From NCBI GenBank assembly GCA_973895155.1, contig OZ316896.1, forward strand, positions 18,216,754 through 18,280,753: a DNA stretch of 64,000 nucleotides, given 5' to 3'. The notes under the pieces were generated by a model. The model saw only the letters and a program-made list of their open reading frames with translations. It did no database searches and was not told the DNA's origin. The number at the start of each line of letters is the position of its first letter. Positions within the stretch are counted from its first letter, which is position 1. The DNA comes from Marsupella aquatica. Lineage: Eukaryota; Plantae; Marchantiophyta. Positions 1 to 64,000 of this stretch are shown here, one piece after another. The position numbers and the translations under genes were made by a program.

Positions 1-1815
1 TTGTAGAAACAACTTATACATCATAGTGTTCAGTCCTCTCCAAAAAGTGACGCCTTCTATGAGCAAGGTTTGATGCAGCTTGCACTCAGATAACAAATTT
101 GATCAGATCCATATTAGAAAGGATCTCATGTTTCAAGAGGGAGAACCATTTAAATCTTTCATCGTATTAAGATCATGTTCTAACATGTGAAAAGATCGTG
201 AAAAGAGATTCACTGTTTGGACTTGACACGGAGTTTGAAGGACGAGTGTGGTGCAAGTTTATCAGTATTTGAGCATTATCAAGAAATGGTGCCGTATAGT
301 CGATCAATTCATCGTCCTCATCCTCACAGTGTTGGCTTGGAACACCTTTCTAGTCAACTAATCATACCATGACCGTCAGGTTAGTTTGTTTTCGTGCTGT
401 CAAGTAACTCAATTCAAATCTCATCTCTTGGGCAAAGTGGACCGCTTTCTGCATCGCAGTCCTACTTGTAATCATGTCTTTCCTGCAGAGTTACTCCTAC
501 TTCATAGCCTCTTTCCTTTGGAAGCGAACAGCGGAGAGGGGACAGAAGATATCAACAGTCTTGTCGTCAGTAGCAGTCACAAATAGTCTCCTCTTGGTAA
601 GATGCCCAACGTCACCTGCAAGTCACGATGCATTCCAACATCCCTTGACATCTATCTCTTTTAAAATGATGGGTTATTGATGCACATATGGCTTTGTAAC
701 TCTCTCCTGCTTGCTTCCATTATCCTCGTATTGGCGGTGGTGAGGTCTAGCCGTAGCTGACTTTGGTGTCTCTCTGATAGAACAGGCACCATGGAGCACC
801 ATGGAAAGAAACGACCACAGCTAAACCTGAGTTCAAGAGGGCCCATGTGTCAACACATCTTCTTCAGCTGATGAGTACACCAACTAGGGACTGAACAACT
901 GCCTTAAAAAATCAGGGACACAGAAAAGTTACTTTCCCAAACGTCCTTTGACCACGTCACATACCCATAGACACGGAGCTCCCAAAAAGCTAATATGCTT
1001 GGAGAAGCTTCAGAGGTTGATCAGTGTTGTGAACACTGGTCCCACTTTTCCTGTAAAAGCCAGCCATCATTGGATCATGGTATTCGACAGGGTTGAAAGA
1101 CCCTTCCTGACTGTACAAGTAAGTAAGTAAGCTATTCGAGCCCAAAAAAGTATAGAATAGTGCAAAAGAACAAAACGGCCCTAAGTTTAATTGGTTGAAT
1201 GACCTTTTCTGACTTGCAAGTAAACGATGTGGGCCCAAAAGCGGCCGGAGTTCAACAGATCGACCAACTACTTCGTTTCTTGAGGCCTTTAGATCCAAAA
1301 CTCCACGGCACCATCTTCCTCTCTAGCTAATCTACAATGGCAATCTTCCTGAGCAATCTGAACATGGTGTGTGAATACTGCAGCTACGCACACTGTTGTG
1401 TATGGTTCTCGCATATGTTTCAGATTCCATCTAAATCCAAACAACCGGAAACACAGCCCATGAACCCTGGTACGGATCACATCGGAGCATGCAAGGCCTT
1501 AGCTACAGCTCGAATCTTCAGTTAGGATCAAAGTGGTCACTCTTTGGCAGGACGTGTCATTCCTGTCGCCGTTTTCCCAGATTTGAATCAATCCAGTTTC
1601 CCAGACTTGACTTCAATTCGAAGGAGTTCGAAATTCTTGAGCGGGTGACTTCCGATTGACCACCACAGACAATGAGAAGAAGCCCTGGTCGACGGATTCT
1701 TGATGTTGATGTTACAGTATGTTATAGTTCTAGGACTGTACTCACTGTCCTTTTTTCACAATCATGCATGGCTTAGCAGGACATATTGACACAATTTCAT
1801 GATAGCTCAATACCA
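1..1815 (-). mobile_element. Highly degenerate Ty1/Copia-like internal remnant (gag/protease region), truncated by the window start
   Basis: Minus-strand fragments echo Copia motifs: SFHM..KWFS and GSDQICY near 60-200, and CWN..GDVGHL (zinc-knuckle-like) near 600-650. A PBS-like gctcaatacca lies at 1805-1815 (cf. gctctgatacca). Many stops and frameshifts. Confidence 0.35.
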
Positions 1816-1879
1816 TGGACTAGATCATGATACTCAATACCATGCAGATGCATAAAGGATGTGGCTATAGCTCAATATC

Positions 1880-2445
1880 ATGTAGATGCATAAAAGATGT
1901 CATTTGCAGAAAGCATGACTGTTCCACGAAAGATATTCTTTGCGCAAAAGATGTCATTTGCACAAAATATGCTCTTCCACAAAAAACAAGCTTGTGTGAT
2001 GATGTGTTGCAAAACTGAAATCATTGTGCAAAAAATCTTGTTTGCGTGAAACATGTTGTGCAAAAGATCTCATTGTAAAAAGATGGCACAAAGTATGCTC
2101 TTCCACAAAAAATAAACCTGTGTGAATGATGTCTTGCAAAAATGAAATCATTGTGCAAAAGATCTTGTTTGCGTGAAAACATGTTGTGCAAAAGATCTCA
2201 TTGTAAAAAGATGGCACTGCTAACAAGATGTCGTTGTATAAAAGATGCTAACTGAAAGGAATGTTGTTTGCTAAATAGATGTAGTTGTGTTAAAGATATT
2301 ATTGTTGCCAAAAAGTTATTTTGTAAAAGATATTGTTTGTAGAGAAGATGTCATTGCTCAGAGATGATGTTCTGTAAAAGATGATGTTATGATGTTTGTT
2401 AAAAAGATGACGTTGCGCAAAAGATATAGTTTGCAAAATAGATTC
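1880..2445. repeat. Degenerate short-period tandem array (aaagatgtc(g/a)ttg-type units), possibly inside the LTR of the remnant to its left
   Basis: Repeated aaagat..ttg motifs, with a ~120-bp higher-order duplication within about 1960-2215. Confidence 0.6.
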
Positions 2446-3450
2446 TCCACAGTGCTCACCCCTTGTTCCATCCAATCATGCACAGGAGTAATGATTAAAA
2501 CTTGATTTGTTTATTTTTAAATGATTTTCTAAAGTTTTCTATTATTGATTTAAAGGTTATTGTGATAACTTTTTCCAATAGTGCAACCGCATACGGTGGG
2601 TCCTAGCCTCCGCTCTTGCTTATGGAATACGAAGGGGAGCCCTCGCCTTTCCATTTCCTTATGTGCCTCCCAACCCTTTTTTTTGGCTTCCCTCCTTTGA
2701 TTTCCCGTTTCTTCACTTTTGCTCCCCTTTTTCTTTGGCATAGAAAACACTATAATTTGTATTACAACCATGGGGCCTCTAGCTTACTATCATTTTTAAT
2801 AGAACATGAGATTAGGTCACTATTAGGTGAATAGGACATGATTATGCTGAAATCTAATCACATGATTGTGCCCTCTATATAGCTAGAATACAAACCAATA
2901 TGAGGTATTTGAGACAGGCAAAACCAAGAGATGTGATCTAATGTGTTTTTTAGTAGGTGACGGGTACTAAGTCTACACCTGGTCATATTCTCCTTACTGC
3001 TAGAGCACAAATCAAGACCAGATATTTGAGACCAAACCAGGAGGCCCAAAAGAATGCGTGCCCTTGTTACTATCCCCATTAGGGGTCCTGTGCAAAATTC
3101 CACGCACCAGAGTGTGCCACATCACCAAGGTCAACAACAAACATAATATGACAGTTTTGTGAAGAGAAATAATGCCCAAATCATGTTTGTGACAATTTTG
3201 GTGTAAATTTTGGGTTGTGATGTGGTAAAAATTAAGTGCAATTTAATAACAAAGATTAATTTTTTTTAACACTAACCTTTTGATTTTTTGTAAATTCAAA
3301 TAATTCATTTAATAATGTATTTTGTACCAGATAAGCCAATCTTTAATTTGAAAGGGTAGTTAAGTTACTACCCTAAAATTAAGTAACAACCAAGGAGACC
3401 AACCTTGGCCAATACATGTGAGTAGAATTAGTATGTACAGTCATAATATA

Positions 3451-3917
3451 TGTTGAGAAACAATGACATTCACAACGGCAAGCCCATGAACATCCAATGC
3501 ACAAGTAGTCGACACAGAAAGATATGTGGTTCACCTAATGCTGAAACTACGTCCATGGAAACACACGGGATCGAGCTTTACTGCACTCTAGGCCCATCAG
3601 CCATACCGAGTCTCCGCAATTATACAAGATCTTTCTTTCTCTCCACTGGGTCTGTAACAATGAGCTTGAGTTCCTCCTATCCAGATAAACACTAATTGAG
3701 ATATAGTGTGCAACCTAGTTCACCTAACCTAGTATTCCACTATTAAGGTGAACACTAACCCTAGACCTAAGGTCCTCAATTTTCAATTTAATGATCGATA
3801 ATAGCAATAACGTGAAGTGCGTCTGCTTTGCACTCGGCTCTCACTACTACTCCAGTACTTATCGTTATCAACCTTTGTGACTCTAAATACACAAAAGTGA
3901 CATGATTCCCAGCAACA
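3451..3917 (-). mobile_element. Diverged solo LTR or LTR relic related to the LTRs of the Copia at 33928-45117
   Basis: Starts tgttgag and shares caacggcaagcccatgaa, agtcgacaca, gtggttcacct, ataccgagtctcc and gatatagtgtgcaac with the young LTR. The right end is uncertain and no TSD was found. Confidence 0.7.
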
Positions 3918-6900
3918 TTGTCTATGAAAACCCTGTTTTGCTCATTCAATCCATCAAGAGACTAATGGATCAATGGTGACACCTAATGATCTAAATGATG
4001 TCCTCTCCTAAGTATCATTCTTTGGAAGTTGTCAATTTAAGATATTAGGCCTCTGAACCCAAACAGTGATTCGGAGATTTGACCTACAATGAGAAATTAT
4101 CCTAAATTGGAAATCAGTTTCAGTTGTAGCCAACTTGATTCAAATTAAAAGAAGGGGAACAGCTCTAAGGTCTATAAATTCCTACACCTTCAAGTTCCCA
4201 CTCACTGTGACAGTAGTCCACTATGTTTTTTCATGTCTTGTTTCTCTGTCCACTACTTGTCTAGTTTACCATTCAAAGATTGTGAGCAGATTTGCCAAGT
4301 ACATGCCACATAACTTTCTGACCATCAATCCTCTTTCCACTGTAACCGGCTGTAACCCCATCAAGTCAAACCCAGTCCATCTCTACCCTCTTTGTCCCAA
4401 AATTCCACCATAGATTGCCATGATTCTATATTTTGCAATAGCTTCTACTCACTTGTGATCCTCTATAAACCCAACTGTCTCTCCCATCACTGTTCCCACT
4501 TTCTGACCTTCTGGAGTGGAATTATCAACCATTACGATCCTTGGCTGCCATGATCTTTGGTTACCAATGACCATTGTGATCCTTGGCTTCAATTGCCCAT
4601 AAGCATCTTTTACTACCATTGATCAGAGCAATCGTTGGCTACTAAGGACAAAATATGTTGCTACCATAGATCTAACTAAGGATTCTTTCAATTAATCAGT
4701 ATCATGTTTTCAGATTAGAATCTAGCCTTGTACACCCTAAACAAAAGAACTAACTAAAGGTCCATGAACTAATTTATGGTTTGGCAATATTGTAAATATA
4801 GATTTAACATGTCGTGTGCCCTTCACTACTTTTCTCTCTGTAATATTATGTATTATAGATAGGAATGCCCAGTCCAATTTGGATTGTAGAGGTACGCACC
4901 TTAGATCTCCTCTATTTCACTAAAATAATAGAAAAAAATTCCTAACTAAGCCTTTAAACATATTAATGCCTTGTTACAAGTACATTATGGGCAATTATAG
5001 CCACTCAAAACTTGTGCTATTAATAGCCCTATTTTTCTGGGCATTATGGTCCACAGTGCCATGTTAATATATACTTAAATCCTTGCACCAGATCTTTCTG
5101 TCTATAGGTTTCTGTATTTTATGGAAGAGAATGTTCATCATTTTAAGATTTGTCGTCTACTTCTCTCTTGTACGAAAGTAAAATCTGAACTTGCATGAAA
5201 TTGGGGTTTGTCTTCAAGTGTGAAGAAAGGAGAAACACAACAAAATACAATAGGATTGAAAAATCTTCCAAGGCAGGGATAAAAGTTTTTAACTTTTGTT
5301 GCCGGGACATTGTAGCCTAGAACACCCTCAAAACAATGTGTTACTATACACTTAACGCCCTTTATAATTTTTGGTGCTTTATAGAAAGGAATGCATAGTC
5401 CATGCAAGGCATTTATTCCTAGGTCTAAAGGTACCATGTAACCCTGGGTAGTCTAACCATAGTCAATTGTTTGATTAAGGTTAGATATACTAGGACTATA
5501 TAATTCACTAGCAGAACTTAATTAGTGAGCAAAATTTAGGTTCATTGTTATGGAACCAATTGAGAGATGAAAGTCAAAGCCTAAAATGTGAAGACTTGAT
5601 AGGGCTGATAGGTTCAGAGTTTATTAAAACACTCTTGTGTGTTCATGTAGAGGTAAGCTTTGAACAAACTTTGACGACGTGAACACGTAGGCTATCTCCT
5701 GTGGCAATTACTTGTCCCTGGGTCCCACTTATTTTCTTGTGATCCATCACTCTACTTGGGTGGCCTTCACATCTACCTTGGTGGTCCAATCTCTCAGTTA
5801 AATAACAAGTGTCAATTTTCAAAGTCTCACTGGTGGATCCATTCAGGCCACCATAATTAGTCAATGATATTAGTAAACTAAGTTGAAAAAGTGAGAAAAG
5901 GGGACCATCTTGGATTCCCACAACTTCTGGGACAATGGCAGTGTCTGAAGAAGTTGACCGTGGGGGTGTGGGATCTGAGCTATGAACTTTCAAGTTTTGA
6001 GCCAGAAGAGGATTTACTTAGGGCTGTCTCGTATGCAAACCGTCCTAAAAAATGGTCCTTATCTAAATTGCACGATCGAAATTCTTTTGTCCTGCTATGT
6101 GTAAGGTGCACTAATGATTAATTGTCTCAATTTCTTGTTTTTTTGTCATATCTTGACACTGTTGTCTAAATATTTCATTCTGATTTTAAAGGAGGGGACC
6201 TCAAGGGCAGGAAAGTTTCTAGACCTTGCCTTTAGTTCTCCACTTTGTATGCCATAAGCCCAGGTCAATATTTTACTGCCACGTGTGGAGTTGAGGGCCT
6301 AAAAAGCCAAGGACCTCACATATGCAAGATAACTCTTGGCCCTTGGTGCCATATCTTGGGAGGAACCCACGTTCCTACTCTATCCTCCTGGACCTCCCTT
6401 GGTTGTATCATTCTTGGGTAAGTGCCCCCAAAAAGCACATGCATGTTATTTTCATTTTTTAATAGACTCAGGTAGACCCGAGTCATTGTCCTGTCTTGGT
6501 CCTCTTGAGGAAATCACATGGGTGAGGAGTGGGGGTGAGGGTTCTTTATTAATAGTCCCTCTGCACGCGAAACGTTTGTAACCTACTTTGTGTTTACCCT
6601 AGGGACTATCAGTTTACTCAATTAATAAATCATTATTGAAATTTTCAATGTCTAGTAACCTACACACAAACTTGCTTGATCAGACATGACGGCTGGCTCT
6701 CTATTGACAACAAATGGCACCCAATTTAAAAAAGCAGCACAAAAGAGAAGATTTGACATACAACACTTTTTCAAAGTTTTCGAAAGCAAATACCAGGACA
6801 TACAGGCAGCCTGAGTTGACTAATAGGTCCAGTTCTAGAAACGTAAGAAAACTACAAAAAGTGATACCAAAACAAAGATGTAAAACACTGATTGATAATG

Positions 6901-7139
6901 AGATTTTATTTCACACGCTCGTTTTATAATGAAGTCTAGGTAAATGTTATAGGGCATGGAGCTATGATATATGAAGTTTAATAATATTCTAAGTATGTCG
7001 ATGTCAAACGCTCATTTATAATGAGATCTAGACTAGATAATTTTTTTTATGGCATTGGGCTATAATTTTGAGGGAGAAAGTAGCCCGATCGTCCTGACGA
7101 AGTCTCCGTCCGCGTCGTCGATAATTCCTTCGATCATGT

Positions 7140-7672
7140 TCCTTTCCTTTCCTTTCCATCACCTATATATCGAGTACAGCACCGGACTCCTTTTCCATCA
7201 CCTCTGTTGAGGAAGTTTCTGGGTCTCGTGTTGATTCCTTTCCATTACCTATATGTCGAGCACAGCACGAGACTCCTCTTCCATCACGACTGTTTAGTGA
7301 GTTTCTGAGTCTCGTCATGGTGATGGATTGAAAACTCGTGATGATTCCTTTCCATTACATATATATCGAGTACAGCACGGGACTCCTCTTCCATCACCAC
7401 TGTCTGGGGAGTTCCTGGGTCTGGTCATGGTGATGGATTGAAAACTCGTGATGATTCCTTTCCATTACATATATATCGAGTACAGCACGGGACTCCTCTT
7501 CCATCACCACTGTCTGGGGAGTTCCTGGGTCTGGTCATGGTGATGGATTGAAAACTCGTGATATTTCCCTTTCCATTACCTATATATCGAGTACAGCACC
7601 GGACTCCTCTTCGATCACCACTGTTAAGGGAGTTTCTGGGTCTCGTCATGGTGATGGATTGAAAATTTCGTG
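7140..7672. repeat. 110-bp tandem repeat (about 5 units) upstream of the F-box gene
   Basis: The motif gtcatggtgatggattgaaaa recurs with its ATG at 7317, 7427, 7537 and 7648. Confidence 0.92.
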
Positions 7673-8247
7673 AAGATCGCTCTGTTCGCTCATCAGGATC
7701 ATGCGACGAGAGAGTTTCGTGAAGGTAGTTCTCTTTGTTTCATCGGGATCTTGTCATGCTGAAGATTTCGTAAAGATGGTTCTCTTTGTTCATCAGAGTG
7801 AATTTCCTGGATCACTTTCCTGTTCGGTGTCATGCTGTCATGACATTGCCTCGAACGTTGACTTGAAAAGAGTCTAGGATCATGAGATTCGGGCGTTCAT
7901 TGAATGCGTTTTGATGTTGATTAGATTGGATTCCTGGAATCGAAGGGCTCGTTCAGCACTAGTCATTGAAGGGTATGCGCCGATTCCGTCGCTTGGAACA
8001 TCAGAATGAAGGCCTGGAGTTTTCTAAATCACTAGCTCTGATTGCAGATTGAATCTTCCATCAGCAGATTTTCCGGCGGTTTTCTCTTGAGCTCCAAGTA
8101 TCTTGGAATTACGTTACGATCGTAAGCTTCGGTCATCCGATTGGAAGGTTTTGTTTCATTACTGTCATTGCAAACTGCAGTAAGGAGTTATCCGACGAGA
8201 TTGTGCTTACGCGCTGAGCTGCCGGAATTGCGTGAGAAGCTCGATTG

Positions 8248-9465
8248 ATGGAGCCAGTCGAATTGGCAAAGAGAGCAGCAGGGCAGGAAATCGCTGCGGA
8301 AACGTTTGATTGGGGCCAACAGCTGAGTAACGATGTCACGGAGCTCATCTTGGCGCGAGTTCCGCTCAGCAGTCTTGTGCGAGCATGCGCTGTAAGCAAG
8401 CACTGGAATTCGCTGATACATTGTCCAGGGTTTGCCAAGCTCTGCTCCGAAGTTAGAGCCAGCAATCCGTGGTTATTCATATACTGCACAAACTTTCTCG
8501 TTCCTTCAAAGAATCAGGGTTACGCGTTCGATCCAGATGCACACAAATGGTACGCTATCCCGTCTGTCACTCCTCCTCTTCATTCTCGAGCTTCAATGGC
8601 GGGAGGTGTAGGGGGCATCATGTTTGCCACGATGGGAGGCAATCAGTCTCGCTTGTGCTATAATCACAGCCTTTTCGTCAAGACATGGAAGCAGACAACG
8701 GAGATGTCCTTTGCTCGAGATGCGCCGCTCGTTGGATTTCTGGAAGCGGGTCGTCCTGGGAGCAGTGACAAGTGTACGAAGTTGATTGCCGTGGGAGGCG
8801 TCGAAATTGAAGATAACGAGGATGATTTACTGGCCGTCGAGATTTATGACGCCGTATCGAACAAATGGGAGGTGACAAAGAGCCTCCCTGGCGAATTCGG
8901 AAGTAACAACTCCCGACATTGGCTGAGTGGTACCGTATGGACTCGAAAACTGTACGTCTTGGAGATTTATTCTGGATCTGTTTCTTATTTCGATCTTCAA
9001 ACAAAGTGTTGGAGTCCGGTGCGAATCATACGTCCGATGACGCCATCTGGTGTGAAGTACGCTTATCTCGTGACATGCCAAGGAATGCTCATTCTTGCCG
9101 GGGTCTGCCACCCTCCTCATGGAGAAGTGAGTTTCAAGTTGTGGTTGGTCGACGATTCAGTGATGGAGTGTACAGAGATGGGAGCCATGCCGGCAGAGTT
9201 GTTCTCACTCTTTGCTAAAGGCCAGAGCGCCAAAAGTGTCACAGGAATGAAGTGCGTCGCCAGCGGCTCGCTAGTCTATGTCTACAGTGTACAGTCTCCT
9301 GACGGAAACTATCCCATGGTTGTCTGTGACATCTCTCAGGGCTGGAACGCCTGGAAGAAGCTGCCTGCAATGCCCACCATGGGTAGCAGGTTCGATGCTA
9401 TGGTCGGATTCTCCTCCTCCATAACCTTGGATTCTTTCTTTCAGAACGAACAACCAACACAGTAG
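8248..9465 (+). CDS. F-box/kelch-repeat protein (405 aa, no intron in CDS)
   Basis: N-terminal F-box (LSNDVTELILARVPLSSLVRACAVSKHWNSLI) followed by kelch-like blades (LIAVGG..VEIYDAVSNKW; YFDLQTKCW). ATG at 8248. Confidence 0.92.
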   Translation: MEPVELAKRAAGQEIAAETFDWGQQLSNDVTELILARVPLSSLVRACAVSKHWNSLIHCPGFAKLCSEVRASNPWLFIYCTNFLVPSKNQGYAFDPDAHKWYAIPSVTPPLHSRASMAGGVGGIMFATMGGNQSRLCYNHSLFVKTWKQTTEMSFARDAPLVGFLEAGRPGSSDKCTKLIAVGGVEIEDNEDDLLAVEIYDAVSNKWEVTKSLPGEFGSNNSRHWLSGTVWTRKLYVLEIYSGSVSYFDLQTKCWSPVRIIRPMTPSGVKYAYLVTCQGMLILAGVCHPPHGEVSFKLWLVDDSVMECTEMGAMPAELFSLFAKGQSAKSVTGMKCVASGSLVYVYSVQSPDGNYPMVVCDISQGWNAWKKLPAMPTMGSRFDAMVGFSSSITLDSFFQNEQPTQ

Positions 9466-9839
9466 TGTCCGCGTGCGTCCAGATCAGTTTCATGAACTGG
9501 AAACAACTTCTCTCAATTACACAATTTAGACAATCGTAGTTCCAGGTGAGTCGGGTTTCAAGGTCGTGGGAGTGAATCTATGTCCCTCGTGTATCACACA
9601 CTCTTTGATGGTTACATCAATTTGTCGATTAATTTATCGATGCTCCAGGCCGAGGCTCCAAGGTTGCAAAATTCATCCGTGATCTCAAGCGATCGAATTC
9701 AGCAGGAGATCTTTTCAGTACCTATCGGGAGCAATTTAGTGGTCTCCAAGACTCATCACGAACCTGTGAGAATTGTGGCATAAATTCCTTTTTGGGAGAC
9801 ATCCTCAAGTGTGTTTTCCTAGGTGTATGCACAGTAGAT

Positions 9840-11990
9840 TGTCACTACAATTACTTCAATAGATGTAAAGAAACTAAGAGAGCAAACTATGGACAATTGT
9901 CGACTTGTCCCAAAGTGTATCATAGATACGAGGTGCCTTTATGTAGAGTATTTCCTGCATGAAGGAGGAGTAGAATATTGTCTTGCTCTATTAGGGCGTC
10001 TCAACCCTATAGCTTTGCGGGCTCCTTCCGGTCACCCGGATGCCTCAGGTCGCTTCCTGAAAATGAACACCGGGCCCCAAAATCGGGTGCTCAAAAAATG
10101 GAGGTTGAACCTTGACTCGAACCTAATTTAAGTCAGTCCATGACGGACAGAGTCTAAGTCCGGTTTATTAAAAAAACCGGTAAAAAATTTGCGGGAGTGA
10201 ACTCGGTGGGCCGACCACCTGATTCGGACTACCCGGGTCGTCCAAATCAGGTGGTCGGCCCACCGAGTTCGCTCATGCAAATTTCTTACCAGTTTTTTTT
10301 ATGATCCGGACTTACACTCTGTCCGTCATAAACTGACTTAAATTAGGTTTGAGTCAAAGTTCAACCTCCATTTTTGGAGCGCTTGATTTTGGGTCCCGAT
10401 GTTCATTTTCGGGAAGCAACCTGAGGCATGCGGGTGACCGGAAGGAGCCTGCAAAGTTATAGAGTTGAGACGCCGTAATGGATTAAATATCTTCTGTAGG
10501 AACCATAGTTTAAGGTGGAAAATGCAAAAGGCCAATTGTGCAAAGTATCTAGAAGTGCGAAGTCTTTTGAGCTTGCACTGATAACATACTTTTATGTATG
10601 AGTGCAAGATGTATTGGGCTGCAATTATGGCATCCCTTGGCAGCCATAATGTAACTGGATGTTGACCCAGTACCTAATATGAAAAATTTAAGGTCACTTC
10701 TAACTCTATCTGATCTTTCTCAGTCACTGGATTTCTGGGTTGGTGATCATTGCTACAATCACTACAATAGATACAAAGAAACTAAGAGCAAACTATGGAT
10801 AATTGTCATGACTTGTCCCCAAGTGTGTGATTAATACGAGGCGCCCTTACGTAGAGATTTTCTGCATGAAAGAGGCGTAGAATATTGTCTTGCTGTAATC
10901 CATTAAATATGTTCTGTTTCAAAACATACTTTAAGGTGTAACATGCAAAATTGCCTTTTCGGCAAAGTATCTAGAAGTGCGCAGCCTTTTGCGTTATAAC
11001 ATACTTTTTTATAATCCATAAGTGCAAGATCTATTATGGCTGCAATTATGGCATTCCTGGACAGCCATAAAGTACCTGAGTGTTGACCTAGTCACGAAAA
11101 TGACAAAAAAGTCAGGTCTAACATATTCACTCTAACTATATCTGATTTTTCAGGCACTGGATTGGTTGGTTGGTCATCATCACTACAAATCTTACTACTA
11201 TTTGCTAACAGAACCTAGACTTGGGGTCGAGGCTTCACTCTGTCCAGGCTTCTAGAGTGAAGTCTCTAGAATGTAACCCCTATGGCCCAACCAAATTGAT
11301 GTCCATGAAAAAGTTGTGATTTTAATATATCTCATGATGATTTTTGTTATCATTAACTCCTATGGCCCAACAAATTAATGTCCATGGAAAGAAGGATGAG
11401 ATAATATATATCTCAACAACGAGGAGCATGCATGATGATTTTTGTCATCATGAATATTAATATTCAAAGAATGGGCATTGCATGGCCCCACCAAATTAAT
11501 GTCCATGGAAACAAGGATGAGATAATATATATCTCAAAAACGAGGAGCATGCATGAATTTGTCATCAAGAATATATATCAACATTCAAAGAATGGGCATT
11601 CAGGCTAGATGTAAAAAACCTAAGAGCAAACGAGGAATAATTGACTTGTGCTTAAGTGTATGATTGATAAGAGGTGCCTTTACCTAGAGTATTCTCAGTA
11701 TGAAATAGGTGTTAAATGTTGTCTTAGACTAATCCATTAAATCACACCTGCCCATATACAAGCCCCATTTCCTTTCTCTCTCATTAGTGCCCTATGGTGA
11801 ACTGTACTCACCATACCGGATGGAGCCCAAACACATCCATAGTAAAACCGGGAGTAAAACTGAACATGCACACTCACAGCCATAATGTAACTGGGTGTTG
11901 ACCTGGTAACTAGAATGAAAAATCAGATCTAACCTATTCACTCTAAATGTCTTTGATTTTCAGGCACTGGGATTTTTGGTTGGTTATTGG
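9840..11990. repeat. Three diverged copies of a ~400-bp unit (about 9840-10750 interrupted by a MITE, 10750-11190, 11605-11990), plus a small duplication at 11275-11605
   Basis: Shared blocks aagagcaaac, gaggtgcctt, ttgtctt, cagccataa and ttcag(g/t)cactgg. Confidence 0.8.
9994..10475. mobile_element. 482-bp fold-back MITE (near-complete palindrome), possibly Tourist/PIF-Harbinger-like
   Basis: Ends gggcgtctcaac...gttgagacgccg, arms pair to a central cccggg at 10232-10237, flanked by TTA and TAA. The paralogous repeat at about 10885-10910 lacks it. Confidence 0.88.
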
Positions 11991-14900
11991 ATTTGCATAA
12001 TGTACACTTTTGATATTCTACTCACTGGGCTCATGCTGGGCTCATTGGCGTGTTTTCCGGATTGTAGTCATGATGGTATGAAACTTAGAATCCAGTAAGA
12101 GTTGGGGCTCAGTCCATTTAACCATGACCGTCACTTGCAGTCAACTTGAGAAAGGGTGGTGTTAGACTAGGTAGGTATTTACTTTTTACAGTAACCTCTG
12201 CAGATGCTCTAATACAATACCTTGGATAACGGCTGGCCTTCTCCCCAAGGCCTTGCACATATTCATTGCTCACATTACTGTAGATGTGGCATGTGGAAAA
12301 ACAGTCAATGTGTCGAGCAAGTAACATTAGCGAATTCTTAATTGGGCCACAAATGTATGATGTCCTTAGTAAACTATGGAATTATTTTATTGGATCCCAG
12401 AAATTTAACAATCTATAGCTATCACGGTAGTTTCCTTCAAGGGGATGGTCAAGGCGATGGTCAACTCCCATCCATAACTGACGGGGTCAATCTCCCTTAC
12501 CATATTGTGCCAATTGTCTTAAGCTAGAAAAGGACGTATCTCTCATTTGACTGATAGGGGAAACTCATTTAATACTACCCCTTGGATCATACTATTAGAT
12601 GCTGCCTATCCTGTCCTCTCCTTACAGAATCCAGCAAGTGTAAGAGTAGGAGTCCTGTTTTCTACTCCCACAAACGAACAAGTGTAAGGGTAGATCCAGT
12701 TCAAGGCCGGGAACTTATTAGTTACACCCCCTAGAATGAGAACCCTTGGGCCCACTCTTAGATGCTGTCCAAATTTATTTTATTTGGCCTTGAAAACCAA
12801 AGACCCGTCCAACACAGGATAGAGGTTTTGCCCTGGAGTATATGGGATTTTATGTAGCTTAGCCACTAGGGGACAATACCCAGGAACGAGTGTAGTTTTT
12901 AAGGTTTTTTTTATTTTAGCTAGGGTGGCGGATGTTTGCTTCTCTAAGGGAGGAGATTCTAGGTATATTCTTTATCAGATTTTATTGAATTAAATAATGA
13001 CCATCAGATATCCCTAGATTTAAGGAGGACTGTTAGATTCTGGCTAATGGGGTCCATGATTTGGTGGAAGAGTGGCAGAAAAATGTAGCAAATATTAGTC
13101 AAAAGTGGCAAAAGTTTTTTGGGGAGGTGGAATTTGGCTAAAATTCGCACTTAAAAAATATGCCATGGACCCGGACCAGGAGGAAGAATGTCACTTTCCA
13201 CAATCAAGATGAGTTTAAGCTCTGCTTGCTAAGATAAGAAATGTCAAGTAATCTCTGCACTTATCTGAATCCACTCACCTTAGGAGCATTGGGAAGTGTG
13301 AATACAGTTACTTTCATGTCTTCACCTAGTAGCTCAATGATGGGCAACATTGAATGGCAGGACCCAATAGGTAACAATATATGAGTTTCCCTTGAAGTCT
13401 GACAACTTTAGTGAATACAACAAGAAGCAAAATTGCCATCTCTTTCATTGAGCTGTTGATGCTCTCTAGTGGCCCGTTCTCACCATGCTACATGAGTGTT
13501 TTTCATTTGGGCTATTTATCACCAAAAAGCACCTCTCAATTTGCTTTGGCTATTCCATACAAAGAGAAAACTTAGAAAAATTACAGGGAAAATCTCCACA
13601 GCTCCTTGTCTGTGGGATCCCAGTTGCCAGGTTTGCTACGTTGATCCTTTCGGAGTAGCTGCCTGAAGTCCAGACACTTTGGCTGCACTTGGAATTCCTT
13701 CGGAAAAACAATGCAAATCCAATTCACCACACCATGCATCACCCAATCCAGAGCAGTGGTCGATCAATCTATTTGGAGCTAACTTCTGTTTATTGTGATT
13801 AGCTTTTGAGAAAATTGCTCAGGCTCGGTCAAAGAGATCACTGGGGAAGGCAGGCGAAAGCAGTCAGAGTCTGAGCGTTGTCTCAAACCAGGCCTACCGA
13901 TTGATTGACGTCGCACTGATTTCAGCAGTGCAATCTTCAGCATGAATTCAAGCTGACAAAGATTTGTTTCGCTCGACATCAGCTTGCTGACCCGAAGTAA
14001 GGAAATTGTCAAAGTGTGGAGATGTCGATTCGGAAGCGCTCTCTCTCTTCCACTACACAATGTGAACTTTTTGAACTTTCTTTCGTATTGAAACCCTATG
14101 CTGCCTAAAACGCTTCCGCCTGCCTTCATACATATCAGTCTTTGTATCTTCTCGTTGTACAATGCTAATTTGTGTCACCAGCACCAACAGTAGCACCTGG
14201 TTTCCATACACGAAATGTTTGTTGGGACCTGAGTGACAGAAGAGGCTTAATTGAACGATTTTGAAAAGCACCACATTCAATGTTTGAGCAGGAAGTGGGA
14301 TTAATACGTAGCTTCTCGAAGGGGGGCCACTCATAAGTTACTCTGAGACACTAGAGCTATAGAGTAGAGTTATAGTGCATGTACCTCCTCTTGACATCTC
14401 ATTAAGCATTCGAAACGTTTAAATTCGAGGATTGTTCTGTGACTGCATCAGAATTATGCTGCTCAGATATGGAAGGCATGTCAGGGATGAGCTGTACGAG
14501 AAGTTTCTGCGATTTCAAAGCTATTATATACTGCCCAAGAAAAACCCTGCTGTCCCAAAATGACTGGAATCAAGAATGAGACGGTTGTCGAATGGAATGT
14601 CCCTCACGTTCAATCTGGAACAAACCAAAGCTGTAAAATGTGGTAAATTGAAAATTTTGGTGCAGTCGACATCTCATCTCATCTCGATCTGTTCGCTTGC
14701 GGCAATACTTCGCAACGATTTGCCTGCTCTTAAGGAATGACGTGGGCATACTTATCATTGCAATTATGGTCATCCACAAGGCATCGCTTTCTTTTCCAGA
14801 ATTAAGTTTCGATTCTCCCAAAAGTGATATATTGCAAGGAGTGGCAATTATCCTTCGTAAAGTTACCAGGTGAACAGGTTCTGCAAGAAGAATGAAGAAC

Positions 14901-15988
14901 TTGTGATGAGGGATCACAGGGACGAGTGTCCGATCTGATGAGCTCATGCACTCCGAATAGAGAATTGCGCCCCTGGAAGGAAATGTTGTGTCTCTGTGAC
15001 ATCTTTTAATCTGTTTCCTTGACCCAAAATTCTAAAAGCTGAATCCTGCCATGTGGCTAGCCTCCTGTCCCGTGATTATCTCGGTAGAACAAAGTCATGC
15101 AAACCATTTGAAAGGTGTTGATATAAAATCAGGTTCTCAATCTCTTGCAAAAGTACTCCATAACATTCGCTGTAGGTGCTTTAAAAAATTGAGATTACTT
15201 CCTAAACTGCAGCAGCAGCTTGTCGCTCAGGCTTGGCATGTTTCCTCGAGATTATATATAGATTTCATAGGTAAAACATTTGCTTCCCCCCATATATTTC
15301 ATCAATATCAATTTCATCAATATCAATACATCCTGAAATGGAGATTTCTTTCCCGAGTCATTTGATTTTGTTAAGCAAGAGAGAAAGGTTTCTAAATACC
15401 TTTACAGCGAAGTTTCATCTCACACTAAGTCGGTAGCGGCGAAATCAAGGATCCCAGGTATGATGATTACGGTCCCGAGGACAAGTTCTGGAGATACTGA
15501 CAGGATAGAAATCAAACTTTTACAAGATCAGTGGTGGTGTCCTTAACTAGAGATTCATTTGGAACAATGTGCCCGACATTGAACACAATGCTTGAAGAGC
15601 TGAACAATAATGGCAAAAGGACAAGGTTTTGGGACTACAGAAAGACTCCTCATAAAAATACCGAATGAATACCGAATTGCGAGCAATTTTAACTCGCAAG
15701 GATCCCCCGCGACCGAGGATGTGAATGAATGGATTTTAAAGTACAAGAATCCCCCAAAGGGGAAGAAGGTAAGACAAACATGCCCATTAGTAAAACAAAT
15801 GTAACCCTGCTAAGTATACAAAGAAAACGTAAGATATAGGAAGATCCATCCCTCAATTGTCCTAATCAAAACGTAAACCTGGTTTACAAAAAAATAGTGA
15901 GACCCAACAGAAGCAGCACTGAATTATTAGGGTAATTTTGGCAGTAGACATTGACGGCAGCATTTTGGTGCTGTATGCAATCAAACTT

Positions 15989-17050
15989 CTATTGTTGACT
16001 ATAGGACACAGCCCTCTGAAGCTTTCTCCACATAGAAGAGTCACTGATATCTGTGTCTCCGCTCCATGACATAGATCGTTTAATCCCTGAATCATTACTG
16101 GGATCCTCCACATCATCGACCACTCCTCGCATTGGCCTTTCATTGCCTTCTCTTTCTGCTGCTTCCCGTAGTTCAAGGTCCTTTAAGGCCCTGTGGCCCA
16201 AGACCGTCACTCCCACCATGATGGAAATCGCCACAGCAAAATTCACAACGTAATAGATCACCTTGGGCCAAGTTAAAGGCAGCTTGTCCTTTTTGAGATC
16301 GGCCAAATCCTTGAGCATCTTCCCAGTATAGATTGTGATAAATGCCTCCGGAATCATCCACAGCATGGAGCCTGCTATGTAAGGACCAAAAGTGATATTT
16401 GTTCCGGTGATAGCATAGTTGAAAATGGGGTAGGGAATAGGAGAGAACCTCAGGATTACAATCGAACGGATTTGATATGACCAGCTACCTTGCTCTGCTA
16501 TTCTCAACACAGCAGCTTGTTTAGGCCTCCTGCTCAATATCTCTTGTATCCGATCGTGCAGAACCCATCGGCCGATGAGGTAGGGAAAGGTCTGGCCCAA
16601 GAACGTCCCTATATTTATGATAAGATACCCTAAGCCATATCCAAAAATCATCCCTGTCAGCCACATCGACGGTGCAGAAGGTAGGAGCAGGATTGGAAAG
16701 AGAGCAAGGGAGAGAACGAGAACCAACGCCAGGACTGGTTTGCTGAATGTTGAGGCTTCCCACACAAGCATGGGTATCAACACCTTGTCCAGAAGGAAAG
16801 GACCGCCCCAGAACAAAGCAGCGGAACTAACTGCTATCAAGATCAGACTGACAATTGATACCTTCGCCCACCACATCAATCTTTTCCTTCTCCAGCTGTT
16901 GTCATCAGGCCGCCGTAATTCGAATTCCTCCATCTCCAACTCATCATCCTCCTCGCTGTGCCCTAATCTTACATATTCATCAGTATCCTGATTTCTGCTA
17001 CGCACCTCTGGATCAGGAAATTCCTTCATCACAATTGGAGAAGAGGCCAT
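15989..17050 (-). CDS. TVP38/TMEM64-family (SNARE-associated Golgi, VTT domain) membrane protein, 353 aa
   Basis: Motifs LLPSAPSMWLTGMIFGYGLG, GTFLGQTFPYLIGR and LRFSPIPYPIFNY with multiple TM helices. The likely ATG is 17050 (MASSPIVM), not 17209. Confidence 0.9.
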   Translation of the reverse strand: MASSPIVMKEFPDPEVRSRNQDTDEYVRLGHSEEDDELEMEEFELRRPDDNSWRRKRLMWWAKVSIVSLILIAVSSAALFWGGPFLLDKVLIPMLVWEASTFSKPVLALVLVLSLALFPILLLPSAPSMWLTGMIFGYGLGYLIINIGTFLGQTFPYLIGRWVLHDRIQEILSRRPKQAAVLRIAEQGSWSYQIRSIVILRFSPIPYPIFNYAITGTNITFGPYIAGSMLWMIPEAFITIYTGKMLKDLADLKKDKLPLTWPKVIYYVVNFAVAISIMVGVTVLGHRALKDLELREAAEREGNERPMRGVVDDVEDPSNDSGIKRSMSWSGDTDISDSSMWRKLQRAVSYSQQ

Positions 17051-18249
17051 CTTCGAAATATGGCCGACACGCACACACCACGCACACACCCTATGCTTTC
17101 GGTGCCGGCCGGGTAAGAAATCTTTCCGGCCCTTCAATTGATCCTTTCCACGGGTAAGAAGAAATAGCTCATGCAACAAGACTGCACCGTCTGAAAGCCA
17201 CCATCGCATTCAAAGCTATCCGCTCTCTCTACTATCTTTCGTTTAGTTCAACTCAACCATCGGCGAGACTTACACCTTCCCCAAGCTACGAAACTTTCCA
17301 CAAAACGGGCTCAACCTAGAGTTCAGAACTCAAAACCGGAAGCTGAGAACCGCGTATCCATTTCCAACTCCCCAAATCCTGTAGAATCTACTTTGGGGCT
17401 ATTCCTACTTTTCGACTCTGTATCACGCACAGCTCCGGTCATGAATTCGGGAATTACAACTCCAGCAGAGCCCATCTTTCAGATATCGGCTACTCCCCAC
17501 CAGGCCTGTGCTGTCCGTGCCGACCGGTGGGTCAGAATCCGGAGTCAAAACTCCCTCAATTGATCCTTTCCCCAGGAGGCAAACTCGAAGTCATGCACAA
17601 GACTTCGAACATGAAGTCAGTAATCGAACCCTTAGACCGGCTATCCTCGATTCGTGTCAGTCCAGTTCTATCGTCAAGGAAGGGAGAGGACAGACCATCA
17701 CACATATGCCTATCTTCTCAAGAACTTCAACAACAACAACGAGGCTGACCATCGTGTAGAACTCGGACTTGAAAGCCTAGAATCCATTTCATAGGCAAAT
17801 TCCTCCTCAACCCTTGTTTTCACTTATCGAAATCACTTCCTCTCTGATGCAGACCTTCCCGAGCCCTTCCGCCGCTTCTAAAATACGGTCCCTCTCCGCT
17901 GCTATCCCTTTCTTCCCCAAACCCTTCCCGTTACTTCTGCGTCCCCTCTGCTGCTGACCTTCCCAATTTGACCTTCACCACAAGCCCTTTCGGAAATTCT
18001 GTAATCCGGTCCTCAGCTGATCCACCTTCCCCACCCTTTCCTTCCTAAAAATCCCCTTTCTCTCCCTCCTGACCTTCCCCAGTCCTTTTCCCCTTTCAAG
18101 TCCTTCCTCTCTCCTGCCGTTCCCCACACCCTACTCTCGCAATCCTTTCCTCGCTTTGCCACCTTTTCTCACTTTTCAAGTCCCTTCCTCTCTTTTCGAC
18201 CTTCTCTTTTGCTGACCCAACAAAGTGGGTGCACAAAGGAGCGGAAGCA

Positions 18250-18522
18250 GAGGTGAGGTGAGGTGAGGTGAGGTGAGGTGCGTGCCCAAGACGAGAACAG
18301 GAGGAAGGACGAGAGGTGGGTGCCCAGCAGAAGAGAGGAGAAGCGAGGAAGTACGAGAGGTGGATGCCCAGCAGAAGAGAGCAGAAGCACGGATTGAAAG
18401 ACCAGAAGCAGGGGGGTGATGAGAAGGGGTGTCCAACGAGAGATCAGAAGTTAGAGAGTGAGATGGGAGGTGCAAAGAGAAAGCAGAAGCAGACAGAGGA
18501 GAGGTGAGGTGAGGTGAGGTGT
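18250..18522. repeat. (GAGGT)n microsatellites within a purine-rich tract, the probable promoter/5' leader of the TVP38 gene
   Basis: GAGGT runs at about 18250-18280 and 18500-18521. The tract is pyrimidine-rich on the minus strand. Confidence 0.7.
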
Positions 18523-19080
18523 GGTGCCAAACGAGAGAGAGATGAAATGCGACAGAGCAAAGAAAATAGCTTGACCTCCCTCGGTTGTATCCTATCATGT
18601 TCACTGTTTCAAAATTGGGTTTTTCATGGCGACAAAGAAGCGCAGAGGAAAGCTATAAACTCTCTCTTTCTCTGTTTTGTGCTGTGCTGACCTCACTCGA
18701 CCAGGGAGACTGCTCAAGTGATGAGAAACGCCGTCACTCGTCACTAAGTTGCTGGAGCAACGAGGCTAGTACTTATTAGGGTGGCTTTAATAAGACTTTG
18801 GGGGCACTTGAGTCTCTCCCTCTGGTAATCACACAACAAAATGTGATAAAAACATGGGGTGTACTCATTGATACACATCAAAGTGTGATAACACAGGTGC
18901 ATTTATTGATTTAAAATAAAATAACAAGGTACTCATTGAGTTAAATAAAATAATAAGGTTTATCATGGTATGGAAAGATGTAGTACACCATATACACGTC
19001 ATATTTTGATGTGTAGTTAACGGGACCATTGAGTATGACATTCTTCTCACCACAGCAAAATAGGGGGGGCCCTTTTGTTA

Positions 19081-19530
19081 CATAAATGTACCCCCCAAAA
19101 TGAAAAGTGTTGTTTAACTGATCTCATATATAAGGGTTTGGGTATATTCATTCAAGTTCTATCAACAGAAAAGTATTATTTAATGGATCCCATAAGGGTT
19201 TGGGTATGTTCATTCAAGGTCTATCAAAGGAAAAGTGTTATTTAATGGATCCCATAAGGTTTTGGGTATGTTGATTCAAACCTGTCACCAGAAAAGTGTT
19301 ATTTAATGGATCCCATAAGGTTTTGGGTATGTTGATTCAAACCTGTCACCAGAAAAGTGTTATTTAATGGATCCCATAAGGTTTTGGGTATGTTGAGTCA
19401 AGGTCTGTCACCAGAAAAGTGTCATTTAATGGATCCCCTCAGGTTTTGGGTATGTTGATTCAAGGTCATCAACAGATCAATCATGGGGTCCATCAGTAAG
19501 TTTTTTTCATTTTGGGGGTTCAAGCAAATG
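19081..19530. mobile_element. MITE-like element with imperfect TIRs enclosing a ~61-bp tandem array (about 6 units)
   Basis: cccccaaaatgaaaa near 19092 is the reverse complement of ttttcattttggggg near 19504. Ends TA|CAT...ATG|TA. Internal unit aaaagtgttatttaatggatcccataagg(g/t)tttgggtatg. Confidence 0.55.
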
Positions 19531-22500
19531 TATTATAATTATCTTCTAGTTCTAAAGATAGTCTACCTTCATGACATATTCTGTAAAATGAAGCCTTAGG
19601 TCTTAATTTCTAACATAAGAGAAACTTTTGATATTTAGACTATGTTTGCAAATAGGGACAAATATGTGGAGATATAAGAACCTTTCTTTGTGCATACACA
19701 TGGATTTTTGGGCTAGTATGTTTAAACTAACTTTAATAAATGCATATCCCTTAAATGAAGAAGCCAAAGTTTGGGAATGTTTGTACTTCCTCTTGAGAAA
19801 ATCTAAAAGTCTAGACAAAATAAGCACTCCATGTCAGCATTTCTTTCCCTGGGCTCACTGCTTGCAATGTATGAACTTCTATAAATGTGAATCCCTTGAA
19901 TGAAGGAGCAAAAGTTTGGAAATGTTTGGACAACATCTTGAGTAAATATAAAATGTTATTCAAAATAAGCACTCCAGGTAAACATTTCTATGGGCCCACA
20001 GCTTGTGATATAGGATTGGTAGGCATCATATCTGATTGGGTCCCTCAGCTCTTATAAAGCCAACTGCAACCCTTTCCACCTCACTATAAGGTCTCAATTT
20101 AATGTAGAAGGGAATTAGAAAAGCAAATCTCAGTGGGCCCCACATCATGTAAAACAACTCTGAAATTAAGAACCCTGGGTTCCTCTTCCCCTCTTGTAAT
20201 TATCCCCCCACTGAATCCCCCACTCCACAGCTTCAGGAGAGGACGGTGACTTAATTATTTTCATTGTCTAGTACTCTCTCTATCTTTCGTGTTGTTTTTG
20301 CAACTGAAACATCATCTTGCATGGAAAACCGTGTTGACTCTTTCCATTCATTTGTTTCTTGCCTTTCTTCAAATGACTGCCTTCACCAGGTCCTCATACT
20401 TGTCACGTTGCGTATCGTCAACCTAGTAAACAAAATAAAAACCAGGGCCCGTTTGTTAAACACAAAAAACATTTTTGGGACAAGAATGCTCTGTTCTGCT
20501 CTACTCTAGATATTCATAAAGTCAACCAAGTTTTCAAAGATCACTGGCTAGGTGTGACTTGGCGGGTTACTACTGGCTGTGGCCATGTAGTAACCCGCCA
20601 TGCAAAGCAACATGAGAAGTTTGGATCCAGGTTTCTCAGGCCCTCAAAAGTCTTGGCCATCCTTTGGTTGACAGCGCTTCAATGTCCTCACTATAGTTCA
20701 TGACAATTTTAGCTCAACATGTATCTGCCCTAACCCATAAACTAAGTCAACCAACATTTTTCCTGGTTTGGGGATAACTTTAGGTTTCTAAAACTGCACT
20801 CTCAATTAACTTTGCAAAATTTCTAAGAAATCCTAAGACAAATCACCAAAGGTTAAATGGGGGTCCCAACCCAGTTTTCCATTCGGATGGAATTATATAG
20901 GGTTTCCATGTACGTTTCAAAACTTCCTTCCCAGTCGGATGGTTTTTTTGGGGGGTGAGGAATTGGTTTTTGTTCATGTGTTAATACGGTTAGAAACTAG
21001 ATGCAAAGAAGGGGTGTCACACAAATTATACAGTGGGATTACAAGCAATGTCTCATCATCCACTCAGCCTCAGATAATGCGCGGGGATGTTTCCAATTTT
21101 TCAAACAAAAAGAGTCTGATCGGATGTTTCCAATTTTTTTTTGTTTTAGAGGGGGAGCCATGGGGGGAGAGAAAGTGAAATGGTGTTGGTTTGTTCAATA
21201 TGATTATAGCACTTTCCAATAGTTTTTGAATATTTCCTGTTCAGTACCATGTTACCGTCTTGCAAAACCTGTTTTATTGTAATTTTTTTTTAAAAAAAAA
21301 TTGTAATTTTTTTTTTGGGGGGGGGGAATGGGCCCGTTGGCCAAGTCAATAGGCTCTAAGGAATCTTAACAAAATTGCCATTGAACCTTCTCCTTCCCTT
21401 TCACCAAACCAACCAACCAGCGGAAGGAAGGTACCATACATCTGAGGTGATTGATTCCCCACCCACACACACAAATAAAAGGCATATATGTAAGGAGAAT
21501 TTTTCTTGGTGGGTCCCCTTGGCCAAAGGTGCACCCAGTGAGGCCTGCATATTTGTTTTCCACTTAATACGGGCCAAGTTTTAGCAATGAGAGTGAAGGG
21601 CATTGTATTGCCCAATGTGTGGTAAAATAGTGAGTGTGAATGATGAAGCAGGAATGTGAGTCCATGCACTATCTGTCGAAACTCTAATATGCAATCATTC
21701 AAACTAGACCGTTCATGAGCTACTCCCTAGAATGAAGCCATAGGTTGTAATCTATTTGGTACTTACTGAAGAAAAAATTGATATTTAAATTGTGCTTGAG
21801 AATAGGGACTCGTATGCAAAGTCAGGGTGTGAGAAGCCCTTCTTGTGTATGTGCATGCCTGGGCATTCTGGCTAGTAGAACTGAACACTGTGGTCTGTGC
21901 ACACTGTAGGGCAGGGTTTTGAGAACTCAAAGAAGAGTGGGCAGAGTCTGATGTTCTCTCAAAGCTGAGTACAAAAATTGGATGCAAGCAGCAATTAATT
22001 GCAAATGTGATGGTAGAAGGAGAGGTAGGAATGTTCTGTGATTTTGAGATACTTAGGGAAATCAATCTCCCCAGGTTGGTGCCACTGGCCCCATGTACTG
22101 TTGTGCAAGGCCAGAGTCATCTAAGATTGTTGTCAAATGGAATGCTCAATATGCTGACATTCAAGCTTAAAACACCATGAAAACATGAGGTCTTCATGTT
22201 GGACCTCTATGGTCCACACATGACTCCTCTCCCCTGATGCAAGTGGACTCCTTTTCCCAAGCCATTTCCCCAATGAAACTCCAGGATACAAGTATAAGCC
22301 TGCCCTTCCATATCAGTGTACTGTATTTAAATTGGTCTGTGTTTATTGTCCATTCTCGTTTTCTAGGTCTCACCCAGTGCAAATTTTAGGCCAGGATATC
22401 CACCAAGCAAATATCTCCATACTATTCCGTGCAAGCTCAATAATACTTGGTAAGAAAAATGGTTTGGCATGGGGCTCCCTTGTGAGAATTTAGTGCTCTC

Positions 22501-24969
22501 CCATCCAGCCTTTCTCTTGAGAGAAGAAAGGTCCACGAGGATTTACTGCAACATATAAGAAGGGTGGGGAAAAGTGCCTTCTACATAGTTACAGTCTACT
22601 CTTCCTAAGTGCGCACTCCCAGGAAGCAGCCAGGGCCTTGCACTACATTATAAGCACAAATTTTTAGATTTTGCACTTGAATGTAGGTAAATAGCATGAT
22701 GATTCTTCTAGCCTTGCTGCTAAGTGCGTTGGCCTTGAGTCAGTCCTCTTCCCTCCCATCCCTTGTTCACATTCCAGAAGTAGCCATCTCATGTTCAGGT
22801 AGGTTCTCATGCCTTCCCCAAACCATTAAGTATACATCCTCAGATTGGACATCCTCATTGTAAACCCCTGCCAACTATCTCATAATTGCAACATAAACTA
22901 CACAAAATTGGTATGTGTAAGGGGTCCACGTAAGATTTTGTGCTCTAAACAATTGTAGAGGATTTTGCACTTACATATTTGTTGTTTGGTGGACCCGCTT
23001 TGCACCTATAAAAAAACGTGCAATAAAAAGTGCAAAATAGTCCGGGAAAAACTTGAAGAACTGGATGCCTTGCAACTAGCCAGGGTTTGCACTTAGAAAG
23101 AGCTGAATGTATGTCATTCTGATGAACCCTAGTCAACCCTTCGTGTAGCTGAGTGCCTGAGCGGCTTCCCTTGAACATCCATGCAGTGCCAACGTAACAT
23201 GTTTTGGCAATTTGAATATGTGATTCATGTTGATGGTTCTCGGGAAACTCATTTATTACAACCCTTTTGGTTCACACTTGGATGGTATCTTACTTGTTTA
23301 TCTCCACCCTTTTGGTTCACACTTGGATGGTATCTTACTTGTTTATCTCCATTTAGGTGATAAGAGAGTGATCTCCAATCTTTTAAAGTGTCAAGTCTTT
23401 TGTGTTCACAAGGCTTTGGCGAAGGCCATTTTGGGATGGGGTTTATACCAAAGCTGGTTAACTCACAAAAATTGAACTTGGAACCTCACTTGTCGCAATG
23501 AAGACTGCTATCCTTGGGCTAAGTATGCTTGCCACGACAATTATCATCAACTAAACTTCTTATGTGGATCCAAGCACCATTGGTAGCCATTTGACCAGGA
23601 CACTCAAGCTAGTTTCTATAAAGAAGAGTAGCAATGTAATAAATACTACATGTTCAGGATGTTTAAATAAGTTCATGGCTTTACTATACAACTTAGGTGG
23701 GTTCTGTCCTATCCAAGAATTGTGCTCATCCTTGTATACACTGTCTGTCCATTTCTTGGCTGTAGAACTCTTTTCCATTCCTTCCTGCTCATGCAAAGTT
23801 CATGACTGTCTTGAATCCGAATTCTGTTTCAGATGCCCACTCCACATTTGTCGTTCCTGGTTTTGTTCCAGTCGAGTGAAGCAGTGTGCTCAATCCTGGC
23901 GAAGGATGTTGGAGGACTATAATAAGGTTTGAAAGCTCGCTGACTGTTCGTGACATTGTATTTCGTCCTTTCTCTGATTCGTGAAGGTTGAGCAAGCTCA
24001 CTAGTTGTTTGGAGAATCAATAGAAATCAATGGAGACAAAAGAGAATGACATCTGAAATGCAAATGTGATGGACTGATCATTCAGTGCCGCTTGAGATTC
24101 TTTGGGAAATGGAATTGGCTCCACAATGTCTGGATGAATAATCTGGATAACCCTAAACTTGATCCGAACATTAATACGTGCCTCACTCTCGAGCTTCTCA
24201 AGCTCACGCACTGGTGATGGATTGTCTTGTTCTCTTTCAATGATACGCTGAGCGACTATTGTAAGCTTCTTTAACTTCATTGAGTCAAACATCGATGTTG
24301 TGGAACGTAGTTGTCTGCCTTACATTGTTCCCAAATCTTATAAATTTCCACCAGTTTCGTACAGATGAATTCTTTGTCTGATACGCCTGCTTAAGTATGG
24401 GACGTACATTTTCGGCAACGTTGTTATGTCCATCTTTGGAGCCACCAAAACCCTAGTGACGTCACTTTCCGCTGTCTCTACTTGTAGGTCATGAGTTGTA
24501 GTCTTTGCTGTATAAATAGCAACGTAGAGCCCAAAGTCTTTGTGTGAGGTGCTACTTGTTAAAAAAATACAGCATGCTCGAAGGTTCAAAGTAAAGGAAT
24601 AACCCTAAAGCGTCGGACAGAAATGTCCCGTCCATCGATGGAATAGGTACGAGACAATGTATTTCCAAATAACTTAAGAGTGACTAACTTTGTCAAGTGC
24701 AACGTTGAAGTAGGTTCAGTGAATGAAGAATAGGTGTGGCTTCGCGAATTATGGCATAGGTTTAGATCTTTGATTTCATGTTTCAATTCTGAATTGGAGG
24801 AAATAACCTGAGACAACATTTATTGCCCTTCTACATCCAATTGTCTCGTGGCAATTCTCATTGGATTGTGGGTTGATCTCTCCTGTTCGTTTTGGAGGAA
24901 TTCTAGGTGAACAGATCCGCTTGATTGGGTGGAGGGAGAGAAAGAGTCAGAGAGGGTTTAGGGGATATC

Positions 24970-26429
24970 ATGGCAGACTCCGCCAGCAGAGGGAACGGAG
25001 GGATGGTGGAAGAGATCTCCAAGTTGAGCGTGGAGCAGCTCGGAGCGGTGAAGGAGCAGGTGGACGCGGAGCTGAACATGCTGCAGAACAGCGTTACCAG
25101 CATTCGTACAGCGGCCAACCGCTTCGAGATGGCAGCCAATGCGCTGCGCAACCTCTGCTTGCAAAAGGAGGGTGAGCTTGCGTCTCTTCCCTGTCTCTCT
25201 ATCTGCTCTCTTCTCCTCCTCTTCAGGGCGTTGGCTGGTCAGCAACAGGGTTGAAAGAAATGCACGTACATCATGAAGCGGCTTCTCGACCTACTAATGA
25301 ACGATGACTATGAAAAGGAGATGAAGCAATCTTTCTGTGCTTGGTTTCCGGTCCTTGGTGAGGTTTCTTAGGTCAGAAAATAAGCAATGCACATTCATCT
25401 CAGCCTCAAGGGTTTGTTAATGGTAGATAAATCTTTCAGTTCTTTGACTTTCAGAGCTTGGGTTGAATTCTTAGGTCAGAAAATGCTCGTGCCTTTGACG
25501 GCATCGCTCTATGTGCCCGGTCAGTTGGAGAATGTGGACAGAGTGCTCGTGGACGTCGGCACTGGCTACTACATTGAGGCACGCACCTAAACCCTATACA
25601 TGCACCCATAATAAGGGCTTATGATTCTTGTTGTTAGGGTTCTTGAATGTTACGATAGTTTCCTTTCTTGTGGCGTAGTAGCTCGAAATTTGGAGCGGCG
25701 AATTATGTCCACGGGTTTAAGGGAATGGATATGCTCTCATGTCAACCATGATCTTGGACTTGAGAATTAGCTCAACTTGCATGGGCACAGAGCAGTGAGC
25801 ATAGGCCACAGGTTCCTCGTTTACTGGCTCACGTCCTACACGAATTGAGACACACTTTCATGGAATCTGTTTGTCTTGAAGGTCAATACCTTCAACTGAA
25901 TATAATGTTCATTAACAGATTACTGCTCCGCTCACTGCAAAAGTTTTCTATACGATTTGTTTCGTTCGGTGTGTCTTGGCTTTTGTCTCTGCACTATGAA
26001 CGTTTGGTGTAGGGTCTGACGGGCATCGTTTCTGGTTTTGATTGTCTCACAGAAAACTGTACCAGAAGGGTCAGATTACTGTGATCGTAAAATCAAGTTT
26101 TTGAAGGCGAACCATGACAAGTTGGTGGAGGTAATTGGCCGTCAACAAAAGCATGTTAAGTAGGAATGATTTAAAATTCGGGAGGGCTCTAGAGCAGATC
26201 AGAATTTCTGGCTGTATTTTCGTGACATGAGTCTACCGCTGGACCTACTTGTGGCAGAACTCTTAGATGTTTAGATCAAATTGCTTGGATATTGAGGACC
26301 GAACATGATCAACAAGCGCCTGCTCGTTTCTGACAGGTAGCAAATGACAAGAGGAACACCGCAGAGCAGGTGTCATTGGTATTGAATGCAAAGATGAGGG
26401 CACAAATGGCTAGTACCACCTCGGAGTAG
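24970..26429 (+). CDS. PFD5: Prefoldin subunit 5 (alpha-type), 158 aa; exons 24970-25171, 25475-25578, 26053-26130, 26337-26429
   Basis: The spliced product contains [42 protein letters not shown]. Intron phases are consistent and intron 2 is GC-AG. Confidence 0.93.
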
Positions 26430-26711
26430 CAAAGTCAAGGTGGGTCTTTATTGGTCTTTTATCTATATCAACTTGGATTTTCAGTTCTAACCTCAAATTT
26501 AATCCATATCACCAGAAGATATTCAATGGGGTCTTTGGAGCAGTATACCCGTTCCACTAAATTTTGTTCTTGCTAGGATTTGTTTCGTAGGTCATTCATT
26601 ACAATGGGTTCACTGCAGGCAGTCCCGCATTTAATTAAAAAGCTCATATCACGACAATAAGAACTTGTCATGCAAATGATGTAGCTTTCCAACGGTTGTC
26701 ACAATGCTCTT

Positions 26712-28740
26712 TCAAATTGTCAGATGATTGGCACGTTCCTGTTGCAGAAAATCGGCGATTATCTGCTGCTGTTTTTCCTGGCAGGACCGAGTGAATGAAT
26801 AAATGATCGAGTTAAGAAAACTTCTCAGGAGAACAACACTGTTGCTATTGGATCCAGGGCTTGATGGCAACAAGTCGTCCAGAAATTGACATAATATTAT
26901 GTAGTAGTCTCGTGCAGGAAAAATGGAAACGACTCCATCGTTGATCATGGCGAAAGAGTGGAGGGATGCAGAAGCAAATCTGGATGGTCGCTGGACCCTC
27001 GAAGTTCAAAGAACTAGCAGTGTCGGCTGGAGATAGAATGGAGATGCCAACAGGTCTGGCCGAACAGCAGAGCAATTGAAGTCAACTCTTACACTCTATA
27101 CACTCCAGAAGTAGCTCCCGGCCCATTGGTGGCCATTTCCGTCAACCTCACCTTTGCTGAGCATCTGCATTGCATGGCCGTAGTCAGCAAGGATCGTTGA
27201 TGTACCCAACCTGTTGAAGGAAGGCCTTGTCTTGACTTCAGTAGGTTGAAGATGTCTGACTCGTACACAATTATTTCATCAGAATCATGGATTATTTTAT
27301 CTGTTCATGGTTTCTTGCTAACTTGTTGTTCAGTAAAATCCTTATCGCTGGATCGATTCCACGATTACTCAAGACCACGCATACTATTGATCTGAGCGTT
27401 TGCCTGTTCCATCTTGCGAAATGCTTGCCTCTGTCAAGACATTGTAGCATAATCAAAGAGGTCGGAAGTGACGAAACAATACAGAGGCCATAATACTCTT
27501 TGCCAGTGCAGTCAAGAGCAGGAGGTAATTGATGCACTAGAACTAACATTTTGTAACCCATCTAGTCCGGATCTCTACATAGAAGCGCTTCGGGAGAACT
27601 GGATTCAATAGAATTATCCACTATGTCAAAGTCGCCATTGAAAAGGGTTAGCACGAAATTGAAGAATTTCTGTATAGCCCTTATCCAAAGGATAAATTCC
27701 CTATCTATCTACTGTACTGCCTTAGTGAGATCGCTTTCAAATGTTGGAGGATGTGCTGTCAAACCATGCAATTGCCATTTCTTGGCACTGATTCTTATGG
27801 AATTGAAGGCCAACCAGAAGTCCAGCCAAATCCCATCTCAGGATACCGCAAAGCAACAGCAAGCACGAAGGCGATGTGGGCACCCTGTGTGCAAGCACCT
27901 TTGTTTTGTACTGCTCTCGGTGTTCTCCAGTGGACAGAAAGTAAGAAGGTTCGAAATGAGCGAAGAAGGGATAGAATGTCGCAAAAATAGACCTGATACC
28001 GCTCATACAATAAGTGCTCTGGCCAGCCATAAGGGTACCAGGTTCGTAAGTGAGACCTTTGGTCCCAGCTCAATCTTCGGCTTTATACAGGTGAGCTTGG
28101 TGGGTGAGTGGAATTGTGTCCTACTTCTCTGCCATACGTCACTCAGCTGCTGAAGACGAGGATTAGGAAAAACTGACCGCTGGTGAGTTCATAGAAGCTC
28201 GAAACGCCAGGTTCACTGAAGCACACAGTCGATTACCTCGTCTGCCTACCATCTCTCCATTATGTGGCCGTTGGTAGATTGATCGCTTTCCCAGTAGAGA
28301 TTAACCAAATTCCTCGGTCATACCCAGCACGTTGAATCTTCGAGCTCATAACTCAATTCACTTAGTATTCCACGCCCACACCATGATGCTAGAGATTCTA
28401 GTGGTACAACATTAAAAAGCATTCAGCCGTCTAGTACTAGTTTCAGCTTTTCGCGAGAGCCAACTTTCGATCTTTGCTGAAATTGTGTATACCTGCGCGT
28501 CTGGATCAGGCTAACGAAGCCGGACTCGTCGAAAAGATTCAACAGAACCACAATCTCTTCAGATCAACGTAGATTATCTGACTGGGAGCGTTGCCGCCTC
28601 ATCCGCCAGCATGACTCGAATGTCATACTCATGGAAGCGAATGACATAGTCAATATGGAGGTAAATCGTCTGGCTTGGCCCGGACCCCGACAGTCGAGGC
28701 TAGCCACTTTCTTCAAGAACAACATGAGCTCATGAGATAC
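26712..28740 (-). pseudogene. Possible decayed multi-exon gene of unknown family
   Basis: Protein-like minus-strand segments (IYLHIDYVIRFHEYDIRVMLADE; EEIVVLLNLFDESGFVSLIQ; RTWYPYGWPEHLLYERYQ; AFVLAVALRYP/GIWLDFW; DKIIHDSDEIIVYESDIFNLL) are separated by GT..AG-like gaps and broken by stops and frameshifts. Confidence 0.35.
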
Positions 28741-29707
28741 TGTAAAGCCTTCAGCTCATGAGATACCTTCAGCTCATGAGATACTGTAAAACCTTCAGCT
28801 CATGGTAAATTTGGATAATGGAGGGTCGCATAATAGGTGCAAACAAGCTCATTGGCGGTCTCCAGCGAGGGCTCCAAGATGAAGCAGGGAAACAGTTGGA
28901 TTCGAACGATGGTTTTACATTAACGAGTACAAAGAATTCCATTCCAAGAAACAGAACAGCTACTAACAGCAATGCTGACTCAAATACGTTGAGAGCAAGA
29001 GAGAGAGAAAGAGAAAGCTACTGCACTGTAGTTTAAGGAAGCCATGATATATATGTGCTTGAAGCTCGTACGAGAAATACGCTTGGAGACTTGATGAATT
29101 GCTGCCATTGCATCATTGACAGAGAGATAGAAAGAGGGGGGAATATTCAATTTAGCGTGACAAACATTCCGCTGGCTGCAGTCACATGACGTGGGGTGGA
29201 ATTTCGCATGCTAATGCAGCAGGGAAGAATTGTCGGGTAAGCTCCACTTCCCGTTGTCAACAGCATTCAGCACTACATCCTAGGAGCAAGCTCTTCACTA
29301 TCTATAAAATCAGGGCTAGGCGCAGTGACCTCAGTCGCTATCATGTCACAGTTAGGAAGGTGCCTAGCCAGCCCCATGGACCCATTATATCCGTCGTTGG
29401 TGAGAAGATATCTAGAATTGCTGCTACAAACAACACTTCTTTATCTCTCTTGAAGCAAAAACCGGGCAGAGATGCGTGAATTTTGCTGCATGTAATCTGC
29501 TCTACAATACCAAACACCCCAGAAATCTTGCATTGGAGTATCATGATCGCTACAAGCTTTAAACCACGCTCAGCAGAAGATCAGCTGAAAAAAATTAAAC
29601 CTGTGCAACTCCCGCTACGTCGCTAATGAGATATTGTTGACCGAGAATAGTATCTACGTCTGTCCTCGGATCCAATCCACCATTTCATTAAAAAGTACAT
29701 CCATCGC

Positions 29708-30349
29708 TTACCATCTCCAGACCATCCCCAAGCGCTGAAAAAAGCTAAACAAACTGCCCTTCGGTACATACCCCGCAAACTTCGCCTGCCACCAGGCCGC
29801 AAAACTCCCCCCAATGGGGCCCAACTCCCCAAATCCCAGCGCCTCTACCGCCCACGGCGCCAAGCAGACCAACAAGCCCAATGTAAGAAGTGTCACATAC
29901 ACCGGATTCTCCTTCGCAAAACCGACCACTTCCTGCGCCATTTGTGTCAACACAGATGCCACCTTGTGGTATGCATCAGCCATCGCGCTGCCCATGGGCG
30001 CCCCCGCCTCGAGCAAATTCTCGAGGGCGGTCTCAAGGCCGGAGAAGACTGCGAGGGCAAAGCTTTCTATCCAGCCATTTGCGCTGAACTCTTGGTCGTT
30101 GTCAATCTTGGGGACGAGAGACTGGAGTTGAGACGCGAGCTGGGGGTCGCCATCGGAGCTGGTTAGCAGAGTTTCGAGGACGGCCTCGGCAATCTTGCGA
30201 GTTTTCTGGTCGATAGCGTTGGGCCGCTGAGCGATGTATTCGAGTGAGGCGTTGCGTGAGTCGACGTTGCATAATTTGCGGTCGAGGGTGGTGCTCGGCT
30301 CGTTTGGGCCGACGAAGCGGGTAAGGATGGAGTTGAAGAAGGTAAACAT
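29708..30349 (-). CDS. Fungal-type hypothetical membrane protein (213 aa) with IFI27/ISG12-like C-terminal motif; candidate horizontal transfer
   Basis: Intact GC-rich ORF with ATG in a CACAATG context. The C-terminus LGFGELGPIGGSFAAWWQAKFAGYVPKGSLFSFFQRLGM matches my recollection of an ascomycete family. An upstream branch point, pyrimidine tract and AG suggest a 5'-UTR intron. Confidence 0.8.
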   Translation of the reverse strand: MFTFFNSILTRFVGPNEPSTTLDRKLCNVDSRNASLEYIAQRPNAIDQKTRKIAEAVLETLLTSSDGDPQLASQLQSLVPKIDNDQEFSANGWIESFALAVFSGLETALENLLEAGAPMGSAMADAYHKVASVLTQMAQEVVGFAKENPVYVTLLTLGLLVCLAPWAVEALGFGELGPIGGSFAAWWQAKFAGYVPKGSLFSFFQRLGMVWRW

Positions 30350-30459
30350 TGTGTTGTGGTTTTGCTTGTTCTTCGATGTGGACACAGAGCTTCTGTCAAT
30401 CAGAAAGAAGAGAAGAAGAATTGATTAGTAACGATGAGCGAGACGATGAGGAAGTATCG

Positions 30460-30850
30460 GATGCTTTCAATTCAAGTGCCTTCAATGCTCCAACCTTTAA
30501 TCACAGTGAGAATGTATACATTTCAAGATCACTCCTCATGATTGTATTGACGAGATGCAGAGGTAGTGGATGCTTTCAAATGCCTTGAACGCTCGAACTT
30601 TCATCACAGTGGGAATGTATTCATTTCAAGAGCACTACTCAGGAGTGTATTGAAGAGATGAGGAGGTAGTGGATGCTTTCAAATGCCTTGAATGCTCGAA
30701 CCTTTCTTCACAGTGAGAATATATACATTTCAAGATCATTTCTCAGGCGTGAATTGACCTCTAGTACGTCAAAGTACAACTTAAACGAGAATGCTCGAAC
30801 TTTTCCTCACAGTGAGAATGTATACATTTCAAGATCATCCCTCAGGGCTG
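30460..30850. repeat. ~103-bp degenerate tandem repeat (3-4 units) upstream of the fungal-type gene
   Basis: Recurrent gctcgaac..tcacagtg(a/g)gaat(g/a)tat..atttcaaga. Confidence 0.8.
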
Positions 30851-33429
30851 GCGTGAATGACCTCAAGTACATCATATTACAAATTCAAGACCGTTCAGCC
30901 GTTTCGTTTCGTTTCGTTGAAGGATACATTATGATCGTGAACATTATGATACGTTTCACGATCATTCCTCTGAGGAGTTCGAAGTCTCTGCAAGGTTTCA
31001 ATTGCTTCGACAGACTGTTCTTTCGATCAAGAAGGAGTTTGAACGTGGGCGAATTGTGTTCGACTATCATATCATGCAGATCAAGATTGGAGCCATGCGG
31101 AGAGCTAGCTCAAGGACAGTTCAAAGCATTTCATCTAATTCCCGAGTTTTAGCTATCGCCTTTTAAATACAATGCCATTAAAGATGTTCATATTTACAGC
31201 ACCTAACTTCTTATTGTATATACAATTATGCCACACTTTTAGTATAGGGTTCTTCTGGTTGTGTTGGTGAACTTGTCATTCATATAAGTCTGTGTTGGTG
31301 AACTTGTCATTCATATAAGTCCCTGACATATGTGTAAATACAAAAAAATGTGTGACATTAATATCTTTAGTGGCAAAGTACTAAAAAGATGTTTGAGCTA
31401 TACATGCTTTTTAGTTTGCAGTCTTTGGTTCTTTTCAATTCAATTCAGTATAGCTATAGCTGTAGTTATTTTCAATTGTTGGATTCTCTCAAGCTTTTTG
31501 GCTTACTTAGCTTTTTGGTCTTCTTGGGTTTTTCCTTTGTTTTATCCCCTTTGTTATTAGTAAGTCTCAAAACTGCTTGGGTTTTGTTCTTGTTTTCTCC
31601 CCCCTTATTATTACTGAGTTTCCATTTTTTCAGTCAGCCTCTGCGAGAAATATAGGGGTCTACAACTCTGACAAAAACCTAACTTGCAGGCAAACTGAAT
31701 CTATGGGTTCTTTTGGGTTTGGGACTTGGCTTGCAAAGGGTTCGACATGCTCCTTCGGGTCAATCATTTGGGCACCATTGATTCTTGAATGGCGCTGTAG
31801 CATATTGTGTGGACCATTTTTTTTGCATACAATGGTGCACTGAACACCCGAGTTGTTGAAGGTCACATATTGCAGGAACCTTTTCTTCGTGACCCAGCCC
31901 TGCAGCAGCTGCAGTTTGGTCACTTGAAACCGGGAATGAGCTGGTCTGAGATGCCCTATCAGTTGTCCACCCATTTGCTTCCAATTTTCTCACCCTTACC
32001 TGGTCTCCTCTCTGTCTCCTCCTGCTTTTTGCTCCTTGGTATTGTTAGACATAATTACTCTAATCCAGTAGAATTTTTGCACATTCCGGACACAGGGTTA
32101 TAAAGTAACTACAACCCCTGCCCGGACATCGGTTTCCTTCATAATTTTTGGCTGGATATCTGACCTTAAGTTTTGAGCACAAGATTATGAGATTACAGGG
32201 AGTAGAAGTTTCACCAACCGGATAACCTTTGTTATGTACAAAAGTTACAAATGCCAGTCACCATGCCAATTACATTTTTTGCAAGTGATAAGTTAGAGGA
32301 TGGACTTATTTGCCTCCATTAAGAAAAGCATTGTGTGAAAAAGTGAACTCTCCTTGTTTGTTCATTAAACATTATGCTCACTAGTATGAATGCTTGAGTT
32401 TTGCTCACAAATAGATGGTGAATAATATATAGCCATGCCCCTTTCCAGCTCCATCCCCAACTATAGCCAAGGCCCCAAATGCACAGTCTAGAGACTTCAT
32501 TCTAAATAGTAAGCTCTTATTCTAGCTTTTGATTACACTTTAGTAGAGAGATAACCCTCTCACTTGTTAGTAAACGACTTGAGTTCCCAATTTAGTTAGT
32601 TTGGTCTTACTAGAGTTAGTTAACCCTTGATTACATTAGTATAAACTTTGCTTAAATTAGGCCCACACATCTCAGCCCCCCTTGAGGGTATAGGTTGGAA
32701 GGAGAACATTCTCTCTCATTTTTCACATGGATCCTTCAGGAGTTTCTCCACTTGTGGTGTCTTGTTGGTGTAGCGTGTGATCAAGTGTCTGTTGATCTCA
32801 TGTTTCTGCATTTGTTGTCTAGTTTGAGCTGACTATTTCTTACATCACTATGGTAAACTCTATGTATGAATCTTCTTAAGTAGAGAGGCTTAAGAGAAGA
32901 TTTTAAAAAGCATTTTGCCAATATTTTCATTGAAGGTTATCATCACTAGCCTAAATGCTAGAGCTTTGCAAGGATATTTGTCATGGGTTGACAATTCTCC
33001 TCAAATCTAGGGAATTCTAATGGTGACGAAGTGATGACAGAGAATATGATGGATTAAAAACATTTCCAGCATCTTCTCCGTTTGAGAAGGTGACATTAGC
33101 TGCCTGGTAATATTGGGGGCCCATTCCTTCTTTTTGTAGATTAAATCTGGAGCAATCTGGAGGCATGACTTTGTGGCAACTCACTTGCGTAGAGACTTGA
33201 TAGGTCTTGGGTTCAACTGATGTGGGCTGACTGGGCTGACTCTTCCTTTTCTTTGAGATTTCACAGATTTAAGAAAAAAAAATTTAAAAAATCTGGAGCA
33301 TACAATGAGTCAAAATGGCTGCACTTGACTTTACAAGCACGCCCATTCAAGTATAGAGTGTGGGGGCCCATTGTTTCTTCCCATAGATTCAAGCTCCAGC
33401 ATACAATGATTAGAAATGGTTATAGTTGA

Positions 33430-33682
33430 CTTTACAAGAACAGCCCCTTCAAATATGGAGTCTACAAATCCTGCAAGAACTGCCCATTCAAATTATGTAC
33501 TCTACTATTACAAGAACAACCCATTCAAATATGGAGTCTACCATTCCTACCAGAACGGCCCATCAAATTATGTAGTCTACTACTACAAGAAGAACTCATT
33601 CAAATATGGAGTCTACCAATCCTACAAGAACGGCCCATTCAAAGTATCCTACATGATGGCTGGATTTGACTTTACAAGAACT
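33430..33682. repeat. ~35-40-bp degenerate tandem repeat
   Basis: tacaagaac..ccattcaaat(a/t)atg..gtctac repeated about 6 times. Confidence 0.75.
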
Positions 33683-33927
33683 AGTTGTCTATTAGTGTAT
33701 GGAGTGCTCTAGTTTAGAATTTTAGACCACCTCCAAAGGTAGTCCAAACATTCGAAACATTGCTTCCTTCATTCAAGGGATTTGCCTTTATTAAACTCCA
33801 TTTCAAAAGTTTTTTGGTATGAAGTCCATCTTTAGTACAAAGTGGTGGGCTTCAATTTGCTTTGGTGGAAAAAGTCATTCCCCTAGGCCAACTTGCATGT
33901 AGCTGCCCTCAACATTGCAGCCCTCAT

Positions 33928-34366
33928 TGTTGAGCATAGACGACGATCGCAACGGCAAGCCCATGAACCATCCAACGCACAATAGTCGACACAAGAGATA
34001 CGTGGTTCACCTCCTTGAGGCTATGTCCACGGGAACACACAAGAGAGCTTTACTGAACTCTAAGCCCGTCGGCTATACCGAGTCTCCACAGTGTAAGCTC
34101 TCCCTATCTCTCAAGTGGCTCCATAACAATGAGTCTTGGTTCTCCCTCTCCAAGCACACATGCCTCTTATGATATAGTGTGCAACTTAGTTGTACCTAAC
34201 CACATAGTTGTACCTAATCACGTAGTTGTACCTAACCACATAGTTGTACCTAATCACGTAGTTGTACCTAACCACATAGTTGTACCTAATCACGTAGTTG
34301 TACCAACCCACGTTGTTGTACCAACCACGTCATACCTAACCTAGACGTAAGAGTAAATACCCAACA
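33928..34366 (-). repeat. 3' LTR of the Copia element (439 bp)
   Basis: tgttgag...cccaaca, adjacent to the PPT and a direct repeat of 44679-45117. Confidence 0.96.
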
Positions 34367-34380
34367 ATCTTCCCCTTGAC
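34367..34380 (-). promoter_or_regulatory. Polypurine tract
   Basis: Minus strand GTCAAGGGGAAGAT immediately precedes the 3' LTR. Confidence 0.88.
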
Positions 34381-34556
34381 TCTGGTCTAGGGGAGAATAA
34401 TACTGCCAATGTATATGATCCCTCAGCGGGAAGTTCTGGACAAAAACCAAACCGGTTTCCCTCTCTAACTAGAGCAAACCAGAACTAAGCCGTAGCCTAA
34501 TACATAGGAATGAGGAAGAGCATATATCAGTAATTACAATGAATGTTAAGAAAACT

Positions 34557-36597
34557 CTACTTGTGATGCAATTGCAAAACCTGCAATACGTCACGGTGTC
34601 TAGAGAAACTCTCCAAAGGAATCACTTTGGTAAATGCGTCAGCCGGGTTGAGTTTACCATCAATCTTGACTAGCTCAAACAAATTATCAGACACAGCCTG
34701 CCTGATAAAATGGTACCTAACGTCAATGTGCTTCACTCTGCTGTCCATCACCTGGTTCACAGCAAGGTGGAGCGCACTTTGACTATCACAATGGAGCTTC
34801 ACATTCCCCTGTGGCAATCCCATTTCAGTGATAAGTCTATTCAACCAAATCGCTTCCTTTGTTGCTTCCGCAGCTGCAACATACTCCGCTTCTGTAGTAG
34901 ACTGAGCAATACACTTCTGCAAAGTAGACCTCCAACTTATGCATCCACCGCCAAGTGTGAACACGTATCCTGTTGTTGATCTCTTTCGGTCCAAATCTTG
35001 TCCATAGTCAGAATCAACATAGCCAATCAATGATTTAGCATTCTTTGCATTCGCATCAAATAAAAGACCATGATCCACGGTACCCTTCAAGTACCTGATA
35101 ATCCACTTCACTGCTTCCCAATGTACCTTCCCTGGATTCGACATGTACCTGCTCACCTTGCCCATAGCCATGGCAAGATCAGGTCTAGTGCAAGTCATCA
35201 AATACATGAGACTCCCCACTGCCTTGTCATACGGAACCTTTGACATCAACCCCTTCTCTGTGTCATCCGTATGACAGAATGCTGATGATAACTTGAAGTG
35301 TGGAGCCAACGGGGTACTTACTGGTTTGCTATTCCCCATGTTGAACCTTGCAATTACCTTCCTCGCATAACTGCTCTGCGTCAACCATAGCTTGCCAGCC
35401 TCCAAGTCCCTAGTGATCTCCATACCCAAAATCCTCTTAGCTGGCCCTAAGTCCTTCATCTTAAACTCTGCACTAAGCAGTGCCTTGAGCTTAACAATCT
35501 CAGACCTATCCTTGGCTGCAATTAGCATATCATCCACATAAAGTACTAAAACAATGAACCCAAAGACAACATTATTTACCGGTTTCAAATACACACAAGG
35601 GTCAAATACACTTCTGTGAAAACCTTGTGACCGAATCCAATCGTCAAACCGCTTGTTCCACTGTCTTGGTGACTGCTTCAACCCATACAAGGATTTCAGC
35701 AATCTGCAAACCAATTCCTCCTGTCCTCTCTTCACAAAACCTAGTGGTTGTCTCATGAAGATCACCTCTTCCAATGTGCCATAGAGGAAAGCTGTGACAA
35801 CATCCATCTGATCTAGCAGCAGACCAAACATTACAACAAGTACACACAATAGTCGTATTGTAGAGTACTTAGCAACTGGTGAGAAGACCTCATTGTAATC
35901 CACACCTTTCTCTTGTGTGAATCCCTTTGCTATCAATCTAGCCTTGTAGACCTTCGATCCACCTCCTATAGAATTAACTTTTAACTTGTAAATCCACTTG
36001 CTGTCCACCACTTGCTGACCCTTAGGCAGCTTAACAAGCTCCCAAGTTTTGTTGTCCTTTAGTGACTGCATCTTCGTTTGCATTGCTGCAGTCCACTTCT
36101 GCTTCTCCTTTGAAGCACTTGCCTCATGAAATGAAGAAGGTTCCCCTTCTTCCAAAATTAACGCATCACCCTCATCATCAGTTGTAAAATCATCCTCTTG
36201 CAGTTGAGATGAATCAACCCACTGTCCATACCTTGGTGGAGCGCGTACAGTGCGACCAGATGTTCTTCTAGCCGATGACTCCGGTTGATCTGCGTGTGCT
36301 GGTACAATTTGAAGCTCAACAGCATCCACTTGCTGCTCACCAGCATCAACAAACTCCTCTGGTTCCTCTGGCACAGGAACCAGCTCCATAATTGGAGCAA
36401 CTCCTTCTCTCCGGTCATGCACCTCATAACCAATCTCCCCCTCAACGAGATCCGGGATAGGAGATTTTCCTTTGTCAGTACGGGAGACCTGAGTATTCTC
36501 CCCCTCCTTCAATAATCTGGATTCATTGAAGGAAACATCCCTACTGACAACGAGCTTACAGGCAATAGGATCCCATAGCCTATAGGCTTTCACACCA
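34557..36597 (-). CDS. pol: Copia pol, 3' part: integrase C-terminus, reverse transcriptase and RNase H
   Basis: KAYRLWD, YKARLIAKGFTQ, QMDVVTAFL, KSLYGLKQSPRQW, YVDDML, STTEAEY, KHIDVRYHFIR, ADAFTK. Joins the 5' part in frame once the insert is removed. Confidence 0.96.
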
Positions 36598-39500
36598 TGT
36601 GGTGCGTCCCATGGCTCCCTAAACCCAAGAAACCCCCCAGCTCAAGCCGATTCCCGCAAGTTTCGTGCTTGGCGAGGCTGTTTCCGCGGCTTAGCGGCAT
36701 GGGACGCTGCTAACCTTCTACTACTACTATTAACATTTTACACACATATACTGGACAGATCCTTCATCGGGTCATGAGATACGTAGCCGGCCTACTGTAG
36801 GCCTTCCCCTGTCTTCCCCTGTCTTCCCCTCCGTCTTGTTAGGTATGTTTGGATTCCGCCGCCGGAATGATCCCCAATAGGCTTGGTTAAGCCGCTAAGA
36901 CCTCTCTCAGCTCGACACATCCAACTCTCACACCCCTGCTTACTTTCCTTCCTTCTGCTGATGTGGGCACTCTTCACACAAGTTAATGCGACACACAAAT
37001 AGCAAAATGACTCATTCTGACTGAGTCATACCATGCACTTGCCATACAAACAGTACATCTCATACACAAGTTCTGCGAACTAAGCCGTGAGGCCAACTCT
37101 ATTCAGCTCTTAGGCATGAGGAAACATGAATATACACAAGGGTCACTGTATGACTAACCGAGAGCTTCTCGTACTACTTGATCCCAGCCCGGCTGGTGCA
37201 AACTAAAAACTTGCTAAAGAAGAGGCCCTGAGCTCCCCGCTGCCCAGGTACTTATCCTGGTAGTGGATCCGCCATTCTTTGCATCGTAAGCCTAATCTAC
37301 TTAACAGTAATCTACTTGCCCGAATCTACCTATGTACAGCAAGGCAGGAGCACAAGTGTTGCTCCTACCAGTGGGACCGCAATCCCACTAAGCTAAGTGT
37401 CAGGGCCGCTCCTGGTTCTGATCCTAATCCTAAACGTGGAGATCCGTGCCCGCCCTGCCCACTCACGCCTCCTCCCTCCACGTCCGCCCTCCCTAAAAGG
37501 AACGGCGCCCTTGCACCGTCACGACACCGGTGGTGGATCCTCAATGGACGCCCCCAACACTTCCTCCTCAGCCACTGCCGTTGGCCCGCCTACTGACCGA
37601 TTACCTGCCCTTGACCGAGTCAACTCTCCATCGGCCTGACTGGGTCCACCTTCGGCTTCAGCCTCGACACCGGCCTCGGCAATACCCACGGTTTCGGCTT
37701 CAGCCACCCCCACGGCTTCGGCTTCCCCTTCCCCTAGGGTAGTTGGATCCTTAGCCGTGACCCTGTCTGGGGTCGGTGCTGGGTCTACCTCCTTGATCAC
37801 CACGGCCTGTGAAGTCGTATTACTCCTTGACCCTGAAGGTTTCCGCTTCTTCTTCGTTGGTGGCTCGGCAGCTGGTCCCTTCCCCTTCCCACTTACCTCC
37901 GGCACTGGTGCAGGTGGCGCGGCTTGTCCTTCGGCAATTACCACCCCTGGTAACTGGTTTGTCCCAACGGGAGATGGACCTGCTGCAGCTAAGCATTTAA
38001 ATACTGCGGCTTGTTTCTTCAGCCGCTCTGTTTGGTTGTCGGCCCGCCGCTGTAGGTTCTCCATCTTCCTCGTGATTTCCTCCAACTCCTCTTGGGTTTC
38101 ATCCAGGTCCTTACGTGCCCCCTCCAGCTCGTTTTTGGCCTCCTCCTGCTCCCTGTGGGCTTCCTCCAATTCCTTCTTCAAGGTAGCCCTCTCCTCCTGG
38201 GTTGCTCTTAGCTCCTTGTCGAGCTCTGCAATGATGACAGACTCCATCTGGTTCATCTTGGCGTAAGTCTGTTCGAGCATCTCGTCCTTCTCCCTTAGGT
38301 CGGCCTTGAAGCTGGCCGTCAGGGACGCAAGCTCCTGCTGCAGTGCCATAATCCCTTGATAGGATTTCCCTAACTCGACCTCCTTCTGCTCAAGGGCTCC
38401 GCGGATTTTCTCGAGCTCCCCTTTCAACGCCCATTCCTTTCTTTGGGTCTCCGCCATGGCCCGGCTGTTGGCTGTTATGTGGGCCTCCTCTGTATTCTTT
38501 AGCTCTTGCTTCCACTTTTCCCTTTCTTTGATCGTGTCGGCCAACTCTTCCTGCGTCTGAGTCAGTTTATCCTTGATATTCTGATTATCAGCCTGCGCGG
38601 CGTCCAACTGCCCCTGCATGATGTTCAGCTCATGTCGTTTAATCCGCAGTTCATCTTGGGCTTTCTTGGCCGCCCTTAGATCTTCAATCTCGGCTTCCAT
38701 CCTCCTAAGCCGCCGAATGACCTCGTCCTTCTTGCTTCTCTCTAAAGCCACCGCTTCTTCTAATTGGTGCTTCTCCAACTGCTCCCTATGGAAAAAGGGT
38801 CCTACCTCCAACTCCTCTCCAAAGATGCCGAGCGCAAGTTCCCCACACATCTCACCATACTCCATGGCTCTATTCTTAGCGTAGGTGGAGTAAGTAGAAG
38901 TGATCGGCATCGCCCATCGTGGCCTCTGCTCCCAAGCCGTCCTGCGGATCTCTTCAATCGTGGCTAGAGGTTTGCTTCCTTTTTCGGCTAGCCGCCTGAT
39001 GTCCTCCGGCCAATCTCCTCCTCGTAAATCCTTTTCCTTAGCCAGGGCGGCCTCTTCCTCTTGCTTGATTCGCTCCTGAAATTCCTGCACCATCTGTTTT
39101 ATGCCGTCGAAGCTCGGGGGAGCAACATCTGGTGGGGGAGACTCAGGGCTACTCTGCTGGTTGGGGTCCCCTCGCACTACCCTTGGAAGTGTGGGGACAA
39201 ACCGGCCACAGGTCCTTACTCCTGGAACGTAATGGTCCGACCCATAGCCGGAATTATCATGGCTGCAGTCCTCCACTGCCTCCTCTACCTCTTGGATTTC
39301 CGGCTTCTCCCTCTCCTCTTCCTCGGTAGGAGCTTCAGGCAATTCTGCCTCAGATTCGGAGCTTGAGGTTCCCACGTACATTCGAACACCTGGCTTGGAT
39401 TCCGGCCTGATTCTCTCCTTGTCTCCAGCAAAGGGGTTTTCTCTTGTGAGCCGGTGTAGGCCTACCTCTGTAGTAGTGTCCTGCATTGTTGCCGTTGCCG

Positions 39501-41248
39501 TTGCCGTTGTTGTTGTTGTTGTTGCCGATGCCGATTTCTTTTCTTTCTCCAGTAGTTTCAGCAGACTCTGCATGCCTGGTTGCTGCATCGGCAAGTCTTC
39601 CTTCTTGGGCCTAAACACCTGCTCGATCGTAGGACTAACAGGTGGTTGAGGCTTCTCAGCCAACGGCCTCGGCGTTGGAGCTTCCTCGGGTGCCCTTACC
39701 TGCAGGGGAAGTACCGGGGCAAAAGTCTAACCTCTGGCATACCGGCACAACAGCGGCATGTGATAGCCAAGCCGCGACACGCTCCCCATGCCGATTACCT
39801 GCTGCTCCTCCTTTAAGATCTTCTTCAATTGGTTGAGGAGGTACCCGTTGTAGTCCCGGCTTGGGTCTGGCCTTTCTGCCAGATAGACCTGTGCTTTGCC
39901 GATCTCTGCCCTCGGCAAGTTACAATGCATGGTCACCCGCAAGAAGTCGATCATCTCTCCTATGTGCGGGTTGGTGCAGGTGTTCCGGAAGAAGCCATTC
40001 TTCGTTGATGGCCCGGGGAACAACCGGAACTCCTTGTCAGGCAAGGTCTTCCTGGTATCAACTTTGGTCTTATTGCCCATCGGCAAGCCAAACACTTCGG
40101 CAATCACCTTGGGAGTAAGATAGAAATCCTTCCCATATATCCTCGTGCAATTGGTCTCGGGTTCCCATGACCCCACGAATTCTAATAGGTCTGACTCCGG
40201 TACCTCCGGCTTCAGCCATGGTAATCTTACAAAGGCCTCCAAGCCGGATCCGGCCATGAAGCCTTGGTACTTCTTGGTCTGCATGGCCGTAAAGCATGCA
40301 TCCTCCTCCCGTGCAAAATGTAGTTGCACCTCCACCGGTAGGGTTGCCGCCCAGCCCTTCCAGGTGTCATCCCTGGTTGGAATGGCCTTGATGGGATCGA
40401 CCTCCTCCTCTTCGGCTTCTCCCTGCCTCCTGCTCTGCTGCTCGGCTGGCTTCTTTGGTGCCGCCGACCTCATTCTTTTTGCCGGGGTGGCTTCATCGTT
40501 GACGGCTCCCTTCCTCTTCATCTCTGCTGCCGTGGAGGTCTCTCCTAGCACCGTTGCCCGGGTCCACCTTTCCGTGCTACCCTTTAATTCCCAGTGTATG
40601 TCGTTGCAGTTCTTGATGGCCTCTCGGATGCCGACGACGCTGTCTTTGCAAAACAGAAGATCGTCGAGTTGATTGGAAGTAGGCGTCCACAGGAACTCGT
40701 CCTTGATGAGTTCGCCTCCTAAGAAAGCCGTCTTCTGCAGCTCCCACAATCGAGCGAGCTCCTGCCGTTCTCGAGCTGCCCTTTCTGACTCCTCGTCCTC
40801 GTAAGTCTTGATGTACTCAGTTGCCCGTTCGAACAGGCATCCCCAGAAATGTGCCGCTTGATTGACGTTGCTCATACCCTCCTTAGGTTGATCGTCGGTA
40901 TCTACTCTCTCCCCGAGTGCTTGCCTAAGCAGCTGACAGTAGTTGGCCTCCCGTAGTCGTCTGCCTAGTTCGTGCTCGCAAATGAGCCACCATCTCCTGC
41001 AAGCGCTCCTTACCCCTCTCCTCTGCCGGTCCTTCTTCCCGTTGATCCTTCCTAGCCGCCGACGCTTAACGCGCCCTAACCCTAATCGGGTTTTCACCCT
41101 CAGCCTTACCTCCGGCCTCTGCCCGGGTTCCATGGTTGCCCCTAATTGTTTATATTTTCCTTGTTTTGTCACTATACTAAGGTGTTCCTAGGGTGCCTTC
41201 CTGCTTTACCCACTTAACCGGCCGAGTGATTCCTGTCTAGGCATCACA
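36598..41248 (-). mobile_element. Nested 4651-bp element with TG...CA termini and 5-bp TSD; probable giant protein-coding solo LTR
   Basis: Ends TGTGGTGC...GCATCACA (7/8 inverted match), CACCA TSD at 36593-36597 and 41249-41253. Removing it restores GYQSGVKAY. No terminal direct repeat, gag or pol was seen. Confidence 0.9.
37519..41133 (-). CDS. Accessory protein of the nested element; predicted exons 41133-39799 and 39699-37519 (about 1171 aa)
   Basis: The 481-aa and 714-aa ORFs share a frame and are separated by one TAG (39727-39729) inside a 99-nt GT..AG interval. Contains GLEAFVRLPW..LTPKVIAEVFGLP, a long coiled coil, and basic motifs PAKRMR and PTKKKRKP. Confidence 0.7.
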
Positions 41249-42485
41249 CACCACTCTGGTACCCAAGAAAAACACATTTCTTGGAGGTAGGATCCAACTT
41301 GGTCCTATTCTGCTTCGGTGTGAGAGCATATGCATCACTTCCAAAAACTACCAAGCCATGATAGTCTGCTTGCCGCTTATAGCGCATCTCAAACGGCGTT
41401 TTGAAATTGATAGCACTAGAAGGAGAAAGATTTACCAAATAAGCTGCGGTATTGACAGCTTCTGCCCAAAATTCTTGTGGTAAACCTGATTGGCTCAACA
41501 TACTCCGTGACCGCTCCAACAGTGTCCGATTGAGCCTCTCAGCGACACCATTCTGCTGCGGAGTATAAACTGTGGTGAGATGGCGAGTTATCCCCTGTTC
41601 TGAACAGTACTCTTCAAATTCCATTGAAGTGTACTCCCCGCCGTTGTCTGACCTCAGACTCTTCACCCTTGTATCCAAACACTTGATCGTGTTTCCAGTC
41701 TGATTCTCCACCTGGGCCTTCCACTTCTTAAAAATGGACAAGACATCAGACTTATGCGTCATGAAATAAATCCACACAAATCTTGAGTAATCATCAATAA
41801 ATGATACATAGTACAACTTTCCAGAGTGTGAGGGAGTCGGGGATGGACCCCACACGTCACTATGTATGTACTCAAGAACCACTTTGGAACGATGAGTTCC
41901 AACACCAAAAGCACGACGATGCTGCTTTCCAAGAATGCAATGCTCACAAAACTCTAATTTACAAGATTGCAAATCAGAAATGAGTCCATTCTTCCGTAAG
42001 ATAGCCAAACCCTTCTTACTCATGTGGCCTAGCCGTGAATGCCACAGTTGAGTCATCTCCTCGTGAGACTTGGTTACATTGGCCTCTCCACATACAATAT
42101 TGTCCTGTAACACATACAAATTCTTTTGTCTACTCCCCTTCAAAATCACTGTCTCTCCCGACCTGACTTGAAGTTCACCATCAATAACGCTCCAATGATG
42201 ACCATTTGAATCCAACACACCGAGTGAAATCAGATTCTTACGCATGCCAGGTACATACCTGACTCCGGACACTGTGCGCACAGCGCCATCAAACATTTGA
42301 ATCTTCACAGACCCAATTCCCTCAATTTGACAGGAGTGATCATTTCCCATCAGAACTGAACCGTTTGAAATAGAGTAAGAACTGAAAAACTCACGAATGT
42401 AACAAATATGAAAAGAGCAAGCACAATCAAGAATCCACACATCATCTGCTCTCCTAGATGACGTGCACAGGGGATACCCCCGGCT
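41249..42485 (-). CDS. pol: Copia pol, 5' part: protease, GAG-pre-integrase region and integrase core
   Basis: WILDCACSFHIC, WHSRLGH..CEHC, HSDVWGP, RSDNGGEY, PQQNGVAER, KKCVFLGY. Confidence 0.95.
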
Positions 42486-43526
42486 TCATAAAACATACTC
42501 ATCATTGAGTAAATCAACTTCTCCATCAGCCCTAGCCACATTTGCCAATGAAGTTTCCGCTGCCTTTCCCTTACAGTCTCGCTTGAAGTGTCCAACTTGG
42601 TTGCACTTCCAACATGTCACCTGCCTCCTCTGAGGGGATTTATCCTTGGACTTAGATCTGGATTTAGATCTAAACTAGGTTCTACGGTCCCCAGTTGGTC
42701 GCTGCATACCCCTCCCACGGTTAACATTGAGGGCAGCACCAGATGATGAAGGCTGTGATGTGATGTGCATCTTCTGCTGAAGATCATCACTAAGCAGAGA
42801 ACTTACCACGTCATTATATGAAATGGTATCCCTATCACGATGCAACAACACTCGTGATAGGGACTGGTAAGATGGAGGCAATGAACTAAGAAGCTGCAGA
42901 GCCTTCGTCTCATCATTCAAAGTCTCCCCAAGGTTTTCCAAGTCAACGACCATGTCGTTGAAAGCATCCACATGGTCTTGCAACTTTGTACCGGATTCCT
43001 TCATCCTGAAACTCATGAGTTTGTAGGAAGTGTAGAGCCGGTTTGACAACTCCTTGCGGTGATACTTGCTCTGCAATTCTGCAAACAAGGACATGCAATC
43101 CTTATGTGCACCCAACTGCTTGATGATGGGAGGCATGAGATAGAGTGTAACACACCACACTCCCTGCTCCTGCATGCGGTCCCATTGTTTCTCATCAACA
43201 TCGTCTTCACGAGGGCTCAGCAGTTGGCCCATCCCTGACGCATAGAGCACTCCCTTCACCTGCTTCTCCCATAGCAAGTAGTCAGAGCGCCCATCATACT
43301 TTGTCACTTCATACTTGGGTCCCCCAAGCTTGAAAGTCCCCATCTTCTTCTTTGGCACTACCGTGAGCTCCGGTAGTAGTACTGCTTCCTCCACCACACG
43401 CCGCACCGATGATGGTATCGGTGTCACATGCTCTTCCTCCTGCTCCTCTCTCTGCCCCTGAAACCGCCGCGATGATCCTCGTGCTTCAAGTTCCACGTCT
43501 TTGAAAAATTCCTCCGAATCACTCAT
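42486..43526 (-). CDS. gag: Copia gag with an internal TAG at 42675-42677 before the zinc knuckle and a TGA at 42486-42488 in frame with pol
   Basis: YDGRSDYLLW and LLSSLPPSY. After the TAG the frame continues to CWKCNQVGHFKRDC and ends NDEYVL*. Confidence 0.9.
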
Positions 43527-44664
43527 ATGAGAAAATCACAAAAATTGTTGTTTTTCACAACTTCTCAAAAAACTCGAAACTCAACACCGCTGCGTAGCCC
43601 ACAAAGCTAGGAGTCCAATAGTGAAAACCGAAATCAAAATTGAAATTTGACGGAAAAGTTATTCAAATTTCGGTCGAGGTGGGTAAAACCTTGGGAAACT
43701 CCCCCGTTTTGACCACCTCAGGGAATAACCAAAATACCAAGTACAACCCGTTGTCGAAATTACGATGTGATTGGTGCGCCGCATTGCCAACTTCAATGGC
43801 TACGACCTCGCCAAAAAATAACCAAAAAAGTTACCGTTCGGCGGATGAAATCTTTGTCGGACGGTCAAAAAATAGCTCTCTGGTTTTTTGGAATATTCTA
43901 TGACCCTTGTACAGGCCCTGTGGGAATTTTGGAAGAACAATCGAGGGGCTGACACGTGTCCTCAAACCCCCAAAACCCCCTACCACCCTTCGTCGTCGAA
44001 ATCTGGTCGCGCGCGCAGAAAATACACACGGTAGAATGTACCCCTCGATACCAAACGCAAGATATCTCACTCGGGTTTTGACGAAATCAAGATCTGATTT
44101 CAGATTTGGAAACTAGACTCCGAGGCGGTGAAGATCGATATAAGAAGCACCCAAAAAGAGGAAAGAACAAGGGAGAAAAAAATTGGTAAAGATGACAGAT
44201 TTCTCTCAATTGCCATAGCCAATTTCGAATCAGTTTTTCAAAGAGAAAAAATGGTACCTTGTCAACAACGAATGTTGATCAATTGCACTTGGTGCCGTCA
44301 CCAAGTCCAACAAGGTAATTGATTTTGCTTAGCCTTCCTCTTTGCATCAAAGAGCCAATCCCGGACTCAAAACAATCGTCTTGCCTCAATCTCTCCGTTG
44401 AGTCAAAACACTTGACGCTTCTCCCTCCGAGTCGATTGCCAACTTTCTTCACAAAATCCAGAATGACGAAAACTTAGATCTCTCTGCACCACGAGCTCCG
44501 TTCAGCGATTTCTTCACACCGTTAGAAAGCTCTTGCCCTGATCTATCCGTTGAGCCCATAAACTCCAAGTTCCATGCGACGGAACTCCGGGAAATCCACC
44601 GATACTCAACGCTGGAAAAACCGTAATGAAATCCCGTCACGAACACACGTCACCTCCCAAGCAT

Positions 44665-44676
44665 GCTCTGATACCA
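44665..44676 (-). promoter_or_regulatory. Primer-binding site complementary to initiator tRNA-Met
   Basis: Minus strand TGGTATCAGAGC, 2 nt from the 5' LTR. Confidence 0.95.
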
Positions 44677-44678
44677 AT

Positions 44679-45117
44679 TGTTGAGCATAGACGACGATCG
44701 CAACGGCAAGCCCATGAACCATCCAACGCACAATAGTCGACACAAGAGATACGTGGTTCACCTCCTTGAGGCTATGTCCACGGGAACACACAAGAGAGCT
44801 TTACTGAACTCTAAGCCCGTCGGCTATACCGAGTCTCCACAGTGTAAGCTCTCCCTATCTCTCAAGTGGCTCCATAACAATGAGTCTTGGTTCTCCCTCT
44901 CCAAGCACACATGCCTCTTATGATATAGTGTGCAACTTAGTTGTACCTAACCACATAGTTGTACCTAATCACGTAGTTGTACCTAACCACATAGTTGTAC
45001 CTAATCACGTAGTTGTACCTAACCACATAGTTGTACCTAATCACGTAGTTGTACCAACCCACGTTGTTGTACCAACCACGTCATACCTAACCTAGACGTA
45101 AGAGTAAATACCCAATA
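44679..45117 (-). repeat. 5' LTR of the Copia element (439 bp)
   Basis: Appears identical to 33928-34366 except C>T at 45116. Confidence 0.96.
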
Positions 45118-47533
45118 CTCATGAAACCATTGGGAAAAGTAGATTATTCTGCTGCCCTGCAACGTGTCAAGTGCACAAGGCTGGTCGTGTCCCTCCATTG
45201 TTGATACCCCATGAAGCTTATATGGAGGTCCAGCCCTTGCCCCTGGAACTCCATAAATTCTGGTACAAGAGGGGTTCTGGCATGTAACACTTGCTCACTT
45301 ATATGCTCACTGGCATGAGTCAGGTCCAGGGCTGCAATCCTCAGGGCTGCTCACATGCCAGTTGCAAAACTTTACTCTTGCACAAAGAACATGCTAAGTA
45401 AGTTTCCGTTGTAACTTCTGCCCATAAACAAGAAGTGTGTGAGTGTCTTCACTGATCACTATATATTATCTCCAGAGATGTCTGCCTATATGATGCTCCA
45501 ATTGTTCCATGATTTTAAGAGAGGAAACTAATGACATACAGAAGTTCATTCTAAAGCTTGGACCATGCAAGCTTGGGGGTTTCATTTCCATAAAAATGGC
45601 ACATCACATGCGACGAAATATAATTTTGTTTTATTGGTTCTAATGGAAGACTTGAGAATTTTTTCATAAAAACAATAGGGTTTTTTAAATCCAATTTTGA
45701 GACTTATAAGTCCATTAGTGTCTTTTCAATCAATTTTTAAGAATATTCCAAGACTATTCTAACTTTTAGGGGTCAATTTTTTTTAAAAACTTACATTTTA
45801 GGGGGCCCAAACCTAAAAACATTGAAGGTGATGGGGAGCCCCCCATATAGTCAGACCCCTGAGAATGCAAGGGACACAGGTGGTTTAAAGGTTATGCATA
45901 ATTATACTAATGTCCTATTTACAGGACATAGTGAGATATAATGGCTTGGAATTAAAAACAAGAGCTTGAGTTTTGAGGGGCTATCACTGCCCATAGTGCT
46001 ATCACTGCCCATAGTGCTATGGAAACAGGACTTTACTACACTTGAAGGCCTAAGAGATTTTTATTCTTACGAGCTTATGTGAAAGTAGAGGAGAATCTTG
46101 CTAAAAAGGTGATCCAAATCTTGACAGGGTGTTGTTCTCCATGAATGCACTCAAAAATACAAACTTAAGGGAAAAATCATGAAGGGCCTAAAGATTCCAA
46201 AATGCTTGACAAGTTCAATTATCCTCAAATTCAATGCTCAAAACTTTAATTTTTCTAAGACATTATTTCATTCACAAGTGATGGAGTAGCAGCTTAAACA
46301 TACATGAGAAACCCTGATGGGCATAAGTGGAATGTTTAATTTTCTTAACTTGCATATTACTATGTTTTACACTTACTGTTGCTCCATTCATAGCAGGTGA
46401 AATATGCCTTTTAGTGCTAGTTGAAGGTTTTCAGTTCAATATTTCTCCATGCGAAGGTCTCTGTTTTCTTTCAACCAAAAGAGCTGTACGTGTTCCCTTC
46501 TCGCCAGGGCAGCTGTATGTATAGCCTCTTACACTCCTATGTCATGAAACTGTAAGGTTCTAGAGTGCCCTGAGACAAGCAAGTTCCTTTCTCCGGTCAG
46601 GTAACAAAGTCAAACATCCATCCAAGCTAGCACGAAGGAAGGGCTCGAAGGAAGGGCTCCTAAAGTATACCCATATTCCCCGTGCCCATCCCTACTCACA
46701 AGCAAATCCCTACTCACAAGCAAGTAATCTAAATATCAAAGGAAAATTATGGCTTCTAGCTTCATTGTAGGGAGTAGGTAATGCGGAGTAGACTTAGATG
46801 GCCAGTTATAGTGTAGAGTGCTCTATACTTCATTTTCTTTAGGGTTGGGAATAGGGCAAATTTCAAGGTTTTCCCCTTTTGACGCAGGTGGGGATTGTCA
46901 CCTTGTAGGAAGGAGAAGGTGCTAAGAATACTCTTTATCTGACCTTGTCACATAAGTGAAGTCAAAGCATGAAAGAACTCGACTTTCCCCTCCTTCCAAC
47001 GCTAGCAAATGGAAACACCTAAATCGAAGCCATAGGGTCCTTCTAAAGCTATCCCAATCTGCTGCATAAGCCAACTTTTGACGGAACATTGGCGGAAAAC
47101 AACTACAGTAGTTAATTAATGGAGGACTAAAAATCTCCTGAAATTTATCCAGCAAAAGATTTAATGGGGCCCCTCTAGGTAAGGATATCAGTGACGTGCC
47201 CCTCACTTTTTGAAATAGACTTCCTGGGCCCCTTGTTCCTACAGCCCTTCCTCATGACCTGTGAGATTATTTCCCCCTTTTAATTTTAACAGCGTATAGT
47301 TACTATGTACAGCTATGTATGTCAATCAATCAGGTGTACTCCTTGGACATATTTTTCCATGTATTTTTGTTTGGAAATACTAACATATAGTACATACACA
47401 GTACTTAGACCCTGTCACTCCTCTAAATGCACATCAAAATATGACATATAAGGTGTTCAATATTCCTCTAGACCATCCAAAATCTACTTATTTATTTTAA
47501 ATGAATGAGTGCACATTGTATTTTATCAAAATA

Positions 47534-47756
47534 CAAGCCCTATGACAGTGCTTTGCACTGTGCAAGGAGGGCAGGCCCATAGGGATTGGCCGGGGGCGGC
47601 GGGGAGCAAATACGTGATAGGGGTGTACATTTCTCTCATCAATGGTGAGCAAAAATAACTAATCAAATTCAACGGCTGTGGATCTTTCCCGCCCAGAAGC
47701 TTTTTTGTATGGTGACCAAAGACAAAAAAGGCGGGATCCCTTATTATAGTTGTAGA
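47534..47756 (-). mobile_element. Non-autonomous Helitron-like element (223 bp)
   Basis: Minus strand begins TCTACAACTATAATAAG and ends with hairpin CAGTGC-aaa-GCACTG then CTTG. It sits between A and T with no TSD, and the empty site is at 47433-47450. Confidence 0.75.
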
Positions 47757-47816
47757 TGACATATAAGGTGTTCAATATTCCTCTAGACCATCCAAAATAT
47801 ACTTATTTATTTTAAA

Positions 47817-48264
47817 CGAGCCCTATGCCAGTGCTTTGCACTGTGCAAGGAGGGCAGGCCTTGCAGGGGTGTCGGGGCCAGGAGGGCGCGAAGCCCTATG
47901 CGGAGCGAGGAGGGTGTAAAGAGGGGGCGAGCGAGGCAGCAGCCTCGCAGGGGTGTCGGGGGGGGGGCCGAAGCCCTATGCGTTTGCTCCAAAATTGAAT
48001 GCCTTTTGCCACGCGGAAGGCCTGTCTGCTTCCGTCATTATGAGTGCACGGAAGGGAGCAATTGCGCGGTCCTGCGCCTGCCTGCGTGCCTCGTTCCTGG
48101 CATGCGTGCCTCATTGTAAGAGGGTATTAGAAGATCGGACGGTCATGAAAAATAAGATGTTTTTATTTGACGGTCAATTTTGATTCCCGCTGGAATTCAA
48201 ATTCGTAACGGGACGACGGACAAAAATTGGCCAAATGGGCGGGATTGCCTATTATAGTGTTAGA
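47817..48264 (-). mobile_element. Non-autonomous Helitron-like element (448 bp), same family as 47534-47756
   Basis: Minus strand begins TCTAACACTATAATAGG, has the same 3' hairpin and ends CTCG. A|T insertion, empty site at 47495-47510. Confidence 0.78.
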
Positions 48265-51200
48265 TGAATGAGTGCACATTGTATTTTATCAAAGTTTGAT
48301 GTGTGATTACTGGTAGGGCTATTCATTATTTTTGAGTACTTATGCGCTGAAAGTATGTGTATTTACTCTCTTTACTTATTACTTGTTTGTCAGCCACTCA
48401 CATACATTATTTTCAACTATGTTTCAACTTTCACAGGTGTTTAGACATTTCATTCACTAGGATTGGATTGATGAATTCCAGGTAAGTGGGTATGTGTTCT
48501 TTGATAGTACCATGTAGACTAAAGTCTTGGTAGATTGTGATGTTTTTGCAGAATTGAAATAAGCAGAATTTGGGAGTAAAGCGGCATGCTGAACTTGTCA
48601 ATGTCTATAGTTTTTACAGATTGGACTGGTGGTCACAGAGTGTGACACACAAAGTGAATTTTTTTAGTGTCACTTTGAGTAAATATAGAGACATGAATTG
48701 CAGTATGATTTTGATAGCTAATTTTGTGGTTGTTGCACGAACACTGAGCTCAATATTTTAAGGTCATTTAACTGCTTTTACATTTGTTATTATGTGCATG
48801 CTATATGAATTCAATTAATGCCTTGTGAATTCAATTAATGCCTATATAAAAAAAGAATTCACAAAAATAACACCAAAGAAATGCTCACATCTGATGTGAT
48901 TATCTCCAAAAAAACCTTTGGCAAAATAACATCAAAGAATTGTTCAAATCCCATGTAATTTATTCACAAAAAACAACTTAAAAAATAGCACCCATAGAGC
49001 ACCCAAAACCATTGGTTCACCTTAGGAAAGTTCAAGCAAGACATTATTTGGAGAAATATTTTAAAGCATGAGTACTTCAAGAAACTGATACGGAATAACT
49101 AATTAGTCCGTGGACCCCTTGTTGATCCAAGGAATGTGTGTAAATTTGTTTTTTCTTTGAACAAAGATATGAATTTTTCAGCCAAAAGGACTGGGCATAC
49201 TAGAAACCCTGCCAATTGCTGGAGTGAAACTGCTAGCCGTGACCCTATAGGCATGTAGTTACAATTATAGAGATACTAGTGAGCGAAAAGGTAAACTGAA
49301 GGGCCATTTCCTCAGTCTGTCTCCAAAAAAGACTACTCTTGGGCTTCTAACGTGGAAATTTAATCTCTAATTTACTTTTACATAAAAGCTGATATTATTA
49401 GAAGCTACTATGCTGGGGTGGTGGACTGCCAAAAATTGTACAACATTGTGCTATCAAAATAGGTTTTGTTTTGTGACATTAGCTAAATTTTTGAAAAACT
49501 AAGAATATCAAAATGTTTCCATCATGTTCATTGGACACACACACCTCAGACACGGTTGGTCCAGAGCCTTTTAAATTTTGTGTTGCTCTGCTTTGATTCG
49601 AAAACTGAACATTGTAATTTTGTGCAACAACCCAGTAAGAAACAACAAGCGATCCTCTAGACAAGTGCATCCGGGCCTGGTGCGATTGCAGCTGTTCGAC
49701 TCAGAAAGTTAATGCTCTTTTGGACTCCTGTGATTACCTTGGTGCGGGCCTTGGTGGCCAAATAATTCTATCGAAGTCTCCAAACTAATTCTGTAAAACT
49801 TCCGCAACTAAGAATTGTATGCTCGATAGCGCTTCTTATCCATTGGTCGACAACAAAGGAACATTATAATTGCAGACTAAGACCGAGCCTACGCACTATT
49901 ACTTGTGCAGGCCCAGCTTATGTGAGTACCACCAATCATCCAAATTGAAAAACATCCCATGTCTTCATCTCAGAAAAGCTTCCATCTTTGACTCTTCGAT
50001 CTGAACAGGATAAGCAAGAAGTGACGGGCATGACAAAGAATCAGGCACCTGATTAGGCAGCTCCGTGACACGTAGCCACAATTGCTTATGACATCTCCTG
50101 CTCCAACCGCTTGTCACAAAATGAGACACAACGACCTGAACGATGAGGCTACCAATGTTTCGAATGCACATCCTATCTTAAGGAAATCCTTCATGACAAG
50201 CCCTCGTTGATCCTCCTGTGGATTTACAAGAGAAATCCCGTATCCTTCACAAATCCATCTATTTTCTGGTATGGATACCAAAATTTGTTGGCTTCAACAT
50301 ATCCTACTATACAACCAAACAAAATCTAGAAGACAAAGAAGCAATTTTGCAGAGCTTGTTCAATTCTCCATATATATCTCTTGGATGGCTGATCATCGGT
50401 TGAAAGTTTAGAATCAATGGTCCTGTTCTCAAAGGCTCCTCATTGCATTTGGAGTGTCACTGAGATGACTACTCACTGATCCCAACCTAAAGGCCATTAT
50501 CGAACCACGTGATGCTAAGGGAGGAGGGAGGAGGGTCCTTAGCTTCTTTTGTTCCGGCGGTTTTGTTATTTGGGCAGTTACAGGAATACAGTTACTTTTA
50601 ATGTTGAACACTATTTATTTTTATAATTTTTTTTTTATAAATGTAAGTAAAGGGATTATGGGTGAATGTTTTTAATCCTGTCCTTTGTATCAATAGGTTT
50701 GGATGAATTACTTTTAAGTATTCTAACATTACGTGTTGACGGCACGACATCCATAAAATTACACAAAAATTGACGTAAACAAGATGGAGGAGAGGTTATT
50801 CAATGCGCAAACATCTTGTTTCATGTGGATGTTGCTGATGTGGAGTGCTGTGGAGTCTCGAATTTTGGAAGGGACCTCTAGTGGGGTCAGTAAAGAGAAG
50901 GAGAGTAAGTGGTAGGTACCCTAAATACTATGTATATTGCATAAGTATTTCAAATCAAGAATAAAATGAACATGGGCTTGAAGGGGCTAAGTACTTCGTA
51001 TGTACTTTATATAGTATTTTCAAACAAAAATATAATTAAAACTTACTTCTAGAGAATATATGTCGTGGATTGATGTACATAACCGTAAGTAAGATGTTAG
51101 AATTAAAAAAAGGAAAAAAAATAATCACGCAGGTCATGAGTAAGGGTTGCAGGGACCGGGGGGCCCAGGTGAGGGGCTCGTAGGGAAATTTTTACCTAGG

Positions 51201-52224
51201 GGGGGGCATCAAATCTTTTGCTGGAAATTTATCCAAAAGAGAATATAAAAACTTTTGGCCACTAAAAACAACACGTGGTTTGGGAATACACGTGCTCTAA
51301 AGATCACTTTACTGAGGTCAAGCCTCACTTTTTCATGGGCATGAATAGTTTTTTCCTGCCCCTACTGTCCATAAAAAACGTGGAAAATATGGTAAACAAA
51401 TAACACTAGATTACGCTGTACTCTCTCTGAATCTGAATAGTGCAGAGTGACGTGTGCAACTATAGTGGCTGGCAGGATTGGTACACCATGGGTGTCAGAA
51501 TGAGATTGACCGTGTTTTAGTACACTAGTGCCCAAAGACACTCTGATTGTTTCAATTATCATCCATCCTCCCAAATTGTATCTAGCCTAGGTTTCCTCCA
51601 AATTGTATCTACAGTAGTCTAGGTTATGTAAAGCACCCAAGGCCGAGCTGCCTTGGTCCATGGCCTAACAGGGGTTGTCAGCTTAGCTGCTGCCTGCAGT
51701 GCCACGGCTCATCATGACTACTCTTGCTTCCCCCCTATGTGGCTCACCCATAAACCTTGCGTCTCCCAATTGGGATTCATTCCCCTTGTCACTACTACAA
51801 ATCTCTGACCTTGCAAATCCACTCTCCTGTTGACCTTCGTGATTTCTTTAGCTTGTGTAGAGAGCTCTAGTCATGAAAAGGAAGATGAATCATGGCAGGG
51901 AGATGCAAGGTAGATGGGCAAGTTGAAGGAGGAAGGTGGTTGTAATCAGCTGGAGTTGATCTTATCACCTAAATGGAAATCATCTACATCTCTTTTTATC
52001 ACCTAAATGGAAACTGGCAAACATCTAAGAGTGTGGTCTAGGGTAACCCATGGCCTATATGAGGTCATAATCCCAAGGGCGGTAAGGGGGTTACAGCCAT
52101 GACCCCCAAACAGCCCATGCTTTAGCAAGTGTATCCCCTGACATTGTCTTTGTACCATGTCTGTGTTTGACCCCACTTGCAAGGCTTGGTGGGGACTATG
52201 AGACTTGGAACCCAGACCAGGTTG

Positions 52225-52645
52225 GCAAGCAAGTTACTGCAGTAAGCTCCCTTAACTACAAAGAAAAGAGTGAGGACTTAATGGGACCTCCCCTGAGATC
52301 ACAGAGGAACAAACAGAGGAAGGGACCTATTATTGACAAATGAGTTGCAGTAACCCTCCCGCCCCCCCCCCCCTAACTACAAAGGAAAAAGTGAGGACTT
52401 AATGTGACCTCCCCTGAGATCACAGAGGAACAAACAGTGGAAGGGACTTATTATTGACAAATGAGTTTCCCCAAACAGTGGACGTAATTCGGGGGTAAGG
52501 AGTCAAGCACCTGACTGACTGGACGTGTCTAGTGGTCTTGATCTTCTCCTGGACCTCTTGCTATGGAGTCAAACACCTGCCTGGGTTCGTCTTGGTCTAC
52601 TCTTGGACCTCGTGCTATGGAGTCAAGCACCTGACTGACTGGGCC
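52225..52645. repeat. Short tandem duplications upstream of the lipase gene (~125 bp x2; ~60 bp x3)
   Basis: taactacaaag..gtgaggacttaatg..attgacaaatgagtt occurs twice and ggagtcaa(g/a)cacctg three times. Confidence 0.75.
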
Positions 52646-53635
52646 ACAACTTTCAGTTGCATGGTACTGTCCTGTGTCCAGGATCTCTGTCGATGAGGTA
52701 CTAATTTACCAACTTCCGCTTTCCTGCAAAACACTGTTCCTCGAGATAATTAGTAATTTCCACTGTCCTGCAAAGACTGTTCCTCAAAATCTGTCCCTCA
52801 AGATCTGTGTTGGACAGTAATTTCCAGAGTGCTTATCACCGACATCAACGATTCGAAGTTTCCCACGAATAAGATTTGAGGTAAAATTCTAGATCAAGCA
52901 GTAATGTACATCGTTCATAGATGACTCGGATCTTCTTCAGAGTCTCCTGATTTGAGAATCTTTGTGGCTCTGTGGAATATCGTACCTGTCAACTTGCTCA
53001 CTTAGTCCTTCCTGTGTTCTCTCGTGGTCGAAGTTCATCAATTGATCACCTCTCACCTGCCCCGAGCCAATCTGAATTTCCGTGTTGTTCAGCTTGCTGT
53101 GTCAGCTGCGAACCGTGTCTGCATTCGGTATATGACCACGGGCTCTTCGATGGTCTTCCATCAATTCTTTTTTCTTTCCAGTATCAGTTGTAGAAAGCTG
53201 TAGAACGAGAAGAAGAGCCAGCAGCAAGCTCTCACGGACTGCAGGTCTCTGGAGGAGATTCACAAGTCTGGGATGATAGTTTGATGTCCTGAATCGAGGT
53301 GCAATTTCAGTTTGTTCAATTGACTGAAAAGATTGTCAATCGGGTGATTCCTAGGACGGCTACAGACTTGTCAGGGCTTCCATTGTGAAGTGAAGAAAAC
53401 CTTGCAATTCCCTGAGGTTCATCATCAAATTAGAGTTGGTGACATGCGTTAGATATCAATTGGCCCTGGTGCTCAATTCCGGACTCAGGTTGTTGCTGAT
53501 TCTGGAGTCCAGCGGGGAACTCAAAGCCGGCCTTCAGAAGGCTATCGGATCTCTTTCGGTGATTATTTTCGAGGCTATCGATTGAAATAAACAGGAGATC
53601 AGTTTTGAGCAGCTTGAGGTGGAAGGGTTACACAT

Positions 53636-55405
53636 ATGGCTGCCACTGCAGCAGGACAACTAGCTGGAACCTCAAATTCTCTTCACTTGGGTTCTACCAG
53701 CCGATTCCACCCTCAACATGAGACGACATCTGCCTTTTTAGGCAACAAAGGGTTGCAAGGCAGGTTGAGACCAAAGTTCGCCAAGTCGCTCCGACCTTTG
53801 GAAATCAACAAGGGGAGTCAACAAGATGCTTGGGTCCACGTCCAGTATGTCTTCAAACCGGGCTTTCACAATAACTCGTTGGAGCCAGTCACCGTGTCTG
53901 TCTCCACACCTCTGTCGATCGTTGCACAAGTGATGAGCCCTGGCCAGAAAATCGACCTTGCGGACCAGACTGAGCTGAAGTCCGATCTTAACAGGTTGTT
54001 CAAGCTTCCATCTCCTGAGAGAGAGGGGGTTGCGGTCCAGGTCGACATCAAAAGACATCCCTATGCCGACCTCCAGGTGGGAGATCGGTGGCAGGAGTTC
54101 CATGGTGCTAAGGACTGGGATGGGCTCCTCTCGGCGAAGGAGGGCAAAATGGACCCCGTCCTGAGAGGGGAGCTGATGCGGTACGGGGAATTCGCTCAAG
54201 CCACGTATGATGCTTTCGACAACGATCAGGAGTCCAAGTTCTGCGGCAATTCGAAGTTCGACAAGGGGAAGCTGCTCGACGAGGTCGGGCTGCTCGACCG
54301 CGGGTATGAAATTTCCGAGTTCCTCTACGCCACGGCTGATTCTCATCTGCCGAAGTTCTTCCGCAAGAGCTCCGTCGACGACGATGAGACTTGGAGCAAG
54401 GACTCCAACTTTATGGGCTTCGTGGCCGTCTGCAAGTCCCCCAGGGAGCTGGCTCGGCTGGGACGACGGGACATCGTCGTGGCGTGGAGAGGCACTGTGA
54501 CAAAGCTCGAGTGGCTGGAGAATGTGCGAGATTACTTCTCTCCCACAGGGTTGGACCCTCGAGGGAAGAGCGACGTCATGGTGGAGAGCGGATTCCTCGA
54601 TGTCTACAAGTCTAAGAATGAGGATTCACAGTACAACAAGCTGAGCGCACGTGAGCAGGTGCTCTCCGCCGTTAGGGATCTGGTCCAGCAGTACAAGGAT
54701 GAGGAGTTGTCCATCACCGTTACTGGCCATAGCCTAGGGAGTGCTCTCTCCATTCTGTGTGCGTATGACATAGCCGAGTCCGGGATCAACAAGAGGGAGC
54801 ATTCCCCAAAAGTCCCGAAGCACTGGGATGAACCGCAGCTGGACGAGGCCGAGCAGCATCCTGACCATCACACCGAGCCTTTGGAGAATCGAGTGCCTGT
54901 CTCGGTGATCAGCTTTGCGGGTCCTCGTCTTGGAAATTCCGACTTCAAGGAACGGATGGAGGAGCTTGGGGTGAGGGTCTTGCGGGTGGTGGAAGAGCAC
55001 GATATCGTCCCTAAGGTTCCCGGAATCATCTTCAACGAGAATCTGGAATTCGTTCACAACTTAGCAAAATGGCTACCAGATTCTTATGTTCATGTTGGGA
55101 AAGAGCTGAAGCTGAACAACCTGGTGTCCGATTACCTTAGGGATACAACGGATCCTGTCAATGCGCATAACTTGGAGGCGTACCTCCACTTGTTGGACGG
55201 CTGGCACGGGCCTGGCGGTCGCTTCTCTCCGGCTATTAAGAGAGACATAGCACTGGTAAACAAGTCTTCTGATTTACTGGAGCGCAAGTTCAAGATTCCA
55301 GAGAATTGGTGGGAGAAGAAGTTAATGTTGCTGGACAAAGAGACAAAGCACTGGGTTCTTGCCAGCAATACAGACGATGCTGAGAATGATGTAGGCTACG
55401 CTTGA
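53636..55405 (+). CDS. Phospholipase A1, DAD1-like class 3 lipase, probably plastid-targeted (589 aa)
   Basis: RYGEFAQATYDAF, LGRRDIVVAWRGT, ITVTGHSLG (GxSxG), FAGPRLGN, DIVPKVPG, AHNLEAYLHLLDG. Ser/Thr/Ala-rich N-terminus. Confidence 0.95.
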   Translation: MAATAAGQLAGTSNSLHLGSTSRFHPQHETTSAFLGNKGLQGRLRPKFAKSLRPLEINKGSQQDAWVHVQYVFKPGFHNNSLEPVTVSVSTPLSIVAQVMSPGQKIDLADQTELKSDLNRLFKLPSPEREGVAVQVDIKRHPYADLQVGDRWQEFHGAKDWDGLLSAKEGKMDPVLRGELMRYGEFAQATYDAFDNDQESKFCGNSKFDKGKLLDEVGLLDRGYEISEFLYATADSHLPKFFRKSSVDDDETWSKDSNFMGFVAVCKSPRELARLGRRDIVVAWRGTVTKLEWLENVRDYFSPTGLDPRGKSDVMVESGFLDVYKSKNEDSQYNKLSAREQVLSAVRDLVQQYKDEELSITVTGHSLGSALSILCAYDIAESGINKREHSPKVPKHWDEPQLDEAEQHPDHHTEPLENRVPVSVISFAGPRLGNSDFKERMEELGVRVLRVVEEHDIVPKVPGIIFNENLEFVHNLAKWLPDSYVHVGKELKLNNLVSDYLRDTTDPVNAHNLEAYLHLLDGWHGPGGRFSPAIKRDIALVNKSSDLLERKFKIPENWWEKKLMLLDKETKHWVLASNTDDAENDVGYA

Positions 55406-57865
55406 GCATGGGTGCGCAATTTCGGCCAGAGTAATGACATTTACAATTTGAGTGGAGAATACCCACTTTATCAATGGAGATCCTCAAGCAACTCGGGGGA
55501 GCTTGTTGGATGGGCAGCACATAGAGTACACATGGTGAGGTTTACTGAAACTTTTGGTAGGGCAACAGCTTGTCGGCCCCTGTATAGATGCAAGCCCAGG
55601 AGGTTTGGTGTGTGAACAAGGACTTCATTGCTGGGTCCTGGGTCACCTTGAAAACTATGGGACTCTGTCAATCAAGCTTGAAAGGTCACTCTTCAAGGTG
55701 GGTGCCTTGAAGGCACCGATTTGCAAGTAGTCAGAGCAAAGATTTTTGGTTTAGAACAAATTCAAATGTAGATACTGTATATGATGAGAAATCACTTCCT
55801 GGTCCTTTGTAAGTCGAGGCCTTCCCGTAGTTTATTCACTTAGCTTCGGATGTGTGTAGAGTATCCTTGCCCATGAGGACCTGCAGGCTTGTGCATTAGG
55901 ATTATCATCAGAAGGGACTGGGATTTTGTACGGCTAAAAGCACAAGGACAATATATTGTACAGAGCTTTGTGTCCATTTTGGACTAACGTGACCCAATTT
56001 ATTCACGGTTTATTTCCCTCTTGAATGTCGTTCGCAATTACTCTATTTCAATCAGACATATGAGTTTGTGCGTCTGTCCTGCACCCTTTCCTCTTGAATC
56101 TGGGTTGCTTCTCGTCTATGCATTGGACATTCTAATGAGCCTATATGTCTGTTCATTCATTCACTGGGTCTTTCCTGTCAAATCGGGGTTGTTAAATGCC
56201 GACTCCGAACGAATTCATGTGGTGACTCTTCTTGTTGCTACTACTGTAGGTTGCTACTACTGTAGGAGACTTTTGGAAACGTGACTCCATTCAGTTACGC
56301 ATATCCCTTTTTGAATCCGGGTTGCTTCTACTGTAGGACACTGGGAAAGAGACTCAAATTATTTACTCATATTCCTTTTGAATCTGGGTCCATGCAAATC
56401 AACGTCCAAGCCCGTGAATGCAATAGTATTCGTAGGGATGTAACGTTCTCGACTAGATGCGTGAACGGTTTCAGCTGGACGGAAGTTTCTCGGCTACATG
56501 CAGGAATCCCAAATTTAAGGTCTCGTGATTGCAATTATTCTCTCGTAAGCTACCATTGTTGACAGGTCAACGTCAACTCTCCCATTCTAGGTGGATGCCT
56601 GGCTGACCTTTCCAAAACAGCGCTACTAAACAATTTAATCCTGATGTCCATCCGTTGCGAGTAAGTTGACAAGTTAAGGTCTTCATCTTTCCCTCAGCAC
56701 AATGGTACTTGAAAGGCCGTACGAGGCAAGGTGGTCGGCTGTTTGGCTGAATCAAGTAGAGTAGTCTTGACTGGGTTTCGAGAATTTCCTTCACTCCTCA
56801 CAGGAATCTTGACAAACCATTGGACTAAATCAAGGAGTAGTATAGTGTTGGATTGGGTTTCGAGAATTATTCTACATTCCTTAACAGGAGTCTTGACAAC
56901 CCGTTCAAACTTCTTGGAAAAACAAATTCTTTCACTGGAGAATTTGGATTTGGAGAAACAGGGGCATCTCAGGTCAATTCGGAGGTAGAAAGAGAACACA
57001 ATTTGTTCGAGCCGGACTAGTTCGATAATGCCTTTCAGTAATCACAAATGGCATTTGCACACAAACTGTACGATGCCAAAGAATGATAATTCTATGCGCA
57101 CTCTAGTGAAAAGCCATACTTAGATGTGGTGATCAATGAAATTGCCACAAATAGATCACATTTAGGTTCGAGATAGGTTGGCGGTTACACGTATTGTCAA
57201 CACAGGTGCTGCCACGAGGTAGTTAAGGCTGTTGCTTGTGGTTGTTTCGTTAGCAATATGGCCACATCTTGCAGACGACACAATTGACTATGTCTCAGGC
57301 TGTATAGAACAAAATTGTCACCTATTGGTGATGCTCTAAGACAAGCAATCTTCGTGGGAGACTTCAATTTGCATCATCATTCTGCCTTCAGGCCACACCG
57401 TCCGATCTCACCGCATTCTTTCCAAACACGAGGATTAATAAAAACTCTAAGAAAGTATGCTTCATGGGAGTTGACAGCTTCAATTTGCATATCATTATCT
57501 CTAAGGTACGTGATCTGACTCAATGTTCTCTACAGTCATAGGAGACCAACACAAACTACTAAGCCAGGAAGACTCGAGAGTCCAAACCCACGTGTGTAAG
57601 ATTGACCATAAAGTTGTGATTGTTATGTTTAATCATCTGCCCGAGTGTGAGATTCACAATAAAAGACTGTCTCACGTCTCTTGTGTCGACAGCAATGAGG
57701 CGGATCACAATGCCACAAAGTTTCTTTCGTTACCATCACTTCTCCCGACCTCCTCCACAATCTGATCCCAACGTTTCCCCTGATCTTATATGCCCGGGTC
57801 CAACCTCGTGCTCCAGAGTCAATGCTGACCAATCAATCAAGTTGCAGTCGCCATTGAAATGTCCC

Positions 57866-58286
57866 TTTGTCCGCAGAAACGTTATTGATTTCTATTGCTC
57901 TCATTGCACAGTTGCAGCTGATTGCCTGAAAAAAATTCCAGTAGCTACAAAGACAAATTCATCCATGCTTAAAAATTCCTGTAGTGCCACAAAGACAAAA
58001 TTTCGTCCGCAGAAACGTTATTGATTTCAATTTGCTCTCATTGCACAGTTGCAGCTGATTGCCTGAAAAAAATTCCAGTAGCTACAAAGACAAGCTCACC
58101 ATGCTGAAAAATTCCTGTAGTGCGGCCGCCACAAAGACAACATTTCGTCCGCAGAAACGTTATTGATTTCAATTTGCTCTCATTGCACAGTGGCAGCTGA
58201 TTGCCTGAAAACAAATTCCAGTAGCTACAAAGACAAATTCATCCATGCTGAAAAATTCCAGTAGCCACAAAGACAAAATTCATCCA
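57866..58286. repeat. ~135-140-bp tandem repeat (3 units) downstream of the tRNA
   Basis: gtccgcagaaacgttattgattt recurs near 57869, 58005 and 58147. Confidence 0.88.
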
Positions 58287-58328
58287 GGCTCGTTTGGAAA
58301 TGGAATGCAAAAGCACAAGACCATTCTT

Positions 58329-58402
58329 CGACCACGGAGGGATTCGAACCCTCGACCTTTAGATCCGAAGTCTAACGCGCTAATCCACTGCGCTACGCGG
58401 CC
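58329..58402 (-). tRNA. tRNA-Arg (anticodon UCG)
   Basis: GGCCGCGTAGCGCAGTGGATTAGCGCGTTAGACTTCGGATCTAAAGGTCGAGGGTTCGAATCCCTCCGTGGTCG folds into a full cloverleaf. A T4 Pol III terminator follows at 58309-58312. Confidence 0.96.
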
Positions 58403-59218
58403 AGTCATGGTGATTTCGAGACAAAAACTTAATAAGTAAAACTCCTTGTTTTTTTCTCCCCTGGACATCGACCAGATTACGGTTCAGTTTTAACTCATTC
58501 CAGTTTAAGCAGGAGAAAAATCATGGAATTTAAAAACTCCTGCATTTTGGCTGAACTTTGTTCAGTTGTGATGGGGGCCCAAAACAGCCCAAGCCTGTAT
58601 AATTTTGGATTGCATCGTCAGAAGTATTGTATGAAGTATTGTCAAATTCAACAGGAATGCAGTGTTCAGCCTATGAACACAAACCTTTGGTCCCAGGCCT
58701 GGTATATAGGGGGACAAATTCACGGGAAACAACTGAAGGGCCTTCAGGCCCCCTCTCCCATCATGAGTATCTGTCGCAAGAGTTTTGGTTTTTTTGGTCT
58801 CTCATGGGATTTGTAGCTTGGATGGGATGATTTTAAAGGTTGGGCACTCCTATGGGATTCTGGTGTGTGGTGTTAGATCCCTCCCATAGGACCTTTGGGT
58901 GCTCTCCAAGGTGCTCTCTGCTCTCTATGACATTATGTGAATAAAAAGTAAACATTCTATTTGAGCAGAGCATATCATATGGGACCAAAAAACAAAATTG
59001 GGGTGAGCAACCCCTTCTCATATTTGTTTCTGTTTTTAGGAAAGCTACAGCGCACCCAATGGATTCACCTTGGCAAAAACTAGTGGGGCAACGAGAAAAA
59101 CACAGACCCAAAGCTCCAGGCTTGGGCGAACCCAAACCAAAAATCTCATGGACCCAATACTTAAAATAAACAAACTGCCTATTAAGGTCCAGAGTGGACC
59201 GCGCAAAGAGGCATGCAT

Positions 59219-59335
59219 GGTTGTGCCGTAGCTCACTTGAGTAGAGACTTTGTCATAGGTCTTGGGTTCAAATGCCGTGACCAACTTTTATTTTACGTGG
59301 GTTTCACAGATTTTCTATTTTAAATTAAAAAAAGG
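59219..59335 (+). mobile_element. Possible tRNA-derived SINE-like relic, with a related copy at about 33170-33290
   Basis: A-box-like tagctcacttgagtagag and B-box-like ggttcaaatgcc, no cloverleaf. The second copy shares ctcacttg.gtagagactt..ataggtcttgggttcaa..tttcacagattt. Confidence 0.45.
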
Positions 59336-61222
59336 CTTGGAGTGGACCAGGTGGGCATGCAGTGTACCAAAATTTTGCCACTTGCCCATATGCATGCAAA
59401 TCAGCACCACTGCCCTGTCTACTTACCGTTCAACCTAGTAGTTGACAAACAAGCCTGGCTATAGCTAAGCTCAAACAGCAAGGGTGCTACCATTGGTGCG
59501 ATGATGTCACATAGTCGCTCTCTCTATCATAGTAAGATTTCGGCCAAAGTCTGGCCCAAGCTCCTTGCATTTTGGACACTGATTGTACATTGCAATTTAG
59601 CATGAATGTTCACAGCAACTCCACTAAGAATCAAGTGCATGTAGAGGGAAGTACGTGGGTATAGTTAGCTACGGTAAGCAACCCTAACAAGAAGCCAATG
59701 CAAGTATAAAACACACAGACTGGTTAGAGAGCCATGGACCAGACTCTCTTTGCGCAAAAATTATGGTGGCAAGAGATACACATCACTCAACACCAGTCAA
59801 CAAACTAGAAGACAGGGAAGCCTCTGAAAAGATGTCACACAAACATTCAGGAAGTCCCAATGATCAAAGATTGAGCACATAAACATCTCAAGTCAGAATC
59901 TTATGGCATGAGCGGTACAGAGCCAAGAATTGCACTGCATTTTACAAACAATGTTCTAAAATTTTATCGTTATTTTGAAACAATTACATGATTAATACTC
60001 GGTTGTCATCCTGCCACTTGGAGCACTCAGACATGTAATCAGACAACTACCACTCTTTACAGAAGTCGATTGTGAGGACATTAATATTAATTTTTAACAG
60101 GGCCCCGCCAAGAAAAACTTCAATCAAGTCTAAGTCAGCTCGCTTGGAAACTACGGCAAGTGAAAATGCATTAATCTATACTGGCCAATCAGTTGTCACT
60201 ACTTCCATCACAATTCAGAAGTGTGCATTACTCGGTTGACCATACGTAGCCCAGTGCATGAGAACATGAATAAAAACAATTTCAGCTCAAAGGAATTTGG
60301 GTTTGCAGATTCGACTCATTACTTATCTACAATAACTTTACGGAACTAGAGAGATAAGTTTTGAGTAAACCCCCTAATTGCATGTTTCCTTGGGGCAGGT
60401 ATCTCTCAAGTGAAACTTTTAAGTAAATTGTAGCATATTCAACTATGACCTTTTTCTTTTTGGAGTACCTCGAGCACATATAGCTCGATATATAGTGTCT
60501 CCCCAGCAGAGCCAAATTGATTATTTACAAATGCTTTCAATATTACTTTCAAGCGTAAACATTGAGAGTAATATAGGTTGTCAACATTTACAGGATATGT
60601 TATTGGTCAGACGTAAATTGCAGTTCTATTTTTAATGTCAATGACACAAATTAAAAAAAAATGGAACAGTGAAACAAAGAAGAGACAGTTCTTGATATGT
60701 GACATGATGGATTGGATCACATCGGAAAACGTTTCCTTTACGTACAAGACACCACAGAATAAAATATGCTTTACTTGCAGTAAGCCAAGTCCAAAAAACC
60801 CATGACAAAACTGAAATAGATGAGCATATCACAACTTATGAAGCTTGAACAAAATGAAACCTTGCAATCTGACCCAAAGGTGAAGTTACTAAAAACCATG
60901 TCTTCAGAGTCAATCCATTTTCAGAAATATTGATTGAAACCTTCTCCCGGTTAAATAATTATACAATTCCATTTGTATTATCAAATATTTTGTGAGGCCA
61001 TAGTAAGTGACAATTTTGGTCACTTATCATGCATGTTCCTGCAGGCCAAGGCACTATGGCATAAAAGAATCATTGCAATGTTTTCTTTTACCAATGGAAA
61101 GTACTGAACTTTGCCGTCATGGTTCACTTGATTGAATATGTAGATTGTCTATCTTCTTTGAAATCTAATCTAGTACAAGTAAACTCTAAATTAACACCAA
61201 AATTAAGATTTGTGCTTAACTC

Positions 61223-61921
61223 CTACTTGATCTCGCATGGAAGGCCAGGCCCAATTCCTTTGAAAAAGTGCCCTACATATCGTCGACCTGATTGGTCTGT
61301 ATAAACACCCATCCCGTGCATTGTGTTCTCTCTCCAATCTCCTTTATAACTGCGCCCATCAGCCCACTTGTATTCTCCCTGGCCAAAGTACTTATTCATG
61401 TCCCAATTCCCTTCATAAGTTGCACCACTTGCATATCTAAATGTTCCTTGACCCGAGATTTGATCATCCTTCCAATCACCCTCGTAACGATACTCTCCAT
61501 CCATGTAGACCCCTTTTCCGTGGCGAAAACGGTTGGGCCTTGGTTGCTCAGGTGGAGGAGATCCACCTTCAGCAATTGCTTTTTCCTCCTCTTGTTTGCT
61601 ATCCTTCGCACCTTCTTTTTTTGGACTCTTGGGTGGAGGCTTTCCATCAACCTTCTTCTTATCTTCTTTAGCAGTTTTCTCTCCCTTCACTTTACCTTTG
61701 GACCCCTTCTCATGGTTCTTTGCTTCTGAATCTGCCTTTGCCTCTTCATTTGGGTCAGGAGCAATTATCCATTCTCCTTCATAGGTAGCGCCACTCGGAT
61801 AATAAAATTTGCCCGTTCCATGAGAAGGATCTGGAATGTCTTCAATTGGCTGTGATGGCTCATCTGTAGTTTTTCCAGCTTTGCCTTTAGATCCTTTCTC
61901 CTTGTCTGCCATGGGGGCCAT
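61223..61921 (-). CDS. MORN-repeat protein (MORN2-like, about 232 aa)
   Basis: MORN repeats (YEGDWKDDQISGQGTF, YEGNWDMNKYFGQGEY, YKGDWRENTMHGMGVY) with a Lys/Glu-rich insert splitting the first repeat. ATG at 61921 or 61912 follows a splice acceptor near 61936. Confidence 0.88.
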   Translation of the reverse strand: MAPMADKEKGSKGKAGKTTDEPSQPIEDIPDPSHGTGKFYYPSGATYEGEWIIAPDPNEEAKADSEAKNHEKGSKGKVKGEKTAKEDKKKVDGKPPPKSPKKEGAKDSKQEEEKAIAEGGSPPPEQPRPNRFRHGKGVYMDGEYRYEGDWKDDQISGQGTFRYASGATYEGNWDMNKYFGQGEYKWADGRSYKGDWRENTMHGMGVYTDQSGRRYVGHFFKGIGPGLPCEIK

Positions 61922-64000
61922 GAGAAGCGTCCTACCTAGGAGTACAAAAGGCTGAGAAAAGAGTGGAACTATACAAAAGGGGACCAATTTTGACAAGGAA
62001 GGAGAGATCCCATCCAAAGAGACGAGAGGGAACAACCCAAGCAGAACAACATTGGTATCCTAGCAGTTTTTTTGCGATGGGTTCGAAAAAAACATTGCAA
62101 GAAATATTAAACATCAGTGAGGAATTGTTTGGAAATTTAGAAAATCAGAAAATGAAATTGCAAATGTATCTGTACAGATATATTCAATTTCAATAATTTA
62201 AGTCTGCCATTTATGACCTCTTCTAGAGTGAAGCACTAGGTCGTAATTTTCTCAGATAACACAAAATTTATATTAGGCAATGCTTGCACAAATATGGACA
62301 GGCATGTCGAGGAGATTGGATCCACGGGCCTTCCTTTGCAATGCAAGTGTATTTGGGGTATTGTAGTTTCTCAACAAGGTAAACCTGAACAATCTTCTTC
62401 TTTTTACTCTCATATCCATATTCAAACCTATCCTAATATGCAACTCAGAATGATGGACTAATTATGACTACTTTCTCTGCCAATATGAGTAAAATGTGGT
62501 CCATTTGAGTTGCAAAAAATCCATGTGAGAAATTTGGCACACCCTACAGGTCCATACAAGCATAATTTTCATGGTTCATCCAAGCATCAATTTTGGAAAT
62601 TGAATTCTGTTATTGTCATATTGCTCATCAATCACAAAAGTTTGACAAAGAGCTTGGATCATGAATTACTGCAACCTAACAAATAATCTTGCCTTATGAT
62701 CATACTTTAGGGTCTCAAACTACGCTGCATTGTGATCCCCCTTCAGAGCATCAACCTCACTGCTTCCCTACCGTCTTAAACGCATTAATTGAAGGTCTGC
62801 CTCATATTCACCACGAAAAGCGACTCTCATACACAGGATATGTCATATTTTTTATGTGCACTTACCAAGACCCAAAGAGTTTCACAAGGACTCAAGAAGG
62901 CTCACCACAGAACGCACTGGTCAGTTGACCAGGGGATGAGCCTAGAACCAAGAGGTCCCAATTCAATCCCCCCTCCACATTCAAGGGTTCTGGGGTGAGT
63001 GTGTGTGTGGGTGAGGTGTAGTGATGGGAGTACTGGTTTCTAATCAGCCCCCCTTGGTTAGTCCACTTTGGGGCTCTAGTCCAACCCTCTTTCCCTTTTG
63101 ATACTGGGTATGACCCCCCTTGTGAGCTACCCTACATTGGTGCATGCTCCAGAGTTGATAGTCTATCTACCCTCTCTCTTGGATGGGTGGGTCAGCTTTC
63201 ACTATTCAAGGCAGAAAAAGGAAAGCTCAGATGCTCAATCACATTTTAAAGTAAACACGTGCATATTTTAAAGCCGTCTTTTGGAGCCTCCACATCCACA
63301 GTACTGACCCGTGCAAAATGATAATTGTCCAAATTTCCAAGGGACTCGTGGCAAGGTCCCTCTGGTCCTCGTACTTTGACACGGTCGTCGTCGTCGAGCT
63401 CCTACTTTCCCCTTTTCGAGGCCCTCGAATCTCGACTGTTTCAGCCCTTCATCGATCTGATCCGTCCTGCTTTCCTTCATTCCCGCGGATTGGACTTTAT
63501 CGATCAGCGTTGGTCAACATTTCCGAATCCCGACCCAGCCAACCCTCCATGGCTCCATCGCCTTCTCCCATCCCGTGACCCTTCATAAGCCCAGGTCGCA
63601 GCCTTCTTTCCTCATCATCGAGCTCATCTTTCGACCAACAACAACCAAAAACAAGAGATTCATAGATCCAAAGCTCCTCCACCACCAAAACCATCCAGTG
63701 CGGCATCACCACTGTTCAACAGTAAACCCAACAGCTCGATCGATCGTCCTTTGGACATATCGATACTGGATTGGGCTTCGAGATTATCAATCAATTGAGC
63801 CTTTTGCACAATGGCGCTGTTAGGAATGAAGTCGATTGCTGAAGTTGAAGGGATACAGTCTCATGCTGCTGTTCAGAGGTCACTTTGCTGGAGCAGCAGG
63901 AGCAGAAGTGGAACGAGTAGAGTGTCTTTGCCAGTGAGTCTTCGGCCATCGATCAGGAAGGGCAGTAGCGTAGGGAACCGGGTTGCCATAACGTGCACGA

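Follow-up and report, generated by a model that had tools for sequence, protein, structure and literature searches.

Animal IFI6 and IFI27 are small proteins that comprise the whole Ifi-6-16 domain and carry a second hydrophobic helix; plants, to our knowledge, are without interferon. Double-stranded RNA is said to induce genes of the 6-16 family in Neurospora, a result reportedly due to Choudhary et al. in 2007 to which we give no weight, and Parker and Porter are said to have published a paper on the ISG12 family in 2004. Passages of PMC5850085 and PMC9144789 associate the animal members with virus restriction and with cell death, and describe the mechanism as unclear.

According to Table S8 of PMC13069868 the Ifi-6-16 domain occurs in 95 of 115 bryophyte genomes (83%) and in 4 of 300 vascular-plant genomes (1%), while Table S4 of the same work scores it as an ancestral domain that was lost at N10, at N2 and in hornworts. 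Dataset S3 of PMC12890914 contains seven adjacent Marchantia polymorpha genes, Mp4g05230-05290, of which four are up at 2 and 3 dpi with Phytophthora palmivora, one is up with Colletotrichum nymphaeae, and five are accessory. In the Marchantia expression data 1,266 genes rise upon Colletotrichum infection, so the induction of the array is unspecific. Three files of the Marchantia pangenome supplements contain no row for the seven genes. The difference in prevalence (83% vs 1%) and the Marchantia array are not discussed in the main-text passages of these sources, and together they are possibly a bigger lead than the single gene that is our subject here. Fungal genes that were transferred to bryophytes include FB lectin, YANB, EUPF, microbial terpene synthases and NAS, as named in parts of PMC12513842 and PMC12454661.

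The gene lies in a 64,000-nucleotide stretch of contig OZ316896.1 of the liverwort Marsupella aquatica, which was analysed as a whole and is referred to as the window. A first-pass annotation had described an intact, GC-rich ORF of 213 amino acids, and the frame at 29708..30349 on the minus strand does encode 213 residues plus a stop and contains every motif quoted from it. The coding sequence is intronless and, from its translation, Pfam match and relatives, specifies a long fungal-type Ifi-6-16 protein. Its GC content is 0.57, compared with 0.44 for the window, and its GC3 is 0.715, compared with 0.38-0.66 in four single-exon host ORFs. The gene is single-copy within the window; a second match near 48397 (E 0.035) was rejected as a 23-residue frame without the motif.

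Upstream of the gene an acceptor-like sequence at 30393..30430 (minus strand), made up of a CTAAT branch motif at 30428-30424, a pyrimidine tract and CAG, is likely to be the 3′ end of a 5′-UTR intron, as had been predicted. The acceptor at 30393 is 43 nt upstream of the ATG, and the stretch between acceptor and start is free of ATG. A strict rule, drawn up after the site was known and missing every acceptor of the neighboring PFD5 gene, leaves it as one of two sites in 128,000 nt; at the loosest setting it is one of 62. The TATA-like TATTTAAA reported at 31165-31173 is present about 4 nt away, at 31162..31169 (read from 31169 to 31162 on the minus strand); as a promoter it is a weak candidate, because TATTTAAA occurs five times and TATAWAW 50 times in the window. 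A local tandem repeat with a unit of ~103 bp in 3-4 copies (30445..30857, no strand assigned) falls within the putative UTR intron, on the upstream side of the acceptor, and has a read depth of 28-32 vs 21 in sequencing run X1.

The only Pfam family found in the protein is PF06140 (Ifi-6-16), at residues 156-210 (29720..29884, minus strand), where the score of 37.8 bits exceeds the gathering cut-off (29.1) and the E value is 1.9e-9. The match, which bears out the Ifi-6-16 signature pointed out in the first-pass annotation, runs from position 5 to 63 of the profile and covers 59 of its 84 positions. Near-invariant residues of a 149-row alignment are concentrated in 148-211, and G172, F173, G177 and Q205 are invariant across all rows. 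A single transmembrane helix is predicted at codons 150-168 (29846..29902, minus strand; Kyte-Doolittle 2.11), and one transmembrane segment is found in 145 of the 149 aligned proteins. There is no second hydrophobic helix, the best 19-residue hydropathy past residue 178 being 0.55, and the C-terminal helix is amphipathic (residues 199-211, moment 0.48). Outside the Pfam domain, four helices predicted at codons 48-140 (29930..30208, minus strand) are common to the fungal proteins; residues 45-147 of the liverwort copies score 62-66 bits against a fungi-only profile (66 for this gene), with reversed controls at no more than 5.8. An amphipathic N-terminal helix predicted at codons 2-13 (30311..30346, minus strand; hydrophobic moment 0.52, pLDDT <50) has a weak likeness to fungal N-termini, at 9 bits here and 17 bits in the Calypogeia copies when scored with a profile built from fungi only.

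An AlphaFold2 model made from the 149 sequences (pLDDT 76, pTM 0.75, residues 1-29 unreliable) is all-helical. Helices at 48-63, 68-78, 92-115 and 121-140 are followed in the C-terminal part by a hydrophobic stretch at 151-170, a hairpin at GFGELGP, and helices at 183-191 and 199-206. Searched as a whole, the model matched nothing in Foldseek at E ≤ 0.001 and, in VIA, none of 48,161 chains at Z ≥ 5 (best Z 4.8); neither result shows a new fold. The four-helix executioners HeLo, MLKL and RPW8 gave no Pfam match and were absent from the listed whole-protein fold matches. A trimer prediction scored 0.00, with the fold of the monomer itself uncertain, and NCBIfam and PADLOC returned nothing meaningful for the four proteins searched.

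Given a fungal origin, we lean slightly towards a role in defence or cell death through a membrane mechanism. Defence is the best guess because animal members have antiviral and cell-death links and because members in Marchantia are induced. In such a mechanism helix 150-168 would hold the protein in the membrane of an organelle or of the ER, with the conserved Gly/Trp-rich motif and the amphipathic C-terminal helix at the membrane surface; the four-helix region would lie on the cytosolic side and serve in regulation or binding. When induced by contact with microbes, the protein would then disturb the membrane or tune cell death, as has been reported for animal IFI6/IFI27. The explanation as a whole, in which a gene of fungal origin was acquired and its single-pass membrane product likely acts as an infection-induced effector of defence or cell death, we hold to have an even chance of being right. 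Points that weigh against it include the incomplete Pfam match, the missing second hydrophobic helix and the lack of synteny with PFD5 in C. fissa.

The strongest competitor, less probable than a defence role but to be taken seriously, keeps the fungal origin and gives the protein a non-immune membrane job in fungi and liverworts, at the ER, at lipid bodies or in general stress, with the IFI27 motif merely a shared membrane module. Fungal neighborhoods were scanned at loci of at least 6 kb, using 108 of the 132 long frames listed there and leaving out most frames over the gene itself. The neighbors are mostly housekeeping or metabolic genes, which favors a non-immune job. HET domains were found near two related loci and there was one NACHT-like gene, and the 108 flanking frames contained no Mx, Dicer or Argonaute and no steady immune context. 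A non-immune job is also favored by a gene that is single-copy in the window, strongly constrained and not diversifying, by good conservation of the family across Pezizomycotina and Agaricomycetes, and by a literature search, largely outside subscription journals, that found no functional paper on a fungal or plant member. Against it, family members in Marchantia, shrimp and mammals respond to infection, and in Amanita, Lactarius and Hebeloma accession numbers that lie close together on the same contig point to local duplication, which is, as we understand it, common among defence genes. A far broader proposal would make IFI27-like proteins cross-kingdom immune effectors of animals, fungi and bryophytes that were lost from vascular plants, with symbiont-housing leafy liverworts capturing the Dikarya long form as an mRNA copy and employing it to damage membranes or kill cells and so contain hyphae, invading or symbiotic; we think this improbable in its entirety.

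Relatives were collected in a search with the single protein (204 matches among 706 candidates) and in a search with a profile of four liverwort-clade proteins (479 matches among 6,645), both of which covered proteins from about 117 aa upwards and are described here by the best 120 matches of each. The top matches are a Logan protein at 84%, a liverwort protein by tree position only, and proteins of Calypogeia fissa at 62-66%; past these all named rows are fungal, in the best 120 of 204 as in the best 120 of 479. The liverwort-only profile matched fungi at E 1e-36 to 1e-47 (best 120 of 479). Marchantia, Riccia, Ceratodon and Diphasiastrum, although present in the database, have no protein in the best 120 of either search, and orthologues across green algae and land plants that follow the species tree, which would speak against a transfer, did not appear among the matches listed. 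With HMMER, 573 matches were obtained from 1.84 billion representatives, and of 19 that were looked up all 11 carrying organism names are fungi. ESM Atlas neighbors scoring 0.90-0.95 all belong to fungal-dominated clusters, and no relative was found in viral and prokaryotic contigs.

The four liverwort-clade proteins group together at 100/100 in an unrooted tree of 36 rows, with no supported fungal sister, and without an outgroup their position shifts between tree runs. They fall near Fomes, Auricularia and Neofusicoccum in the quick version of a 76-row mixture-model tree (81), in an open set with the same three genera and Eurotiales in another run (80), and in a set with ectomycorrhizal basidiomycetes in FastTree (92). 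AU tests rejected monophyly of the ascomycetes (p 0.019) and of the basidiomycetes (p 0.003); a clade of liverworts plus ectomycorrhizal basidiomycetes was not rejected (p-AU 0.38), and neither was a species-tree-like split with Fomes and Auricularia disregarded (p-AU 0.38). We do not count the rejections as proof of transfer, because the tree suggests that they stem from Fomes and Auricularia standing with Neofusicoccum. The unrooted tree thus indicates a single origin in liverworts, and neither donor nor direction. The first-pass annotation had expected nesting within the ascomycetes, which was not borne out: the top named fungi are Agaricomycetes (Amanita, Lactarius), no sister is supported, and the clade with ectomycorrhizal basidiomycetes is not rejected.

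Several features of the fungal relatives were observed in passing. The basidiomycetes stand in two separate places among the ascomycetes, one an ectomycorrhizal-rich clade and the other Fomes and Auricularia with Neofusicoccum, which may be due to fungus-to-fungus transfers or to hidden paralogy. A predicted protein of Colletotrichum destructivum (P0012) has a second Ifi-6-16 unit after the long form, and two metagenome loci (L059 and L060) have a second partial copy nearby, hinting at tandem clusters in fungi.

The gene is of fungal type and sits in a plant chromosome; it was very probably acquired by transfer from a Dikarya fungus, as judged from sequence comparisons. The direction is drawn from distribution, the matches being fungal, and from distance. 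Over residues 45-213 the median identity between liverworts and fungi is 0.49-0.52, compared with 0.50-0.51 among fungi, and the highest fungal identity among the matches listed is ~56%. The window and Calypogeia copies have drifted to 0.67-0.70 over the same residues, and 50% identity across the plant-fungus split would therefore be unlikely. The acquisition likely took place once, before the split of the host lineage from Calypogeia. Dikarya symbionts are frequent in leafy liverworts, and Calypogeia is named as a host of ascomycete symbionts in a passage of PMC7062687.

The route was considered from an intron survey of 80 related metagenome loci, some of them near-duplicates, which are fungal as judged by similarity and by HET and fungal kinase neighbors. 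A phase-1 intron of 46-263 nt directly after the GP.. codons is present in 63 of the 80; it is absent in two, which are on short contigs and may be transcripts, and the other 15 were not parsed. The corresponding site here, codon 181 (29808..29809, minus strand), is contiguous. Because most related loci retain the intron that this gene lacks, transfer by way of a spliced mRNA is possible; a later loss of the intron, or a donor that had none, would fit as well. A copy of a spliced mRNA may have been transferred, in which case the 5′-UTR intron would have been recruited or retained separately. Skew at fourfold sites drops along the gene from C-rich (+0.71) to G-rich (-0.52). The skew also falls in 53 of 56 related loci, from a median of +0.55 to one of 0.0, and in none of four host ORFs does it change by more than 0.25; we treat this likeness as weak support because there were only four control ORFs.

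A second competitor, which we consider unlikely, makes the gene an orthologue of the Marchantia array within a bryophyte-wide Ifi-6-16 family, inherited vertically or gained from a fungus much earlier, in a moss/liverwort ancestor. It draws on how widespread the domain is among bryophytes (95 of 115 genomes), on its scoring in PMC13069868, in the tables cited, as ancestral with three losses, and also on a tree without an outgroup or a supported fungal sister and on relatives described by the best 120 of 204 and of 479. Against this, the liverwort-only profile had no Marchantia, Riccia or moss protein in its best 120 of 479, and the sole Streptophyta-led Atlas cluster, with a 67-aa representative scoring 0.81 (a lead only), hints at short native members. 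Bryophytes likely have a short native Ifi-6-16 form, and this gene is likely a second, long, fungal form. The domain is present in 95 of 115 bryophyte genomes and is therefore not new there, and the proposal of a fungus-to-plant transfer made in the first-pass annotation survives as a likely transfer of a fungal-type gene now in a plant chromosome, with only the long architecture looking acquired. A 70-aa Atlas cluster, mostly of Nucleocytoviricota, scored 0.78 against the C-terminal domain, below the reliable range, and is a lead only.

The locus is anchored in the liverwort genome by a plant prefoldin subunit 5 (PFD5) gene with four exons at ~24970..26430 on the plus strand, whose first exon is 85% identical to that of Calypogeia fissa and 69-72% identical to those of Marchantia and Riccia. 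These identities mark the host as most likely a leafy liverwort (Jungermanniales) distinct from C. fissa. The reported distance of 3.3 kb between the ORF and PFD5 is correct, and the two are tail to tail. The second PFD5 intron (25579) appears to start with GC instead of GT. Reads came from six runs; X6, like part of X5, amounted to a small share and was excluded. In X1, which may be the sample that yielded the window itself, one unitig of 7,209 nt spans 24500-30530, comprising PFD5 and the whole ORF, at a depth of 21 with 0 differences. In runs X3 and X4, which belong to a separate study, both genes are covered to a like depth, and a second haplotype, several percent different, is continuous through the gene and its flanks. 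Continuity and even coverage, which had been proposed as a check, were found over 24500-30530, with the ORF linked to a spliced plant gene, and no breaks of the kind expected of a chimeric contig appeared. The C. fissa orthologues are two copies on contigs of 8.8 Mb and 15.3 Mb; synteny of the gene with PFD5 was not found in that species, where they lie on different contigs with distant accessions. It is very improbable indeed that a piece of an endophyte genome was joined to the plant contig, as the GC-rich, fungal-like composition, the frequent Dikarya symbionts and a possible identity of X1 with the source sample might suggest, given the unitig without differences, the like depth and second haplotype in X3 and X4, the large C. 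fissa contigs, and fungal proteins that reach no more than ~56% identity over residues 45-213 among the matches listed.

The 24 ORF variants listed from X3 and X4 pooled, 15 synonymous and nine non-synonymous, give a pN/pS of 0.18 (binomial p 5e-5) and show purifying selection. No stop variant is among those listed. The only listed ORF indel is an in-frame 18-bp deletion in the second haplotype (30026..30043, minus strand, at about codons 103-108), and indels of 1 bp and 3 bp fall outside the ORF. Over 24500-34400 the two haplotypes of X3 have near-equal depth, which suggests an allopolyploid, a hybrid or a mixed sample, and C. fissa has two copies each of the Ifi-6-16 gene and of PFD5.

Among other ORFs of the window Pfam recognised F-box/Kelch, VTT, lipase-3 and MORN families, as well as a copia element. 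The Ty1/copia element at 33926-45115, 3.6 kb upstream of the gene, is very young, with terminal repeats identical over 439 nt and a summed depth over the left repeat that is thousands of times the single-copy level. Its pol is interrupted at ~36.6-41.2 kb by GC-rich DNA, with an SH3 domain split either side, and for the two long minus-strand ORFs of this insert, at 37519-39726 and 39727-41187, Pfam gave no clear match. Intergenic local tandem arrays with units of 40-140 bp occur at 7149-7796, 19130-19476, 33433-33647 and 57869-58280.

Fungus-to-bryophyte transfer is an established class, and another case is unsurprising because such transfers are known by the hundreds; a passage of PMC12513842 gives 1,809 transferred families from all donors. 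The interest here is in the family, which is neglected and linked to immunity. The main text of PMC12513842, as distinct from its transfer lists (Supplementary Data 8-11), does not mention the Ifi-6-16 family, and no paper on a transferred liverwort Ifi-6-16 gene was found in literature lying mostly outside subscription journals. A passage of PMC5850085 still describes the molecular action of IFI6/IFI27 as unclear. A fungal version that selection maintains in leafy liverworts lets native and imported forms be compared in a natural setting, and the question of whether IFI27 is an ancient, interferon-independent immune effector becomes testable in Marchantia and fungi.

Compared with animal IFI6/IFI27 (ISG12, FAM14), the liverwort protein shares PF06140 above the cut-off and the LGF..G...GS.AA..Q motif after a hydrophobic helix. 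It differs in having an extra helical region of ~100 aa, a match to the first 63 profile positions only and one predicted transmembrane helix, and in its length of 213 aa, compared with ~13 kDa for the shrimp member in a passage of PMC9144789. Human IFI27L1 (PDB 2LOQ) is a weak profile match (E 0.41), and 2LOQ is absent from the listed fold matches. The Marchantia array Mp4g05230-Mp4g05290 has the same Pfam domain in another liverwort, in seven tandem genes rather than the single copy of the window, and is probably another, shorter subfamily, judging by its absence among the matches listed. Like other genes transferred to bryophytes, this one is short, intron-poor and near LTR elements, and such genes are often linked to defence (parts of PMC12513842 and PMC12454661); unlike those enzymes and lectins, it would encode a membrane protein from an immune family of animal type, in addition to the members of that family that the plant apparently already possesses. 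The protein also resembles the long-form Ifi-6-16 proteins found in Pezizomycotina and Agaricomycetes, some of which carry the UniRef label 'lincomycin-condensing protein lmbA', taken here as a propagated mislabel. These share the architecture over nearly the whole length at 40-56% identity, with a helical region upstream of the domain containing W93, A98 and an H/N-P149 motif, one transmembrane helix followed by an amphipathic aromatic tail, and the same pattern of codon skew. The liverwort gene departs from most of them in lacking the codon-181 intron and in short insertions around residues 81-91 and 110-113, and an early cysteine found in 112 of 131 rows is missing from its first 20 residues but is kept in Calypogeia.

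Follow-up and report, generated by a model that had tools for sequence, protein, structure and literature searches.

Architecture of the locus

The window (the whole stretch of DNA that was analysed, 64,000 nt of contig OZ316896.1 from Marsupella aquatica) contains a young Ty1/Copia element, and a 4.65-kb insert sits in the integrase of this element. The LTRs of the Copia host are 439 bp long (33928–34366 and 44679–45117) and identical at 438 of 439 positions, and the host is flanked by its own target-site duplication (TSD), CTCAT. Apart from the insertion, its coding region has two further in-frame stops (42675–42677 and 42486–42488). The features that define the insert are as follows.

33928..45117, minus strand: host Ty1/Copia element (Pfam gag, protease, integrase and RT)
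36593..36597: TSD CACCA, left copy, exact match to the right copy
36598..41248, sense strand minus: insert of 4651 bp, probable solo LTR (TG..CA ends, TSD, no internal repeat, empty-site contigs and, in a single contig from run X6, a PBS-type motif past 36598)
41249..41253: TSD CACCA, right copy, exact match to the left copy

A sequence-only reading had proposed these coordinates, the length of 4651 bp, the TG...CA ends (in full TGTG and CACA), and the exact CACCA duplication, and all of them hold when checked on the sequence. The inverted repeat at the ends is, as proposed, short and imperfect, comprising just 7 of the first 8 bases. No direct terminal repeat and no internal repeat is detected when the insert is compared with the window by blastn (best E 0.63), which bears out the proposed absence of direct terminal repeats. 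The same reading held that removal of the insert restores the host integrase frame. The codon phase of the host is indeed identical at both CACCA copies, and the Pfam SH3_retrovirus match of the host is split by the insert into profile positions 1–44 and 43–70.

Contigs with an empty site, skipping 4656 bases (4651 + 5), are present in two public sequencing runs (five in X1 and three in X2), indicating that the insert is neither a chance feature nor an assembly join. No contig listed spans either host–insert junction of this locus, a point in favour of an artefact or of chance junctions, but the exact TSD, the matching codon phase, the empty-site contigs and the identical termini at other sites make such an explanation very improbable. 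The 4.65-kb repeated insert inside the Copia integrase is a real feature, and an LTR-type integrase inserted the 4.65-kb unit.

Copies at other sites

The stretch or part of it is contained in 14 public runs, which bear several organism codes and none of which is on record as RNA; six of these 14 contain at least half of the words of the stretch. Six of the 16 runs listed (X1, X2, X4, X6, X7, and X8) were examined contig by contig. All bins of the insert are covered in X1, X2, X4, X6, and X7, and 17 of 30 are covered in X8. Foreign flanks start exactly at 36598 in three contigs of X6 and exactly at 41248 in one contig of X8 and one of X6. In X2, three joints place a terminus of the insert within another copy. 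The whole 4.65-kb unit is repeated, with fixed termini at other sites. The summed depth of X1 and X2, which is not a measure of copy number, varies about four-fold along the insert; the end bins lie within the range of the ORF bins, and there is no two-fold excess at the insert ends.

The joints listed include no deep one of the short-LTR kind, and none of the best-supported 15 of 186 connects the first 0.1 kb of the element, at its 5′ end, with the last 0.9 kb, at its 3′ end. Two single-contig joints in X6, from 36853 to 40888 (depth 10.9, side 28) and from 36651 to 39817 (depth 8.7, side 30), omit most of the ORF; both have sides of 28–30 letters at 80% likeness and are flagged as unreliable. 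In view of these joints, the PBS-bearing LTR in X6 could be a shorter form. The depth in X6 is about 30 over 36576–36889 and 4–10 over 37204–37517. Neither paired 4.65-kb LTRs nor a parental gag-pol is recovered from the contigs of the runs, which are short, and no PPT is found in the single flank listed at 41248 (there are 293 further loose ends).

A PBS-type motif beyond one end

One X6 contig runs 205 letters past 36597, of which 30 are visible. On the minus strand, it reads the terminal CA, four T, and then TGGCGCTAGATGGAGGGGG, a PBS-type motif, putatively the PBS for tRNA-Asn. Since the motif follows the insert, 36598 is likely the 3′ end of a Tat-type LTR, and the ORF described below therefore lies in the sense direction of the LTR. 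The link to the PBS comes from a single contig of a single run, whose organism code differs from those of the runs that best match the stretch.

As a control, metagenome contigs were scanned for TGGCGCTAGATGGAGGGGG with one position free, which gave at least 120 matches at redundant loci. A CA ends 1–5 nt upstream of the motif in 102 of the 120 matches listed, compared with 29% at random positions. The spacer between CA and motif is 4 nt in the X6 contig versus 2–3 nt in 99 of the 120. The exact X6 variant accounts for 13 of the 120, and only two of these 13 follow a CA within 5 nt. Gypsy gag/pol families are matched by 7 of 11 downstream ORFs picked from nine motif loci, and one of these seven shows the arrangement of Tat, with an additional RNase H placed between RH and integrase; the one-base variant of the motif precedes Tat-type gag-pol in metagenome loci. 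Antisense Transposase_28 ORFs occur in two motif loci (2 of 30 ORFs scanned). Tat elements are present in liverworts (PMC10508981).

The metagenome loci provide the motif and not the insert. No relative of the insert or of its protein is found in 119 PBS loci, and the terminal 21-mer of the insert has no match in metagenome contigs. An 11-base likeness to the element end at one locus (L012) was set aside as chance. ARAGORN finds no tRNA in the motif loci, and the motif has no match in viral contigs.

A reading frame that fills most of the insert

The coding and putative regulatory features of the insert are given below, in the order of the sense strand.

41149..41154, minus strand: TATAAA at nt 95 of the element, candidate gene promoter (such a hexamer is expected about once by chance)
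37519..41133, minus strand: reading frame of 1205 codons, interrupted by a single stop; translation may begin at 41133 but more probably does so at Met87 (40875)
40396..40875, minus strand: conserved N-terminal region, residues 87–246, with NLS-like PAKRMR (35–40% identity to P0005, P0007 and P0009)
39733..40395, minus strand: conserved core domain, residues 247–467 (P0001, 42% identity, E 2.5e-48; weak lead to Transposase_32/Athila ORF1)
39727..39729, minus strand: in-frame stop of the present copy; other copies differ in five runs
38002..38784, minus strand: predicted coiled coil of about 260 residues (judged by eye; Pfam coiled-coil matches sub-threshold only)
37840..37863, minus strand: NLS-like PPTKKKRK (motif scan)
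36598..37518, minus strand: non-coding 3′ part with TATATT at 37134 and a TGTA-rich stretch, candidate main promoter, R and U5

The frame from the ATG at 41133 to the stop at 37519 spans 3615 bp, or 77.7% of the insert, in agreement with the proposed value of about 78%, although the in-frame stop at 39727–39729 had gone unmentioned. Because of this stop, the present copy is not an intact cassette. However, nearly all depth at 39727–39729 in X1, X2, X4, X6, and X7 has another base (X8 has no cover there), indicating that the stop is peculiar to the present copy. The coding frame has two stops (the internal and the terminal one), versus 24–58 in the other five frames. Relatives align from about residue 91, so that homology begins near Met87, which is therefore the likely start.

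Within the ORF, the net length change over the indel rows listed is 0 or +6 (the listing gives 12 rows out of 27 and 12 out of 23), and among the rows listed the 0.92-kb non-coding part has indels of 1–2 nt at six places. One X1 joint within the ORF has a length that three does not divide and breaks the frame. Of the 37 variants listed, 15 are synonymous, compared with 10.9 expected (P = 0.10).

The sense strand has a TATA-like box at nt 95 and another at nt 4115, neither of them beyond chance expectation. The TGTA-rich stretch follows the ORF on the same strand, and donor-like sites occur at 41109, 39699, and 37896.

The encoded protein

The protein is about 1120–1200 aa long, as judged from the frame. 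A search with its N-terminal piece among 1.84 billion representatives gives 20 matches at E up to 0.001, and 19 of these are plausible relatives; P0017, a repeat-driven bacterial match, was dropped. The best relative has 42% identity over residues 247–467. Among 10 of the matches looked up, the two that carry an organism name, at 25% identity, come from the liverwort Calypogeia fissa. Together with the other genes of the window, these matches suggest a non-seed land plant as the source, probably a liverwort.

The protein matches no Pfam family, and Pfam detects no integrase or transposase domain in the insert. Transposase_32 and Athila ORF-1 clusters rank first among the named clusters in the Atlas comparison, at 0.88–0.89, below the mark of 0.9. 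Alignment by hhalign with single Transposase_28, Athila, and DUF1985 proteins is not significant, with E values of 0.05–0.6 in the comparisons that bear on Transposase_32, Athila ORF-1, and PMD domains. The AlphaFold model of the core is poor (pLDDT 55), and fold searches with it return nothing from the PDB, the wide PDB or viral folds. A PDB sequence search with the protein also returns nothing, as do word-based protein searches at 257–819 aa and 820–2340 aa, and at 1379–3935 aa with alignment. A test for an env-like protein detects no membrane helix (highest 19-residue hydropathy 0.72 and 0.85). Overall, the protein is predicted to be nuclear, and its predicted build resembles that of Athila/Tat accessory proteins.

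Origin of the insert

The insert is probably a solo LTR with a gene inside, derived from a Tat-type Gypsy parent. A parent with two 4.65-kb LTRs would have inserted into the Copia integrase, and recombination between the two LTRs would have left a single one. The parent would have had the layout LTR–PBS–gag-pol–PPT–LTR, with the gene in both LTRs. The solo-LTR reading had been proposed from the ends and the TSD, and it gains from the PBS-type motif at one end (one contig), from the identical termini elsewhere and from the lack of a deep short-LTR joint among those listed; its other expected traces, namely paired LTRs, a PPT and the parental gag-pol, are not found.

Alternatively, the insert is a non-autonomous derivative or recombinant of a short-LTR Tat element, in which outer LTR halves enclose a once-internal accessory ORF and the unit is amplified in trans, rather than an LTR gene of an autonomous parent. 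The unseen paired repeats and PPT, the two ORF-skipping joints and the uneven depth in X6 fit such a derivative, as does the fact that extra ORFs are normally internal (PMC7264820 and PMC11963269). However, a unit can retrotranspose only if it contains a terminal repeat and a PBS, and the insert has neither. The 15 best-supported joints of 186 include none of the expected 5′-to-3′ kind, the X6 joints are of the unreliable class described above, and accessory ORFs of Retand are antisense whereas the ORF of the insert is sense to the PBS. We therefore regard such a derivative as unlikely; if the parent does have short LTRs, the finding reduces to an ordinary derivative.

Two other explanations have less in their favour. 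In one, the insert is a solo LTR that took up the ORF a single time and has since carried it as passive cargo, neither required nor expressed, as the stop in the present copy, the non-significant synonymous excess and the absence of a Pfam family would allow. However, other copies in five runs are without the stop, the frame is kept over 1200 codons with the listed indels mostly frame-neutral, and relatives at 35–42% identity retain the same two domains, which makes passive cargo quite improbable. Less probable still is a DNA transposon with TG...CA ends, of the Ginger/TDD type or another, whose transposase is absent or lost, an option that the sequence-only reading had left standing. The TGT...ACA ends, the short inverted repeat and the lack of a direct repeat are compatible with such an element, but the inverted repeat amounts to just 7 of 8 bases, there is no integrase or transposase domain, and one contig continues from the end into a PBS-type motif. 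Ginger/TDD elements are marked by long terminal inverted repeats and an integrase-like transposase, neither of which the insert has.

Within the solo-LTR interpretation, the gene may well lie in U3, as does MMTV sag, with the promoter for genomic RNA in the last 0.5–0.9 kb and an upstream gene promoter near nt 95. The alternative layout, with a start near nt 125 and the gene in R/U5, would demand an R region roughly 4 kb long; therefore, we favour a gene in U3 and a main start in the last 0.5 kb.

As for function, an anti-silencing role is proposed by analogy with VANC and the PMD proteins. The protein could oligomerise in the nucleus and act on the DNA or chromatin of its own family as an activator or anti-silencing factor, which we put forward tentatively. 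Intact solo copies could then supply the protein in trans. The sequence-only reading had every solo LTR leaving a complete expression cassette behind, which may hold for intact copies, but the present copy would give a truncated product only. In its most extended and rather doubtful form, the proposal is that a bryophyte Tat-type family moved a gene of about 1120–1200 codons into its LTR. Each element would then carry two copies, each solo LTR would retain a self-contained gene whose nuclear product would counter silencing or act as an activator, and the main route by which the host deletes LTR elements would leave many helper copies behind.

Formation of a solo LTR is usually taken to neutralise the element, and an LTR made up largely of a conserved gene would come through this step as a coding unit. 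Annotation would list such solo LTRs as orphan host genes. If the interpretation is correct, the family would also provide a clean multi-copy system for probing Athila/Tat accessory proteins, an open question in PMC7264820 and PMC11963269.

Comparison with known systems

Plant non-chromoviruses typically have extra ORFs and LTRs that may reach about 5 kb (PMC6317226). The size of the LTR is not unusual here; the unusual part is the position of the gene. An exact-phrase search of the open-access literature, covering the main text of PMC6317226, found no plant precedent for an LTR-embedded ORF, although such a negative argues only weakly for absence. Nothing decisive comes from PMC12885004, PMC13570524, or PMC3601003.

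The closest likeness is to Tat/Retand and other OTA (Ogre-Tat-Athila) Ty3/Gypsy elements, which share with the insert the PBS type, the 5-bp TSD and the long LTR (PMC11963269, PMC7264820, PMC6317226). The extra ORFs of Athila/Tat elements are placed in the internal region, and nuclear, regulatory roles have been proposed for their products (PMC7264820, PMC11963269). Like the protein of the insert, OTA accessory proteins (Transposase_28 with an Smc-like coiled coil, PMD, Athila ORF-1) combine a conserved domain with a long coiled coil and are predicted to act in the nucleus. In contrast, the extra ORF of OTA elements lies between pol and the 3′ LTR and is antisense, whereas the ORF of the insert is apparently inside the LTR and sense. 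Retand is marked by a Transposase_28 ORF that runs antisense in the interval from pol to the 3′ LTR; the insert does not show this, its ORF being sense to the PBS and having no Transposase_28 match. OTA accessory domains have no Pfam match in the protein, and the RT of the parent has not been seen.

In Ogre, the extra ORF is at the 5′ position. Retrosat2/RIRE3/RIRE8 (LTRs >3 kb, ORF0) and Ogre resemble the insert in having very long LTRs, many solo LTRs and an extra ORF (PMC3485330). However, the ORF0 of Retrosat2 is upstream of gag-pol and is not described in the LTR or in solo LTRs in the covered part of that source (PMC3485330).

PMD proteins (MAIN/MAIL1) and VANC are transposon-borne nuclear proteins that act on silencing, and VANC has a predicted coiled-coil dimerisation and a predicted resemblance to MAIL1 (10.1101/2024.04.02.587720, PMC5418596). 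Their proposed link to the protein of the insert is one of functional analogy, by way of the Gypsy extra-ORF class, rather than of demonstrated homology.

Retroviruses do carry genes in LTRs, lentiviral nef being one. MMTV sag is, like the gene of the insert, inside the LTR, which it lengthens, and present in both copies (PMC9147501). MMTV has an LTR of about 1.3 kb that encodes a membrane superantigen, Sag, whereas the insert is 4.65 kb, with a soluble protein of about 1120–1200 aa, in a plant retrotransposon; the comparison is one of analogy only, and no homology is claimed. If the interpretation is correct, the insert would represent a plant counterpart of the genes in retroviral U3, in an LTR about three and a half times the size.

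Host Copia element and its insert

The two 439-bp LTRs of the host Ty1/Copia element (33928–45117, minus strand), whose integrase is split by the insert (36598–41248, minus strand; a probable solo LTR of Tat-type Gypsy), are the same at 438 of 439 positions. Despite this near-identity, gag-pol of the element carries two additional in-frame stops. A possible history is that the Copia shell was copied anew in trans and took the solo LTR along as cargo. The insert differs from its nearest indexed copies by ~0.8%, an estimate that presumes that the best sequencing run represents the same population.

In public sequencing run X7, a contig leaves the insert at position 40395, and its loose end is identical to the leader of the host Copia near 44251, indicating that the insert family and the Copia family are joined at another place in the X7 organism, too.

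Other features of the window

47148–47417 and 50979–51225, long imperfect inverted repeats, ~4 kb between them
9987–10482, spacer-free palindrome, arms of 248 nt, 88% complementary
29708–30424, minus strand, intronless frame, 238 codons, Pfam match to Ifi-6-16
58328–58403, minus strand, tRNA-Arg(TCG) gene

The inverted repeats probably represent an old TIR transposon. The Ifi-6-16 frame looks fungal and is a possible transfer or contaminant.

T variant of the primer-binding-site-type motif

Among the metagenome matches listed, the T variant of the motif is preceded by a common T-rich context without CA at loci L009, L023, L033, L035, L037, L040, L046, L074, and L111. They may belong to a different class of elements whose LTR ends are non-canonical.
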